From Sporopachydermia quercuum (lineage: Eukaryota): a stretch of DNA of 64,000 bases. Below the pieces are notes generated by a model. That model was not told where the DNA came from, searched no databases, and saw only the letters and a program-made list of their open reading frames with translations. Below are positions 1 to 64,000 of the stretch, in pieces. The translations under genes and the position numbers were made by a program. The DNA is taken from the NCBI GenBank assembly GCA_001599295.1, contig BCGN01000002.1, positions 1,302,001 through 1,366,000 on the forward strand, in the 5' to 3' direction. Every line of letters starts with the position of its first letter. Position 1 is the first letter of the stretch.

Positions 1-3000
1 ACAACGGAAGCTAAATACCGGACGATTCCGGTTTTGCCCGAATTGCTCGGTCCGACTAAAATCACGGGCCAATTAGCATTTATGCATGTGATTGTAGTTT
101 CTAGCACGTGATTATTACACTGAAGATACCGAAACTTTCCAGAAAACCAGCTATCAGAAAATCTACTAGATCGGGTGATTATTTCTCTCCCTATTTGCAC
201 TTGGGTTTGGGTAATTGAATAATAATAACTATCGGCTGGAATTTCCACATTAGGTATCACTTCCTGGAAGATCCGCTTAGCGTAAAGTCTATCCTGGTTA
301 CTTCGGAACCTTAATTTGATAACCAGGCCGAAAAATTCCCCTAATAATCCTGATCTATTTCGACTGCGCCTCAAAGTGGCTCCGCTATATAGCTTCAGCC
401 ATCTTAAAATATCTCTTAAATTAACTTCCCAGGGTCCACCTAACGATCCGAATTTACCCTTACCGAGTTCTTCGGATATTTTGGACACAAACCTAATCAA
501 TCCCGAAATTTCCTCTTCGGGTATTTCTGGGAACACATATTTCCCAATTAGGTCCAAATCTTCCTGTTTAAGTGTCTCTACAAACACAACACTGAACCGA
601 TTAACAAACGATTTTGGTAACCCTTTCCGACTTCCTCCTTGAGCTTGAGGATTCTGGGCGGCAAACACTCGGAACTTCGGATCACATCGGAATGTTCGAT
701 CAAGTTCGGGTATATAAGCTTCCGCTCGATGATCCAAACACGCATTTAAACCTTCCAAAACCGGTTGAGACGCTAAATTCATCTCATCTAGTAAAACCCA
801 TTGCCCAGATTGCATAGCTCGAAGAAACGGAGCGTCTTTCCAGACAAATTCTCCGGCAGATCCGTTTGGAGCGGGAGAGTCGGAACCAAAAAGGTCAATT
901 AGATCGGTTTGTTCCGAAAGGTTAATTCGAATAAGGTTTTGGCCGGCCGCAGACGCTAAAGCCGAGATCAACGTTGTTTTACCCACTCCCGGGCTTCCTT
1001 CTAATAAGATCGGTTTCCGGGATTGCATGGCTCGGATGACTCGGAAGGCGTTCTGGGCAGTTGTCGGGGCATTAAGGTTGAAGTTTTGTTCTAGAGAACC
1101 ATCCGAAGTCAAGCGGGGAATACAGAAATAGCCGGTCCGGACATATTCAGAGGTTATTTCTACAGGGAAAACCTTCTGAATCTCCGATCGGAAATCAGTG
1201 ACGGCTAATTCTCCGAGTTTTCCAACACAAATTCTTTTTTCGGACATCAACCGAGGAGAATTCTCGGCTAAATAACCCGTTTGGTTCGTCCCTAAAGCGT
1301 CAATGAAAACCATAAGTGCTCCATGTAATAAAGATACTTTGGGCTCAATCGTTTCCGTTTCAGCTTCCGTTTCTTCTTCCGACACGGAGTTAATAAAATT
1401 CACCCAAGCTAAAATATCTCGCAACGAAACTACCCCGCTTCCTAAATTACCCCCGCCGTACCGGAAACCAAACCATTCGGAAAATTTAACTATGGGATCT
1501 GTCAAACAAATCACAGGCGGTTTCAACCGAGCGGACACAATCTCTGCAACATCCGAGCTATCCTCCATGCTCGGAACCCAAATCTCGGTAAATCTGTTCC
1601 GTAATGCTGGAGATAGTTCCTTTTTACCGTAATCTCCTCCGGGATTCATAGTAGCTAAGAACTGGAATTTAGGTTCCGAGGTTACAAATGCATCGACCGA
1701 TCCTTTTTCGGCTAATAATAAAGTTCGCTCTGGTTCCAGTACCGAATTCAACCTTTCAAGCACGGAATCCTCGGCTAAGGAGATCTCATCAAATAGGAAA
1801 TAGTCCCCGCTTTTCATGGCTTGTACTAATGGTCCGTCCGTCCATTGGAATAATTGGGTCAACTTCTTTCTGTTTTGGGAAATTCTTTCCGCTATGGGAA
1901 TAATTTCGGGATTAGTAAATAAGTTTCCATGGTCAGCCCGGAGTTGATCGTATTGGGCATTAAGGTTCTCCTGTGTATTATCAATCAGAAACTCTAATTC
2001 AAGTTCCGAAGTGATCATCTTTATCACAAGCTCTAAATCCCGGGCTAATTCTGTTTGTATCACATCTCGGTTCCGCACTGGTCTTTGTGCTCCGATAATG
2101 TCTCCTGTCTCGGTGTTTTGCTGTCCATTCAGTACGACTAAATCACATCCGGCCTCCTCCGCAATTAGTTGACAGATTGTAGTTTTCCCGCACCCAGTTT
2201 CTCCTACAAGTAAAACTGGTTCCGAGTTTTTCAATGCCGAGCGGATCAAAACCGCCAGCCGACGCATGCTTTTAGTCCATACTACGTTTAGCCGGTTATC
2301 GGGGTTAAATAACGCCGAGAAATAGGAGCTCTCCTCCATATGTTTATAAACTTCAGGAACATTAAGCCGAACTCTCATCACATGCTCTAAAACTTCCCGA
2401 ACCTCGGCTTTTTCTCCCGCTTTCCGCACCTTTTCTGCTAATAACATGTATCCATTAAACGCTAATTCCTCGTACCCGACGGCAGGTCGGGCCGCCCATC
2501 GGAATAAGTCTCGAAGAGTAGCAAATCCATGTTTGTGCTCTAAAACTCGGCTTGCTTCCCTTCTAAGTAACAATTCTCGGTACACAGATACAATCTTCTT
2601 AGCATATGACGGGGCAATTTTACATCGGTCTCGGATGATCGTCTCTAGTTCATTTTCGGGTATATCCGAGAAATGCAGCTCTAAAAATCTATTACGGAAA
2701 GCTCGGGAAAGAACTTTCCGACCTCCGTAAACCCCCGGCGGGTTTTGAGTAGCGAAGAGCATGAATTCTGGATGGGGACGGACAATTTCTTGCGTTTCGG
2801 GTATAAATAACTCTCTGTTATCGTCCAATAACCGGTTCAGAGCCTCCAAAACGTCCGTGGGAGCCAAATTAAGTTCATCTAGCACAATCCAGTAACCGTT
2901 CCGAAGCGCTGTTACTAATGCGCCCTCTTGGAAACCGAGCCGACCTTCGGAATCGGATGTATACGTTCCAAGATATTCCTGAAGATCTGTATGTTCATGG

Positions 3001-6000
3001 TTATTTATCCGAACTACTTTATGACCTGTTTTGGCCCCTAAATAACGAATCATAGATGTTTTACCGGCAGATGTAGGACCTTGGATTAAAACCGGAAATT
3101 TCTGGCCCGCTGTTGCCCGGATGAGGTTTCTGAGGTTTGATTCAACCGAAGGTGTTAAGATATAGTTCGGATCATCGGAACAAGGTTCCGGTCCCTTCCG
3201 CAGCCAGAAATCTCTATAAAGGATATAAGACACATTAGCGTCGTCAGTCTTAGGTTTCGGTTCAATTGGCGCGGAACTCAACACTGATTTAGGGTTTTTA
3301 ACCCGATTCTTTCCGAAAATATGCGTATAAATTACCTCATGGAGTAGAACAGCCGACTTCGAATCCAAAACGGTTAATAAATTCATACACAGTGCCTCAT
3401 ATAAAGCTCGGCGTAACCCAAACTGTTCCGAAAGATCCCGAACGTACAATAAACTTCGGGTCAACGTTCGGACAGAAAAATGGGGCGGATCTCCCGCTCC
3501 GTCGGCTATTTGATGCTCTGAAGCTAACTTTTTAGCCGTCATATGCACTTCTGCAACATCGGTCACAGCAAAATCGTCTCCGGCAGTCATGGGACCGAGA
3601 TATCGGGATATAATAGCCGTTAAATCGTCGTAATTCTCATCTGGGGACCGGATATACAGTTCGGTTAACCGAGCCCGGAACCCTACCGGAAGATCCCGCT
3701 TTCCGACATCAGTTGCCGGGTTCATACAAGCGAAAAATCGGAATTCGGGATGAACCGGAATAGCTTCCACGTCACCTTTTTCTGATAATAGAAGTTTCCG
3801 ATCTCGGAAGTTCTCGGATATCAACTCCGAAATGCTCTCTAATGTTTCAGGGGCCGCTAAATTGATTTCATCTATTAGCAGCCAATCTCCGTTCCGAACG
3901 GCTTTAACTAGGTTACCTTCGGTGAACTTAAATGTGAAAGAATTACCAGATTGGGCTAATTGAATGCTGAATTCAGTAACCTTTGTATTAAAACTTTCCC
4001 ACTGTATCTTAAGAAGGGAATTTTCTCCGGTATTCAGCTTCCTTTTCTTCCGTTTCCGATCTGAAGGTTCTGCTGGTTCCGCTGGCTCTGAATCCTCATC
4101 ATTTCCGAAATTATTCTCGGAGAGAACCTCTTGTGCCATTTTAACTGCTTCTTGCCACAGCCGAGCCACATGTTTCCATTGGCCTTTCTGCATACATTTC
4201 GTTAAAACTCGGGCAAATCGTTCATTTTTCTTCCGTGAAAAGGTTGCGTTGAATAGTTCTGAAAACTCCTCTTGTAATGGGACGGCAATAATAGCAGAAT
4301 TGACTGGTTTATAACCTCCAAGAAGATCTCCGGTTTCGGTTTGCTGTGACACGTTGATTACAGTTAGGTTCTTACGCATCATTCCTGCAAGTTGCTGCAC
4401 TACCGTCGTTTTACCGGTACCAGTTTCCCCGACTAGTAATAGCGGTTCGGCTAGATCGACAGAAACGGCAAGTTGTTCCAATAGGGTTTTTGCCTGGTTC
4501 GTAAATGCAAATGAGTTACTTGATTGGGATAAAAGTCTAGCTTGCTTCGCTTGTGTTACCCGTTTAGGATACTTTCTAAGGCTCATGCGTCCGATTGAGA
4601 TGGCTTCTGAGGATTCGGAAAACTTCGGTGCATGATTAGACACAAATAAAGTGATTTTTGACCTGGGAATTTGTAAAACCTCTCCGATTTTCTCCGCTAG
4701 AACATTCCGGGCCCCAATTTGAGATAATGAGCCGGCAAAACAATCCACAGCCTCGGCAAAAATAGCATCAGATGAGGCATCAGAGATTTCTAGAGCTGAT
4801 GCCGAGGAAGGGGCAGACGATCCGCTTCCTGATTCGGTTAAAACTCTGCTACTTCGGCGACACCATTTCATTAAATCTCGGACCGAAATTACCCTATTAG
4901 AGGCTCCGCCGCGGCTTAACATTTTAAACCGAGGATTATTGTACATGCTAATAACAGCATCCAAAGTTTCAACGAACCGATCCGCCAGTTGGTCCAGAAT
5001 GGGAAATTTGTTCTGAATTATCAATTTGAGTTCTGGTTCTGTAATCTCCGGAACTTTAACTATATTCCATAACCGAAGGCCTATCATTTCCGGTATTTCA
5101 TTACTACTTCTAACAGCTGAACCTGTTCGAACCGTTGCTAATAACCGGAAGCCGGATGAAGCTTTAATGATTTCTCCTCGGCTCGGAATTGTCAATTCAC
5201 GCTTTTCTAATAAGGTTAATAGTACGGAAAGGATTTCAACAGGAGCTCGGTCAATATCTTCCACTAGAACCCATTTCCCGAGCTTCACCGCTTGTGTCAA
5301 CACACCAGGTCTCCATTCAAATGATCCCGGTACGGAACCGGAAGCATAAGTACCCAAGAGCAGTTTAACGTCTGTTTGTGTTCCGAGATGAATACTAACT
5401 ATGGTAGAAGCTGCAGGTGGAGCTATTCGAGATGCTAATTCCGAGATCAGGAAGGACTTTCCGGAACCGGCAGGTCCTATGATTAGAACCGGGTTTTCGG
5501 ACTGGATGTTATGGGCAAGATCGGATAAAACACGTTCCGAATTTTCGGTTGGGATATAAATATTTTCCAGAATTGAGCCTGAGTCTGAGCATGAGCCGAC
5601 ATTGTTTCCGTTTTCAATCTGTGAATCATTCACATTGTAAACAAGTGCATTACCAACTATTTGTAACTCTGGAGATATACTAGCTGTGGTGATTTGGGGA
5701 ACAATATTAATTCCGGTTTCTTCGGCAATGAAAAGATCGGTATGTTTATTGTTGTCGATTAAATCTCGGCATTTTTTCAGTCGTTCCGCTTCCGATAATG
5801 CAAAATAACGGAAAGATATCTGCCGGTTAGGAAACCCATCGAATTGACCTAATATTTCCGTTTCGGCACCAATAACGGCATCAATGGTTCCACATATCAT
5901 GTTTTCCGAATAGTTTAAATAACATCCGATAATCCGAACTGATAAATATTTAACCGGAACATCAGTATTAAAGAATAATGTATACATTATGCTTGGATCA

Positions 6001-6506
6001 ACTATCATTTGGAACCGATGTCGATCATATGATATTATCCGATAGATAGCGGTTAACAACTTCACAATAAATGGTTTCTGTTCCGCATTATTTCCGTTAT
6101 TATGTAGATATTGAGAGATTTTATTATGCTGATCATTTAATATCTTATCCGTTATGGCTAATAGTTCCGATGCTAATGGTAATAGTTTGGCTAAAACGGA
6201 TATTATATCAATCCATTGAGTAATCTTCTCCGCTTTAACAACAACATCATTATCCGAGATGAGTTCCGCTTTTCTAATCCTTCGGATCAGCAATTCGGGA
6301 AAAATCGGATTAAAATATCCGTAAATTACTTCCGGTTCCTCTATAGATTTATCGCTAAGTTGTTCAATCAAATTCTCGGCTGTAATTGCTGCTGATTCAT
6401 TGTTTGTGATCGTGATTGGGGCCAATCCAATGGTTTCTGCATATTTGTTGAACTCATTTAATGGTTTTTCCAATTGGAATGCAAATTGGTTGTTATTGTC
6501 TTTCAT
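1..6506 (-). CDS. MDN1: Midasin/Rea1 dynein-related AAA+ ATPase (60S maturation), 5' portion; continues beyond the window start
   Basis: Minus-strand frame starts at ATG 6506 (MKDNNNQFAFQLEKP) and has successive AAA modules: GPAGSGKS, GETGTGKT, GPTSAGKT, GETGCGKT, GSPGVGKT and GPSNSGKT Walker A motifs, plus DEINLA/DELNLA/DEISLA/DEMNLA Walker B motifs. It is missing from the ORF track, presumably because it has no stop inside the window. Confidence 0.96.
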   Translation of the reverse strand, partial: MKDNNNQFAFQLEKPLNEFNKYAETIGLAPITITNNESAAITAENLIEQLSDKSIEEPEVIYGYFNPIFPELLIRRIRKAELISDNDVVVKAEKITQWIDIISVLAKLLPLASELLAITDKILNDQHNKISQYLHNNGNNAEQKPFIVKLLTAIYRIISYDRHRFQMIVDPSIMYTLFFNTDVPVKYLSVRIIGCYLNYSENMICGTIDAVIGAETEILGQFDGFPNRQISFRYFALSEAERLKKCRDLIDNNKHTDLFIAEETGINIVPQITTASISPELQIVGNALVYNVNDSQIENGNNVGSCSDSGSILENIYIPTENSERVLSDLAHNIQSENPVLIIGPAGSGKSFLISELASRIAPPAASTIVSIHLGTQTDVKLLLGTYASGSVPGSFEWRPGVLTQAVKLGKWVLVEDIDRAPVEILSVLLTLLEKRELTIPSRGEIIKASSGFRLLATVRTGSAVRSSNEIPEMIGLRLWNIVKVPEITEPELKLIIQNKFPILDQLADRFVETLDAVISMYNNPRFKMLSRGGASNRVISVRDLMKWCRRSSRVLTESGSGSSAPSSASALEISDASSDAIFAEAVDCFAGSLSQIGARNVLAEKIGEVLQIPRSKITLFVSNHAPKFSESSEAISIGRMSLRKYPKRVTQAKQARLLSQSSNSFAFTNQAKTLLEQLAVSVDLAEPLLLVGETGTGKTTVVQQLAGMMRKNLTVINVSQQTETGDLLGGYKPVNSAIIAVPLQEEFSELFNATFSRKKNERFARVLTKCMQKGQWKHVARLWQEAVKMAQEVLSENNFGNDEDSEPAEPAEPSDRKRKKRKLNTGENSLLKIQWESFNTKVTEFSIQLAQSGNSFTFKFTEGNLVKAVRNGDWLLIDEINLAAPETLESISELISENFRDRKLLLSEKGDVEAIPVHPEFRFFACMNPATDVGKRDLPVGFRARLTELYIRSPDENYDDLTAIISRYLGPMTAGDDFAVTDVAEVHMTAKKLASEHQIADGAGDPPHFSVRTLTRSLLYVRDLSEQFGLRRALYEALCMNLLTVLDSKSAVLLHEVIYTHIFGKNRVKNPKSVLSSAPIEPKPKTDDANVSYILYRDFWLRKGPEPCSDDPNYILTPSVESNLRNLIRATAGQKFPVLIQGPTSAGKTSMIRYLGAKTGHKVVRINNHEHTDLQEYLGTYTSDSEGRLGFQEGALVTALRNGYWIVLDELNLAPTDVLEALNRLLDDNRELFIPETQEIVRPHPEFMLFATQNPPGVYGGRKVLSRAFRNRFLELHFSDIPENELETIIRDRCKIAPSYAKKIVSVYRELLLRREASRVLEHKHGFATLRDLFRWAARPAVGYEELAFNGYMLLAEKVRKAGEKAEVREVLEHVMRVRLNVPEVYKHMEESSYFSALFNPDNRLNVVWTKSMRRLAVLIRSALKNSEPVLLVGETGCGKTTICQLIAEEAGCDLVVLNGQQNTETGDIIGAQRPVRNRDVIQTELARDLELVIKMITSELELEFLIDNTQENLNAQYDQLRADHGNLFTNPEIIPIAERISQNRKKLTQLFQWTDGPLVQAMKSGDYFLFDEISLAEDSVLERLNSVLEPERTLLLAEKGSVDAFVTSEPKFQFLATMNPGGDYGKKELSPALRNRFTEIWVPSMEDSSDVAEIVSARLKPPVICLTDPIVKFSEWFGFRYGGGNLGSGVVSLRDILAWVNFINSVSEEETEAETETIEPKVSLLHGALMVFIDALGTNQTGYLAENSPRLMSEKRICVGKLGELAVTDFRSEIQKVFPVEITSEYVRTGYFCIPRLTSDGSLEQNFNLNAPTTAQNAFRVIRAMQSRKPILLEGSPGVGKTTLISALASAAGQNLIRINLSEQTDLIDLFGSDSPAPNGSAGEFVWKDAPFLRAMQSGQWVLLDEMNLASQPVLEGLNACLDHRAEAYIPELDRTFRCDPKFRVFAAQNPQAQGGSRKGLPKSFVNRFSVVFVETLKQEDLDLIGKYVFPEIPEEEISGLIRFVSKISEELGKGKFGSLGGPWEVNLRDILRWLKLYSGATLRRSRNRSGLLGEFFGLVIKLRFRSNQDRLYAKRIFQEVIPNVEIPADSYYYSITQTQVQIGREIITRSSRFSDSWFSGKFRYLQCNNHVLETTITCINANWPVILVGPSNSGKTGIVRYLASV

Positions 6507-7525
6507 TCTGATGAAACGTTGGTAATTAATTATATTATTAAAAACAGTAATGAGCGAAAAGTCGTAATATTGATAATAGTAATAGTAGTAATACAGTGTA
6601 ACAGCGACACAGTGACCCAACAGCTCGAAAAGACCGATAGCAAACAAAAGGTTGAATTTCCTAACGATAAACAAAATATCACTGAATAGAAAGAGTCCAA
6701 TTATATACTGTTTTATTTCACTGTTTCTTACTGTTTTGCTGTATGCTTTTACTGTTATTTTAATAGATTTTTATCACAGTTGTATGTCATTTGATAGTAG
6801 AAAAGTAAAAGGAATCACATTATTTTTTTTCATGTTAAAGGAAAATTTTTGTTTACTGAGAGAATCAATGGAGGNACCTCATATGGGACTCTAGATTATT
6901 TTTAAGGGAGTGTAGGAGAGATGGTAAGGCACTCTATATGTACAATATATGCATAATTTCAACTTATGACTGATTCTTACATATCCTTTGCATATTATTC
7001 ACATGTCTTAACTAGTCAAAAATTAATTACATGAAAACTAAACAAAAAAAGGCTTTGCGAATACCCAGCCATTTATCAGTCACTTCCAACAAGCTTTTAT
7101 AGGATGTACTAACCTTTCAATTAATATTAGCCTTTTTTCGCTTCTGATAATGGTATATAAATTGCATTGCTAATCATTTCATCCAGTATACCTCACATGA
7201 GACTCTATGTCACGTGAGTTTAAATTCTACCCAAATCTAGAATCCATCACCCAATTCCGGAAACTATTATCTCAGCTTAATAAAAGAGTGTAATCAATGA
7301 GTGAGGTGCCTGACATACTAATTATACCAGAATAGCCCTTATTATCCGTTTCCACTTACTCATTAATTCGAATCATCAATAATTAACATTCTTACTGCCA
7401 ATTCAATGCTGTCAGCAACACCTGATTCTCATAGCTATACCAATTCTTTTACAAGGTATATTGAATGTCTCTGAGCTACTTATCTACACATGTACAATAT
7501 AATACAATAAACAGACTGATCACAA

Positions 7526-8733
7526 TTGGTTTTCAGTTGGTTTCCAGCAAAACTGTTCAAATCTATTGAAAGATCCTTATCTAAAGCCCATATTGAATGT
7601 CCTGCTACTAATTTCAAATTACCGAACTGTCTCCTCTCCCATAATCCTGACTCAGAAGCTAGAGCTTTGGCTCTAGCTAGGTATGCTACTGTTAAGAAAA
7701 GAAGACCTTCTCGTCACAGCAGTAGAGGAGATCAAGATCCTTATACAGAAAACGGAAATCGTAGCGGTTATAGAGAGAATAACAGAAGCAGAAGAACTAG
7801 AGATTCATCGTCAAGGACAAGTTCGCGTTCTCGATCCAGACCTAGATCGAGATCGAGATCAAGGAGAACTTCAACCTCTACCACAGGAAAAACTCCAATA
7901 ACCCCTAGAACTCCTGGCTATCCTTCACCAACGGGGTGGGAAATGTTTAATAGATCTGCTAGTAATCCACAATCAAATACAGTACATAACTCTGAAATGA
8001 AAGAAAAAGCGAAAGAAGAAAAGAACACTCTTTATAACACCAGCGAAAGACATATGAGTGGAAGAACAGTAGATTTAGAAAACGCTCATGAGCAATGGCT
8101 GATAATGGTGATCGTGCTTATGAAACAAGGGGACCTTCAGAGCATGGAAGGAACAGTTTTGAAAGTAGAGAAATAGCTAGTTCTGCCAATGGTGTTGCTT
8201 TGGGTAAACGGAAACGTTGGAGATCGAGAGATGATGAATGGCAAGAGAGTCCTAGAAAAGAACCTAGATTTGGTGCTCATACGCCGGCAGCACAACGATG
8301 GAAGTCAACTGGAGGAGTTTTAAACCATGAGGATAACCCTGGGGATAACAAATATAGGAATGGCGATGATAATGAACAGAATCAGGATCAGAATCAAGAC
8401 AAGAATATGCCGGAAGCATCAGGGTGGATAAATGAGTCTGAAGATGAAGAAAATTTGTTCCCTATTCAAGTTAACTCTGGTACGGCCTTAGGAGCTCAAC
8501 AACGCATGAGTTATTTACAAGTGTTAGTAGATGTTATGAAAGTTGATGGTTTACAAGGATTTGTTCATAAAACAATGGATGAAGAAGCTTATATTGCTAG
8601 AAGGTTTTCTTCTAAGTTTAGGTATCATGATGAGGTGAGAAGGCTCATTCAACTAGTGGAAAATGGCCGTTGGGAAGAATGGTTGATTGATAAGCAAAAC
8701 GTCAAACAATCTGGTTGTTCTCGAACTCAAAAG

Positions 8734-8781
<48 letters not shown>

Positions 8782-9974
8782 TATAATGAAACGACCATCG
8801 AACAAATGTTTGATTTCTTTGGATATTCTTGAAGAGAATGAATATGTTACTACAATACCACAAGTTATAGTGGCAAAACAGCTTGAAGAAGAACGAGAAT
8901 TACAGCTCAAGAAGCAAGAGCGAATAGCAAAAGAACAAGAAGCTGAGTATAAGAAGAGAAAATATGAAGAAGCTCGTGCTGAAGATGTTATATTATTACA
9001 GAAGAAAGATGTAGCTGAAGCAACACTCAAGGCGAAAGAGAATAAGATTGTTGGTTCTCGAACGTATAATGTTTCTGTCAGTTTATTTCTCACTCAGCCT
9101 AAACATCTTGAAGATAAATCAACGGTTACTCAGAATAAAGTGAGCTGCGTTCGCTGTTCAACAAGTTTTAATCATGAACAAGATATTTGGGGAAGCACCT
9201 GTTCATTTCATTCTGGAAAATTAGGTATGTTTGTGAATTTCAATTTCAAGTTCAAGTTCAAGTGGTTGGTTAGAAGAGGTAGATTTGGTGCATACTTATG
9301 TTATTATTTGGATAGGAACTAACATAGTCGACAGAACGTAAGCATCAAATTAGAGTGTTCAGTTGTTGCCAAAGAAGCCAGGAAGCGAAGGCTGTAAAAT
9401 ATTCAAAACGCATGTGTTTGTTATGAAGAATGTTCATAAAAGGCATAACTGTATCCCGTATAGAGAAAGCACTGATTTAGTTACACCATCAACTAGAGAA
9501 GTTGTTGGAATGGACTGTGAAATGGCATATACACCATTGGGCTTAGAACTGATTAGACTCACTGTTGTAGATTTCCTTATTCGAGAGAAGTTGATTGATC
9601 GGTTGGTTCTACCAAAAGGCGAAGTTCTGGATTTGAATACTCGTTATAGCGGAGTCAATAGTTTGAACGAAACAAATCCAGATAAAGGGGGTCCTGCGAT
9701 TGATTTTGAAGAAGCACACCAGACATTAGCCTAATATGTCAATAGGGATACGATAATTATTGGTCATGCCTTAAATAACGATTTAAATGCTTTAAGGCTT
9801 GTGCATACCAAAGTGATTGATACTTCTATTCTTTATCCAATTTTCAATAGTAATAAGATGTCTTTGAAACGATTATCCGAGATGTATTTGAATCGCAAAA
9901 TCCAATCAAATACTCATGATTCGTTGGAACATGCTGTTGCTGCAATGGATATAGTACAGCTACATGTTGGGTAG
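7526..9974 (+). pseudogene. REX3: RNA exonuclease 3 (DEDDh) pseudogene with frameshifts and an in-frame stop
   Basis: N-terminal LFK..CP..KLPNCLLSH motif; CxxC..C.FH.GK / CC..GC Cys-rich domain split by intron 9225-9333; DCEM, GHALNND and HDSLEH exonuclease motifs. Frame switches at about 8095-8176, 8736-8830 and 9370, and an in-frame TAA at 9732-9734. Divergent from MDN1, as in S. cerevisiae. Confidence 0.85.
8736..8778. repeat. Poly(C) homopolymer, 43 nt
   Basis: Uninterrupted C run read directly from the sequence. Confidence 0.97.
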
Positions 9975-10148
9975 GAACAATAAGAGAAATAAAATAAGTT
10001 CTTACTTCTAGAATGATAGATGTTTTGCATACAAAAGCTATACTATTGAACAAATTAGTTAGTCAGCTAAGTAGTTATTAGCTTATTTCATCAAAGTTTT
10101 CTGCATACCTAAATATATAAATCAAAAGTTCATGGTCACGTCATAGAA

Positions 10149-11498
10149 TTACTTGTTGTTAATTTCCTGTGTTGTGATTTTATTCTCCCGCTCATCTAGC
10201 AAAGTCTTGATCATTTCTGACTGTTCAACAACAATCTCTGACAATGCTGCTATTTGTTTGGTTAGATTGTCCTGTACGACTCGCGCATAACGAGCTTCTT
10301 TCCTCAAATCTAGTAGTAGCCTAGTAAGATCAGCATTTTTTGAGCCTTTTGCAGTTTTGGATGAATTTTCCGATAGAGTGGTTGATGGCCCAGTTTCTTT
10401 TGGTAATGATGTATCATCCCACTTCACGGCTTTCCTTCTTTTGATTGGAGGTTGGAGGTTCTCGACTTCAGTGCTATCGAATTGTAAACTGGGATTACTG
10501 AAGTTATCAAGTTTAACAACACTTGGTCTTAATTTCAAACAGGATTTGGTAGGTGATAAATCAGTAGTATTGTTTGCCGGTTTACCATTATCATTGAACA
10601 CATCTTCGTTATCGGCAAGTTCATCCTTCACCTCTATGTCTTCTGTTTCCACCGCTTTGAGCTTTGTTAGAAGGTTTGCTTTAGGATTGGAAATGCAATC
10701 TTTTTCTTGTGGGTTAATTGATTCATCTGTGGGCTCTGTATATGTGATCATCATTTGCTTTGCTTGTTCTTCAGACTCAGCAGAGAGATCTTGATTCACA
10801 TCTCCGTCTAACGTTTCTTCATCTATAGGTGGGCTAATTTGCTGTTTCCTATGTTTAGGAATACTTTTGCCTCGTAAGGATGTTAATCTAACCGGCGAAA
10901 GGGATGTAATGGGTCTGCTTTCTCTGGAGAACCTTGGTCGGTCAACAGAAAATAAAGACCTCTCTGATTTCTTAGCGTTGGCAGATAACAGTAGTCTGGC
11001 ATGAAACTTGTCGTCGTGAGAAATGGTAGCAGGTACATTAAATATACTAGGCTTCTGAGGAGTTATTGTCACTGTAAAATACTCGTTTTGCTGTCGTTTA
11101 CCTTTTAATTTTATGGGGCTTAGTTTGGAAGGAGGTTTAAGCAAGCCTTGTAGTTCAGGTCCTGACCGATTCTATTAAAATTAAGAGTTAGTATGTTGTT
11201 TTTTGAGACAGATTGCCTATGTAGATAGAATATCAAACGCCTTCATGCAACAGATGGAAATCAACTGGTCCGACTGAACTCCAACGCTTCTACCAATATT
11301 CTTTCCTCCAAGTTGTAACTATTTACGTACCCTGTTTCTAAATGGTGACACAGCTGCTTTCAAATTGTCATCCGTCTTACTTTCAGGATAAAGGTTATGT
11401 CTGTTGGTTGAAGATAGTACATTTGCTGTTGATTTCTTCTGAGGGCTTTCGCTTCTCTGAAGTCTTCCTCCTGCTATTGATAACCCTGTTGAATGCAT
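10149..11498 (-). CDS. Uncharacterised two-exon protein (about 396 aa), low-complexity with a C-terminal coiled coil
   Basis: Exon 11331-11498 (MHSTGLS...PFRNR) and intron 11172-11330 (GTACGT...TACTAAC...TAG) join in phase 0 to the 10149-11171 frame. Confidence 0.8.
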
Positions 11499-12118
11499 GG
11501 TTGTAGCTATTCTGATGTGCTTAGAATGATCCAATAAACGGATTATCTATAATTTATGTTTTATAAGTTCTTGATAATATGCTAGTGCAATAATAGTCTT
11601 CAACTGCTAGTTGAAGTGTGAAATAGTCTATTGCTATGGGGTACTTTGTTGTTTGGCGCTACTGGTATTTTGTTGTTTAAATTTCAATAATTCTACAATT
11701 TTTTGAATGTAAATCGTTTATTGCATTCATGCCAAACCTTTGCTACTCGCTATATTTATACTTCTTCACTTTCTTGAGTCTTCTCACTGCGTATACTTAT
11801 TGCTTTGTGCTTATTACTGTTGCTATTATAAGCAATCTGAGGATCTGCCTGCAACTCATCGTAGGGTCACAAGCAAAGGCTCCTTTTCATGTGATCGTCA
11901 TTTTATCAAAATGGTATTTATTTGAGCGTTTATAATATTCCTAAAAAGGATGTAATATAATAAAACTCCCATTTTGAAATGGTTGTCACGTCAACGAGAA
12001 CACAAATAAGTATGTAGGGAAACTTGAAGTCTGTTGCAATATTGTCACGTGTTTGTGACTACTTAACTAGTATATCACTGATTTTATGAGGAGACTCGAT
12101 GTATAACTCTTATTTGAA

Positions 12119-12189
12119 TGAAAATTTTTAAATGATAAATTTGTGTGAAGCAGTTACACTTTTCTATTCTTGTTTATGGTAGCGATGAG
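12119..12189 (+). promoter_or_regulatory. RRPE (TGAAAATTTT) plus PAC (GCGATGAG) ribosome-biogenesis promoter pair
   Basis: TGAAAATTTT at 12119 and GCGATGAG at 12182, in the usual order, upstream of the snoRNA and SEN2. Confidence 0.6.
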
Positions 12190-12573
12190 AATGAATGTAC
12201 TGTGAATTGAAATATTACTGTTGATTTGAAGTTCGTGTAACTTTTTTGGGATTGCACTGGCGGACTTTTGTTTATTTGAGATATTCGAGTCGAGTAGTGT
12301 AGAGTATTAGTTGTTCATGGTTGTTGATTGAAGAACAATGTTGGTGATAGTCTGTCTAAGCTTGGTATTTAATGAACTAGTTCAATTATTTTTGGTGTAA
12401 AATAAGTGTGTAGATGTTGAAATGAGTCTTCTACAGCTCTATATATGAATTAGTCTGAATTGGAAACCAATAATTCATTAGTAAGGTAAGTTCAATGTTT
12501 TTCTTTCAAGATCGTCTTCGCTCAAGATGATAAGGCAAAGCTATTATTGATAATGAAATAAAGACCAATTGCT

Positions 12574-12671
12574 TGTTTATTATGATGATATTATGATATG
12601 TTGCTTGAAGATTAACGTCTATGTAAGCACAATGATTTCTCAATAGACTACAACGGTATCTGATATAAACA
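12574..12671 (+). ncRNA. SNR79: Box C/D snoRNA, snR79-like (18S rRNA 2'-O-methylation guide)
   Basis: Box C ATGATGA at 12582 and box D CTGA at 12660, with terminal stem TGTTTAT/ATAAACA. The guide AGACTACAACGGTAT is complementary, with one mismatch, to conserved 18S AUACCGUCGUAGUCU. It lies next to SEN2, as I recall for S. cerevisiae snR79. Confidence 0.85.
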
Positions 12672-12846
12672 AGTATTGGTCCAAAGTCTTTGTTGTGGTG
12701 GTGATTAATGTATCTATTATTGAAGGCAAAGAGGTAACGCTCTTTGGTTATAAATACGTAATCATGATCAAATTTCTAACAAATAGTCAGAGAAGAGAAA
12801 ACATAATTTATTGACTAGAAACCTCATTATTAAGATATTTTCCATA

Positions 12847-14055
12847 ATGAGTGCCTCGGTTCAAGAGTCTCCAATTAGGAGGAACAAAAGGACTCCATTA
12901 CATCAGCAGTATCCTGATCCTTTACCTATTAAAACGTATAACCTTCCTTTAATATCCCTTGATAATCCAATGACATTCTTACCATATATATACAAATTGG
13001 CTAAAATTCTGTATTCTGCATTCAGATCGACTAATGACGACCAAATATCTGTAAACGCAGATCTTAAATCACGTAATATGATTCTTGTTAGTATGGATAA
13101 AGATATGCAATTGTTATGGAAAATGGGTTTTTTCGGTAAAGGTAATCTTTCAAGATCTGAAGCTACTTGGAGAGGTAGAACAGCAAGAAGATTAGGACTT
13201 TTCACTGAAGATAAATTATCACCAGAAGAAATCACTGCTTTGAGACGGAAACAAAGAGCTGATTTCAAAACTCTGAGGGCGAACGTCGAAATTTACACTA
13301 TTCAACTGAGGAAAAAAGTCGATGCTGGTGAAATTACTGCACAAGAAATGGGATCTATGGTTGAGAAAGCGGAAGCTGAATTGTCGAGACCAATGGGAGG
13401 TTATGTTGATGCTCAAGAATTGTTAAATGAGTCTCTGAAGGATCAAGTTGTTGATAGAGCTAAATGGAGAAATGAAGATAAGGTTATTGTTAATGAGGTC
13501 AACGCAGTTACTGATTTGGAGAAGCTAGAATTAATGCCGTGTGAAGCTTTCTTTCTTAGTTATGCAGTGAATATTCTCCAGGTTTCATATAACAATAAAC
13601 AACTGGATCATTCAGAACTGTTCTTGAAGCTTTGTCGGTCTTACTTGCCTGATGATGGTTTCATCATTTACTACATAGCGTATCATTATTATCGATCTCT
13701 AGGCTGGTGTGTCCGTTCTGGTGTGAAATTTGGTTCAGATTTTTTGTTGTACAAGAGAGGGCCACCATTTTCCCATGCTGAGTTTGCAGTGATTATTTTA
13801 CCTCAGAGCAAGAATAAAGAACAAATAAATAAGATCAATGGGAAACCTTGGAACTGGACAACTAATATTTCAAGAGTCATTGGTGGTGCTAAGAAGACGT
13901 TGGTCTTTTGTTATGTTGAATATCCTGATGATATCTCGCAGTATAAGACTCTTGTCGAAGATAAACCAGTGATTGATTTTCCTTCATTTTTGAGGGCCTA
14001 TAAAGTGACGGATATTGTATATAGACGATGGGTTCCCAACCGTAATCGGGACTGA
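12847..14055 (+). CDS. SEN2: tRNA-splicing endonuclease catalytic subunit
   Basis: LWKMGFFGKGNLSRSE, LELMPCEAFFL, YHYYRSLGWCVRSGVKFGSDFLLYKRGPPFSHAEF and the terminal RWVPNRNRD. Confidence 0.95.
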   Translation: MSASVQESPIRRNKRTPLHQQYPDPLPIKTYNLPLISLDNPMTFLPYIYKLAKILYSAFRSTNDDQISVNADLKSRNMILVSMDKDMQLLWKMGFFGKGNLSRSEATWRGRTARRLGLFTEDKLSPEEITALRRKQRADFKTLRANVEIYTIQLRKKVDAGEITAQEMGSMVEKAEAELSRPMGGYVDAQELLNESLKDQVVDRAKWRNEDKVIVNEVNAVTDLEKLELMPCEAFFLSYAVNILQVSYNNKQLDHSELFLKLCRSYLPDDGFIIYYIAYHYYRSLGWCVRSGVKFGSDFLLYKRGPPFSHAEFAVIILPQSKNKEQINKINGKPWNWTTNISRVIGGAKKTLVFCYVEYPDDISQYKTLVEDKPVIDFPSFLRAYKVTDIVYRRWVPNRNRD

Positions 14056-14251
14056 TTTTTCTCTGAGTGTTTTAGTATGTTTATGGTTCATGATTTTAAC
14101 GAAGTGTATTATAGTATGTTAAATATGGTATGTCATAAGTTATATTATTTGCTCTATCAATTATCCTGTTTTTATTGTAGACACTATGTCTCATTAAATA
14201 GTATCCATGCAACCTATCGTACGTAGTATGCAAAAATGTTTTGCTCATTGA

Positions 14252-14774
14252 TCAAGCAGATATCTTTCCTAGGGAAAGTTGCTCTACATAGCCGCAATCT
14301 CGTTGGCCTTTTACTCGCACTTTGCTAGCCTTCTCGTGGCTCACATCATATGGTGAAACACCTTTCACATCAACGTATGCGGGTTTAGAGATGCATACAT
14401 AGGACTTTCCACCTGGTAGAGTGCATTTTAACTGTGAGGAAGGAAAAGGACAAGGACAGTCTAGTGGTTTGTCAACACAGGCAAATGTGTCGCGGCACAG
14501 ATATTTGTTACATTCAGCTAATGATATATTTAGTTAGTGAGATATGTTATTCATGGCACCTCTATGTAGAATATTATTGATGACATCCTTATTCAATGAC
14601 AAGATAACCCATGATTATGCAATGCAGCTTCAATAACAAAGAGAACTTACAGTTTTCATATATTGACTCAAATCTATCATAGTTTGGTGTATTGTCTTTT
14701 CCATGTGCTTGGCCAAAAATATAACTACCCAGTAGTAACATTGACAGTATTATGGATGATATGCTATACTTCAT
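14252..14774 (-). CDS. LCL2: Long chronological lifespan protein 2 (small secretory Cys-rich protein), two exons, 129 aa
   Basis: Signal-peptide exon 14651-14774 and intron 14518-14650. Exon 2 encodes CNKYLCRDTFACVDKPLDCPCPFPSSQLKCTLP..YVCISK..RDCGYV. Confidence 0.85.
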
Positions 14775-15455
14775 TTTGATTTTCAGAGAAAGATTGCTGA
14801 AGAAAAGCTTTGATACTCTTTAGGATTTCAAATCAAAGCGGTAAACGTCAACTTGTGTAACAAGCAAGGTGGCTATTTATTTACCATAATTCAAACTAAT
14901 TGTACTATGAAGCTATCATGAATATAAATCAATCTTTTCCTTATAAGAATATCTGGCGCAAAGGAAGTGAAAAATTAAGCCTACGTGTAATATGCGATAA
15001 TATGCAATGCAGTGATATGCAAATAGTATGTGTGTTCTGACATGGAATTGATATTCATGTGTGGTGCATAATTATGCATACTATTGGAAACTCTACTGGG
15101 TAAGCCCAGAATGTCAGAAATCTAGGAATATAGATAGTGTTGATAACAAAGTAGATGATCAATTAGATCGTAATTCATGTTCATGCCGCCCATTAAGTAT
15201 TTGTTGCAAGCACCAGACTTCCTGTTGAATATTTCAAGTTGCTGGAAGAAATCTCTCGTTAAGTTGGCAAAGTGATGATTTTTCTTTAAGGCCATCTCTA
15301 TTTGCCAGTAGTAGTAATTTCATTATCGAACCGGCGCGATAAGAGGAATGATATTTATCATGCTCTGAAGACATCAAGTGAACTAAATAATACTCCAAAC
15401 TAGCTGCTGATAGCTGGTATGATTTTGTTGACTCTGATAACGATAATTGTTTGAA

Positions 15456-15878
15456 ATGGGGTTCCAAAGTCTTCTATCCAAAGTGCTTGTTGATACAAAG
15501 ACAAATGAAAACACTGTTATGAGGAATCATCTGGCATTGGAAAGAACTTACCTTACTTACATTAGGAACAGTTTGGGAGCTCTTGTTACAGGTATATTTA
15601 TTCTACAATTGTTTCTGATTGAAACTCCTTCCAATTCTGAAAATTCATCAAAAGAAAAAGTAGCTTCCAATCAAAAGATAGCTGGTAAAACTTTGGCAAT
15701 TGGTTACATCTTGTGTGCTTCGTTAAGTGTGATTGTAGGATCAACGAGATTTTACAAAGTCGATAGTAAAATGAGTGTTAAGAAGTTCCCTCTGGGATCC
15801 ACTTTGATATTATTGATGTTCATCATCGAGATGTCGATGCTAATTGTATGTTTTATTATTGTTATGCTATTTAGTTGA
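15456..15878 (+). CDS. DUF202-family small membrane protein (start uncertain)
   Basis: RNHLALERTYLTYIRNSL motif followed by three hydrophobic segments. Confidence 0.75.
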   Translation: MGFQSLLSKVLVDTKTNENTVMRNHLALERTYLTYIRNSLGALVTGIFILQLFLIETPSNSENSSKEKVASNQKIAGKTLAIGYILCASLSVIVGSTRFYKVDSKMSVKKFPLGSTLILLMFIIEMSMLIVCFIIVMLFS

Positions 15879-16057
15879 TTCAATATATCTACGGCTTTGG
15901 ATTATCATTCCTAAAAATTCCTTTTGAAGTAAATATAGATTTTATGTACATAAATAAATAAACTTGAAATCATCTACCTAATAACTATTGAATAGTCATT
16001 TCATTATCAATTGAGTTGGTCAGATATTGTTTATATAAATTTTCTTTGGATGATTGT

Positions 16058-17058
16058 TTAACGACCTAAGTTGAGCAATAAAGAAGAAGGTGTGCTACCT
16101 TGGCCACCAGAACTTGAACCTGAAGGCAAGTATGTAACGTTTCCTGATTTAGCAAGAGTACTAGCAATTTCTTTGGAAGCTTCAATACGTCTGATCAACA
16201 ATAAACCATCACCCGCTTTATCAAGAGCTTTAGAAATGTGTTCTGCGGCTTCAGCTTCACCCTCAGCTCTGATAACGGAAGCTTGTCTCTCTTGTTCAGC
16301 TTTCTGCACAATAAACAATGCTCTTTCAGCATCTTGTTGAGCGATTTGCTTTTGCTCAACAGCTTTAGTGAACTCTTTACCAAATGTCATATGAGTTATG
16401 GAAACATCTTCTAAATGAATATGAAACTCTTGTGCTCTTTTATTCAATTCCTCTCTGATTCTGCTGGATACAACTTCTCTTTGAGTGATTAGTTCTGCCG
16501 CGTCAAATTGAGCTACAACACTCTTTAGAATTTCATTTCCAATTGATGGTAGCACTCTTTCATCATAATCTAAACCTAATGACTGATAAATGGTAGGCAA
16601 ATATAAAACATCAGGTCTGTGAAGCACACGTAAGTTGAGAGAAACTGTTTGCAAATCTTTACTACCGGTAGTCGTAGAGATAGATCTTGGTTTGGTTCTA
16701 ACATCAAAGAAAATGGCCTTCTGAAGACCAGGAACTAAGAAATGAGTTCCTTCACCAACAACAACCTGCTTCACACCCGATAGCCTATCAAAAATGACTG
16801 CTCTTTGACCTCCCTTCACATCGTACATGGCGTAAGGCACCACTGAAAAGCCAATTATAGCAGGTGCAGCGATCTCTATCCGTTTGTTAGTTAACTCTTA
16901 GATCATATTAATTGACGACAAATATTCCAATTCTTCAAAGTAACACTTTAGATCATTTAATCGTTTTCTAACAACAAACAATCGTCACCCACCATCAATA
17001 AATTCGCCCTGAGAAATCATTACTTACTTGAAAGAAAACCAAGAATACGTTCAGCCAT
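16058..17058 (-). CDS. PHB1: Prohibitin 1, two exons
   Basis: Exon 17028-17058 ([10 protein letters not shown]), intron 16876-17027, then [18 protein letters not shown] and the SPFH domain. Confidence 0.95.
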
Positions 17059-17513
17059 ATTTACTACTTAAAATCCTTTTATTCTCAACAGTTGATCAAG
17101 ATTGATGGCATCAGCTGATTTATGATAACTATCAATTATGAAAAGATAAAAAGTAACAATTGGATCGGTTCATAAGTAGTATCCAAGGTTTGTCATCTAC
17201 AAGTATGGGTTTCTATATTATTGCCTGGTAAAATTCACCCTAACTTGTGGCAATTCAATCATCGCATAAACCACACCCAAGCACCAAAAAGGTTACATGA
17301 GAAATAGAGTTTTTATATGCGCACGTGATTCGAAAATGATTTGATTTACGATTATGTAATCCTTAAGTGATATTTACAAACTGTAGACTACCTAAAACTG
17401 ATAAGTTAAGTAATGGATGAACTACGTTCTAGTTAAACATTTAAAATTGATATACATACAGAACATATACCAGTTAAATAACAAACAGATTAATTCATAA
17501 CTATAAATATTCG

Positions 17514-19178
17514 CTAGAAAGTGGAACCGGCCAAAAGGGAAGCAGCATTTCTAGCATCAACAGCATTCTCAGCATTTTCAACATCATTATCAAAACCTGC
17601 ATTAGTTTCATTAATACTGTCCTCAAGAGCTGGTGGAACTTCAGAAAGAGGTCTCTTAGGTACAATTTCGTTACCACTATCAGTCAATGATACAGCTCTA
17701 GTCCTTCTATCTCCACTCCAACTATCTCCACTCCAACTATCTCCTTCTGGTCCTTGACTAGCCAGATTTCCACCGGAAGGAGTATTATACGATCCTTTAG
17801 ATGTGCGTTTAGGATATGATTCTCTTCCCAACCTACTGAGTCCACCATTGGAATCAACAGCTCTAACATCGTGCCGAATTGATTCCCATGTAGAAAGTTT
17901 TTTCCTTTCTGATTCAATCACCTTCAAGGTCATCTCATTAAAGTAACCTCTAATTGATTGCTCAAAGGTTTCCATATACTTCTTCTTTTCTACTAACATA
18001 TTCTCTGTTACTCGCTTCACTTTTGCAGTTAATTCTTCTTCTGCCTGTGTAGCTTCTTCTAAAGAGGCAATAGCTTCATCAACCTTCAGTGGATTAATAT
18101 TTGAGCTTCCTTTCAATTTTGATGCAGTACTGTGTTTGGCTTTAGTATTACTTTGTGCAGCAATCAATTCTCTCATCAGCAGGTGTCTATTTGTCAATGC
18201 TTCTTTGGCTACATATGCATCCTGAGCTAACCATGAAATTCCATCACCTAAAGTGGCCATCTCAGCAGTAGCATCAATAGATTCCAGATCTCCAATCAGA
18301 GTCAACGTCTTTCCTAATTTATTCCACATATTTACCATTCCAGGATGTGTGAATTCAAGATCTGATAAGTTGGTGAATTTTGCTCCTAATTCATTCTCAG
18401 CAACACCTAGACTTCGCTTAGCCTTGGTGACTTTCTCTAGCTTATGAGCAAATTCTTGACCATGGAGATAAATATTCTTCACCAAGGGTCTGAAATCAGC
18501 TAATTCTACTGTTTCATCGTAAGGAGGCTGAAATTGCTTCAATGTTTTACGTCTTAAACCTGTTGCAGGAGGTTTCTTCTTATAAACAGGAGAATAACCA
18601 AAGTCGCTTTCAACGAAGTAGATAAACTCTTCATCTCTCATTAGTACAGGATTCGAGCTTACTCGATCTAACCATATTTGCATGTTTTTGATTACTCTTG
18701 TTTCATCTTCTTCTGTTCCTAATCCTGCTGATGTGCTGGCTGGAGGGACACTTGGAACAAAGCATTCAGGATTGGCACCATTGAGATGTTGAAAAAATTT
18801 CACTATTTCAGGATGAGTTCTACGAACATCTTTGAACACTGTATTGCGAAATCGAGGAAGATTGGTATGCACGTCAAACTTGTAGATAGTTTCCTTCTTA
18901 CTGGTCCGTTCCAAGTCTGTAATTCGTATTATCAGCTTATATTTCTTTCTTGGTTTCTTGGGAGTTGAATCAGCCGCAGGATTCTGTGTGGGTTGACTTT
19001 GTTCATTTTCTTGAGATTCTGCTTGTTGATCCGATACATGATTCCTTTCTTGGTCAGTACTCTCTATGCCTTGTTCTGGTACTTCTGTAGCTGCTTCTGT
19101 TTCTGAAGAAGTGATATTTGGGTCATCTGATGAAAATGGGTTGAATGATTCGGGATCATACGGAACTGCTGACGCCAT
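17514..19178 (-). CDS. VPS17: Retromer PX-BAR sorting nexin
   Basis: MASAVPYDP..NPF start, PX domain (FDVHTNLPRFR), BAR domain and the C-terminal DARNAASLLAGSTF. Confidence 0.92.
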   Translation of the reverse strand: MASAVPYDPESFNPFSSDDPNITSSETEAATEVPEQGIESTDQERNHVSDQQAESQENEQSQPTQNPAADSTPKKPRKKYKLIIRITDLERTSKKETIYKFDVHTNLPRFRNTVFKDVRRTHPEIVKFFQHLNGANPECFVPSVPPASTSAGLGTEEDETRVIKNMQIWLDRVSSNPVLMRDEEFIYFVESDFGYSPVYKKKPPATGLRRKTLKQFQPPYDETVELADFRPLVKNIYLHGQEFAHKLEKVTKAKRSLGVAENELGAKFTNLSDLEFTHPGMVNMWNKLGKTLTLIGDLESIDATAEMATLGDGISWLAQDAYVAKEALTNRHLLMRELIAAQSNTKAKHSTASKLKGSSNINPLKVDEAIASLEEATQAEEELTAKVKRVTENMLVEKKKYMETFEQSIRGYFNEMTLKVIESERKKLSTWESIRHDVRAVDSNGGLSRLGRESYPKRTSKGSYNTPSGGNLASQGPEGDSWSGDSWSGDRRTRAVSLTDSGNEIVPKRPLSEVPPALEDSINETNAGFDNDVENAENAVDARNAASLLAGSTF

Positions 19179-19937
19179 TTTGATGGATTTTTGAACGAAA
19201 AAGTTGGAAATGAATACTTCCAGCAAATGATTTTATAACTCTAGCTTTTGAAGGGTGATTTTTTCCAAATACTTAGTATTTCTCCCAATCTATCATGTTC
19301 TGATATATGGGGTTAACTGGGGTATCTGTTCTGCTTATCAGTGCTTGTAGAGTGGTAGGATATCGATCAATCCTGAAACCTGTAAACCAAGCTTAAAACT
19401 ATAATAGACTGCCAGAATATACTATTGACTTCCAATTGCCTCCTACCAATTCCTTGTATCAAATAGCCTGGCAATTGACGCATTATTCACGTTAATGTCT
19501 ACTGATTCACATCTACCTTTCATACAATGAATAGGGAGAGATCGGATATTGTGGTGGCTCCGATTCTTGAAGAATGGGTGTTTGTTGCCTAAAGGGTCTT
19601 CTTGATTGAATTATAATAAATGATTATGTGATATTAAAAGAGTTCACGATCTCTAGCATAGCGTCTCATTTCATCTCATGTTTTCACTTACTGTGCTTTG
19701 TGCTACCTATTTTGAGACAAGTCTTATTGTTCTTCTATTAGTCGATTAGTTAGTCATAGGTACCATAACATTGAGAAGAGAATGTATTGAATAGACAAAA
19801 AGATTTCTACATGATAAAAATTGATATAATAGTGCATTAATAGGTTCTTTTGTCTACTATGGACTTTTTTTTGAGAGAATTGATCGTTTAGGAGGTTTCT
19901 TTTTGAAGGTTATAGGTACCAGGTAAGAAACAGATCA

Positions 19938-21018
19938 ATGATGGCTAGATACGTTTTGAGTGCTGTTAAAGCAAATGAAGTTCCGATCAAAGGAGTGATC
20001 TTTGATATGGATGGAACTTTATGTAAAGCTCAGGTATGGAGGAGTTGCTAGAAATCTGATAAAACAGTAGCCTACTGGTTTTGGGATACGATAGAGCTAA
20101 TTGGTATACATATATTTGTGTACATGCACTAACATACTCTCTAGACATGGATGTTTAGTAAGTGGAATGAGGAGACAAACAGTTAGTTGATGGATAACTT
20201 ATAATTCATTCCTAACAAGTAGTATCATGGAGTTTTTGTGAATAATATTTTTAATATTCTAACGGTTAGCGGTTTACAGGAGCCATGAGAGATGCTTTGA
20301 ACATATCAGATACGATTGATATTATTGATTACATCCACAGCCTACCTTGTGAGTATGACCAAGAAGCAGCACATGATAAGATTATTGCAATTGAAAGAAA
20401 AGCAATGAATGAGATGCAACCACGGGAAGGTCTCATTGAATTGATGCAAGTATGTTGATATTTGTTCTCGGCTTTAGATCATTTCTGCTGCTATGTTTGA
20501 TTCTGTTATGAATCTCTTTTCAATGTTCTTTTTTATTAACAAGACAAGTACCTTGAATCAAAGAACATTCCTAAATCTATTTGTACAAGAAATATGCCTA
20601 CTCCTGTGAATTATTTGTTAAAAAATTTCTTGAAAGATTTCCATTTTGATCCAATAATCACAAGAGAGTTTTACCCACCAAAGCCAAAACCAGACCCTAT
20701 TTTGAAAATTTCTGAGGATTGGGGTGTCGATCCGAAATCTGTTATAATGGTTGGTGATTCTTTAGATGATATGAGAGCAGGATATTCTGCTGGCTCGGCG
20801 ACAATACTTATAGAAACAGATGCAAATGAATCTGTTAAAACAAGGCCAGAGACTGGCGTAGTAGTTAAGAGGTATGCTGACGAGAGACAACTCATTGATG
20901 AGCTGATTCGGTACAATTGCTGCAGTTACANTTATACTTGATGCTAACATGTTTCTGTAGATTAGATGATTTGATTGGTTTACTAGAGAAAGGGTTTGAA
21001 CCAAAAAACATAGAGTGA
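19938..21018 (+). CDS. HAD-superfamily hydrolase (YOR131C-like), five exons
   Basis: Exons 19938-20033, 20145-20157, 20280-20449, 20549-20871 and 20961-21018 splice in frame. Motifs FDMDGTL, ICTRN, PKPKPDP and MVGDSLDD. Confidence 0.88.
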
Positions 21019-21296
21019 TGAAGCGATGGATAGTTAGCATTGCTTATCATGACATGATTTGGAAGGAAATAGAAAGCATCAAAAGAATACACAGTTGTTT
21101 GTTTAGATCATGAATAAATAACAGATAGAAACCTGAAACCTGATATTTGGAAGTTGAAAATTACTAGTAGTTATAAGAATATGGTATATTGGTTGTAATT
21201 ATATGAACAGATAGTATACTCTCTATTAACTTTGCATTGTGGATCTTCGTATTTCATTAAGCTTTCCGCATAATACTTTCACAACTATTTCCTTGC

Positions 21297-23060
21297 CTAT
21301 CTAACAACATAATTGCCAACTTGACAAACGTATTTAACTCCTTTGTATGGTTTCACACCTTCACTCATTCCACGAGAATTGACGAGCTTTAAACTATCAA
21401 CTCTTATACCACTGAAAAGAGTACCACGACAGCTATAGCTTATATTAACAAAAGTGGGAAACAATGGCTTCTTCTTTGGAGTATCGATATTTTCTTTTCC
21501 TTTCTGTTTGCTAGATCCTGTAGGAGTATCATTGTCATTTTTATTATGTTTATTACTGGTATTGCCGTTATCATTCATATTGTTCTCGTCTTCATTTTCA
21601 CCAGTATCGTCGTCAGAATCTGTTTCAATAGCGCCTCTGAAAACAGCGCTCCAGCCTAAACTAGTTTTCCCATCAAAGATCCATTCGCAAATGCCATTTC
21701 CAATATACCTATTATCGCCACCTGTTAATCTCAATGCTTTCACTCCTGTGCATTTATTGACGTCGCTCTGAATTTCAAGCCTAAGATTCTCTATCTCTTT
21801 AGTGACTCTTGACATTGATGTGGAAACATGAACTTCAAACTCGTCTTTGTTAATGCCTAAACCAGTCTTTAAGTCTGCGTTCACCAAACCTGGGATTTGA
21901 GATGAACCAGGTGTAGATTCTATAGAGTATGACGCTAGAAGTGATCTACCATCAGGGGGAACAAATGATAACGTTCCAGGGGATGCAGTCCAGCGAGTAG
22001 TATTCACGCACTGATGGAAAGAAGGGTGTTGGAATAAAATTGATCTAGGATCGTTGCTTGATGGATTGATTAATTTTGAATCAGGAATCGCCAAATTCAG
22101 TAGTACCTCTGGAGTACCTGACAAATGACTAGTGAAATAAATGCTGCCTTCAATTCTGTTGGAAACGGTTCTAACACCAGCAACAGTAGTAGAATAAAAA
22201 GCTGAAGAAGCTGATTTTGCTCTTCTATTTGATTTCTTGCTGGAGTTTACTGTAAGATATAGTGTTTCTACCATATCAACAAATAGCTCATTGTTAGTAT
22301 GGCGGACGTTTGATCTTCTCCAAGGGTAAGAAGAAGGTTCTAAGAAATTCTTCAGCTTTCCTGAGTTTGCTTTTGATGATTGGTTACCAAAGCCTGTTTC
22401 CAGCCCATTTGAAGTAACAGATTTAGTAGAGGATAATGCACTAGCTACCGCTGCCCCATGAGAGGTTGATGATAGGATCTTGGTGATTATATTACCTTTG
22501 GAAACAACATCACGTAAAGGATTTGGGTCCGTTATATATGGATAGCCACCGTCAATCATTTCTAGTAGTACAAGATTGATTATATCATAGTTGTGGTCAA
22601 TTTTTGACACCGTAATAGGAGGTAGGAAATAGTCCTCCAACACGTCTATGAAGCAATTGATGAAATCCAATGGTAAAGTAGATTGAACTGCTGAATTTGT
22701 TTTCAGGTAGAATTGCAGTTGATTGTTATAACTATACTGAAATATCAAATAACCAGAGCTGGTGCATATAACAGGGATAGATGCATTGATACTTTCAATA
22801 ATCTTCTCATGATCTGATGTACCATACATCAATGGCTCTTGTTGAATCAACTTATCATCTTCGTTATTTTCGTCAACCAAACTTGTGTATCCATGCGATA
22901 TATGGTTCAACAGGTTTATTTCTTTCTCTTGAGCGTTTCTCGCTTCTGCCAGTACAGTTTGAAATGAAATATGGTCTGAAGAAGGTCCCGTTGGATAAGA
23001 GAATACTAGAGCTGTTGTCTTAGCATCTGCTATGTACAAAGCATCAATTCTGCCATCCAT
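21297..23060 (-). CDS. APM3: AP-3 adaptor complex mu subunit
   Basis: LLEMIDGGYPYITDPNPL, PWRRSNVRHTNNELFVD, PSFHQCV, SFVPPDG and the C-terminal SGIRVDSL..KPYKGVKY. Confidence 0.9.
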   Translation of the reverse strand: MDGRIDALYIADAKTTALVFSYPTGPSSDHISFQTVLAEARNAQEKEINLLNHISHGYTSLVDENNEDDKLIQQEPLMYGTSDHEKIIESINASIPVICTSSGYLIFQYSYNNQLQFYLKTNSAVQSTLPLDFINCFIDVLEDYFLPPITVSKIDHNYDIINLVLLEMIDGGYPYITDPNPLRDVVSKGNIITKILSSTSHGAAVASALSSTKSVTSNGLETGFGNQSSKANSGKLKNFLEPSSYPWRRSNVRHTNNELFVDMVETLYLTVNSSKKSNRRAKSASSAFYSTTVAGVRTVSNRIEGSIYFTSHLSGTPEVLLNLAIPDSKLINPSSNDPRSILFQHPSFHQCVNTTRWTASPGTLSFVPPDGRSLLASYSIESTPGSSQIPGLVNADLKTGLGINKDEFEVHVSTSMSRVTKEIENLRLEIQSDVNKCTGVKALRLTGGDNRYIGNGICEWIFDGKTSLGWSAVFRGAIETDSDDDTGENEDENNMNDNGNTSNKHNKNDNDTPTGSSKQKGKENIDTPKKKPLFPTFVNISYSCRGTLFSGIRVDSLKLVNSRGMSEGVKPYKGVKYVCQVGNYVVR

Positions 23061-23548
23061 TATGCAACCTCAATGTACGAGAGACTCCGACTGGGTCAAA
23101 TTGCCGACTTTGAGTTGTTTCTTCTAAATAGGTATTTCGGAGAGGAATTTGAGATTTGGATTAATAGCGTATGCTTGTTCATGCAACTCAGTTATTTGAT
23201 AGTTATTTTGTGAAAGACAATTTGGAATTGGCAGTTGATGGAATATGTAAGTGTCCCAAGCTGGGTGGTAGAGACAATAACAGATCTGATTCTGCAAACT
23301 GAAGGTTTCCGTTATATTCAGTAATTAAACGATTCCAGGTGAATAGAAGAAAACCTGTTGGGATGTCTGAAGGGAAAAATATGAAGAGAGTTGATTTAAT
23401 ATTGGATAAAATAAATAGTTATTAGTAGCTTGAGAAAGTAAACGAATGTACAAAATAGCTCAAGAAGAGTTTTACAGAAAGGAGATGTATCAAATTGTAT
23501 TGTATTGTACCGTATAGTGAAACCAACCCATGCAGACGCAAGGAGTAC

Positions 23549-24015
23549 TCAAAACTCATCCTCCTCTTCGCCAAAATACCATATAAACGTAAGAATACTA
23601 ACATAAATAAGAAACCCTCCAGTGACGCACATAAATGTTTCTAATGCAGCAAGAAGACCAACATGGAACATCATCATTGGAAATAGTATACCTGTAATAA
23701 CTAAGAATCCGGTCAGCCATTTACTAAAACCTCCATTGTTCGAGCTGACATCAAAATCATCGAACGATGAGTGAGCAGCAGCAATTGCATTTGGTAAAGG
23801 CGCTATAAGAAATATGAATACTATAAGGTAAATTTGTTAGAATTCAGGTGGTGAAGAAGATAAAATCTCAGCTTCAAATAGAAGTACGTACCATCAATAA
23901 GTGGTAGATAGTTTGAGGGATTGGGCAGAGCGCAGGATAGGATTATCAGAACAAACCCTGCTGCTAGCACAGTTGATAGTGAGACAATCTTGGACAATGG
24001 TTTTATCTCCGACAT
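23549..24015 (-). CDS. VPS55: Vacuolar protein sorting 55 (OB-RGRP family), two exons
   Basis: MSEIKPLSKIVSLSTVLAAGFVLIILSCAL, intron 23821-23891, then APLPNAI..WLTGFLVITGILFP. Confidence 0.9.
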
Positions 24016-24529
24016 TTTTGATTGACCGTTATAAAGTATTTGTTTGGCATTGCTTGTAAAATAAATAATATGGTACATATTCTCCATATATTATCTTTGT
24101 ATTCCAGAAGATACAGATAATAGAAATGCGTATGGAAATTTATAATGGGATTTTTGCTGCCAGAAAAAACATATCGGAAAAGATATGAATCTGTGATTAT
24201 GTCAGCGAATAATGGTTTAGACGTCAGATATGAGAAGGAATTTCGTATCAAAAATCAACAAAACGATGAGTATGGCAGAAAGTGAAAAGCGTAATAAAAG
24301 CTACAAAAGGAGTAGGACGTCAATAATTAGATAAATTTAAAGATGTCTTATTGTAAGCACTATATACAGAGAAAAAAGACACTTGCCATGAGTGCTGGAT
24401 ATGTAAAGTCCAGCTGAAAGAATACAAGATCACTGCGTTTGAACTAGAACAGGGATGAAAGTCATTAGTAATTAAAAAAGAAAGAGAATAATAAAAGATT
24501 GAAAGGAATTAACATCTACCAGAAAACGT

Positions 24530-26880
24530 TTATTTTTCTTCGGTGGTGTTGTTACTATCCTTGTTAGCTTCAGCATCTCTCTTCTTGTAAACCTCTTCAA
24601 AAACCTTGAGGGAAGATTCTTGGATTTCAGTAGACTTGGACTTGATTTCTTCAGGGTCAACTTCTTCACCAGCTTGAGCTCTAGCAATGATTTCTCTTAA
24701 CTTGGCAATGTCATCCTTTAACTTATCAGCAGAGGTCTTGTCGACTTGAGCTTCAAATTCTTTCAAGGAGTTTTCAGTGTCGTTACAAATGGAGTCAGCT
24801 CTGTTGGCGCTTTCGATAGCTTCCTTTCTAGCCTTATCTTGTTCCTTGTATTTTTCAGCGTCGTTGACCATCTTTTCGATTTCACTGTCAGACAAACCAG
24901 AAGAGCCTGCAACAGTGATGGAAGCATCCTTATTGGTGGTCTTATCTCTGGCAGAAACATTGATAATTCCGTCAGCGTCAATGTCGAAGGTAACTTCGAT
25001 TTGAGGAACACCCTTAGGAGCAGGAGGAAGACCAGAAAGTGTGAAGTTACCGATCAATTTGTTGTCTCTAACCAATTCTCTTTCACCTTGGAAGACTCTG
25101 ATTTCAACAGATGTTTGACCAGAAGCAGCAGTAGAGAAGATTTGAGATTTCTTTGTAGGGATGGTAGTGTTTCTATTGATCAATCTAGTGAACACACCAC
25201 CTAAGGTTTCAATACCTAAAGAAAGAGGAGTGACATCAAGTAATAAGACATCCATGACTTCACCGGCCAAAACGGCACCTTGAATGGCAGCACCGATAGC
25301 AACGGCTTCATCGGGATTGACAGCCTTCGAAGGTTCTCTACCGAACAAAGACTTGACGGTTTCAATAACCTTTGGCATACGAGACATACCTCCAACTAAG
25401 ATGACCTCGCTGATGTCAGAAGTGGACAAAGAAGCGTCCTTCAAGGCCTTCTTGACAGGGTCAACAGTTCTCTTGATCAAGCTCTCGGTTAAAGATTCAA
25501 ACTGAGCTCTAGAGATCTTGGTGTTGATGTGCTTAGGTCCAGAAGCATCAGCAGTGATGAAAGGTAAGTTGATTTCAGTGTTAACAGTAGATGAAAGTTC
25601 AATCTTGGCCTTTTCAGAAGCTTCTCTGATTCTTTGAATGGCCATACGGTCATTTTGTAAATCAATTCCAGTCTCCTTTTTGAATTCTTCAACCAAGTGT
25701 CTGACTAAAACGATATCGAAATCTTCACCACCCAAGTGGGTATCACCATTGGTAGCCTTGACTTCGAAAACACCGTTATCGATATCAAGAATGGAGATAT
25801 CAAAAGTACCACCACCAAGATCGAAAACAGCAACAACTTTTCCATCGTTCTTATCTAAACCATAAGCCAAAGCAGCGGCAGTAGGTTCGTTGACAACTCT
25901 GAGAACGTTCAAACCAACGATTTGACCAGCGTCCTTGGTAGCTTGACGTTGAGAATCGTTGAAGTAGGCAGGAACGGTAACAACAGCGTTCTTGACGGTC
26001 TTACCGAGGTAAGCTTCAGCAGTTTCCTTCATCTTGTTCAAGACAAAACCACCGATTTGAGCAGGTGAGTAAGTTTGTCCTCTTGCTTCTAACCAAGCAT
26101 CACCATTAGAGTGCTTGACGATCTTGTAAGGAACCTGCTTGATATCTCTTTGCACTTCAGCATCTTCCCATCTTCTACCAATAAGACGCTTGGTGGCGAA
26201 CAAGGTATTTTCAGGGTTGATGACGGCTTGTCTCTTAGCAGGAATACCAACTAATCTTTCACCTTCCTTTGTGAAAGCAACGACAGATGGAGTAGTTCTA
26301 GCACCTTCAGCGTTTTCAATGATCTTGGGAACCTTTCCTTCCATAATTGCAACAGCGGAGTTGGTGGTACCCAAGTCGATACCGATCACAGCACCTTGGA
26401 CCTTAGCATCAGCGTAAAATCTTGGTGCAAATACAGGAGTAATAGGCTTCCTTAAAATTGGCTATAATTTTGTTAGTTCAAAGTCCAAAATACATTAAGA
26501 TAGCAAATTAGTTCTGTGGGGGTTTCATTGATAGTGGTCATATGAATATATGGATTTTTCAGTAAATGACGCCTCACTTTCCTCTAAAATTGATTGAAGA
26601 TTATAAATCATTTGGTTCCTCCTTCTCAATACTGTTTCTGGTTCATACATTCCTTTTGCCCTGACCTTACGAGTTTTCTCTTCCCATCAATCCAATTAAT
26701 ACTAATCTGTCAAACATTTCAGTCTTCCACTGGAATACCTCGATCAATATAACCATAATATTCGTTTAGGCATATGACAATTCAATGATACCTCTCACTT
26801 CCTACTATCAATCTACTATTAAGAAAAGAAAAAATCCTTACACTTCTGAAGGCCGATCTGGCGAATCTTTGAGCTAGCAT
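24530..26880 (-). CDS. SSC1: Mitochondrial matrix Hsp70, two exons
   Basis: Presequence exon 26842-26880 ([13 protein letters not shown]), 380-nt intron 26462-26841, [10 protein letters not shown] and mtHsp70-type [12 protein letters not shown]; strong codon bias. Confidence 0.96.
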
Positions 26881-28587
26881 TGTGAGTAATGACTTGTGAG
26901 AAAAAACGATTTGAATTGAATGGTTAGCCCAACAAATCAGTATATGTACAAGAAGTGATTCTGGTTGAAGAAAGAAAAAAAGAGTTCTAAGTGATGTATA
27001 TTTCAATATCCTCAATAAGGTGAAAGAGGAAACAAAGAGAAAAGAAGGAAAGTATATATTTAAATGCTGAAGAAGGACAGAAGGCAAAATGGAAAAAATG
27101 GAAGTACGAAAGTGAAATTTGCGTCTGTGGAAAAGTTTGAAAATTTTCCAAATTAAGATTCACTGTCAATTCTGTAATGAGTGATGATGATGAGCAGTTT
27201 TTGGCGATGATGTAAGAACGGTACTAGTGCAATTAATTGAAATGTTTTTTTCTTGGGGAATTGATATAGTATACATTTGCGGTTTATTGTTGACTATTTT
27301 CCTTGATATTTCAATAAAATTGAATGTTTTATATGAGTTTGAGATATCCAGATTGTGGTTAGAAGTATAGAGGGTTGTGGTTGATGTACAATTTATTTCG
27401 GTATACTTCTTCAGTACACGAGTTCCTGAGGGTCTTATGCGAGTTAACAAAACAAAATCAAAAGATGGTTAAAGAATATGCTAGAAGGATAGTTTGGAAA
27501 AAGCCGTTAAAGGGTCTGATGTAGTCTGTGAGAAGATGCGAGGAAGTGAAATTAGCAGATGGGAGTGAGTTCCGATCATGACTGGATTCAGCAAAAATTG
27601 CAATTGATGATTAATTATATTTGTTTGAACGCTATTCATCATTTTTTATTTTAAGTTCCGGGGTTTTTTTAAGCACTTTCAGTTCTTGAAGTTATCACAT
27701 ACTAGCTCTCCACATTTCTGGAAGTAACCAAGCCAAAAAATTCGCGAGGGTCTGATATGGAACTGCCGTTTCTCATCCGTTAACTACTAAGCACTCGAGC
27801 TGAACCAAAATCACACATTTCGTGAAATAAAACATCCAGAAGTGCAAAATATTTCAAAGAAACCAATTTATTTCAATTTTTAAAGAATAGGGCACCAAAT
27901 GTGTTTCTCACTACTTCTTACTTCTCTTCTTCATAAAAAGGTCAGTCCAATAGTTACAGCATAATTAATTTTTGTATTGAAGTTTTGATACTGGTTAGTG
28001 CCAAGTTAGTCTCACTAAGACGATCTTAAGCTATCAGACTCTTTGAAATGACTATGAATAATTAACACCCTGTACCCTGAATATGGCTCACCAGGGTCTC
28101 GGCTCGGTGGGCCAATTGCTCGGGTAGGAACTGGAGTAAATATCTCAGTAATATATGAAGAAAAACTCACTGATCTGAATGAAAGCAACCCTTGTTCCTT
28201 TAAATGACTGAGATTAGTAGGAAGTACTTGGTGTGTTTATCAAATACGAAGAATCAACACAGGATTCACTATTTTCTATTGACAATCACTTCTTAGCTTG
28301 TTGGTCGTCATGTAATTTTGATTACTGCTTGGTTTCCAATAAAACTTCAATCCTACATCCTATACTTGAATTCCTTCTAAATTACCTATAACTAGCTCAT
28401 CATCGCTCCTCTGTATATTATAAGTATATTTTATTCATTTGTATTCGCTTTCCTTTCCATCTTCAAATGCCGATCGCCGATCTTTTTCTTTTCCATTATC
28501 ATCTCCGAACCGGAATTCTGTCATGCATTAAATATGCAAAATTTTGTACCTGCGTCAAAATTGTAACTTTATAAATTTCCATCCTGA

Positions 28588-28599
28588 ACGCGACGCGCA
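28588..28599 (+). promoter_or_regulatory. MCB-like element (ACGCGACGCG) upstream of CDT1
   Basis: Tandem CGCG cores about 220 bp upstream of the ATG of a replication-licensing gene. Confidence 0.55.
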
Positions 28600-28809
28600 T
28601 TATTGATTCTGCAATGAACAAATGTTTCTTGTCATATGTTTATCATCTTCTGGTATTCTCTGCCTTTAATTATATTTTCACTAGTATAACATTGAACTCC
28701 TTGTTTTTTGATAGGAATCAACCAGTTTACCTGATTTTTCAACAAACAATACAATTAATAAGCCAAATATTCCATCGTATTTCTTTCGTTATATCACCAG
28801 GTATTAATA

Positions 28810-29915
28810 ATGTCTAGCGAAGAACTGATTACGCAGGTTGAATTCCTTATTGAATGTTTTCAAAAGATTGATCATCTACTTTCATTGCATTTTTTTCGTT
28901 CTACGTCACCTTATCCTTTCTCAAAGCTCCGTGAAAACGTGAATAAATCGTTATTCAGTGGGATATTCACTCAACACCATTTCTCAATCATACTTGCCAT
29001 ATACCCAGCATGCTACACTGTTCAAGATGCTTACTGCTTGACAAACAACCAAGATACGTATCAATTACATGAAGACAAATATTCATTTTCAGTTTTACCA
29101 CCAAAAAATGTTGCCCCATGGGAAATGACAAAGTTAGGTAATGAAAGACGAATACAATTCACATCTAAAGCAGTCAAGATAATGAAANNTGGTGGTCCTT
29201 TACCGGTATTTGATTTCAGCTGTTTGCTACCTAGAATCTCTATGACGAAAAGGAAATCAGATCGTGATATTTCAGAATCGATGGTGAAAGTTAAGAAAAC
29301 TTTTGTTATTCAAGACGAGAGCGTATTATTAGAAAAAGTATGTTCAAGTGCTTCTATCCCTAAATAAAGTAATAGCAATTGTAGGTACCTACAGCCGCTA
29401 TTAACAATCAAATACGATTAGATACTAACAGGAATCAGATACGAGCAAAAGAACAGTTGAAAAATCAGTCACCGCTATCAAAAGAAGATAAATATAAAAG
29501 TTTCATCAAAGCTAAAGCACCACAAGTTTTAACTATCTTGTCTTTGTAAGTATCAATCACTGGAATGGAGTTCTAATACTTCCCCTTGAATTACTAACAA
29601 ACAANCATTCATATTTATAGACTTGAACCATCTCAGTCAAAGGCAAAAGCGTACTCATATCAAGAATTAACGAAGAGAGTTTCTGATTCATTGGCACTGG
29701 CCAAACAACGAAACGAGACGCATTTAAGTAAAGATGAGATACACGATATATTTGAAGTACTAGAACAAACAGTTCCTGAGTTTTTGCAGGTGATTCAAAT
29801 GACTGGCGATAGTAAAGATATAACAGAGAATAAGGAAAGATGTTGTGCTATCAAGCTGGACTTTCCGCGAGGTATTCAGGCATTGGAGTTGTTTCGGAAA
29901 AGAGTGAAAGGTTAA
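28810..29915 (+). CDS. CDT1: Replication licensing factor Cdt1/Tah11, three exons
   Basis: Exons 28810-29337, 29439-29545 and 29621-29915 join in frame, giving SVLLEK|IRAKE and a winged-helix-like C terminus (LEQTVPEF). Divergent from SSC1, like TAH11. Confidence 0.75.
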
Positions 29916-29973
29916 CTGTATAATAGTAGGTTTGAATGATATAATGATACAAGGATCACGGATAGTGGTAGCG

Positions 29974-30009
<36 letters not shown>
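29974..30009. repeat. (GTA)n microsatellite, about 12 units
   Basis: Read directly; lies between the convergent CDT1 and SPF1 3' ends. Confidence 0.95.
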
Positions 30010-30057
30010 TAATCAATCTCTAACATTTAATTACATACATCTATCGTATATACAACT

Positions 30058-33000
30058 TCATTGATCCTTTTTACTTTCTTTCTCACTCTCATTCGCAACG
30101 CTTTGAACAGTTCTAACAGCAATATCTGATGGTTTGAAATCAGCGAAGAAAAACTTCAATCCAATCTCAATCAAATAACTAATAACAAAATCTAATATCA
30201 TAGTAACTGTGAGCTTGAATTTGAACAAATCTGTCATTGGAACAAATTGCATAGCTTCATTCAACTCAGGAATAAATTCTGTTGATCCTGCTAATGATAA
30301 TGCTGCAACTCCTAATAATCCGTAATACATTCCTTTGTTTTCACTCAATCCTTGTCGGAATGGTCGGCCTTGATAATTGCAGACAAATGTTGAAACATTC
30401 AACGATAATTGCAATAAGAAAATCGCCGTACATAGCAATGACGGTTCAAACTCTCCATCTAAATCAACGGCTTCTTTCCTTGGCTCAATTTTATAAACTT
30501 CATTAGCAACATAAATAAATGAGGCAATATGAACAACGAATTGTCCAATAATTGATCCCATAATGTAAATATTGAAGATACCTGGTTGAGGTCTTTGAGC
30601 TGATAGTTTTTCAATAGATTTTGATCTTGAGATACTCAAGAAACACACAGATAATAAGATTCCTGAAGCTGTTTGTTGGGTGTCACCATATTTAATTCCT
30701 GCAAGGTATAAAACTGATAATGAGTAAGCAGAAATCAGACAATTCAGTGCTAAAATCTTATACATTTGAATCGTTGAAACAAGGGCACATCTACCTTGGC
30801 GAATGATATGAGCAACAGCAGAAACGTTCGCTAGTTTTGAAGTGAAAGGTGCAGCAACTGAAGCATCACCAAGTTTCAATTGGGGAGGTTCTCCATCTTC
30901 ATCCAACATGTCAGTTAACTTATCAGCAAAAGCAGCTGATTTCTGTTCTGCAGTTTCAACATTTGAGGAATTTTCAAGCTCTTTTCTAATCTCTGCAAGA
31001 GTATTTTCATCTAAAACAATACCTTTCTCTTGCATAACCGTCAAATAATGAGGATTATCAACTCCCGGTGGATATAAATGAGCAATAGCTTTTGGCACAG
31101 GAGGAACTTTCCCATTGGGATTCCATTTTTTCATTAATTCTTTCTGCTTCTCATACGTCTTTTGAAGTCGGTCAGATTTGGCATTTTCAATCATCTTTTG
31201 CATACCCTCAGAAGTACCATTAAGTAAAGCAACTCCTACATCAGCTTGTTTAAGAGCTCCAACATCATTGGTACCATCACCACACATTAAAGTCATATAT
31301 CCTAACTCTTTTAATTGGGTCAGAATGAATTCCTTTTGAGAAGGCGAAACTCTGGCGTAGATCCAAGTATGACGAATGAGCTTCTTTAACTGTTTGTGAG
31401 ATTCTAATTTGGCTAGTGCATGTCCGCTCACGCAGATATCGTATTTATCAAATAAAGATTCGTCAATATCATCATTAGCATTAAGAGGAATAATGATTGA
31501 TTCATCAACGGTTCTCCATACTAAATCATGATCAGTTTTCACCAGTAAAGTTTCATCAGGCTGATCAATGATCAGTACTTCTCTTTCGGTAATGGCAACT
31601 TCCTTCGCAACATGACAGGCAGTTAAAGGATTATCACCAGTGATCATCACACATCTATGAGAAGATTCATTAAGCATTTGAATAGTTTCAATTGCATCTT
31701 CTTTTAAAGGACAGTGGAAAACGAGAAATCCTCCAAACTCAAGCTTGGATTCAATTTCCTTCCTATCAAAATTATTCACCTTCTTAGCTGTGATGTTATC
31801 GTTGAGATATTTATATCCTAATGCTAAAACACGAGATCCGCTTCTGGTGAATGATTTGAAGGTTTCATCGTAGTTTTCTGGAACAGACACCAACATTTGT
31901 TTGATAGTTTCTGGTGCACCTTTAACACCAACAATTGTCTTCGCTCCATAGGAAGCAATACTGGAAGATCTCTTCAAAGCAGAGGAAAATTGAAATCTAC
32001 GTAAGATTTTAACATGTTCAGCGTTAGGAATAGAACCAGGTTTTTGATTCGATTGTTTCTTCCTTTTAGAAGCATCTACCTTATAGCAAACATCGTTTTC
32101 ACCGACTGTCCACGAAATGGCATTCAAAGTAGCCTTTTCTAAAGGATCACCGACGATATCACCATCGTCCAGAAGAACTAGAGCATGGGCAGAAGCTAAG
32201 GTCAAAATTGTATGTTTAGGAACGTCATCAACGCCTGAGAGCTGGGTGAGATTTTCATTGAAACCAGCAATACCTTCAAAGACCAAATCTTCACCAGTAA
32301 GAGTACCAGTTTTATCAAAACAGCAAACATCGACTCTTCCAGCATATGGAATTCTAAATGGCTCAGTACAGTATATGTAGAATTTACCTAAAGCGGCCAA
32401 TGAATTGTTAACAGCAATTGTAAGTTCCATAGGCAATTCTGGAGGTACGACCGAAGTAATAATAATGACACAGTCTAAAAGCAATTTGGATCTCTCACGG
32501 TCGATTTTAACACCTTCTTTCCAAACATACCAACTAGCGGCAATAGCGAATTGTAATAAGAAAAGAATGAAAAACATAGCTTCTTTGTTACCAACGCCAA
32601 CTCTTTCGGTTGAAAAAATCATTACTCTAACTAAAGATCCTTGAGACGTTTCAAACCCAGTTTTGGTGACAACAGCTAAAGCGCCATCATCAGGGGGAGC
32701 AGAAATCTTTGGTGCAACAGGTTTTGTTATTTGCAGTACTTTGGTACCACCATGAAGTATGGAATTTTTGTCAAGGCCTTCGGGATCAAAACTGTCTTTC
32801 GGATCTCTTAGAAGGAGAGATTCTTTCAATAAAGGAGTCGATTCACCAGAAAGCATTGCTTCGTTAACAATAGCAGTTCCGTCTAATAGGATCAAATCGC
32901 AAGGCAAAACTGATTCTTCTGTTGAACGTAAGACGGAAACAACATCACCAGGGAGCAGATCATCAGTCTGACGCTCTTGCCATTCACCATTACGATACAC

Positions 33001-33926
33001 ATTTATTGCATAGGGTTTAACGCCCATACCTCGGAACTCCATGAGAGTAGCTCTTCTTTGGAAGACGACAGTTCCTTCAAACATAACAAGCATAAACAGT
33101 GTAAACAAGGAATAATACCAATACTCATCAAGTAGCCATAAGCCGACACAGAAGATTTGGAAGACAAAGAAAGGAGCAACAGCATGTTCTTTGAACAGTT
33201 CAGAAAATGATGGCACTGGGATATCAAATCTGTTTTTACCATACATTCTCATCATTTTCTCGGGATTTCCAGTCAATCCAACAGAATCCTGGAAATCTTT
33301 GATAGTAGGCTTTGAATCAACAAAGAATTCGGGCGGTGAGAAAGAATCAGTAGTTGCATCATATAGAAATCTCCTCTTTTGATAGAGAAAAGAGATTTGA
33401 GCTTCGTCATCTTCGAATTCATCACGGAAAATAGTACAAATATCACCAACTCCACAATTGGGTGCTGGCAGAATTTTGATCATATCAGCCTCATCAACAG
33501 AGTTTACTTTGATACCTTGGAAAGCAGCTTTGATGTTAATATTCCAGAATGGCATCAACCAAAGTAGCAATTGTAAAGAAACAATTGTTCCTAAGTAGAC
33601 AGTGGTCCATTCTCTTCCGTTTATATACTCTTCATAATGATTGACAAAAATGTGAAAGAAAAAACCGTATAAGAAGACGAATGGCCAAACATGAGGTCTT
33701 TGAATAAGAGGTCTAGGCTTTAGAAGCGTTGCTTCTACGATGGTTGGGTTTGGCACGAGCCTTGGAAGCTCAGCAGCAGGTTTGACCGCCCTAGAAAAAG
33801 AAATGTTAGCCGCTCAGCCAATTCAAATGTAGGAGGAAAGCCCCAGCGGTTCCATATAGCAGTATAATCAACAGAGAATAATAGTAATGATAAGCAGGCA
33901 GATCCAAGGGTAAATAACACATACAT
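30058..33926 (-). CDS. SPF1: P5A-type ATPase (ER transmembrane helix dislocase)
   Basis: SGES, PPELPMEL, FDKTGTLT, TGDN and GDGTND motifs. The start codon is split AT|G by intron 33791-33924. Confidence 0.95.
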
Positions 33927-35435
33927 CTTAAAGTAGGTTCCAGGGTTCAATCTCTACTGGTTATTTGAAAACAATAGTCAAAAATTCAATAGGAATATCA
34001 GCTGGTGGAGTTTCAGCTTCTAGGTAAAGTGAAGAGATAAATGGAATGGCTGTTGATGGAGCTTGAAACAATTATTTGAAAGGTGTTCAGAATGACAGAA
34101 AGGCGACCGAACTGATGGAAAATTTGATTGAACGCTGCATGCAGTAACGATGCGGGAATATGCATGAATATGCATGAATATGCAATTAAAGACACAAAGA
34201 ATTTTGGGGGTGTACACGAGACAAAATAATTATTAATAGAGTTAGACTTTAGAGCATGCTATTGCATGATGGTACATTCACAGTGGTGTATGACATCTAG
34301 TTGTAATTAGCAATTTTGGGTTAGAGATAGATTAATGGTGGAATGGACTATTGCTCAGTAAGAATGAAACTTTATTGGATTGTGATAGGGAAGGCAGAAA
34401 ATATTGTGAATGAATGAAAGAATTAATGTGAAAGATTGGTTAGTCTATCGTAATTGACTAGGTAAATGGCTCCATTGAGACTGTCATCTTGAAGTAGTAT
34501 ATTATTTTCGTCGAATCACATACTGAGTGACATGATCTAGTTTAGCATTTAATCCATATGTAAAAAGTTTCAGTTTCTACAGACGCATAGTGATCACGAC
34601 AGAAAGGCTGACCAAAAATTTGAGACTAACACATTTGGGGAACGCATTTGGGGCTTGAGACTCGTTCAATGAAACTGACTAGAACCTTTACATAATTCCT
34701 GAACAGCTAGAGGGGAATTGATACTTTAGTACTAAACCATGTCTTTTGTTGATTCTAATTAACAAATAATGGATTCTAATTGATCATGAATTCATGCAAA
34801 AGTTACTATTTTCACAGCATTCCTGATGACTAACCTAAACTACCACTACCACAGCACACATACAAAAAAATGTGATTCTTTTCTTTGCTTTTCTTTTTCT
34901 CATTACTCTACGGCGTAACTACCATCATTATGTATCAGGTTCAACCAGTTCCCACCTTCTCTCTTTCGACAACAGTCTTTTGCAGGCACTTTCTCAAGCC
35001 ACGCTAAGAACATCCTACTGAAATAAACCTTATTTTGTTAGTTCCAAAATATGCAGGTACAGAATTTAAAGTTGTTCTGTTACTGATTCTTAAATAACCT
35101 TTTTCGCTGAAATTGTTATGAAACTGATTCGAAATCAACATTCAATATGATTGTCTTCCTACAAGAAGGATTTACAATTACGATAATTTAAACATAGAAG
35201 ACATATATTAATTGCAACAGTAACGATTAAAATGACACCCAAATGAAAACAAAGAAATGAAGACAAAATAAAAAAGAGAAGAAATCAAGTATTAGATATT
35301 AATCAGTAAATCGATCAGTTACTCCCCGAGAACGCCTACCCAAGCAACATATTTATCCCATTTATTATACAACCAAAACCTAAGATTTACCATTTAAACC
35401 TTTATAACCAGCCAGTTTTCTCGAAAATTCTGGCA

Positions 35436-36956
35436 TTATAATCTGCAAACACCTGGCTTATTTGCATGCTCTTTATAATGTCTGAAGTATGGCGTATAAA
35501 TCTGCTTAGCAGTTCCAAACTTGGCTTTCATTTCTTTTCCACATGAACAAGTGATCATGATCTTTTCTTTGTTAACGACAACAACCTTATCAGGTTGTGG
35601 AATAAGATTTCCAGTTGCTAAAATACCGTGATTTAATCTCAAATGATGGTTATAGTTATTCATGTTTCTTTTGAAGTATTGTAATCTTCCGTTGATCCTT
35701 GGGCAATATCGACAAGAATCTGCATTCTCATTGCCGATAGTTTTGGAGAATTGAGGAAGAAACGGATGAGCTTTGAAAAACTCTTCTGGTCCCATTTTTT
35801 CTAAATCGTCATAATGTCTTGGTTTAACTCCATCATCCAATAATTCTAAATCAAAATGACTCTCATTAATTATCCTGCAAGCAGAAATTGGAGGAACTCC
35901 TTCGGGTAGTGAATAATGATGGTTATGATTACGCTTAGGACCATTATTATTACTATCAATGCTGATATCAACATCGATATCAATATCAGACTCTTCAGTT
36001 CCATTAGAGCCATACTCATCACTAGAAATACTAGTGGAAGGGTTTATATTCAAGTTTCCATCTGTGTTGTTACTATCATAACCTTTCAAAGTCTGAATTT
36101 GCTCATTGACAATATCAACCGAAGTAGGGAATGAGGTGTTGGAACCTTCAGCACTATTTCCAGAGTTCNGAGTTAAATTGCAAACACGACCGCAGCCTGC
36201 TAGAAATTCATTGAAATCGTCAGAATGGCTTATTTCAAGAAGTTGATTGTTAGTTAAAGTTCCCTCTGAAGTGTTATGACCATTGGGAGACTCTGTTAGC
36301 TCTTGGGCATCAAATAAATCAGATTCTGGTGATGATTGCGATAAGTTTCCAGGGCTCATGAGAAAATCTGCTTCATCTGTATTATTAGAAGCTTGTAGTT
36401 GTTCTAGAGTTTGACTTTGAACATGAAGCTTTCTTGGATCAACTGTCGATGAGTAGTAGTCATTGGTATTCATGAGCACATCTTTACCAAGAGTGTTGAA
36501 TGCAAAGAAAACATTCTTTTCAATGATCTCAGTGTTGATGGTAGTATTATTAGTAGTAAAGTTATTGTTACTAGCTGGATTATCAAAAAACATGGAAACA
36601 TCTTTAGCAGAACTCTCAGTAACTGAAAGATCAAGGAAATCAAATAACGATCTATTTTCAGTAATTGGTTCTTGGTATGAAGAAACTGCATTAGAAGTTT
36701 CAAAGCTTGGAAGTGAAAGTTCAGAAGAAGATCCGTTTGAAACCTGTTCTTGAATTTGAGGACTTTCAACTGTTGTGGAGGCTTGATTGGCAAATGGACG
36801 CGATCCAGTCAAGTCTTCTGATAAGAGATCATCAGCATCAAATACGAAAACCTTCAAAAAGTCGAAATCGGTTTTACTTTCATAAAAGCCGACTTCTGGT
36901 GGGATCAAAGGATCTCTTTGCTTGAAAGCAGCAGAGGGAACTTGAACTTGAGACAT
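35436..36956 (-). CDS. Putative transcription regulator: acidic/Ser-rich N terminus and C-terminal Cys/His domain resembling Rua1-C (DUF4451)
   Basis: CRYCP..YFKRNMNNYNHHLRLNHGILATG..P.P...CSC..YFRHYKEH. Confidence 0.7.
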   Translation of the reverse strand: MSQVQVPSAAFKQRDPLIPPEVGFYESKTDFDFLKVFVFDADDLLSEDLTGSRPFANQASTTVESPQIQEQVSNGSSSELSLPSFETSNAVSSYQEPITENRSLFDFLDLSVTESSAKDVSMFFDNPASNNNFTTNNTTINTEIIEKNVFFAFNTLGKDVLMNTNDYYSSTVDPRKLHVQSQTLEQLQASNNTDEADFLMSPGNLSQSSPESDLFDAQELTESPNGHNTSEGTLTNNQLLEISHSDDFNEFLAGCGRVCNLTXNSGNSAEGSNTSFPTSVDIVNEQIQTLKGYDSNNTDGNLNINPSTSISSDEYGSNGTEESDIDIDVDISIDSNNNGPKRNHNHHYSLPEGVPPISACRIINESHFDLELLDDGVKPRHYDDLEKMGPEEFFKAHPFLPQFSKTIGNENADSCRYCPRINGRLQYFKRNMNNYNHHLRLNHGILATGNLIPQPDKVVVVNKEKIMITCSCGKEMKAKFGTAKQIYTPYFRHYKEHANKPGVCRL

Positions 36957-38109
36957 TCGTATCAGAGTGTTTCTTAAGCTTAGAGAAGACTTGAGAGTAG
37001 ATTGTTTAACTTTGATGAGGTTCAACTATTTGATAGTAAGTACCTAAAGTTTTATCTTGATTAGAACTAATTGGCTTCCAATAAAGATTTGCTTGTAAAT
37101 AAGAAACAAGAGAAAGCTTTCTGAAAATAAGAAGAACACCATTGCAAACTAGCTACTTTCGAAAAGCAGGGTAAAGGGTGATTCTAGTTGTTTAAATAGT
37201 TTTCTATTTGTAAGGGTGAAGGATGAAGAGAACAATCAAAGATCAAAGCACTATCAAATGAAAATTTTTCACCTCAAGAGAGCCTGACAATGAGAAAGAA
37301 GTATTTGGAATGAGTGAAGAACACGCTAAAACCCGTCAAATTGTATCAAATGTGTCAACTGTGTCAATTGGAAAGAAGTTTATTCTAAAGTTGACTACCT
37401 CTGTTCTTGCTGATTTCATTTGAATCATTTCAGTTCTTAAACTGGAAGCAAGACCGTTAATGATAAGAAATTCTAGTGTATTTGATGGAAAGAAAGTTCA
37501 AATGGCAGACCAAATATTCATTTGAAGTTTGATTTATTTGGCTGTAGTGAAATAGAAAGAAGAACTTAAATTGATATTTGTATGGGCAGGCCACTATTTA
37601 AATTTTAGCAATTACACTGTACTAAAATTAGTTTCAGTGTAGAAACCTTATTGAGGCTTGCAAACTTGGGGAGACACCAGAAGAGATAAAGTGTAGGGTT
37701 TTGCTATTGGAAGATATAACTACCATGCTTAGTTACAGTGAAATTATCACCAATTAAAAGTAGAGATTTTATTATTTATTTTTTTACGTGCTGTCAAATG
37801 GTTCTAGTTAAGCAAGCACAAAAGAACATTCAAGAAAAGAGCGTACTGAAATAAAAATATTCAAATGAGGAAAAACTCTGTCAAACTTAAATCCTTTAAA
37901 CTTCATTTTAGCCCAAACGTTAATTTGCCTGTCATCATAAAGTATTCCAACTGCCTATTCGTAATTGATCCTCCTCTTACAGCAATAACAGCACTATAAC
38001 AAGTTTTTTAGTATTTACACTTGCNAGTACTTTCAAAAATCAAAGTGGATTGAAGGGTGTTGTTGATTCAGCGACTTACTCATTAGCATGAATGGAAACA
38101 AACGCACAT

Positions 38110-39990
38110 CTTTCTCAAAACTCTGTTCTTTCTTTATTGTGTCCGATGCAGGCAGAATATGCTTTTGACGGTGTTGAAATTTTGCCAAAATATTTTTCAT
38201 TACAATTAGAAATCATGATAAACCTCTGTTTTCACTTGCTTAGTCTTAATCTGCGGTGGAATAAATGTCTCACTTACTAATATATCATGCTGCAATCTCA
38301 GATGGTGATTATAGTTATTATGACTTTCTTTATAAAACACCCAAGTCTTCGTTTCGGGAACAATAACTGCAATCAAACTTCAGTAATTCCTTCTTCATTA
38401 ACTCTTGTATATTTCGATACAAAGGGTTTCTTTNAAAGAACTCTTTCCTTGTAACTTGAAATTCACGGCAAAACCTCAGATAGATTCCACAAATTGTCAG
38501 TTGAATAGACACTTTTTTATTCATTTATGCATTTACTTAAATAACAAGGCTCTAGATGATCGCAAGTGAGCAAATTCTTTGGTTCAACTAATGTTGAAAA
38601 GAGTGTGATAAGGTGTTGGTGATACATCTGAATTACTGCTGTTACCAACAGTCATTTTCATTTGCTGATCCAACGAATCGCCCTTAGATTATTTTGAATT
38701 GAGATGGTTTTCGCACTATACTGGTTTTACTTATCCTTTGAGTTGTATTTAGGAGCTTTCTTCTTCTTTTCTATGAAATTTCGTTTGAATCATCAGAACT
38801 ATTTTCAGAACGAGAAGAAACATTCTTAGTACTATCAGCATTCTTTCTATTCCAAACATTTAAGATACCATTCGAACTATATGATAATCAAATGTAACTT
38901 GAAATCTCCATGGTGGCGATCAGTCTTTCGGGGGTTCTTTTCTAATTGCATTGCCATTAATCGCAATCATAAGAATCAATATCGAGAATCTTAGAATGAT
39001 CAATACATTCGAATAAACTTGAAGTCAGTCTTTCTTTGGAACTTTTAGCATCAGTTTCTAAACTTTTGTCTGAAGTTGAATGATTAGACGAATACTAAGA
39101 AAGCTCTTTTCAGTTGAAGTGGAATAGTTCCTGAATACTGATTGAGTAATGGTTTGAAATAAAATCTGTACCCGAAGCCTAAATTAGAGTTACATCAAAA
39201 TTAGAATGGTGACCCGATATGGAAATAAAATTAGAGTGGAGCTTCAATAGTAAACTTATTTTCTCCCCCTCTTTATAATGCAGATCCGCAGTACCAGTAT
39301 CAATCAATGTCTGGTAACCGTTTAGCTAATGATTTGCTGATACTATTTTCAACTGTTCATTCAGTGATTAGATTTTATTCTCATTCAAGAGAAAACTCTT
39401 CCTACTCTCTGAATGCGTTAATACTAATAGTCGGGGAATCACTGCCAATACCATTAATATTTCCCTAACAAAGATTCTTTGGTTCTAAATTCATTGTTGA
39501 TAATGACAATTCCAGTGCTTTCTCTAATATTTATCTTTATTTATTTCTTGGGCAATCTTCTTCTGTTTATATTTATTATACTTCATAGAAGTCTGTTAAA
39601 AGCTACCATTATCATGTATCCCAGTATTACCTTGTACTATTTTCTCCTCTTTTTGTTCCAGGAAAGTATTTGCACAATCTTCAATATTGGAAAAAACCAT
39701 AATTATTGCCATCAATTTTCTGCTTGCCTTGCAACTTCAAAGAAAATTTTTTTGGTTGTTCTTTTGGTGGTGACCTTGATAAATATGTAGGGATTTCTTC
39801 TGGCACATCTATGGCTCTTCTTTTGATACTGATCTTGATACTATTCTGAACTAATTGATACGTCCACTTTCTAAGGAGTACTCACATTTACCTCTATTTT
39901 GCTGGCTTTTATTGACTTCTTTCTTTTTTCGATTTTCCCTTCTCGTTTTCTTTTGAGTCTTTTGCAGATAAGGTTAAGTATTTGTACTTT
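38110..39990 (-). pseudogene. Decayed tandem paralog of the adjacent zinc-binding gene (5' limit uncertain)
   Basis: Minus-strand fragments EFFxRNP..FDCSYCSR and, after a frameshift, FYKESHNNYNHHLRLQHDILVSETFIPP and KISTPSKAYSACIGHNKE align with the neighbour's C terminus. The upstream sequence looks coding-like but has many stops. Confidence 0.8.
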
Positions 39991-40681
39991 GATAGAAAGA
40001 ATTAAAAGGAAGGAGTGATGGAAAGTGAATGATGGGAGGTTGTTGTCGAAAGTAAGGAAACTCTTGTTAAAAAAGATCTAGGAAGAGTGTCCAGTCTCAT
40101 ATTTGTTATGCCAAATTCGTGTTAAATCAAGAGCATCAGATCAAAAAGTATAGATCTTGATGAGATATTTGCGGACATTAATAATTTGTACTGTAATTGC
40201 CTAAACTCAACTTTTTTTCTTTTACTGTAACTAGCTTAACCTTATTGTTTTTTAAGGTTTAGCTTCTGAAAAAGAATATTCTTTCAAATTTTATTTTCCT
40301 GTCATTCCATCAAACACTCATTTTCATTGTTCACTCATAAAGATTCTTCTATAATTTCCACTCAAAACTTTTCATTGTTTTTAGTATCTCCAACATCAAC
40401 ATAGAAACTACAATTCTTTTTGAATACGATATATATATATATATGTAAATCTATTTTTATTCTTTGTGGAACTTCTAAGAATAGGAAACAGGAACACCAT
40501 TCACAGTTACACTACATTGGNATTACCGATTGTTCTATTATTCTATTACCAACTGAAAGAAAACACTTATTAAATATCTATTACATTTTTAACTATAAAC
40601 CTCAGCCAGAACAATAAATTAACAAACGAATACACTTTACTTTACTTCAACAGAAAATCATTAATCCAAGCAACCTAAATA

Positions 40682-43376
<2,695 letters not shown>

Positions 43377-43857
43377 TTTGATTCAAAGTCTCAGGTTGAA
43401 TAACGATGAAAGATTCCTTTCCTATTCGCTCTTGTTGATACTTTTGCTGTACGCGAATGGAAATGAAGAATTGCGAGAAAATAGTGGGAAAACTGAATAG
43501 AAAATGAATAGAAGTTATGTTATGTCCAACTCTTGATTGACGCTTTATACAAGACAAAAGTGTAAATGTGACCAGTCAACTTTGTTTAACTTGCTTAACT
43601 TGCTTGGAAAGAACAGATGAGCGTTAGGAATAAAAGATAAGAAGGTATCAAAGGCAATCAACAACAGATGATAGAGATACTTTGAGACTGTTGACAGAAC
43701 TTGAAAAGAAATAAGAGAGAAGAAGACGAACAGAAACACTAACAGAAACAGTTGAGAGCGAAGAACCAGAAGACTCGAAGGAGGTGAACGTGCAGTATGT
43801 AGCGTTTCTCTTCCTATTTACTAATTTGTGTGTGGGATATAAAGTTTTAGCTAAAGT

Positions 43858-44016
43858 TTCGCGCGTAGATGGAGAAGATAGTAAAGGTAGAGAAAAAGAT
43901 ACTTTGAAAGTTGCTGAGTTAATAGGTCTTATACATTTTATTACTTCGTTGATTGAAAATTTACAGGAGAACGCGTATTTACGCGTTTGAGTTTGAAAAG
44001 TTAAAGCGCGACGCGT
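43858..44016. promoter_or_regulatory. MCB cluster upstream of MCM3
   Basis: Perfect ACGCGT at 43971, 43981 and 44011, plus CGCGCG at about 43860. Confidence 0.7.
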
Positions 44017-44383
44017 TGTANAATCTCCATTTTGGTTACTTATATAAGGTTAAGCTTTTAGTTAAAGTTTTATATTATATTTCCCTTTTGAGAGCTTAAA
44101 ATTGTACATGTAAATATACANCAAAATATGCAATATTATGCATACATTGCAGTGATACTAATTAATGTCATGACATTAAACCGTTATTCTTAAGCTTAGA
44201 GAACACATGTAATTTACATAGTATCCATATAGTATTGTCTTACATGTAGGGGTATTCTCTGTCTATATTAAATCCTTCTCATTCTCCCATCCTCTCTGTA
44301 CCAAGCATGGATCATTCGTCAATCAATACAATTAACTGCCAGCCATTTAACTCTTCAAAGAGTCTACAGCATCTCAGCCCATT

Positions 44384-47300
44384 TCAGTACTTCAGCCTTC
44401 TTTCCATTTTATTCCCATTGTCTTGAATAAGCTTAGCAAGCTTTGTTTTCTGAAAGTTGAATGATGGATCAACTACACACATTGGGTCATTTAGTAGTTC
44501 TTTTGCTGTTGGCCGTTTCTCNGGATCACTGGAATTTCAATGTTAGTAATCAGACTAAATAGCACTACATAGTAATCAAACAGTAATCAAATATTTACAA
44601 CAATAAATGATCAGCCAATCCTTCTTTCCCCTAGCAAATATACTTACATATTACAACACTCCTGAAGAATGAAGTTCTGAGCATCTTTCGAAACATACGG
44701 AAGAATATCAGAAGGAATTGGTGGTCCCCGCTTTTCACTAGCAACCATAAACATGGCACTGAGAGCTTCTCTCTCCGACCAAGGTCTTCTACCAGCAAAC
44801 ATTTCTAGAACGACACATCCTAAAGACCAGATATCAACTTTAGCGCTGTAGCCTTGTTTTTGGTCGTTTCTTACGCTATCCATGACTTCAGGGGCCATCC
44901 AGAAGATGGATCCTTGCATGAATGAGTTTTCTTCATCGGCATAGGCGTCTCCTATAACGGGAAAGTTAGTGGATGAATTCAGATTCCGGAGGCGGAAAGC
45001 ATAATTGATAGGCTTTAAATGAGGTTTCAAAGATAATTAATACGTACTGCTTCTTTTGGAGATACCGAAATCGGTAATTTTGCACACCCCGTTCAAATCG
45101 AGTAATAGATTATCCGCTTTTAGATCCTATTGTGGTTTTTGTTAGTACACTAATTGTGGTTCAAAATGACTGTTAGCCACAGATAAACTGGAAATGATCT
45201 CAGTAGAATAGAAACCAATAAACCTGAAATCATAGCATAAAAATAGTCTCCAATTCGCTCCGGTATCATTCCCATTTCCCTGTTCCCATTCCCATTCCCA
45301 TCCCCATTTCTGTTCCTTCTGTATACTTACTCTATGCAGAATACCATTAGCATGCAAATATGCCAAACCTTTCAACACCTGCGCTAATAAAAACCTAATC
45401 AAGCTCTCATCAAACCTTCCATAAGCCTTTATGCACGTTCCAATTGACCCTCCAGGAACGTATTCTAGAAACAAACTATAAAAGTTGTCCTTTTGTTCGA
45501 AACCTAAATACTGGACCACGTTCACGTGATTCAAATCCTTTAAAGTTTCAACCTCGGACGTTAACGCATCAACTAAATCGGCTACTCGGCTTCTCGCCAA
45601 CGGATGTTTGGGAACCTCCACCTGTTTTACTGCCATCATTTCACCAGTAGTAATGTTCATGGCAATGAACACTTTAGCAAATGTCCCTTTCCCTATTAGT
45701 TCACCTTTCACCCAAGCCATTGGCCTGTCCTTGGTATCTGTTGTTGTGAGCAAAGCTGTGACTGCGCTTTTATTCTTTGTATCGTTTGGTTTCACTTCAA
45801 TTACCTTTTGGCCCCATAGTTTTGTACTGGTGCGTCTAAGGATAGCACCCGAAGAACCCGGCAAAGGAGTGCTTGCCATAGTGATTTTCCGTCTTGCTTC
45901 ACTTGCTTCTCTTGCAACCACGCGTATACTTTTCATTCTCCGATGTAAGCCGGTATTATTTCCGGTATTGGCGGGTTTGTCTTTATTCCGAAGTTTATTG
46001 TTGATTAGGTGATCACTACTATTATCTTCTCCAGGATTTCCCAGACCGGAATCCATGGAAGTATTGCCCGAGTTATTATTTGCGCTTTTAAGGTTCAGCT
46101 TCCGTTTATTCAAACCGTCCATTTTAGGGGAAATGGGCGAAGGAAGCAGTCCTTCTGCCACAATTGGTTGATCCAGATCCGTATCAGGAAAGAACTTTTC
46201 CAAATTCTTATATAAAACGTCTTCTGAAGGTCTCATTGCCCAATTACTACTTTCAAGTGGAGTCACTTCATCTCCTCCGGTTTTATGATTTCCGCTATTG
46301 TCAGAACTAGCGGTGCTGCTATTACCATTGTTGCAGCTATTGCTATTACTATTCCTATTACTATTGCCATCTTCTCCGTCTNTTACCCTCGCAGGGCTTG
46401 TCACTACAGGCCGTTTAGCCCATAGGCCATCATCGGATTCATCAGTGGAAACGCCTTCCGAACCGTCGGATTCCTCATTGGGAACGTTATCAAAGTTAAT
46501 TTCGTTTTCCCTAAACTGTTCGTCTGTTGGCCGTTCTAGGGTACTAACGAATCGTTTTGAACTTTTGCGGCGAACGAAGTTATCGCTATAGTTTCCGCTT
46601 CCATATTCGCTCCCCCTTTCGGGTTCTGAGTTACTACTTCCGGCAGTAGACACAACTGTGGCTGAGCTAGTGGTGCTATTACTGTTCATAGAATGAGTAG
46701 CTTTCAGATTCTGGTTTCCAGGNAGCCTTGGAGGTGGAGGGGGTGCAGCCCGCTTGGCTATAATACTCTTATCCTCATAAGGCGATAATCTTCGTTGGTC
46801 AAAGTCGATTTCCTTCTTTCTGAGTACTCGGAAGGATTCATTTCCGGTAGGAGAATGTGTTTTGGTTACCTGCTTGATGAGAGAAGCGCCTTGCTCTTTC
46901 AGCTGTTTCGTGGTCATTCCNGAGCTTGAGGAGGGGAAGGGAGTTAATTCGGCCGAGTTATGGTGTTTTCTGGCTGCTGTGGCAGAGTTGGATGCTTGGC
47001 TGTCAAAAGCGGAATGGCCAGATATGGCTTGACTACCTGGTTTAGAGGCTCCATGAATTTTGTTGTTGATAGCGTTAACCAGCGTTGCCGAATTAGGAGC
47101 TTGCGGCGGTTGTGGTGGCTGTGGCGGTTGTGGCGATGGCGTATCTTCGCTACTTCCAGTAATAGCACCACTATTTTCGCCAGCATTACCGCCTGCACCG
47201 CTTCCTGAGCCCCAAGCACCCTTCGGAGGCTTCTTCTGTAACCCGGCTTTATCCCGCTCACTCCTATCCGAATTTCCTTTATTTCCATANGTCTTATAGT

Positions 47301-50300
47301 TCATATAATCAACTTCCACCTTCCCATCACCGTTTCCATTTCCGCTATCACCACTTCCGTTCCCGTCATACAGATACTGCGGCGTAGAAGGGTACTTTCG
47401 ACCGTCAACGCCTGCTTCAAAAGAATAACTGTCGCTGCCTGAACGGTTGGCCCGCATCGCATAAGGGTAACCATTATGAGCACTGCCATGCGCATTTGTA
47501 TGCGTGTTTTCCACTGTTTGCTGCTTGACGAACAGTTTGACTGAATAGTTGAAAAACTGCGTGTCCCGCAGAACTTCCAGGTGCTTGCTGTCCAGCGCTT
47601 CGCCTTCCGAACAGTTGAAATCTGTTAAATGCAACGTGGCACCAGAACTATTGGAAATACTCAACAGCTGGCACAACGCGGTCGCGATGTCAACATCCTT
47701 CTTGTATACCAAATCGCTCACATCCAGAGCTTCAAACCAGGTGTTATCTTTGGTGATTAAGATGGATTTGATGTTTTTCATCACGGGGATGGGCAGGAAT
47801 TCGATGGGAAATGTGGATTCTGGCGTTGGGGCATTTGCAAAAGAATTTGAAGGTGAATTCTGTTTCTTTCGTTGCATTAGAGGGTTTGGTAGCGAAATGT
47901 TGCTTGAATTGTTGAAAGATAAGCTTATAGGCGTAGAAGAAGTGGCGATTGTTGGGGGCATNGATGGCACTTTGGTTAAAGGATTTTGAACCATTTGTCC
48001 TTGTTGGAAGCCTGTGCTAGCTTCATTGGCNCAACTATCGCTGTTTTTCTCTCTTTCAGGCTCATCTTTCTCCCCTTTGGATTCCCTAACATTACTACTA
48101 CTATTATCGGTATTATTGGTGGTCGCATCAATGTTCACACTGCCGATGCATCTTCTGTTTCTATCGTTTGACCGTGAGGGCAAATCAAACGCTGCGTTAG
48201 CGTTGCTGCTACCACGAGAAGGGCTTACAGGTGATACCAGCGAGAAACGGGATTTATCTTTCCGTTTGAGCTTCTGGAGGATATTGGTTCTCCCCGTGCC
48301 CGAGCTGTTAGAGGCGACGGCCGCCACGGAGGAAGCAGCTGAGGTCCTCGGGCCAGAAATGGTTCCTGGAGTAATTCCTGTTCCAGTGCCCCCGCCAGCG
48401 CCTGGGCCCCCTTCATCGTTTGTTAACGATAAGCTGGAGGCGCTGGAAGACTGGAAAAACGTGTTGATCGACGACTCAGACGAATTTGACTTCTTGTGCC
48501 TTCGAAACAGGCCAAATGTTAACGACGGCGACGACGGCGATAGGGAAACACCTCCCCAGAGTTTTGATGGACCTGAAGTGCTGGTGGCAGATGACGGGCC
48601 GGATGTGCTGGTGACGCCGCCGGCTGTTTCGTGAACAGAAAAAGGTCGCATGGTTGATCTTTTCCCTGTGCGAGCTTTGACTGCTGTAGGATAGATGCTT
48701 NCGGTATTATTTTCTGCAACAGCGNTGGCAGTAACAGCAGTAGCTCTGCTACCATTGCTAGTGCTAGTCCTAATGGCATTGCCACCGGTACTGCCAACGT
48801 CACAAGCGCTGACACTAGAAGAGAAAGAGCTGGTGCTTTCGAGCGATTTTCTTCCTCGTGGTATACTTGCTAAAGGAGCTGAATACACTGGTATTATATC
48901 GTCAGCTTCATTGCTGGAGTTTAGTTGAGCTGATCTTGATCGCACATGGCCAAAGAAGGATGACTTGGTGGCTGAGTTGACAGGAGAGCTGGGATTAGTC
49001 GCAGGGCTGATTGAACTAGTTTCAATACTGGTTTTTCTCGCTTCTTCCCTGGGAGATTCCCCGGAGGGCTCTTTGAAGGGCACTCCGGAAAGTTCTTCAA
49101 CGATAGGTACAATTCCCCTTCGGTGTAACGGTGGAGGGTTACCGTCATTACTGGTAATGTTGTTGCTAGTGTTTGATGCTCTTCCAATAGGGTTAGAATC
49201 AATCACTGACGTCTCATTTGTATAAGAAAGGTCATTCGTAATTGAATTAGCTGTGCTGTTTCCATTGCTAAGGTTGATATTAGGTGATAGCTGATTATCT
49301 GATAGCCCCATCTCAGTATCGGATGGTTTCCGTTGCTTTGAATCAAATCGCCACTCCGATCCTTGGAANTTTTTCTGGTGGGTACTATCACCGACTTCAA
49401 ATTCTGCGTCTGCCTCTGCTTTACCAACCGGGCTCTCATTATTATGAGACACTCCAGTTACATTTAAAGCCTTTTTCAGTAAATTTAGAAACCTGTCGAC
49501 ACCTTCAAATTCACTATTGGACCCAATAATCCTTTTCGCGGCGTCGCACCTAACGACGTCCTTCAGCACATGGTAATTGCTCAGCATGGTGAACCTTCCC
49601 TGCTGGATATCAAGCAAATAAAACAGCGACTTCCAGTAATGGTCAAAGTTGTATTCATCAAGCCACCGCTGGACTTTTTCCATTGGCCAGTCAGTTTGGA
49701 GCATTTGATGATCTGCTTCAGTTGCATTTATGCTTACGTCGATGGTTCTTGCTGGTGAAANCGAAGGAACGTGCACTTCTGAATAGTCAACGTCCTGCAG
49801 GGAATCCCGCATAGAATCGTCTAAAATAGAAGAGGTGCCCGAAAGTGGTGATACCATTAAATCGGTGATAGCTGGGGGCAGAACTGGTGTTCTGTGGTAT
49901 GCCGAGATTGAGCCAGNAGAGCTGCTAACAAGGGAGTATCTGTCTTCGCTCATAAGAAAATTGGTATTAGCATCACTGCTGGCACTGGCACTAGCAGATC
50001 TGGGAGAAGATTGGGAGACAAAAGAGAACTCCGAATCCCCAGGGTTACTACCGCTGAGAATTCTTCTGGATCTCCTGCTGTCAGCTGAGTTTCTAGGCAG
50101 AGAAACGGGACTATTGGAGTAATGTTGGCTTTGAGGAGTGGAAGCAGCAGCAGCGTGGATTTCCGAGTTGTTGCTGAAAGGAGACGATGTTGCAGTTGAA
50201 GTGAACGAGTTGACATTGTCTTGTAGATGGCTGTTATTGGGGTCTGACACAGCAGAGACGTAAGAGCTGAACGAGCTGGAAGTGCGTGACATGGAATTGT

Positions 50301-51231
50301 CATGGGTGTTCAATCCTTCATTGTTGTTGATGTTGGGAGTATTTATGTGTAGATTTCCTTTTCCTTCTGTTTCGTATATGGTTTTATCGTCAGCATGCTG
50401 ATATTCTATTGGCTGCCGCAGTTGGTGATGTGGTTGCTGGTATTGATGGTTCGTTTGATCAATAGGAGATGAATTGGCAGCAAAAGGCCTCGAGGTTGCT
50501 CCTGACGGACTTTCGTAGAAGTAACTGCCATCATTTACATTACCACCGCTGCTACTACTACCATTATAAGGTTTCCCACTGCTGGATTTCCCATAATGCT
50601 GGACCTCGGGAAGCTGAGGCGGCCATGGAGGAAAACTCGGGACAGAATTATCGCCGTTGCTTTTGTCATAAAGTGCTCCCATTGGTCCCGTTCCTTGTCC
50701 TGTGCCCAGTTTTGGATGCCCGCTGATCATTTTATCATATTCATTATCGCCATGATTTAAATCAGAATAGTTCATAATCGACTGCTGAAAACTAAACTCA
50801 GAAACATTAGATGTAGAACTGTTATCAACGGTAAAAGGCGTAGAAGGCATACGATGTTTCAATCCCGATGGATCAAACGATGTTCCTGCTGTGCTTGGTA
50901 TTCCTGTGCCTGCTGATAGCTTATTCAAGGCGCTCGAAGTTAGATGCTGCTTGCTTGCTTTCTTCTTTGACGATTTCCCATTTTTAAGGGGTTTGTTCGG
51001 CTTCTCCTTACCAACGCCCGGTTTTCTGCTCCTGACTCCCGGCATAGCCATAGAAGGATATGGCGAGGAAGAACTTGTTACATTTGCTCCATTTCTAGTA
51101 GACAGTTGCTCCTGGGTGATATCTGAAAAGTCCGGTACATCAACAAAGAACTCGGGTAACTCACTTTCCTTGTAGTTGCCATCCGATCTTCTGGGTTTGC
51201 CCTTTTTGGATTCGTATCGGCTATGGCTCAT
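44384..51231 (-). CDS. BCK1: Cell-wall-integrity MAPKKK, four exons
   Basis: Exons 45331-51231, 45048-45126, 44648-44951 and 44384-44527 rebuild the kinase: GELIGKGTF, AVKQV, HR|DLKADN, DFGISK, MQGSIFWMAPE. The Bck1-type WAMRP..LEKFFP.TDLD motif precedes it. Confidence 0.92.
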
Positions 51232-53136
51232 TTTTCATTAAAGCAAACAATGTTGCTTTTAGTGACTTCTGAGAAGAACAGAGAACCGGAAAAGCAAGGA
51301 TGCAAAGAAAAAGGCAATGCCTAGACGGACTTGGCCATAGTCTTTTAGAAAAAAACTGTGTGGACGGTTTCAAGTTGTTGATGTGTGTTTTGGTGATGAT
51401 TTTAGGGCTTTAATAAGAATTCAAACCAGGATGCCTCATACAAGTGTGAAGAAAGGCTNTTGGAAGGGGTTGATTTTCATACAAAAAGTAGAAAGAATTA
51501 GGATATGTGAGAGAGTTAAGGTTTTGGGGTTGATGTAAGTATATGCCGGAGAAGAGCAAGCTTAAATTCCAATGATAAGTGGCAGCGCTTCAAGATTTGT
51601 GTACTGTAGGTGCACAATACTTGCAGGGAGAAATAAAGATGGAAGATATTGTTAATAAGTATAATGAGATAATAGAAAATAAACAGTAGTTTGGTAACAA
51701 ATCAATTTTGTAGATATATATGAAGTGATGAGCCATATTTACCAACGATATTACAAGTATTCGTATGAATGTTTATTTAAATGTCACGAAACTCATGCGA
51801 GGATGATGAACTGTAGCAAGACAAATTAAAGAGATAAATTGGTGAGCGTGACATTTCACGACAATGACAGTTTGTACGGAAGGAGGTATATGAACAACGG
51901 AAACGATGTGGGAATGATAACAGAAGAGTAATTGATGTTGGTCTATCATAGGGAAATCAACTATCATTGAAATCTTATACTAAAGGAACTGTTAGATAGT
52001 TGCTGAGTAGTATGCTTATAGGTTGATATTCAGAATATAGTTGGAAAAAAAATGGAGGGGAAGATGGTTGTGATCCAGAAATCAATTGCTTGATTGATTG
52101 GATCATCTCGAGGTATTGACAGATCAAATAGATAAGACAGGTAGAAGCTCTGGTGCTGATAGCAATATATACAAAAGGTAAACTGGCTACCGACCAGCTG
52201 TGATCGTTCTGTTGGCTTTCCTGGGCACTGTATGTACCTAGGAAAGGTCCGAGCTCTGTAATTTGTATGCTACGAATATCATGAAGAAACTGCTTTCAAG
52301 TTAGAGAAAGCGCGTGTATTATAGGTATTAGATTCGATTGCATTTTTNTTGATTGCCTGTGATAGTGTGATGATTTGCATGAAGTCATGCATATAAAGGG
52401 TGAACCGTTTTGAAGCACTTAGAAATGATGAATGATGATAGAACATATATTTAACTGATAGTTCAACCACTGTTCTAAAAAGCATATAGTAAAGATTGCA
52501 TTTAGAGCTTTCATATGGCAATAANAATCAGGAATATTAAACTTTCAGTTCCTGCGTGTCAGTGCATAAGATTGCAGTAACTGGCTACCCTCTACCCATG
52601 GACGTACATTCTCATCTTTCACTCAGAGATCTATCAAAAGTTTTCATAGTCTGATAAATTACCAATTACAAAGAAGCTGGAATAGAACCAATTTTCATTT
52701 CCATCTTTAAATCCAACTTTCACAGCAGATTATTCAAATCTCTTTGATTCGCTCACAGAATTATGCGAAGTTCTATCCTTTTATTCCGGACGAAAAACTC
52801 AGTAATTATTTTACCTCCATTATCCACTCGCACGTGCATCTCCAATTTTATCGGACACAATACAACCACACCAACGCGACTACAAGTTTCGGACAGCCAT
52901 TTTTAATTTTCCCACCTTTCCAACACAATTGAACCATGAAAAATCTTTTCAGATGTGTTATGGCGGGAGCCACGTATTCACCTTTTCTTTTCCTACTTAA
53001 CCAAAAGAGTCTGTCAATTGTTTCTTTTCCTTCTAAAAACTAATATATACTATAAGATCAAAGATCATATTTGCGAATCATAAAGAGATCTTAAAATCAT
53101 CCTTGTTTAGTCTAATATACATTAAAGATATACACA

Positions 53137-54486
53137 ATGTCAGCTCCAGCTTCTAACTACAAGGTTGCCGATATCAGTCTTGCTGCCTTTGGCCGTAAGG
53201 AAATTGAATTGGCAGAAAATGAAATGCCTGGTTTGATGCAAATCAGAGCCAAGTATGCTCCTTCCCAACCTTTGAAGGGTGCCAGAATTGCTGGATGTCT
53301 CCACATGACTATTCAAACCGCTGTTTTAATTGAAACTTTGGTTGCTCTTGGTGCTGAAGTTACCTGGTCTTCTTGTAACATTTTCTCCACTCAAGATCAC
53401 GCTGCTGCTGCTATTGCTGCAGCTGGTGTTCCAGTTTTCGCCTGGAAGGGAGAAACCGAAGAAGAATATCTTTGGTGTATTGAACAACAATTGTTCTCTT
53501 TCAAGGACGGTAAGAAGCTCAACTTGATTTTGGACGATGGTGGTGATTTAACCTCTTTGGTTCACGAAAAGCACCCTGAAATGTTGGAAGGATGTTACGG
53601 TCTTTCTGAAGAAACCACCACTGGTGTTCACCATCTTTACAAGGCTCTTAGAGATGGTAAGCTGAAGGTTCCTGCTATCAACGTTAACGACTCTGTCACC
53701 AAGTCTAAGTTCGATAACTTGTACGGATGCAGAGAATCTTTAATCGATGGTATTAAGAGGGCCACTGATGTTATGTTGGCTGGTAAGGTTGCTGTTGTTG
53801 CCGGTTTCGGTGATGTTGGTAAGGGTTGTGCTATGGCCTTGAGAGGTATGGGTGCCAGAGTCATTGTTACCGAAGTCGATCCTATCAATGCTTTACAAGC
53901 CGCCGTTTCTGGTTACCAAGTTGCTCCTTTAGAAGAAGTTGCTTCCATTGGTCAAGTTTTCGTTACCACTACTGGTTGTAGAGATATCATCACTGGTGTA
54001 CACTTCTCCAAGATGCCTAATGACGCTATTGTGTGTAACATTGGTCATTTTGATATTGAAATTGATGTTGCTTGGTTGAAGGCCAATGCCAAATCTGTTG
54101 TCAACATCAAGCCTCAAGTTGACAGATTCTTGTTGGAAAACGGTAACCATATCATCCTTTTGGCTGAAGGTAGATTAGTCAACTTAGGTTGCGCTACTGG
54201 ACACTCTTCTTTCGTTATGTCCTGCTCTTTCTCTAACCAAGTCTTGGCTCAAATTGCTTTATTCAAGTCCAATGATGAAGCTTTCAGAAAGGAATTCGTC
54301 GAATTCTCCAAGTCTGGTCCTTTCGAAGTTGGCGTCCATGTCTTGCCTAAGATTTTGGATGAAACCGTCGCCAGATTACACTTGGATCACTTAGGTGTTA
54401 AATTGACCACCTTGACCGATGTTCAATCTGAATACTTAGGTATCCCAGCTGAAGGTCCATACAAGAGTGAACTCTACAGATACTAG
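53137..54486 (+). CDS. SAH1: S-adenosylhomocysteine hydrolase
   Basis: [37 protein letters not shown] and [12 protein letters not shown]. Confidence 0.98.
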
Positions 54487-55759
54487 ATGTATCACGTTTT
54501 GATTCACCCTTAGAGTCCCGATAGCATTAAAAGAACAGGACAATCAAACGAGTCCTGTTTTTCTATTTTACAAGATTCATGTTAATTTTTCTTTCTCAAA
54601 ATCAACTTGTACATATGCATCAACTGCATTTCCTTTCATTCCTTTCCTGGAAAAGGGTCATCAATTATGTTGTTTTAAATCATTACAAACGACATTTTGT
54701 ATTTTATTTGGCTTTCTATTTCTTTTTTTTTTTTGACAATCTTATTATGGGTGGGAATTTTATAAACTTGTGCTAATTATCTGGGCTTAAAGGGATATTT
54801 TATATAATGATCTATGATCTTTTATTTTGCTTGCAAACATATATCTGATATGTACAAAACTAATGAATTCCTCAACGGATATCTATAGAAACCTTTTTCT
54901 TCTCTCATGTAATGTAGATTGTATCGTAAAGTGCTATGATAATGCCGTCAATGTTAAGGGAAACTCGATCCACAGATATTCTGACCATCAACATGATCCT
55001 GTTGTCCTTCTACCAGGAATATCCGCTATACACTACTCCACTAACTGCCAGTATCAGCCATTCATTATATATTTACTCATAATCCTACTCATAGATAAAC
55101 CTTCAACAATGTCTTACCATATCAAGTATCTCATTGTTAGTCCCATTACCCCAATGTCCCAAGCTGAATGCATCACTTTGACCCGATTTCGACTACCGTA
55201 CGACTTGGCTCTCCTTCGTACGCAGTTAGCATAGAATTTGTACCAAAGGATGGGTAACTTGTCCTTTCCAAGTACAGTATCTGTANTGTATCTATCTCAT
55301 AAGACAAGTGAGGCGAACGAACTGTTTGAAGTACAGGAACAGTAAGCAAACGATGATTGATTGGCTNATAGATAGAGTAAGAATTGGAAATGAAGACTAG
55401 GCGAATATAGCATTGATAGAATTGATCTTAGTCATAGTTTGATAGGCTGATAATTTGTTTTATGATTAGCCAGGTGTGTTTGTTTGCTATTGTAGAAGTG
55501 ACTATCGTCTTTGAAATTGTATGATTTATCGATCTACAAATTGAATGTTATACCAATACAATCAGGTTAGAAGACTTCTTTGAAGATATAATCAATTGAA
55601 ACAATCAAGCGGTTAATTTCAAGGTAGCAGCTTTTTCATCAAACAAGCGTCTTGTTAAAAGGGAACCATTGATCATAATAGTACACAATCGTTGGTCAAA
55701 TTCCGTGATAACCAAACTGATAAGCTAAAGGAATCAAGTAAACGTAGACAGAGGTAGCC

Positions 55760-57780
55760 ATGTCGCCTAAGAATCAAATGTGAGTATAAGAAAATCAAGA
55801 GATAGTTAATTCCTATAATTCTTTATATGTACTAACAAATATTCTAGTATTGTTCCATCATATCTGAGGAGCATCGCCTTTGGCATGGTCCTGGAGAATC
55901 CTGAGTCATCTACACCAGTCAAACCCTTGATTAATTATGCTTCGGAAAGCAANCAAGGCCAAGCATACAATAAGCAAGAATCTGATACAGGAATCGAGCA
56001 AATAGCTGCTTATGGATTATTAGGATACAACCCTGAAGCTGTTTTATCTGATTCTGCTTTTGGTGCCAACTTATTATCACTTTTAGTTCAACGAATACAA
56101 CAGAATTCAGTATATAGAAACAATGGGGATGATCCATCAAAGACTGATGATAACAGCTTAGTAAACGAGGATGATGCCAAACCAAAGACAAATACAACAA
56201 GAATTGGAAACTCAGATTTAAACAATAGGTCAATTTTGAACTCAGAAGATGACGATAATTATGATCGAGATGTATTAATGTCAAGTAGCTTCAATCTGGG
56301 TACATCACAACTGCTTGGACAATCCTTAGTTGATCCGTTGAATGCGAACGATAAAGAATTGACGTGCAGCTTGAGCCAGTATCCTTTACCTACAAAATGG
56401 GATATATCACCATCGTCTTCTATTAACTTATCTAATAATGGCACCGAATTGAAACTTCCCACAGACCCATCATCAAATAATAAGAACTCACACATAGGCG
56501 TGAAGTCAAACAATTCAATTCCAGTGAACTGCGGATTGTTTTATTTTGAAATTGAGATAATCTCAGAAGAAAGAGAATGTAAAGTGAGTATAGGTTTAGC
56601 AGCTCTTTCAGCTAAAGTAACATCTGCTCCTGGATTGGACCAAAATACTTGGGGATATCATGGAGCTGATGGAGAAATATGCTGCAATCACGAACCTTCT
56701 GTTCCTTGGGGTCCTAAATTTCGAGCTGGTGATATCATTGGCTGCGGAATCAACTACAGCTCACAATCAGTTTTCTTTACTAGAAATGGCATTATGTTGG
56801 GTACTGCTTTCTCCGGTATTGATGAAGAAGTAACGCCTTGTATTGGCTTAACATCTGGATGTGGAGTTAAAACAAATTTTGGCACTGAAGGTCAATCTTT
56901 TTTATTTGATATAAACCAATATATTGAGAACGAGAAGAGTTTATGTTATGAGAAAATCAATGAAAAAATTAACTCTAATAATGCAAGATCAGATGCTACA
57001 AATGGTTCATTAGATATCTCTTCTATGGACTCTCCGTTGCTATTTCAAAATATCCCCGACAAAGCACCTTTATCTGAAAGTTTGAATGAAAAAACCATAC
57101 CAGTTTTCATACAACAATTAATGGCATCTTATTTCACTCATTTAGGTTATGTTGATACCGCTAAGGCATTTAAACAAGAAATAAATCAGGAAAATGAGCT
57201 TTTACATACTTTACCTGATAAATCAAAAAGTGGGAAGACTACTTCGTCTGAGATTGTTCATTTTGAAGAAAATGATAGTGTTGTGAACAGACAAAGAATG
57301 CGACAAGCTATTATGGCTGGAGATGTAGACGAAGCGATCGAACTACTGAAGGCGAATTATCCTGAGTTATATGCCAAACAGAACATTGCTTTTCGTCTGC
57401 ACTGTCGTAAATTCATTGAACTGATTAATTCTGCAAGCTTGGGCAAAATAGAAACATCAATTGCCATTACCTATGGTCAAGAGCTAGGTACTATTTATCA
57501 AGGAGAAGATTTCAGTACGAAATTGACAGAAATCTTTTCATTATTAGCTTATTTAGACCCACACCAATCAACATCTGGCTATTTACTATCGGACGATGAA
57601 AGAGCGAAATGCGCAGAGGAAATAAACGCAGCAATACTTGTATCTCAAGGCAAAACAGCTCAAACAGGACTTGATTTGTTACTCATACAGACTGAAGGAG
57701 TAGTCAGAAGTCTGTTCGAAAGCGATGATCCTACTTCTTTATTTGTAAATGTGAAGAAAGATATCTTGACTATGCAATAG
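55760..57780 (+). CDS. VID30: GID complex SPRY-LisH-CTLH scaffold (Vid30/Gid1, RanBP9/10-like), two exons
   Basis: Exon 55760-55779, intron 55780-55847, PSYL, SPRY domain (FYFEIEI, WGYHGADG, GCGIN), LisH (YFTHLGYVDTA) and CTLH/CRA. Confidence 0.85.
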
Positions 57781-57996
57781 AAATGTAACACGAATGTCAG
57801 ATGAACGCCACACGATTTAATGAAATATACTGGGCAAATGGTTGGTTGATGAGATATGCCATACTTTGTAATGTAATGTAGAGTCAATGATAATAAAAAT
57901 TTTATTTACAAGACGTATTTTCATTCTTTTGTTTAGAATTAAACCAGTCTATTATAATGTTATACAAAAAGCGCCATTAAGGCAAGGNCTTGTTTA

Positions 57997-58637
57997 TCAC
58001 TTCCAAATGGTTTTGATTTTGTCGTATACTACATCTGGAAGTACTAAAAATCCGTCTGATGATACCAAACGATACATTTCATTCCATTGGAATGAACCAG
58101 GAACCATTTCTCCTTCAGGATCAACGTATACTAACCCTAAAGTATCATCAACTTCTGGTATCCTTCCATATGGTGGAGGATTACGGAAGTCACTTATAGC
58201 TAGAAACCCATTAGGATTCATTAGAGCAAAAGATCGATAATGTGGATCGTGATGAATGTTTGTNGAGATGGTTTTAGTTAGTAATTCTATAAATTCGCGA
58301 TTCTCATGGTTAGGTAAAGGTATGAAAGATTCTGGATTGATGTCTTTGGATTTCGTGAATCCAACTGGTTTTCCACCGTCTGTCGAGTATGTTATAGAGT
58401 AAACGTTAGGCGCTGATAATTCATGAAGATACTACAATTGCGCGTTAGTTAGTATTCATAAGCTAGCTATATTATCAAATAATATGGAATAATGAAGCGC
58501 GCAAATCTGATCTGATCTTTTCATAATAAACTCATTGACCGAATCAGAATATTACATACAATCTGAGGGTTCTTAGGAACTGTGAAATAGCCTCGAATGA
58601 AGTCTCTTGAAACCAAAGGTCGAATTCTTGCAAGCAT
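57997..58637 (-). CDS. Uncharacterised, probably mitochondrial protein, two exons, 170 aa
   Basis: Arg-rich presequence-like exon 58560-58637, intron 58432-58559 and a C-terminal DFRNPPPYGRIPEVDD..G motif. Confidence 0.75.
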
Positions 58638-59383
58638 TTTATCTGGTTCTATATATATAAGTAATAGATCATAATAGCTCTGATTCAATAAAACTGAATT
58701 TATTCCTTATGATGACTTTAAACAAAGAGAAAGAGGGTCCAGTAGAACTATTCGCTAGCTTAGTTTTTCTTATATGCTTATGCTTATCTAATGCGTAGTA
58801 GCAAGCAATTCACAATCTAATAGAGTAAAACCAGTAGCAGGAACCCGGTAAACTCTAGATCAACTGAATATATAAATATGAAGTAACTGATTTATCTCAT
58901 GAATTTATATCGATTTTATTGTACCTTCAAATCAATAAGAAACATCGTTGATGTAGTATTGCCATTTGAAAAATGTCTTCTGGCATTCTACATCGATCAG
59001 GAAAGCATGCATTCGCTCCTCAGGAAGAGATAGATGGATGGNTAGATGGGATTGAGGAGGATGGGAAGAGAGCATAGCAATACAAATATAAGAATTATGA
59101 AATAATAAAAATCAGATTGAGTGCAGCAGATCACTCGTTATTTTTACTTTTATTAAAATGACTAATTTAATGGCTTTTTATCANCAGAGCAAGTGCTCAA
59201 TGGACATGTTCAGGTTTCGAACAATGGAGTAGAAGAAGTTCAATTGAATACTGGATAGGATCATTATGATTGGTAGAATTTAATTATCTTATAGTATCAC
59301 AACGGGAACAACTAAAAGTAATGACAAAAAGAAAGAGGAAGCTCGTAAACATAAGCATTATAATTGTATTCATTCATATATTT

Positions 59384-60079
59384 CTAAGGATAAACACCAA
59401 CAGCTGATATAAAGAACAAAGCACCAAATCTATTGAAACGTTTGATTAGTATGCAAATTACCATTGTCATCAGAATGCATAATCACTAGCAAAGAGTTAC
59501 TAATTCAACAGTTCATCTATTAAAAAAGAAAGAAAACTTACCCGAATGCTAAAGATGCTACAACACTTATTAATAGATATGTAAATGTTCCTGAAGCACC
59601 ATTTTTATCTGTAGAAAGCGATTGTTAGTAAATGGATCAATTGTGAACATACCAAAATACAATCATTAGAATGCAAACAAAATTAATTTGAGTTGACTTC
59701 TCACTTACCAGAAATCAATCCAGCGGCACTTAGTATAATTGCTAGTTAATTGTTAGAAAACTACTCTCTAAATAAACAAGACATATCAATAAACGACGTA
59801 TTCGAACGTATTGGAACTCTTCTATTATAACTTACCAACAGATAGTAATAATGCTGCTAAAGAGTTCTGGGCCTGAAGCGGGATAGCAGGATTATACACC
59901 TCACCCTTGTTCCAAGCAGTCTATTGAAATACGACTCATATGTTAGATCAAACTATACAACATAACTATTTTCTCTTTTCATATTGATTCCTCAAATCAA
60001 TCAATCACGATCCCTTCCAACAATCAACTCAACTCACCAATAGCTCCACATAGCGTAGTACCGATTCTCTTAATTCCAT
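59384..60079 (-). CDS. OST5: Oligosaccharyltransferase subunit Ost5/TMEM258, five exons, 90 aa
   Basis: Exons 60038-60079, 59836-59920, 59709-59741, 59542-59608 and 59384-59429 splice in frame to a two-TM protein ending SLAFGFGALFFISAVGVYP. It is absent from the ORF track and lies between VID30 and MTC3. Confidence 0.85.
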
Positions 60080-60676
60080 CTTGAACGTGATCTATCTCCA
60101 CTTGCACTCCTATTTGGAAACATATAGCTGCAATACAAATCGACAACTTCTCAGTATCTATCCAGTTGATCCACATAACTACATCCTATTCATCTTGCAT
60201 TAAATAGAAAGTGTTTGCTATGTTGATTTTCAATTCCGTAACGTATCAATCGAATTAACTAATGGATGAAAAGCTCGTCCTAATACAGGTGATAGATCTT
60301 CTTCTCACATTTANGATTAAAAGTACTCACCAAAAAATGTATCACAAAAACTGTTCGACATGTTCTGTGGGAAAGCCCAAAATATATTGTTATACTGCTT
60401 GATTGAATTATGTTATAGTTATTGAAATACTANTTAAATATTTTGGAACTTTTTGCGAAGTTTTTCAGTAGTTTTATCTGCAAACAGAGACAGAAGAAGA
60501 AATAAAGGGGAAAGGCAAAAGGTAGTGCTGCTAGNAGAACTGCAGAGCGTCGATTCTGACAGAGCAAACTGCATACAATTCAAGAGATAGTAACAGAAGT
60601 TCATAAATTATTTACTCAACAATCACCGAAGAAGACTTATTTTTCTAATTATAAGAATATACGATATTGCGGCAAA

Positions 60677-61114
60677 ATGCTACGATTAATTGCTAGGAAT
60701 CCCATACAAAAAATAGGCCACAATGGTCTACGACACTTGTCTACAAGTGCTACAAGAAGCAATGACGAGCATCATCATTTAAAGGACAGTCCACATTATT
60801 CGCAAGCTTTCGATCATTCATTAAACGGAATAGAGAGAAGATGGGATAAGATGGACCCATTAGATCAACAAGACGTTGTTTATTACCTAGAGGATCGAAT
60901 GAAAGGTGACTGGAACCAATTGACAGACAATGAACGAAAAGCCGCTCATTTTGTTTCTTATGGTCATTGGGGACCAAGACATGGGAAACCAAAAAGAAGT
61001 TGGATGCCTTTGATATTTGATTCCGGGGTTGCTTTATCGCTGATAATTGTCACATTACTCAATATTGACAGCGATGAAGAGCTGATCAAGAAAATCAAAA
61101 CATCCCAACGGTAA
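60677..61114 (+). CDS. MTC3: Cox4/Cox5-family mitochondrial protein, Mtc3-like
   Basis: Presequence, then RWDKM..Q..V..L..RMKGDW.QLT..ERKAAHFVSYGHWGPR and one TM helix; divergent from OST5. Confidence 0.7.
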   Translation: MLRLIARNPIQKIGHNGLRHLSTSATRSNDEHHHLKDSPHYSQAFDHSLNGIERRWDKMDPLDQQDVVYYLEDRMKGDWNQLTDNERKAAHFVSYGHWGPRHGKPKRSWMPLIFDSGVALSLIIVTLLNIDSDEELIKKIKTSQR

Positions 61115-62079
61115 ACATTCAACTTATATCCTCTTACCTCAGGATGACCTATGGTGGAACTAACTTTTTACTCTATCAACATCAATATAGTCAATCTTCT
61201 AGAATATCCTGTACATAATNGAAACGAAACAAATAGAAGACTGATGCACTCCTTCTGTATCAGAGAACACAGAGGAACAGCCTCTGGCTACTGTACTATA
61301 CTCTCAATCTCTTTTAGATTTACCTCACATCATCTGACCTTTTTCAACCTCCATCCATAACTATATCTTCCGTCTTTGAACACTTTTCTTTTCAGTAAAA
61401 CTTCCTCTTTATCAGTTCATAACATCGCCGAGACTCACTGTACTCTTATCTACTTGATTCATCAAACTCATAACGTTAATGCCTGACGGCCTTCTCCTCT
61501 ATCACAATTCTCTTCTTCGGCGAACGTTTGGAGCTACTGTTACCACAAATCACACGTGACATCGAAATAAAGTTTGACTCATCCCATGTGGTATTAAAGT
61601 TTAAAACACTCTAACTTAAAATTAAACCTTATTCATATGGCTCGATCTAAACATTGCTGAGTGGAATGAAGAGAAAGATGGCTCTCCAAACCTGAACAAA
61701 GAAGCAATAACACCCTTTGCCATGGAGATCAGTAAATCATAATTAGGCAGAGTCTCTCGTGAGCTTTAGCGACTCACCTCTTGTAGATAGGTCTGAGATT
61801 ATCACAGAATCTGGGAGAGTTACACAGTTGGCACAGTCAGGTATTTCTTGTATTGACAAGTCTGAGAGTAGTGATTGAAGTTATATTGTGGGATAAGAGT
61901 TGGATAAGCATCACATAGCAGCCAGAAGAGAAGGACTACTTTCTGAATCTTACCAAAAAGTTTACAGTTTGTTTAAAGTTCTATTTTTGATGAGTTTGGA
62001 AAAGCATTGTTATCGCTACTAAGTGAACGTACAAACCATTCATGCTATTTCTTCTTTGCTACCTAGACTCGCAGCAATT

Positions 62080-63894
62080 ATGACACATTCAATTCTACTA
62101 CAAACAATCCTGATATGCTGCCTGTTAAGGCTGGGTCTTTCATTTCCTGTCGATTTGAGGTCTATTTTGTCGGAAACGTTTTCTGCTTTGGACCATCCTT
62201 TTCTCTCATACTCCAACGATAAAGAGCCTATTGAGACAGATCTCACGGGACGAAAGATAGCATCATTCTCATCTCCACGCAAACTGAAAGGAAGGTTTCT
62301 GCATATAACTGGTAAGTCAATTCGAATTTTGCATTTATAAATATCTTAATATTTCTGAGAAGACTGGTACTAACNGAATGTGAAAACAGATATTCACCCT
62401 GACCCTTACTACTTGGCAAACACTAATACTAACGACGAAGAGTTATGTCATTTTGGCAAAGGAGATGCAGGCGAATTCGGAACACCCCTTTCAGGATGTG
62501 ATGCGCCGTATTCATTAGTCAATGGCACCTTTGATTGGATCAAGGAAAACTTGGCTGATGAGATTGACTTTATTGTGTGGACAGGCGACAATGCTCGTCA
62601 TGATAACGATAGACGTCTTCCGCGTAACTCTGCACAAATCATCCAACTGAACAAGTTTATTGCCAGCAAATTTGAATCAGTTTTCGCAAATCCTGTTACA
62701 GGCTTATTGGATATACCTATAGTCCCTAATATTGGAAATAATGACGTTTTCCCTCATAATGTGATGTCTGAGGGACCATCTAAATTAACAAGACAACTTT
62801 ACTCTGTATGGAATAGATTTCTACCACAAGAACAGTTTCATATCTTTGAGATCGGTGGGTATTTTGTTTCGGAAGTTGTTCCAAACCAGTTAGCTATCAT
62901 TTCGCTAAATACTCTTTACTTTTATAAGCAGAACCCTTTTGTCGACAATTGTGATGAAAAATCACAACCGGGCAGAAAGCAATTTGAATGGTTAGGATTG
63001 ACATTAGAAGCACTACGGAAAAGAGGAATGAAAGCTTGGGTAATTGGCCATGTTCCGCCCGTACCAAAGAATTATGACCAGTCATGTCTGAGAAAGTACA
63101 CATTATGGATGACAGAGTTTTCTGATGTTGTAGTTGGTTCAATTTTTGGTCATATGAATGTTGATCATTTCGTACCATTAGATGGTATCCAAGCCTATGA
63201 CTTAAGAGTCAATCCTATTCATCGAGGCAAAGGGGAGAATGGAACTCACGATGGCGATGATGATGATGACGATGATAGTGACGACGCTGAAAATAAAATG
63301 TCTATTGAAGATAAAGACTTGCTCACGTTAAAGCCCCTTCAAGCTGGAATGGATTATTTTGACGATTTGTTAAAGTCATTCAAGAGGATAGACATAAATG
63401 AACTTTTGGCACCTAGAAGCTCGCAGTTTGCTGTAACTATAGTCTCACCATCTGTTGTTCCTAACTTCTATCCTTCTCTGAGAGTTTACGAATATAACAT
63501 TACAGATGTTAAAGAGCAAACAGAACAATTCGAACCTTGGGCGAGGGTTTATGACAAGTTCGAAGAAACTGCCAAAAAGAAAGATATATCTGAACCACCA
63601 TTACGGAGGTTAAACGAAACATTTGGTGCTAATGGGTTTGGTCCAGGGTACGAAGAACAGACTTGGACTGCAACAAGGTATATACAATACTACGCCAATC
63701 TAACTGACAATACCGATTACCAAGTTGAGTACTCATCAGATGTCTCACCTTACAATATGAAGTCTCTGATAGTGGAAGAATGGATAAAACTTGCTGAACG
63801 GATAGTAAAAGATGAGGATTTATGGGATGCATTCGTGCAACGAGCTTTCGTTAATACTGGATTTCACGAATCAAATGAGTTTTTAGATGTATGA
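62080..63894 (+). CDS. PPN1: Vacuolar endopolyphosphatase, two exons
   Basis: GRFLHIT|DIHPD across intron 62312-62389; WTGDNARHD, GNND, GHVPP and FGHMN metallophosphoesterase motifs. Confidence 0.93.
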
Positions 63895-64000
63895 TACATA
63901 GTTTGGTCATTCTATGTCCGTTTTGAAATGAAACAATTTACGAATGACAACTCAAGTACTTAACGTAGGTTCTGAAGTGAAAATAGAAGATGGGTACATA

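Follow-up and report, generated by a model that had tools for sequence, protein, structure and literature searches.

The 5' part of MDN1, the essential gene of the giant ribosome-assembly motor midasin (Rea1), is overlaid in Sporopachydermia quercuum by one trinucleotide word, CCG or its complement CGG, rather than by a shift in GC content or codons. The word fills 46% of the synonymous positions at which it could stand, compared with 9.6% in 13 other ORFs of the window, the 64-kb stretch of DNA analysed here. The overlay is real, specific to MDN1 within the window, strand-symmetric and independent of codon phase; it rests on a native codon background, has reshaped the protein and starts sharply near the 5' end of the gene. 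The MDN1 ORF (3..6506, minus strand), identified from the ORF list and its translation, is truncated by the left edge of the window and covers the N-terminal 2168 codons, whose best matches are budding-yeast midasins with 48-54% identity. According to word counts and saturation, the dense zone extends over codons 43-2168 (1..6380, both strands), while sequence and opportunity counts show the first 42 codons (6381..6506, minus strand) to be free of the word; the intergenic stretch 6507..8094, which separates MDN1 from the divergent ORF 8095..8832, gives the background density.

The enrichment of CCG/CGG in MDN1 is strong. In total, 329 words were counted, compared with 89-110 expected from the MDN1 protein sequence and the codon usage of the neighbours, and with 242.5 +/- 8.4 in 1000 synonymous shuffles that kept MDN1's own codon usage (z=10.3), so the dense signal described in the original prediction survived the shuffle control put forward with it. 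Counts per 2 kb over positions 1-6000 were 98, 116 and 97 (observed/expected 2.35-2.51 from base composition), versus 7-22 (0.31-0.79) in most other 2-kb windows. The dense zone holds 284 CpG-centred sites on both strands, one per 22.9 bp on average, which are evenly distributed (100-bp bins with mean 4.37 and variance 3.31, 1 of 65 bins empty, longest gap 108 bp). Of all CpGs, 284/362 lie in a CCG/CGG context in MDN1 versus 434/1300 elsewhere in the window, and those outside this context stay at background level (12/kb versus 15/kb). The A/T flanks that had been noticed around the word were recovered as a T before CCG at 45% of sites and an A after it at 46%, and the best 5-mer, TCCGA/TCGGA, has 67 copies where the 13 other ORFs predict 2.9 (23-fold). 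There are 147 copies of CGGA/TCCG, and of the 271 opportunities for CGGAA/TTCCG, 77 are occupied. The change is word-specific, with CCG/CGG up by log2 2.17 and GCGA/TCGC down.

Both strands and all codon phases are affected, as had been claimed. The coding strand carries 155 CCG and 174 CGG at saturations of 0.34 and 0.36, and the symmetry extends to longer words (CCGA 0.29 and TCGG 0.29; TCCG 0.27 and CGGA 0.31; TCCGA 0.24 and TCGGA 0.29), the 0.27-0.31 for CGGA/TCCG standing against a comparison level of 0.03-0.04. Saturation in the three codon phases is 0.33, 0.61 and 0.44 versus 0.045, 0.15 and 0.097 in the 13 other ORFs, with similar strand symmetry in each phase. Codon choice also follows the bases of the neighbouring codon: NCG codons make up 29% if a G follows and 10% if not (odds ratio 3.5), and two-fold NNC codons 59% in front of GGN/CGN and 28% elsewhere (odds ratio 3.75), whereas in the neighbouring genes both effects are opposite or absent. 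Arg is encoded by CGA in 28/54 and CGG in 14/54 cases after a C-ending codon, and by CGG in 25/48 and CGA in 9/48 after a T-ending codon, a switch that is the two strands of CCGA/TCGG. Together with the shifted protein composition, the equal saturation over phases and strands and the dependence on the neighbouring codon bear out the proposal of a DNA-level layer rather than a translational codon preference. Translational tuning, by which MDN1 would use the rarest codons (CGG, CGA, CCG, NCG and GGG) in order to slow or limit translation, could draw on the use of Arg CGG (0.35 versus 0.04 in neighbours), Arg CGA (0.30 versus 0.08) and Pro CCG (0.30 versus 0.05) and on the raised rare codons ATA, GTG and CTA. 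The phase and context tests largely refute it, and it is extremely improbable, as codon-spanning words are saturated at least as much as in-frame ones, NCG not followed by G remains low, and the count exceeds what MDN1's own codon usage gives.

Beneath the word, the gene looks native. Codon usage at the 1279 MDN1 codons unable to contribute to the word correlates with that of the neighbours at r=0.870, the yardstick being the 0.889 obtained when the neighbours are split in two and compared, and GC3 at codons unable to form the word is 0.340 in MDN1 versus 0.347 in the neighbours. The fractions of GAT, AAT, TTT and TAT are unchanged, and two-fold codons exhibit no general weak-to-strong shift. 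Compositionally deviant introgressed regions are known in yeasts, e.g. the left arm of Lachancea kluyveri chromosome C, as are GC-rich islands of GC-biased gene conversion. MDN1 resembles these in its local rise in GC (0.43-0.45 versus about 0.36), its Gly/Ala/Arg/Pro-type amino-acid shift and its scaled strength, about 2-3; the unchanged GC3 at non-opportunity codons led to the rejection of a gene conversion island or isochore. Animals possess CpG islands and CXXC proteins that read CpGG, while budding yeasts are not known to methylate cytosine. The kilobase-scale MDN1 domain is like a CpG island in that its CpG observed/expected ratio exceeds 1 (1.11-1.28) in a CpG-depleted genome (about 0.6); this identity was rejected, since only CpGs in CCG/CGG context are enriched, GC is 43% and the domain is a gene body and not a promoter.

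The protein has been drawn along with the DNA. MDN1 offers 0.330 CCG/CGG opportunities per codon, whereas 120 homologues have a median of 0.237 and reach 0.296 at most, while the index of SPF1 is ordinary (0.235 versus 0.237). Among the homologues, MDN1 ranks at the 98th-100th percentile for R, P, G and E and at the 0th-2nd for K, D, L and H. At highly conserved columns the substitutions are unlinked to the word, which is touched by 28% of the differing and 24% of the identical codons. According to the codon tables, AGA has moved to CGA/CGG, CCT/CCA to CCG, NNT to NNC and GGT to GGA, and this combination requires more than one mutational process. A domain-restricted mutational or repair bias, one of the causes originally suggested, fails in its general form on the GC3 values; as a motif-specific repair or fixation bias it remains a candidate. 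In the version of a functionless, context-specific mutational or repair bias limited to the body of MDN1 and coupled, for instance, to transcription or chromatin, it would account for the drift to Arg, Pro and Gly, the random placement of sites, the depletion of the CpA/TpG-containing words TCA/TGA, CAG/CTG and CAA/TTG and the rise, in some measure, of all NCG words. We consider this version very unlikely, because it needs several base changes, including A to C (AGA to CGA) and a preference for GGA over GGT in the flank, while the unconstrained upstream DNA holds the word at background density only, the strand asymmetry expected of transcription coupling is absent and 14 other transcribed ORFs are unaffected.

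The word ends abruptly on the 5' side, as predicted for the DNA upstream of about 6.4 kb. Its 5'-most site lies at 6377, in an ORF that begins with the ATG at 6506; 0/7 synonymous opportunities are used in codons 1-42 versus 9/16 in codons 43-84 (P=0.013 at a rate of 0.46), pointing to a sharp compositional onset at about codon 43, with the opposite end of the overlay beyond the window edge. Upstream (6507-8094), 8 CCG/CGG were found in 1588 bp, or 5.0/kb versus 51.6/kb in the gene. None of the 14 other window ORFs with 200 aa or more carries the overlay, and the claimed scarcity in other genes held for most 2-kb windows but not for a BCK1-like ORF (2029 aa, 45142..51231), whose CCG/CGG content is intermediate (136 versus 78 expected) with an ordinary GC3 rise to 0.446 and without the codon-context signature of MDN1.

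A mis-joined contig, raised beforehand as what would undo the observation, was rejected. Contigs of three runs (two samples, two studies), which may include the assembly's own source, cover 1-8725 unbroken and bridge the boundary, and depth over 1-8725 is equal (100.5 versus 99.3, 23.2 versus 23 and 31 versus 31). In trees with 16 shared species the query is sister to Nadsonia for both MDN1 and SPF1, so this sequence-based phylogeny does not suggest a foreign origin for MDN1; a foreign segment was rejected on the agreement of the two trees and the host-like codon usage. A mosaic allele would differ in that introgression or gene conversion exchanged MDN1 from about codon 43 for the allele of an unsampled close relative with a genome-wide CCG/CGG-rich signature; the overlay would then be the genome signature of the donor, and the recombination breakpoint would be the onset near 6380. 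The abrupt onset within the coding sequence would fit, as would the strand symmetry, phase independence and random placement that make the overlay look like a genome signature, a protein composition shifted as if long under the same pressure and an MDN1 terminal branch about twice as long as that of SPF1 in relative terms (0.763 versus 0.297). Such a replacement is nevertheless unlikely: the donor must differ in the word only, the tree position is the same for both genes, 0/120 yeast midasins come near the opportunity index of MDN1, and none of 16 metagenomic MDN1 loci has the overlay (observed/expected CCG 0.35-1.01 versus 2.54 here). It would merely relocate a CCG-specific force, still lacking an explanation, to another genome.

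The proposed helical-turn spacing was not borne out. Among 45 lags, lag 10 had 21 site pairs versus 12.4 expected (z=2.5), with no series at multiples of 10 bp (lag 20 z=1.2, lag 30 z=-0.7); spectral power at 9.5-11 bp was 268 versus 269.5 +/- 29.7 in controls, and chains of four sites in 8-12 bp steps numbered 3 versus 3.0 expected, a count matched or exceeded by 251/500 controls. Nucleosome phasing by 10-bp spacing thus loses its basis. The noted likeness to the CDEIII core bound by Cep3 fared no better as a sign of a point centromere, since TTCCGAA/TTCGGAA is a by-product of the word with 13 copies scattered within the MDN1 ORF instead of a single core in an intergenic CDEI-II-III unit.

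Of the suggested array for a Zn2Cys6-type factor, only a version with independent monomer sites remains a candidate. CGG/CCG half-sites have no favoured spacing or orientation in 104 tests (four orientation classes, gaps 0-25; |z| <=2.5), on which dimeric Gal4-type sites were rejected; the dimeric-site check in MDN1 gave 0 copies of TCCGCGGA and 3 copies of TCCGGA. Clusters of monomeric Zn2Cys6 sites are described for Rgt1 in HXT promoters, with sites of the form 5'-CGGANNA-3'. The MDN1 overlay is like these clusters in its CGG core, A-rich 3' flank and many copies, and its 284 sites of random orientation and spacing form a monomeric multi-copy CGG(A) set. It is unlike them in that Rgt1 clusters comprise a handful of promoter sites, whereas hundreds of sites lie within an essential ORF over more than 6.4 kb in MDN1, whose CGG words have no clear A preference at +6 and whose reader is only putative. 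A promoter or UAS cluster was rejected, as all sites are within the coding sequence and the promoter side is depleted.

Selection at the RNA level is another candidate explanation. On the 15-kb mRNA, the longest, the mutually complementary words UCCGA and UCGGA could raise pairing or compaction, or offer helical CCG to Kre33/NAT10 for cytidine acetylation (ac4C). Kre33 is, like Mdn1, a ribosome-biogenesis factor, and the existence of ac4C in yeast mRNA is disputed. The overlay is limited to the transcribed body and spares the 5' end, where structure would impede initiation; the word and its reverse complement are equally enriched on the same strand, as pairing requires; and the overlay stabilises local 150-nt windows, the scale at which folding was examined, by 2.8 kcal/mol relative to recodings with host codon usage. 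At the same scale the native fold is no better than that of synonymous shuffles (-32.69 versus -32.45 +/- 0.35, z=-0.7), with no extra structure, or than that of GC-matched recodings with only 144 words (-32.23 versus -32.34 +/- 0.68, z=0.16); the latter equality means that the specific word adds no local stability, and RNA-level selection is distinctly unlikely. PMC11109946 places all eukaryotic ac4C modifications in a CCG motif and describes single-stranded CCG as a poor substrate. The motif is the same trinucleotide as the MDN1 word, but an ac4C substrate would be CCG on the RNA strand only, and CGG is equally enriched here, on which ground a plain ac4C substrate was rejected.

The explanation we put first, tentatively and as somewhat short of probable, is a native, vertically inherited MDN1 overlaid by a motif-specific bias in fixation that persists over time and works on duplex DNA, possibly by way of a reader of CGG triplets. 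MDN1 would be the yeast's own gene, on which a weak, persistent bias writes CCG/CGG from about codon 43 onward, the word being best described as TCCGA/TCGGA and CGGAA/TTCCG. The bias would favour every word-creating change, synonymous or amino-acid-changing, and would target duplex DNA rather than codons; at mutation-selection-drift equilibrium its scaled strength would be about ln(8)=2 for each 3-mer site and about ln(20)=3 for each 5-mer site. The likeliest agent may be a putative fungal Zn2Cys6-type CGG-triplet reader, with each word an independent monomer site, and the bias could originate in selection for site density along an exceptionally long transcription unit or in reader-directed biased repair. 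We infer that the bias acts in fixation and not in mutation and at the DNA and not the RNA level, and likewise the existence of a reader and its Zn2Cys6 character. MDN1 is identical (0 differences) in one other strain, a comparison in which fixation bias is inseparable from mutation bias.

Several points weigh against the fixation-bias model. The dimeric spacing and orientation rule of Zn2Cys6 factors is absent from the MDN1 sites, sites within an essential ORF are expected to hinder transcription, and the model does not account for why MDN1 alone is affected, the long BCK1-like ORF lacking the context signature. The lack of the overlay in the upstream DNA and the first 42 codons is explained no less well by a constraint on the transcript or by a recombination breakpoint than by a DNA reader. 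The functional formulation, the longest essential gene overwritten at silent sites and in its protein with a duplex word as a monomer array for a CGG reader or as paired CCG sites for mRNA cytidine acetylation, is somewhat unlikely.

Words over-represented in coding DNA through silent sites are familiar from bacteria (uptake sequences, Chi and HIP1), where they are genome-wide and often strand-skewed. The MDN1 word is likewise short and present in all frames through synonymous and conservative choices; in contrast, it occupies one gene within 64 kb, is strand-symmetric and belongs to a eukaryote. GC-biased conversion, expression-linked codon bias and foreign ancestry are the usual explanations for compositional oddities of yeast genomes, and none of these three fits the MDN1 overlay. 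Literature searches did not find a gene-specific sequence layer competing with the protein code described. If selection is responsible, a further signal in DNA or RNA, dense and specific to one gene, can be superimposed on a coding sequence, and MDN1, being recodable, would be a tractable system for finding the reader; if motif-directed repair or conversion bias is responsible, biased fixation in eukaryotes would include a new kind. The saturation of synonymous opportunities in each gene is simple to compute and could be mapped over more than 1000 sequenced yeast genomes. At the density seen here, the full MDN1 (about 4,900 codons) is projected to hold more than 600 sites.

MDN1 (midasin/Rea1) is represented in the window by its first 2168 codons at 3..6506 on the minus strand, according to the ORF list and translation, as the reading frame runs off the left window end, leaving the gene's 3' half outside. 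The window is budding-yeast DNA of ~36% GC, and the top protein matches of MDN1 are yeast midasins with 48-54% identity; SPF1 (30058..33555) is isolated to the same degree, with best matches of 61-68%, so that the source belongs to a yeast lineage with poor sampling. The overlay along MDN1, that is, the excess of the duplex triplet CCG/CGG (hereafter the word), is real and strong, and the observation behind the original prediction was confirmed save for the 10-bp spacing. The claimed density was borne out, since the word was counted 98, 116 and 97 times per 2 kb over 1-6000, which is 2.35-2.51 times the base-composition expectation, vs 7-22 times in most other 2-kb windows (0.31-0.79 times expected). 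In MDN1, 284 of the 362 CpGs lie inside CCG/CGG, CCGA/TCGG alone accounting for 151, and CpGs in other contexts occur at 12/kb vs 15/kb elsewhere in the window; as these are not raised, the excess belongs to the CCG/CGG word and not to CpG generally. The 5-mer forms TCCGA/TCGGA were seen 67 times vs 2.9 expected from the 13 other ORFs of the window. The sites are evenly spread (100-bp bins with mean 4.37 and variance 3.31, 1 of 65 empty), and the density is kept at 5501-6250 despite a local GC drop to 0.34-0.37. No longer repeat unit underlies the words, the top 8-mers reaching at most 8 copies and no 12-mer exceeding 2.

Plain codon usage was ruled out as the cause of the overlay by shuffles, neighbour-codon dependence and strand symmetry. 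The synonymous-shuffle control put forward with the original prediction gave 242.5 +/- 8.4 words with MDN1's own codon usage, and 329 were observed (z=10.3), while the MDN1 protein written with the codon usage of the neighbours, the comparison genes in the window, would carry 89-110. Saturation, the fraction used of all opportunities where synonymous choice could create the word, was 46% in MDN1 (329/715), 9.6% in the 13 other ORFs (166/1727) and 21.6% in a BCK1-like ORF, with values of 0.33, 0.61 and 0.44 for the three codon phases of MDN1. NCG codons make up 29% before G and 10% elsewhere, and two-fold NNC codons 59% before GGN/CGN and 28% elsewhere; the neighbour genes shun these word-forming junctions. 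Arg is written as CGA in 28 and CGG in 14 of 54 cases after a C-ending codon, and as CGG in 25 and CGA in 9 of 48 cases after a T-ending codon, corresponding to the two strands of CCGA/TCGG. Coding-strand saturation was alike for word and reverse complement (0.34/0.36, 0.29/0.29, 0.27/0.31 and 0.24/0.29), and the odds ratios relative to neighbours grew with word length, 3-mers giving 6-7.5 and 5-mers 18-21. Only 4 codon pairs of the kind inhibitory in S. cerevisiae occur, and no inference was drawn from them.

The base changes favoured when they create the word are varied, including AGA to CGA/CGG, CCT/CCA to CCG, NNT to NNC and GGT to GGA, and the predicted loss of the word upstream of about 6.4 kb held, with 5.0/kb in the intergenic DNA upstream of MDN1 vs 51.6/kb in the gene. 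As the word is favoured through any base change, alike on either strand and in every phase, and is absent from unconstrained upstream DNA, it is read as a probable fixation bias for the duplex word rather than as a single mutational process or a codon preference. The earlier reading as a DNA-level layer gained support. Such a bias would have acted persistently across MDN1, and its scaled strength may be ~2-3 per site when derived from the odds ratios under an equilibrium model.

Apart from the word, the codon background of MDN1 is native. Usage at the 1279 codons unable to form it has a correlation of r=0.870 to that of the neighbours, compared with 0.889 when the neighbours are split into two halves, and GC3 at non-word codons is 0.340 in MDN1 vs 0.347 in the neighbours. 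The two-fold codons are unchanged, so there is no general GC drift in the gene. Opportunities per codon number 0.330 in the MDN1 protein, which exceeds every one of 120 homologues (with a median of 0.237 and a maximum of 0.296); by this index SPF1 is ordinary. R, P, G and E stand at the 98th-100th percentile of the MDN1 homologues, and K, D, L and H at the 0th-2nd. Substitutions at highly conserved MDN1 columns showed no link to the word (28% vs 24%), and the protein shift therefore sits in variable positions.

A mis-joined contig was rejected, as contigs of three public runs, drawn from two samples and two studies and possibly including the source data of the assembly itself, span 1-8725 unbroken at the depth of the next contig. 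The public runs listed include no RNA data set. One strain shows no difference in MDN1; relative to the window, the second-study run has a 2-base deletion at 7194 and T>C at 10003, and 0 differences in MDN1. Contigs of all three runs end at 8726-8789, a repeat inside or at the end of an ORF (8095..8832) with no Pfam match. MDN1 and SPF1 trees, built on the 16 species common to both, agree in placing the query as sister to Nadsonia; the terminal branch is 0.763 for MDN1 (longest other 0.475) and 0.297 for SPF1 (longest other 0.364), making that of MDN1 relatively ~2 times as long. Both the congruent placement and a background codon usage like that of the host speak against a donor of foreign composition. 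A main alternative to fixation bias is a mosaic allele, in which MDN1 would derive from a very close unsampled relative differing in this word alone. The overlay begins sharply inside the coding sequence, with 0/7 opportunities used in the first 42 codons and 9/16 in codons 43-84 (P=0.013), an onset that would suit a breakpoint.

The other main alternative, a cause at the RNA level, agrees with the confinement of the overlay to the transcript and with its clean 5' end, and CCG is described in PMC11109946 as the sole eukaryotic context of ac4C. However, the native MDN1 sequence gains no folding stability over synonymous shuffles (z=-0.7) or over GC-matched recodings with 144 words vs 329 (z=0.16).

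For a fixation bias on duplex DNA, the closest known analogue would be a putative reader of the CGG triplet, of the fungal Zn2Cys6 type, with independent monomer sites; Rgt1, according to PMC3639059, binds multiple CGGANNA copies. Unlike the sites of such readers, those in MDN1 lie within an essential ORF, which we count as odd. The helical-turn spacing of ~10 bp originally proposed was not upheld (z=2.5 for lag 10, one of 45 lags; band power equal to control; four-site chains 3 vs 3.0), and the top peak of the 60-400 bp spectrum, at 78.7 bp, was not significant by estimate. A dimeric half-site architecture likewise failed, CCG/CGG sites having no preferred half-site spacing or orientation, and the resemblance of TTCCGAA to CDEIII is a by-product of word abundance.

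Of the 15 window ORFs that reach 200 aa, MDN1 alone carries the signature. The BCK1-like MAPKKK ORF (45142-51231, minus strand, 2029 aa) contains 136 CCG/CGG vs 78 expected (ratio 1.74), and its GC3 is raised generally, being 0.446 at non-opportunity codons, while its context odds ratios are 0.58-0.97. An effect of gene length was rejected, as this ORF is raised solely through the general GC3 rise, with no context dependence. It is low-complexity-rich, has 46-49% GC and holds the densest cluster of single Ns (X in translation), and in contrast to MDN1 has the look of an ordinary gene that is GC-rich and polymorphic. Its frame runs past the kinase 'ILHR' stretch into non-kinase sequence before the stop, suggesting an intron near the 3' end. 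No overlay was found at 16 other MDN1 loci from metagenomes (32-53% identity), where each gene is similar to its own flanks, observed/expected CCG is 0.35-1.01 vs 2.54 here, and the CpG share falling in CCG/CGG is 0.25-0.48 vs 0.79. A full-text literature search and parts of the codon-usage paper on Saccharomycotina, PMC11540330, yielded no account of gene-restricted CCG/CGG enrichment or atypical MDN1 composition, which is not proof of absence.

No tRNA gene was found in the window as a boundary or decoder supply, and within 1-6506 no further ATG-started ORF reaches 120 aa. The neighbour genes named in the original prediction agree with Pfam (Vps5/PX, AP medium subunit and MCM3), and ORFs for Hsp70 and AdoHcy hydrolase were identified likewise. 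The MCM3 ORF (40682-42658, minus strand) starts within the MCM OB domain, its residues 1-44 matching profile positions 82-125; the missing N-terminus must be encoded by an upstream exon or in another frame. The control stretch around SPF1 (28001-34506) holds an ACT/AGT trinucleotide repeat, with ACTACTAC-type 8-mers in ~10 copies. There are 39 N runs (40 letters) between 6875 and 62375, single bases except one, and they are patchy, with 0 in 1-6874, 0 in 6876-20930 and ~1 per kb thereafter; masking of heterozygous or ambiguous calls is their probable origin. The Hsp70 (24530-26344, minus strand) and AdoHcy-hydrolase (53137-54486, plus strand) ORFs have 7.6 and 7.1 codon-junction CpGs per 100 codons and nearly none inside codons, a pattern unlike that of MDN1 which fits the C-ending optimal codons of highly expressed genes.

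Follow-up and report, generated by a model that had tools for sequence, protein, structure and literature searches.

A dense CCG·CGG overlay with a sharp internal edge in the MDN1 gene of the yeast Sporopachydermia quercuum

Nearly all of the MDN1 coding sequence visible in the analysed window (the whole stretch of 64,000 nucleotides) is overlaid with the trinucleotides CCG and CGG, which are about sevenfold enriched over the neighbouring genes. The overlay is a real DNA-level signature in an early-branching yeast and has no established explanation. It follows a context rule, ends at a sharp edge and lies on a host-like codon background. It is accompanied by a shift in protein composition and a long terminal branch, and the phylogenetic placement of the gene is normal. 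The preferred explanation, with a probability of roughly 0.35, is a motif-specific, long-acting fixation bias, which is limited to the tract and acts on the duplex DNA of a native gene. The parts of the locus are as follows.

1..6380, no strand: CCG·CGG-dense tract; it ends on the right at 6380 (support 6335-6420) and runs past the left end of the window.
3..6506, minus strand: MDN1 (midasin) coding sequence, N-terminal ~2168 codons, with the ATG at 6506-6504.
6381..6506, minus strand: the first ~42 MDN1 codons, free of the overlay and host-like in codon choice.
6507..7300, minus strand: MDN1 upstream region, A+T-rich, with CCG/CGG at host level and an E-box-like GTCACGTG at 7209.

Midasin is a ribosome-assembly protein of about 4900 residues. 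The MDN1 frame is open up to the edge of the window, which excludes the 3' two-thirds of the gene. The product is 50-54% identical to midasins among the 120 of 1566 matches listed, and the named midasins among these 120 are budding-yeast proteins. Conserved arginine positions use CGG/CGA, and conserved proline positions use CCG. In the preferred explanation, positions 1-6380 are the larger part of the MDN1 seen here, native and vertically inherited.

Positions 1-6340 contain 328 CCG·CGG, compared to expectations of 53.0 based on the remainder of the window and 47.8 based on ten host ORFs. Recoding the MDN1 protein with the codons of its neighbours yields 86 ± 9. In bins of 2 kb there are 98, 116 and 97 CCG+CGG across 1-6000, and 7-22 in every bin between 8001 and 44000 (18 bins). 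The density is 51.8 per kb in the MDN1 tract and 4.5-11.9 per kb in twelve other ORFs. Other ORFs in the window have no excess, be it SPF1 (33 compared to 38 expected), MCM3 (20 compared to 19) or an ORF of 2029 amino acids (137 compared to 150), and the observed/expected ratio (o/e) of CCG is 0.65 in the remaining 57 kb. An earlier note on this DNA had described the triplets as dense in MDN1 and scarce elsewhere, and had placed the end of the signal near 6.4 kb. The former is borne out by the 328 motifs against the 48-53 expected from the neighbours, and the latter by maximum likelihood, which gives one change point, 6380 (support 6335-6420); it falls 85-170 nt within the coding sequence of MDN1. 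Leftward of 6380 the motif occurs at 51.5 per kb and rightward at 6.4 per kb, and no CCG/CGG is present between 6378 and 6633. Because the ATG occupies 6506-6504, about 42 initial codons are without the signal. Inside the tract, the profile is a flat plateau with 7-22 sites per 250 bp. A distance of 85-170 nt between the edge and the start codon fits a gene-linked cause; were the edge an arbitrary domain border, such closeness would be accidental.

The coding strand of the tract contains 154 CCG and 174 CGG, and both triplets occur in all codon phases (30/76/48 for CCG and 48/71/55 for CGG), in agreement with what the earlier note had said about strands and phases. A total of 78 motifs are in frame, and 250 of the 328 are out of frame. 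Shuffles that preserve MDN1's own codon usage contain 240.7 ± 8.1 motifs, compared to 328 observed, and the junction phases hold 48 and 55 motifs where such shuffles give 22.6 and 28.0, respectively. The context rule operates across codon borders. Pyrimidine-ending two-fold codons end in C in 59-64% of the cases before GG or CG, compared to 25-26% elsewhere, and C is not favoured before other codons starting with G or C. C precedes CGA in 28 of 41 cases and T precedes CGG in 25 of 48, both of which create the duplex word CCGA/TCGG; CGG seldom has C before it. CCGG is present 45 times (4.9 expected) and CCGA/TCGG 150 times (16.7 expected), and the words most strongly preferred are CCGA/TCGG and TCCG/CGGA. 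The six NCGN classes that lack CCG/CGG total 76 compared to 95, which is the host level. The A/T flanks described earlier are present, with T preceding in 45% and A following in 46%, but they are weak and contain less than 0.25 bit of information per position. The interpretation as a DNA-level layer, and not a translational preference, is supported by the 250 of 328 out-of-frame motifs, the equality of the strands and the rule that crosses codon borders.

Two candidate explanations were rejected at this level. A vertebrate-type CpG island does not describe the tract, in which only the CpGs of CCG/CGG are raised and which starts downstream of the ATG. A translational codon bias or rare-codon cluster does not describe it either, because the effect reaches beyond the reading frame. 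In frame, the codon-family shares change from 3% to 35% for CGG, from 9% to 30% for CGA and from 5% to 30% for CCG.

Two-fold codons are the same in the tract and in the host (GAT 0.75 and 0.76, AAT 0.58 and 0.61, respectively). The C-ending shares in tract and host are 0.25 and 0.24 for GAC, 0.42 and 0.39 for AAC, 0.48 and 0.49 for TTC, 0.27 and 0.34 for TAC, and 0.07 and 0.28 for CAC. A general W-to-S or GC shift at synonymous sites, including those of two-fold codons, is absent from the tract. At the 1528 of 2110 codon positions of the tract that are motif-neutral, usage was compared with that of seven host low-expression ORFs, giving r of 0.87 and a chi2 of 59 (df 33). The chi2 between two host gene sets is larger, 91.5. 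The whole tract was modelled as host usage multiplied by exp(1.62 per motif). This model has one parameter: each motif earns a bonus of about 1.6 log-units, or about five-fold in odds. It matches the GC content (0.43), the total CpG count (359 compared to 347 ± 13) and the gap dispersion. It reproduces all phase counts within 2.6 sd and also the non-motif CpG words, save GCGA. The residuals beyond a pure CCG/CGG bonus are CCGA/TCGG (z 6.9), CCGG (z -4.4) and GCGA (z -3.7).

The helical-turn spacing that the earlier note had suggested did not hold up as an array: neither lags 20 and 30 nor the spectral power stand out. Spacing was compared with codon-aware null samples (300 for adjacent gaps). 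Lag 10 occurs 21 times compared to 11.9 ± 3.0, and adjacent gaps of exactly 10 also occur 21 times, compared to 10.0 ± 2.9, a value that none of the 300 null samples reaches (family-wise 0.03). Lag 20 occurs 16 times (12.0 expected) and lag 30 occurs 10 times (12.8 expected), and lag 29 is as high as lag 10. At 9-11.5 bp, 70% of the power-scored null samples reach the spectral power that was observed, and the peak of a plain FFT at 9.68 is within noise. Nucleosome phasing through a 10-bp spacing, another suggestion made earlier, is not supported; the small excess of exact 10-bp gaps is all that was seen.

Fungal Zn2Cys6 factors have CGG half-sites, and the CDEIII element of point centromeres has CCG. 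The MDN1 sites are similar to these in their core triplet and in the T and A flanks. Unlike them, the MDN1 triplets are unpaired, lie in coding DNA and have no A+T-rich CDEII-like element. The earlier note had proposed an array of sites for a Zn2Cys6-type factor. A test of four orientation classes with spacers of 0-29 gave none of the spacing or orientation preference that paired Zn2Cys6 sites would have; the top class, CCG-N7-CCG, occurs 11 times compared to 4.7, which is within multiple-testing noise. Single CGG half-sites may still be Zn2Cys6 targets. TTCCGAA or TTCGGAA is found 13 times in the tract and 7 times in the other 57 kb. A point centromere, which would call for more than 85% A+T over some 80 bp beside a CDEIII with CCG, was rejected as a candidate: the maximum A+T in 80-bp windows is 0.75 in the tract and below 0.86 across the 64 kb.

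The protein is affected as well. Over 1969 columns, the residue shifts in MDN1 are R +32, P +16, A +16, G +13 and K -26, and the GARP fraction is 0.240 compared to 0.185-0.224. SPF1, used as a control, has no GARP shift (0.209 compared to 0.205-0.220). Query-specific replacements overlap a motif in 25.8% of the cases and conserved residues in 23.7% (p 0.47), and therefore the long protein branch is not just motif creation. The terminal branch of MDN1 is 1.77, compared to 0.84 for Nadsonia, about double the expected length, whereas that of SPF1 is 0.37 compared to 0.48 for Nadsonia. In both the MDN1 and the SPF1 tree, the query groups with Nadsonia and apart from the remaining five yeasts, a thin sampling of 6 shared species, in which no discordance between the two genes was found. 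With outgroups added, the query stays within the yeast clade (SH-aLRT 99). Of 54 MDN1 loci fetched, 14 were analysed, the collections containing no close relatives, and none of these 14 loci or their flanks has a CCG o/e above 1.01.

It is possible, if unlikely, that MDN1 is a mosaic gene in which recombination replaced most of the sequence, perhaps together with further DNA on its left, the edge at 6380 being the junction. The donor, no more probable, would be the DNA or cDNA of an unsampled, fast-evolving relative with a CCG·CGG-signature genome. The edge is sharp and in frame, the plateau is flat, the synonymous turnover is complete and the protein branch is long, all of which agree with a replacement. 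In the model of cDNA-mediated conversion, a 5'-truncated cDNA leaves the 5' end unconverted, and would spare precisely that end here. Blocks of introgressed DNA that keep a distinct codon usage are reported from budding yeasts, for example Lachancea kluyveri (PMC4271529, PMC7449078, PMC9246145). However, the host-unlike codon usage of an introgressed block is not seen at the 1528 motif-neutral positions, which follow the host low-expression pattern, and non-motif CpGs are at host level. The donor therefore needs the same background, which fits badly with the doubled protein branch. The tree placement is the same as that of the neighbouring SPF1, and no homolog closer than 54% was found among the 120 matches listed. 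Since 0 of 14 MDN1 loci exceed a CCG o/e of 1.01, the donor's signature would be unprecedented in the sample. Moreover, a replacement merely shifts the unexplained bias to another genome. An artefact (chimeric assembly, contamination or polishing error) has a negligible likelihood. An abrupt compositional step can resemble a mis-join, but two studies, of 2016 and 2023, provide Logan contigs (130 kb and 18 kb; both runs may be one strain) that span 1-8725 without a break and with 0 other letters in the tract, the frame continues past the edge, and the N-terminal sequence shows midasin homology. A mis-joined contig, which the earlier note had named beforehand as a possible refutation, is ruled out by this continuity. 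The junction at 6380 exists in the sequenced strain, which does not imply its presence throughout the species.

Selection might have acted on the duplex or on the transcript. It is rather doubtful that dense CGG/CCG sites are read on the duplex by a protein or by a chromatin or modification system. Equally doubtful is the candidate form of this function, in which monomeric Zn2Cys6-type half-sites, TCGG/CGGA, would each give a small benefit in a very long transcription unit. Strand symmetry, phase independence and a start just past the start codon give the overlay a gene-linked look that agrees with such a function, as do the uniform per-site bonus and the 328 realised sites out of 689 possible. 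The T-CGG and CGG-A flanks presumably represent a resemblance to common Zn-cluster half-sites. CCGG double sites are under-used (z -4.4) and C is rare before CGG, as though one site were enough, and there is a slight surplus of 10-bp neighbours. Nevertheless, the triplet pairs have no favoured spacing or orientation, the flanks are poor in information, the sites are in transcribed coding DNA and not in regulatory DNA, SPF1, MCM3 and the 2029-residue ORF lack the signal, and the doubled protein divergence is left unexplained. Selection at the level of RNA or translation, for slow rare codons (CGG/CGA/CCG), mRNA structure or an RNA modification motif, is very improbable. The RNA modification ac4C does have a CCG motif, the three codons rise in frame to 35%, 30% and 30%, respectively, and the first ~42 codons are spared. 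The folding z is -0.57 ± 0.16 for the sense strand and -0.16 for the antisense strand, compared to -0.18 to +0.53 for three other genes. This folding signal is weak, however, and the difference between sense and antisense is not significant. Short-range complementary CCG...CGG pairs number 108 and 141 compared to ~126 expected, i.e. there is no excess. Furthermore, most motifs are out of frame, the third-base choice follows the first two bases of the next codon, and an RNA motif does not need the near equality of CCG and CGG on the sense strand.

A motif-specific fixation bias in the native gene would act as follows. The host low-expression codon pattern would be retained beneath a uniform CCG·CGG preference. 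The process would resemble biased gene conversion or biased mismatch repair, but with specificity for the motif. It would act on the tract, replace synonymous sites and enrich the protein in Arg, Pro, Ala and Gly, and the roughly doubled protein divergence would accompany this bias. The force would be one of fixation, and not a mutation bias or selection for function, and it would be tied to the tract or the transcription unit. Of the three mechanisms considered in the earlier note, a domain-restricted mutational or repair bias seems to fit best. The one-parameter fit, the flat plateau with its sharp edge and the mouse gene Fxy as a precedent in form support a fixation bias. Its absence from the other 57 kb, where recombination hotspots of the ordinary kind are to be expected, counts against it. 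The bias is not generally W-to-S, so ordinary GC-biased gene conversion is excluded. We know of no repair or conversion system specific for CCG·CGG in yeasts, and a literature search for one found none. There is a somewhat less than even chance that a duplex-DNA force is confined to the body of the longest gene, in the form of either motif-specific repair or conversion or a selected field of CGG-reading sites. It is about as credible that such a force recodes approximately half of the available positions, alters the protein and constitutes a gene-scale overlay without prior description.

Fxy, the nearest parallel, lies across the pseudoautosomal boundary, where a highly recombining domain begins, and is subject to GC-biased gene conversion; its 5' part is reported to be unchanged and its 3' part to have a massive rise in directional substitutions, with 28 replacements (PMC2631073). 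Like Fxy, MDN1 has an unaffected 5' part, a sharp internal border and directional protein change. Unlike Fxy, in which all changes are reported as generic W-to-S, MDN1 has unshifted two-fold codons and favours only the choices that create CCG·CGG. The left arm of chromosome C of L. kluyveri is described as introgressed, GC-rich and ~1 Mb long (PMC4271529, PMC7449078). The MDN1 tract is likewise a sharp-bordered block of distinct composition in a budding-yeast genome, but its visible part is 6.4 kb of one gene, its motif-neutral usage is host-like and its placement is concordant. Published work on yeast GC3 reports non-adaptive biases that differ among the genes of one genome, the affected genes often being physically clustered, and a bias on MDN1 would be comparable; unlike the differences between gene sets in that work, the overlay is trinucleotide-specific, phase-independent and has its start within a gene. 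In Escherichia coli, very-short-patch repair raises CCWGG-related words genome-wide and is tied to Dcm methylation. By analogy, the MDN1 overlay may likewise be a short word over-represented on both strands through repair as a fixation bias. Unlike the genome-wide bacterial effect, that in MDN1 is limited to one tract, and no yeast counterpart of very-short-patch repair is known to us.

GC-biased gene conversion, introgression or codon selection is usually invoked for local compositional anomalies of genes. The MDN1 tract fails the defining test of each of these causes, yet a single trinucleotide parameter describes it well, and the case is sharply bounded and essentially binary. If a motif-specific fixation bias is the true cause, sequence-specific repair would reshape a eukaryotic gene together with its protein, with consequences for selection tests and codon models. 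If a selected field of sites is the true cause, it would represent a hitherto unknown way to mark or handle a very long transcription unit.

The duplex trinucleotide CCG·CGG (the motif) is packed into one part of the gene for midasin, MDN1, at the left end of the window. This part of the gene, referred to as the tract, contains 51.8 motifs per kb, compared to 4.5-11.9 in twelve other open reading frames (ORFs). The window is budding yeast DNA with a G+C content of about 35-37% and contains the following features.

3-6674, minus strand: MDN1 (midasin), N-terminal part; ATG at 6506-6504, frame open through the left window end
12578-12665, plus strand: match to the C/D-box snoRNA snR79 (89.3 bits, gathering score 55), adjoining the upstream side of the next ORF
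12811-14055: tRNA-splicing (tRNA-intron) endonuclease subunit
30058-33756, minus strand: SPF1
45142-51231, minus strand: Ser-rich ORF (2029 aa, 15.5% Ser), its C-terminal end matching a protein kinase
Other ORF: Hsp70
Other ORF: MCM3
Other ORF: adenosylhomocysteinase
Other ORF: AP-complex mu subunit
Other ORF: PX/Vps5-like protein

CCG and CGG together number 98, 116 and 97 per 2 kb across positions 1-6000, and each of the 18 2-kb bins of 8001-44000 contains 7-22. The tract (1-6340) holds 328 motifs when the strands are collapsed, compared to 53.0 predicted from the rest of the window and 47.8 predicted from ten host ORFs. The observed/expected ratio of CpG is 1.1-1.3 inside the tract and mostly 0.4-0.8 elsewhere in the window. 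Along the tract the motif density stays level, at 7-22 per 250 bp, and it drops to 0-1 per 250 bp across the next 750 bp. With a one-change-point fit, the edge falls at 6380 (support 6335-6420). It lies 85-170 nt into the MDN1 coding sequence, and this closeness to the start codon favors a gene-linked cause. The dense signal in MDN1 and its disappearance near 6.4 kb, both described in an earlier note on this DNA, are borne out by the counts and the fit.

The stretch is present in three sequencing runs of one organism, originating from two studies; no RNA run was among those listed. The earlier note had named a mis-joined contig as one finding that would overturn it, but contigs of one run per study, possibly from the same strain, span 1-8725 unbroken with no differing letter inside the tract. 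One of these contigs, 130 kb long, extends about 121 kb past the left window end. Over the 12 kb compared, two changes separate the 2023 run from the window, a 2-base deletion at 7194 and T>C at 10003, and the tract is identical. N letters are found at 39 places of the window, 40 in all, with one double (29188-29189); two of these places (6875 and 20931) are left of 29 kb and 37 are right of it. Such an uneven spread might represent masked heterozygous positions, with the left part being homozygous.

Two runs of other organisms yielded just short conserved pieces, less than 95% alike, and a first metagenome scan with a single protein as the query found no relative. Relatives of midasin were found at 54 metagenomic loci, of which the 14 with long matches were analyzed. 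In these 14 MDN1 loci, the observed/expected ratio of CCG is 0.35-1.01 and the CCG share of CpGs is 0.15-0.27, equal to their flanks, compared to 2.53 and 0.46 in the tract. None of the 14 shows the signal, and a conserved property of MDN1 is rejected on this ground. The region 44-52 kb is a second compositional outlier (G+C of 0.43-0.49, compared to about 0.36 around it), where synonymous G+C is raised in general (CTG, CAG, GAC, TGC) and the CpG ratio is 0.7-0.9. The same motif effect was rejected for its GC-rich part at 45-51 kb, with CCG at 136 versus 126 expected and the junction effect absent. The kinase match of the 2029-residue ORF covers profile positions 2-122 of 263 only; the half-matched domain may be due to an intron or a truncated frame.

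Amino-acid content does not create the signal, because the MDN1 protein rewritten with the codon usage of its neighbors contains 86.3±9.3 motifs. When the synonymous codons of the gene itself are shuffled, the count is 240.7±8.1, compared to the 328 observed, in a range of 0-689 reachable by synonymous choice. Only 78 motifs are in frame as CCG or CGG codons; the other 250 straddle codon borders, and the border phases exceed the own-codon shuffle (e.g. 48 versus 22.6 and 55 versus 28.0). The coding strand carries 154 CCG and 174 CGG with mirror-image flanks. These numbers agree with the earlier proposal of a DNA-level layer, present on both strands and in all codon phases, rather than a codon preference.

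A general rise of GC3 or a weak-to-strong drive of the gene conversion type is excluded because two-fold codons show no shift to C or G. The C-ending share of two-fold pyrimidine-ending codons is 59% before GG and 64% before CG, compared to 26% where the next codon begins with G but not GG, and 25% where it begins with A or T. Of the CGA codons, 28 of 41 have C in front; of the 48 CGG codons, 25 follow a T and 14 a C. The Arg codons thus mostly give one copy of the duplex word CCGA/TCGG. Among the NCGN words of the tract, CCGA/TCGG occurs 150 times (16.7 expected), CCGG 45 (4.9), CCGC/GCGG 43 (10.1) and ACGG/CCGT 45 (16.3), whereas the six classes lacking CCG or CGG total 76 (95 expected). The flanks contain little information outside T at -1 and A at +3 and +4, which speaks against a longer hidden motif, although some longer words are over-used relative to own-codon shuffles (GTTCCGA 15 versus 2.8, CGGAAC 28 versus 7.8, CCGAG 47 versus 16.7).

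The helical-turn spacing of about 10 bp suggested in the earlier note is not sustained. Plain autocorrelation and FFT of the motif positions revealed nothing above noise. Under a codon-aware null, 21 adjacent gaps measure exactly 10 bp, versus 10.0±2.9 (family-wise 0.03), and lag 10 is found 21 times versus 11.9. Lag 29 between the CpGs of CCG/CGG, with 20 versus 9.4±2.6 (reached by 0 of 300 null samples), is as deviant as lag 10. Lags 20 and 30 are at expectation under the same null, and the observed spectral power at 9-11.5 bp was reached by 70% of the null samples scored for power. There is therefore no helical array, only a surplus of about 11 neighbor pairs at 10 bp among 282 gaps.

The background of the tract resembles that of the host. 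At motif-neutral codon positions, where no synonymous alternative creates or destroys a motif (1528 of 2110 in the tract), usage follows seven host low-expression ORFs (r 0.87; chi2 59.3, df 33), and this chi2 is below that between two host gene sets (91.5). The MDN1 protein was sampled with host low-expression codon usage, weighted by a factor exp(lambda) for each motif, lambda being 1.62. This overlay model matches the motif total by construction, as well as the G+C content (0.43), total CpG (359 versus 347±13), all six phase counts (within 2.6 sd), five of six non-motif CpG words and the gap dispersion (CV 0.81 versus 0.87±0.05). It misses CCGA/TCGG (150 versus 92), CCGG (45 versus 72), CGA codons (41 versus 18) and the over-used longer words. 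GCGA/TCGC, also missed, is strongly avoided (6 versus 22.7). According to the available part of one source, most yeast orders strongly prefer AGA, and CGA is generally unpreferred (10.1101/2024.05.23.595506). Under a mutation-selection-drift model, lambda would translate into a scaled fixation bias near 1.6 for each motif, similar in order of magnitude to weak codon selection or biased conversion.

Identity of the query to midasins is 49-54% among the best 120 of 1566 matches, the named ones belonging to many yeast orders, and SPF1 is 60-68% identical to the homologs listed. These low identities of both proteins indicate that the host is an isolated, early-branching yeast lineage. Of 12 strongly conserved columns with CTG codons (MDN1, 3-6506, minus strand), 11 have a conserved Leu, so that this lineage reads CTG as leucine. 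The code is standard, and codon reassignment is rejected, as 17 of 20 CGG codons and 25 of 26 CGA codons fall on conserved Arg, and 19 of 20 CCG codons on conserved Pro.

The protein itself is unusual. Compared to eight yeast midasins (1969 ungapped columns), it has gained 32 Arg, 16 Ala, 16 Pro and 13 Gly and lost 26 Lys, 22 Leu and 18 Asp. The share of Gly, Ala, Arg and Pro is 0.240, compared to 0.185-0.224 in six of those midasins (1979 ungapped columns); for SPF1 it is 0.209, compared to 0.205-0.220. Of 1207 conserved columns, 275 are changed, compared to 68-169 in eight orthologs treated alike. Motif-bearing codons are no commoner at query-specific replacements (25.8%) than at conserved residues (23.7%).

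In a seven-taxon tree, the terminal branch of MDN1 is 1.77, compared to 0.84 for Nadsonia; for SPF1 in the same taxa the values are 0.37 and 0.48. Both trees join the query with Nadsonia against the other five taxa. With seven metagenomic outgroup and ingroup sequences added, the yeast clade still includes the query (SH-aLRT 99), whose branch is 1.02, compared to 0.61 for Nadsonia. Given the long branches and this position, divergence of the protein is about twice the expectation, with no sign of foreign placement. A mosaic origin or introgression of the tract would account for the sharp edge and the long branch. However, it leaves the host-like background and the concordant tree placement unexplained and requires a donor signature absent from everything sampled. 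It is held to be fairly unlikely. A selected field of putative CGG-type sites is held to be less probable still; paired zinc-cluster sites were rejected, as triplet pairs favor no particular class of orientation or spacer.

Several other causes were rejected. The tract is richer in A/T runs of at least 8 (4.3 per kb) than SPF1 (3.2), contrary to GC clamps breaking such runs, and their deficit relative to own shuffles is not beyond that of other genes. Avoidance of Nrd1/Nab3 or poly(A)-like sense words does not rise above the overlay model (z -2.0 to +0.8). The Nab3-like word TCTTG occurs in ten host ORFs at 0.86 per kb sense versus 3.03 antisense, and this antisense excess is gone in the tract (0.63 and 0.79 per kb). 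Sense-strand depletion of the Nab3-like word is similar in Saccharomyces cerevisiae. The signal for mRNA hairpins is weak, with complementary pairs not in excess. Translation and a point centromere each failed a direct test, and a search of the tract for tandem repeats, Rfam families and tRNAs found none of note.

With translation, RNA structure, A/T runs, terminators, a centromere, paired zinc-cluster sites and helical phasing all rejected by direct tests, the remaining proposal is a force that would act on duplex DNA, in place and over a long time, and favor one short word. The leading, still tentative, reading (probability of roughly 0.35) is a tract-limited fixation bias, a motif-specific analog of biased gene conversion or repair. 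Judging from the available part of the source, it has a formal likeness to Fxy at the mouse pseudoautosomal border (PMC2631073). In the portion available of another paper, physically clustered yeast genes are under different non-adaptive biases within genomes (PMC9246145), and the proposed bias would fit this pattern. The accessible portions of the literature searched contain no description of CCG/CGG-specific enrichment in a gene body. The feature is real, strong and well described, but mechanistically unexplained, and it fails the defining tests of known categories. The tract is worth following up.
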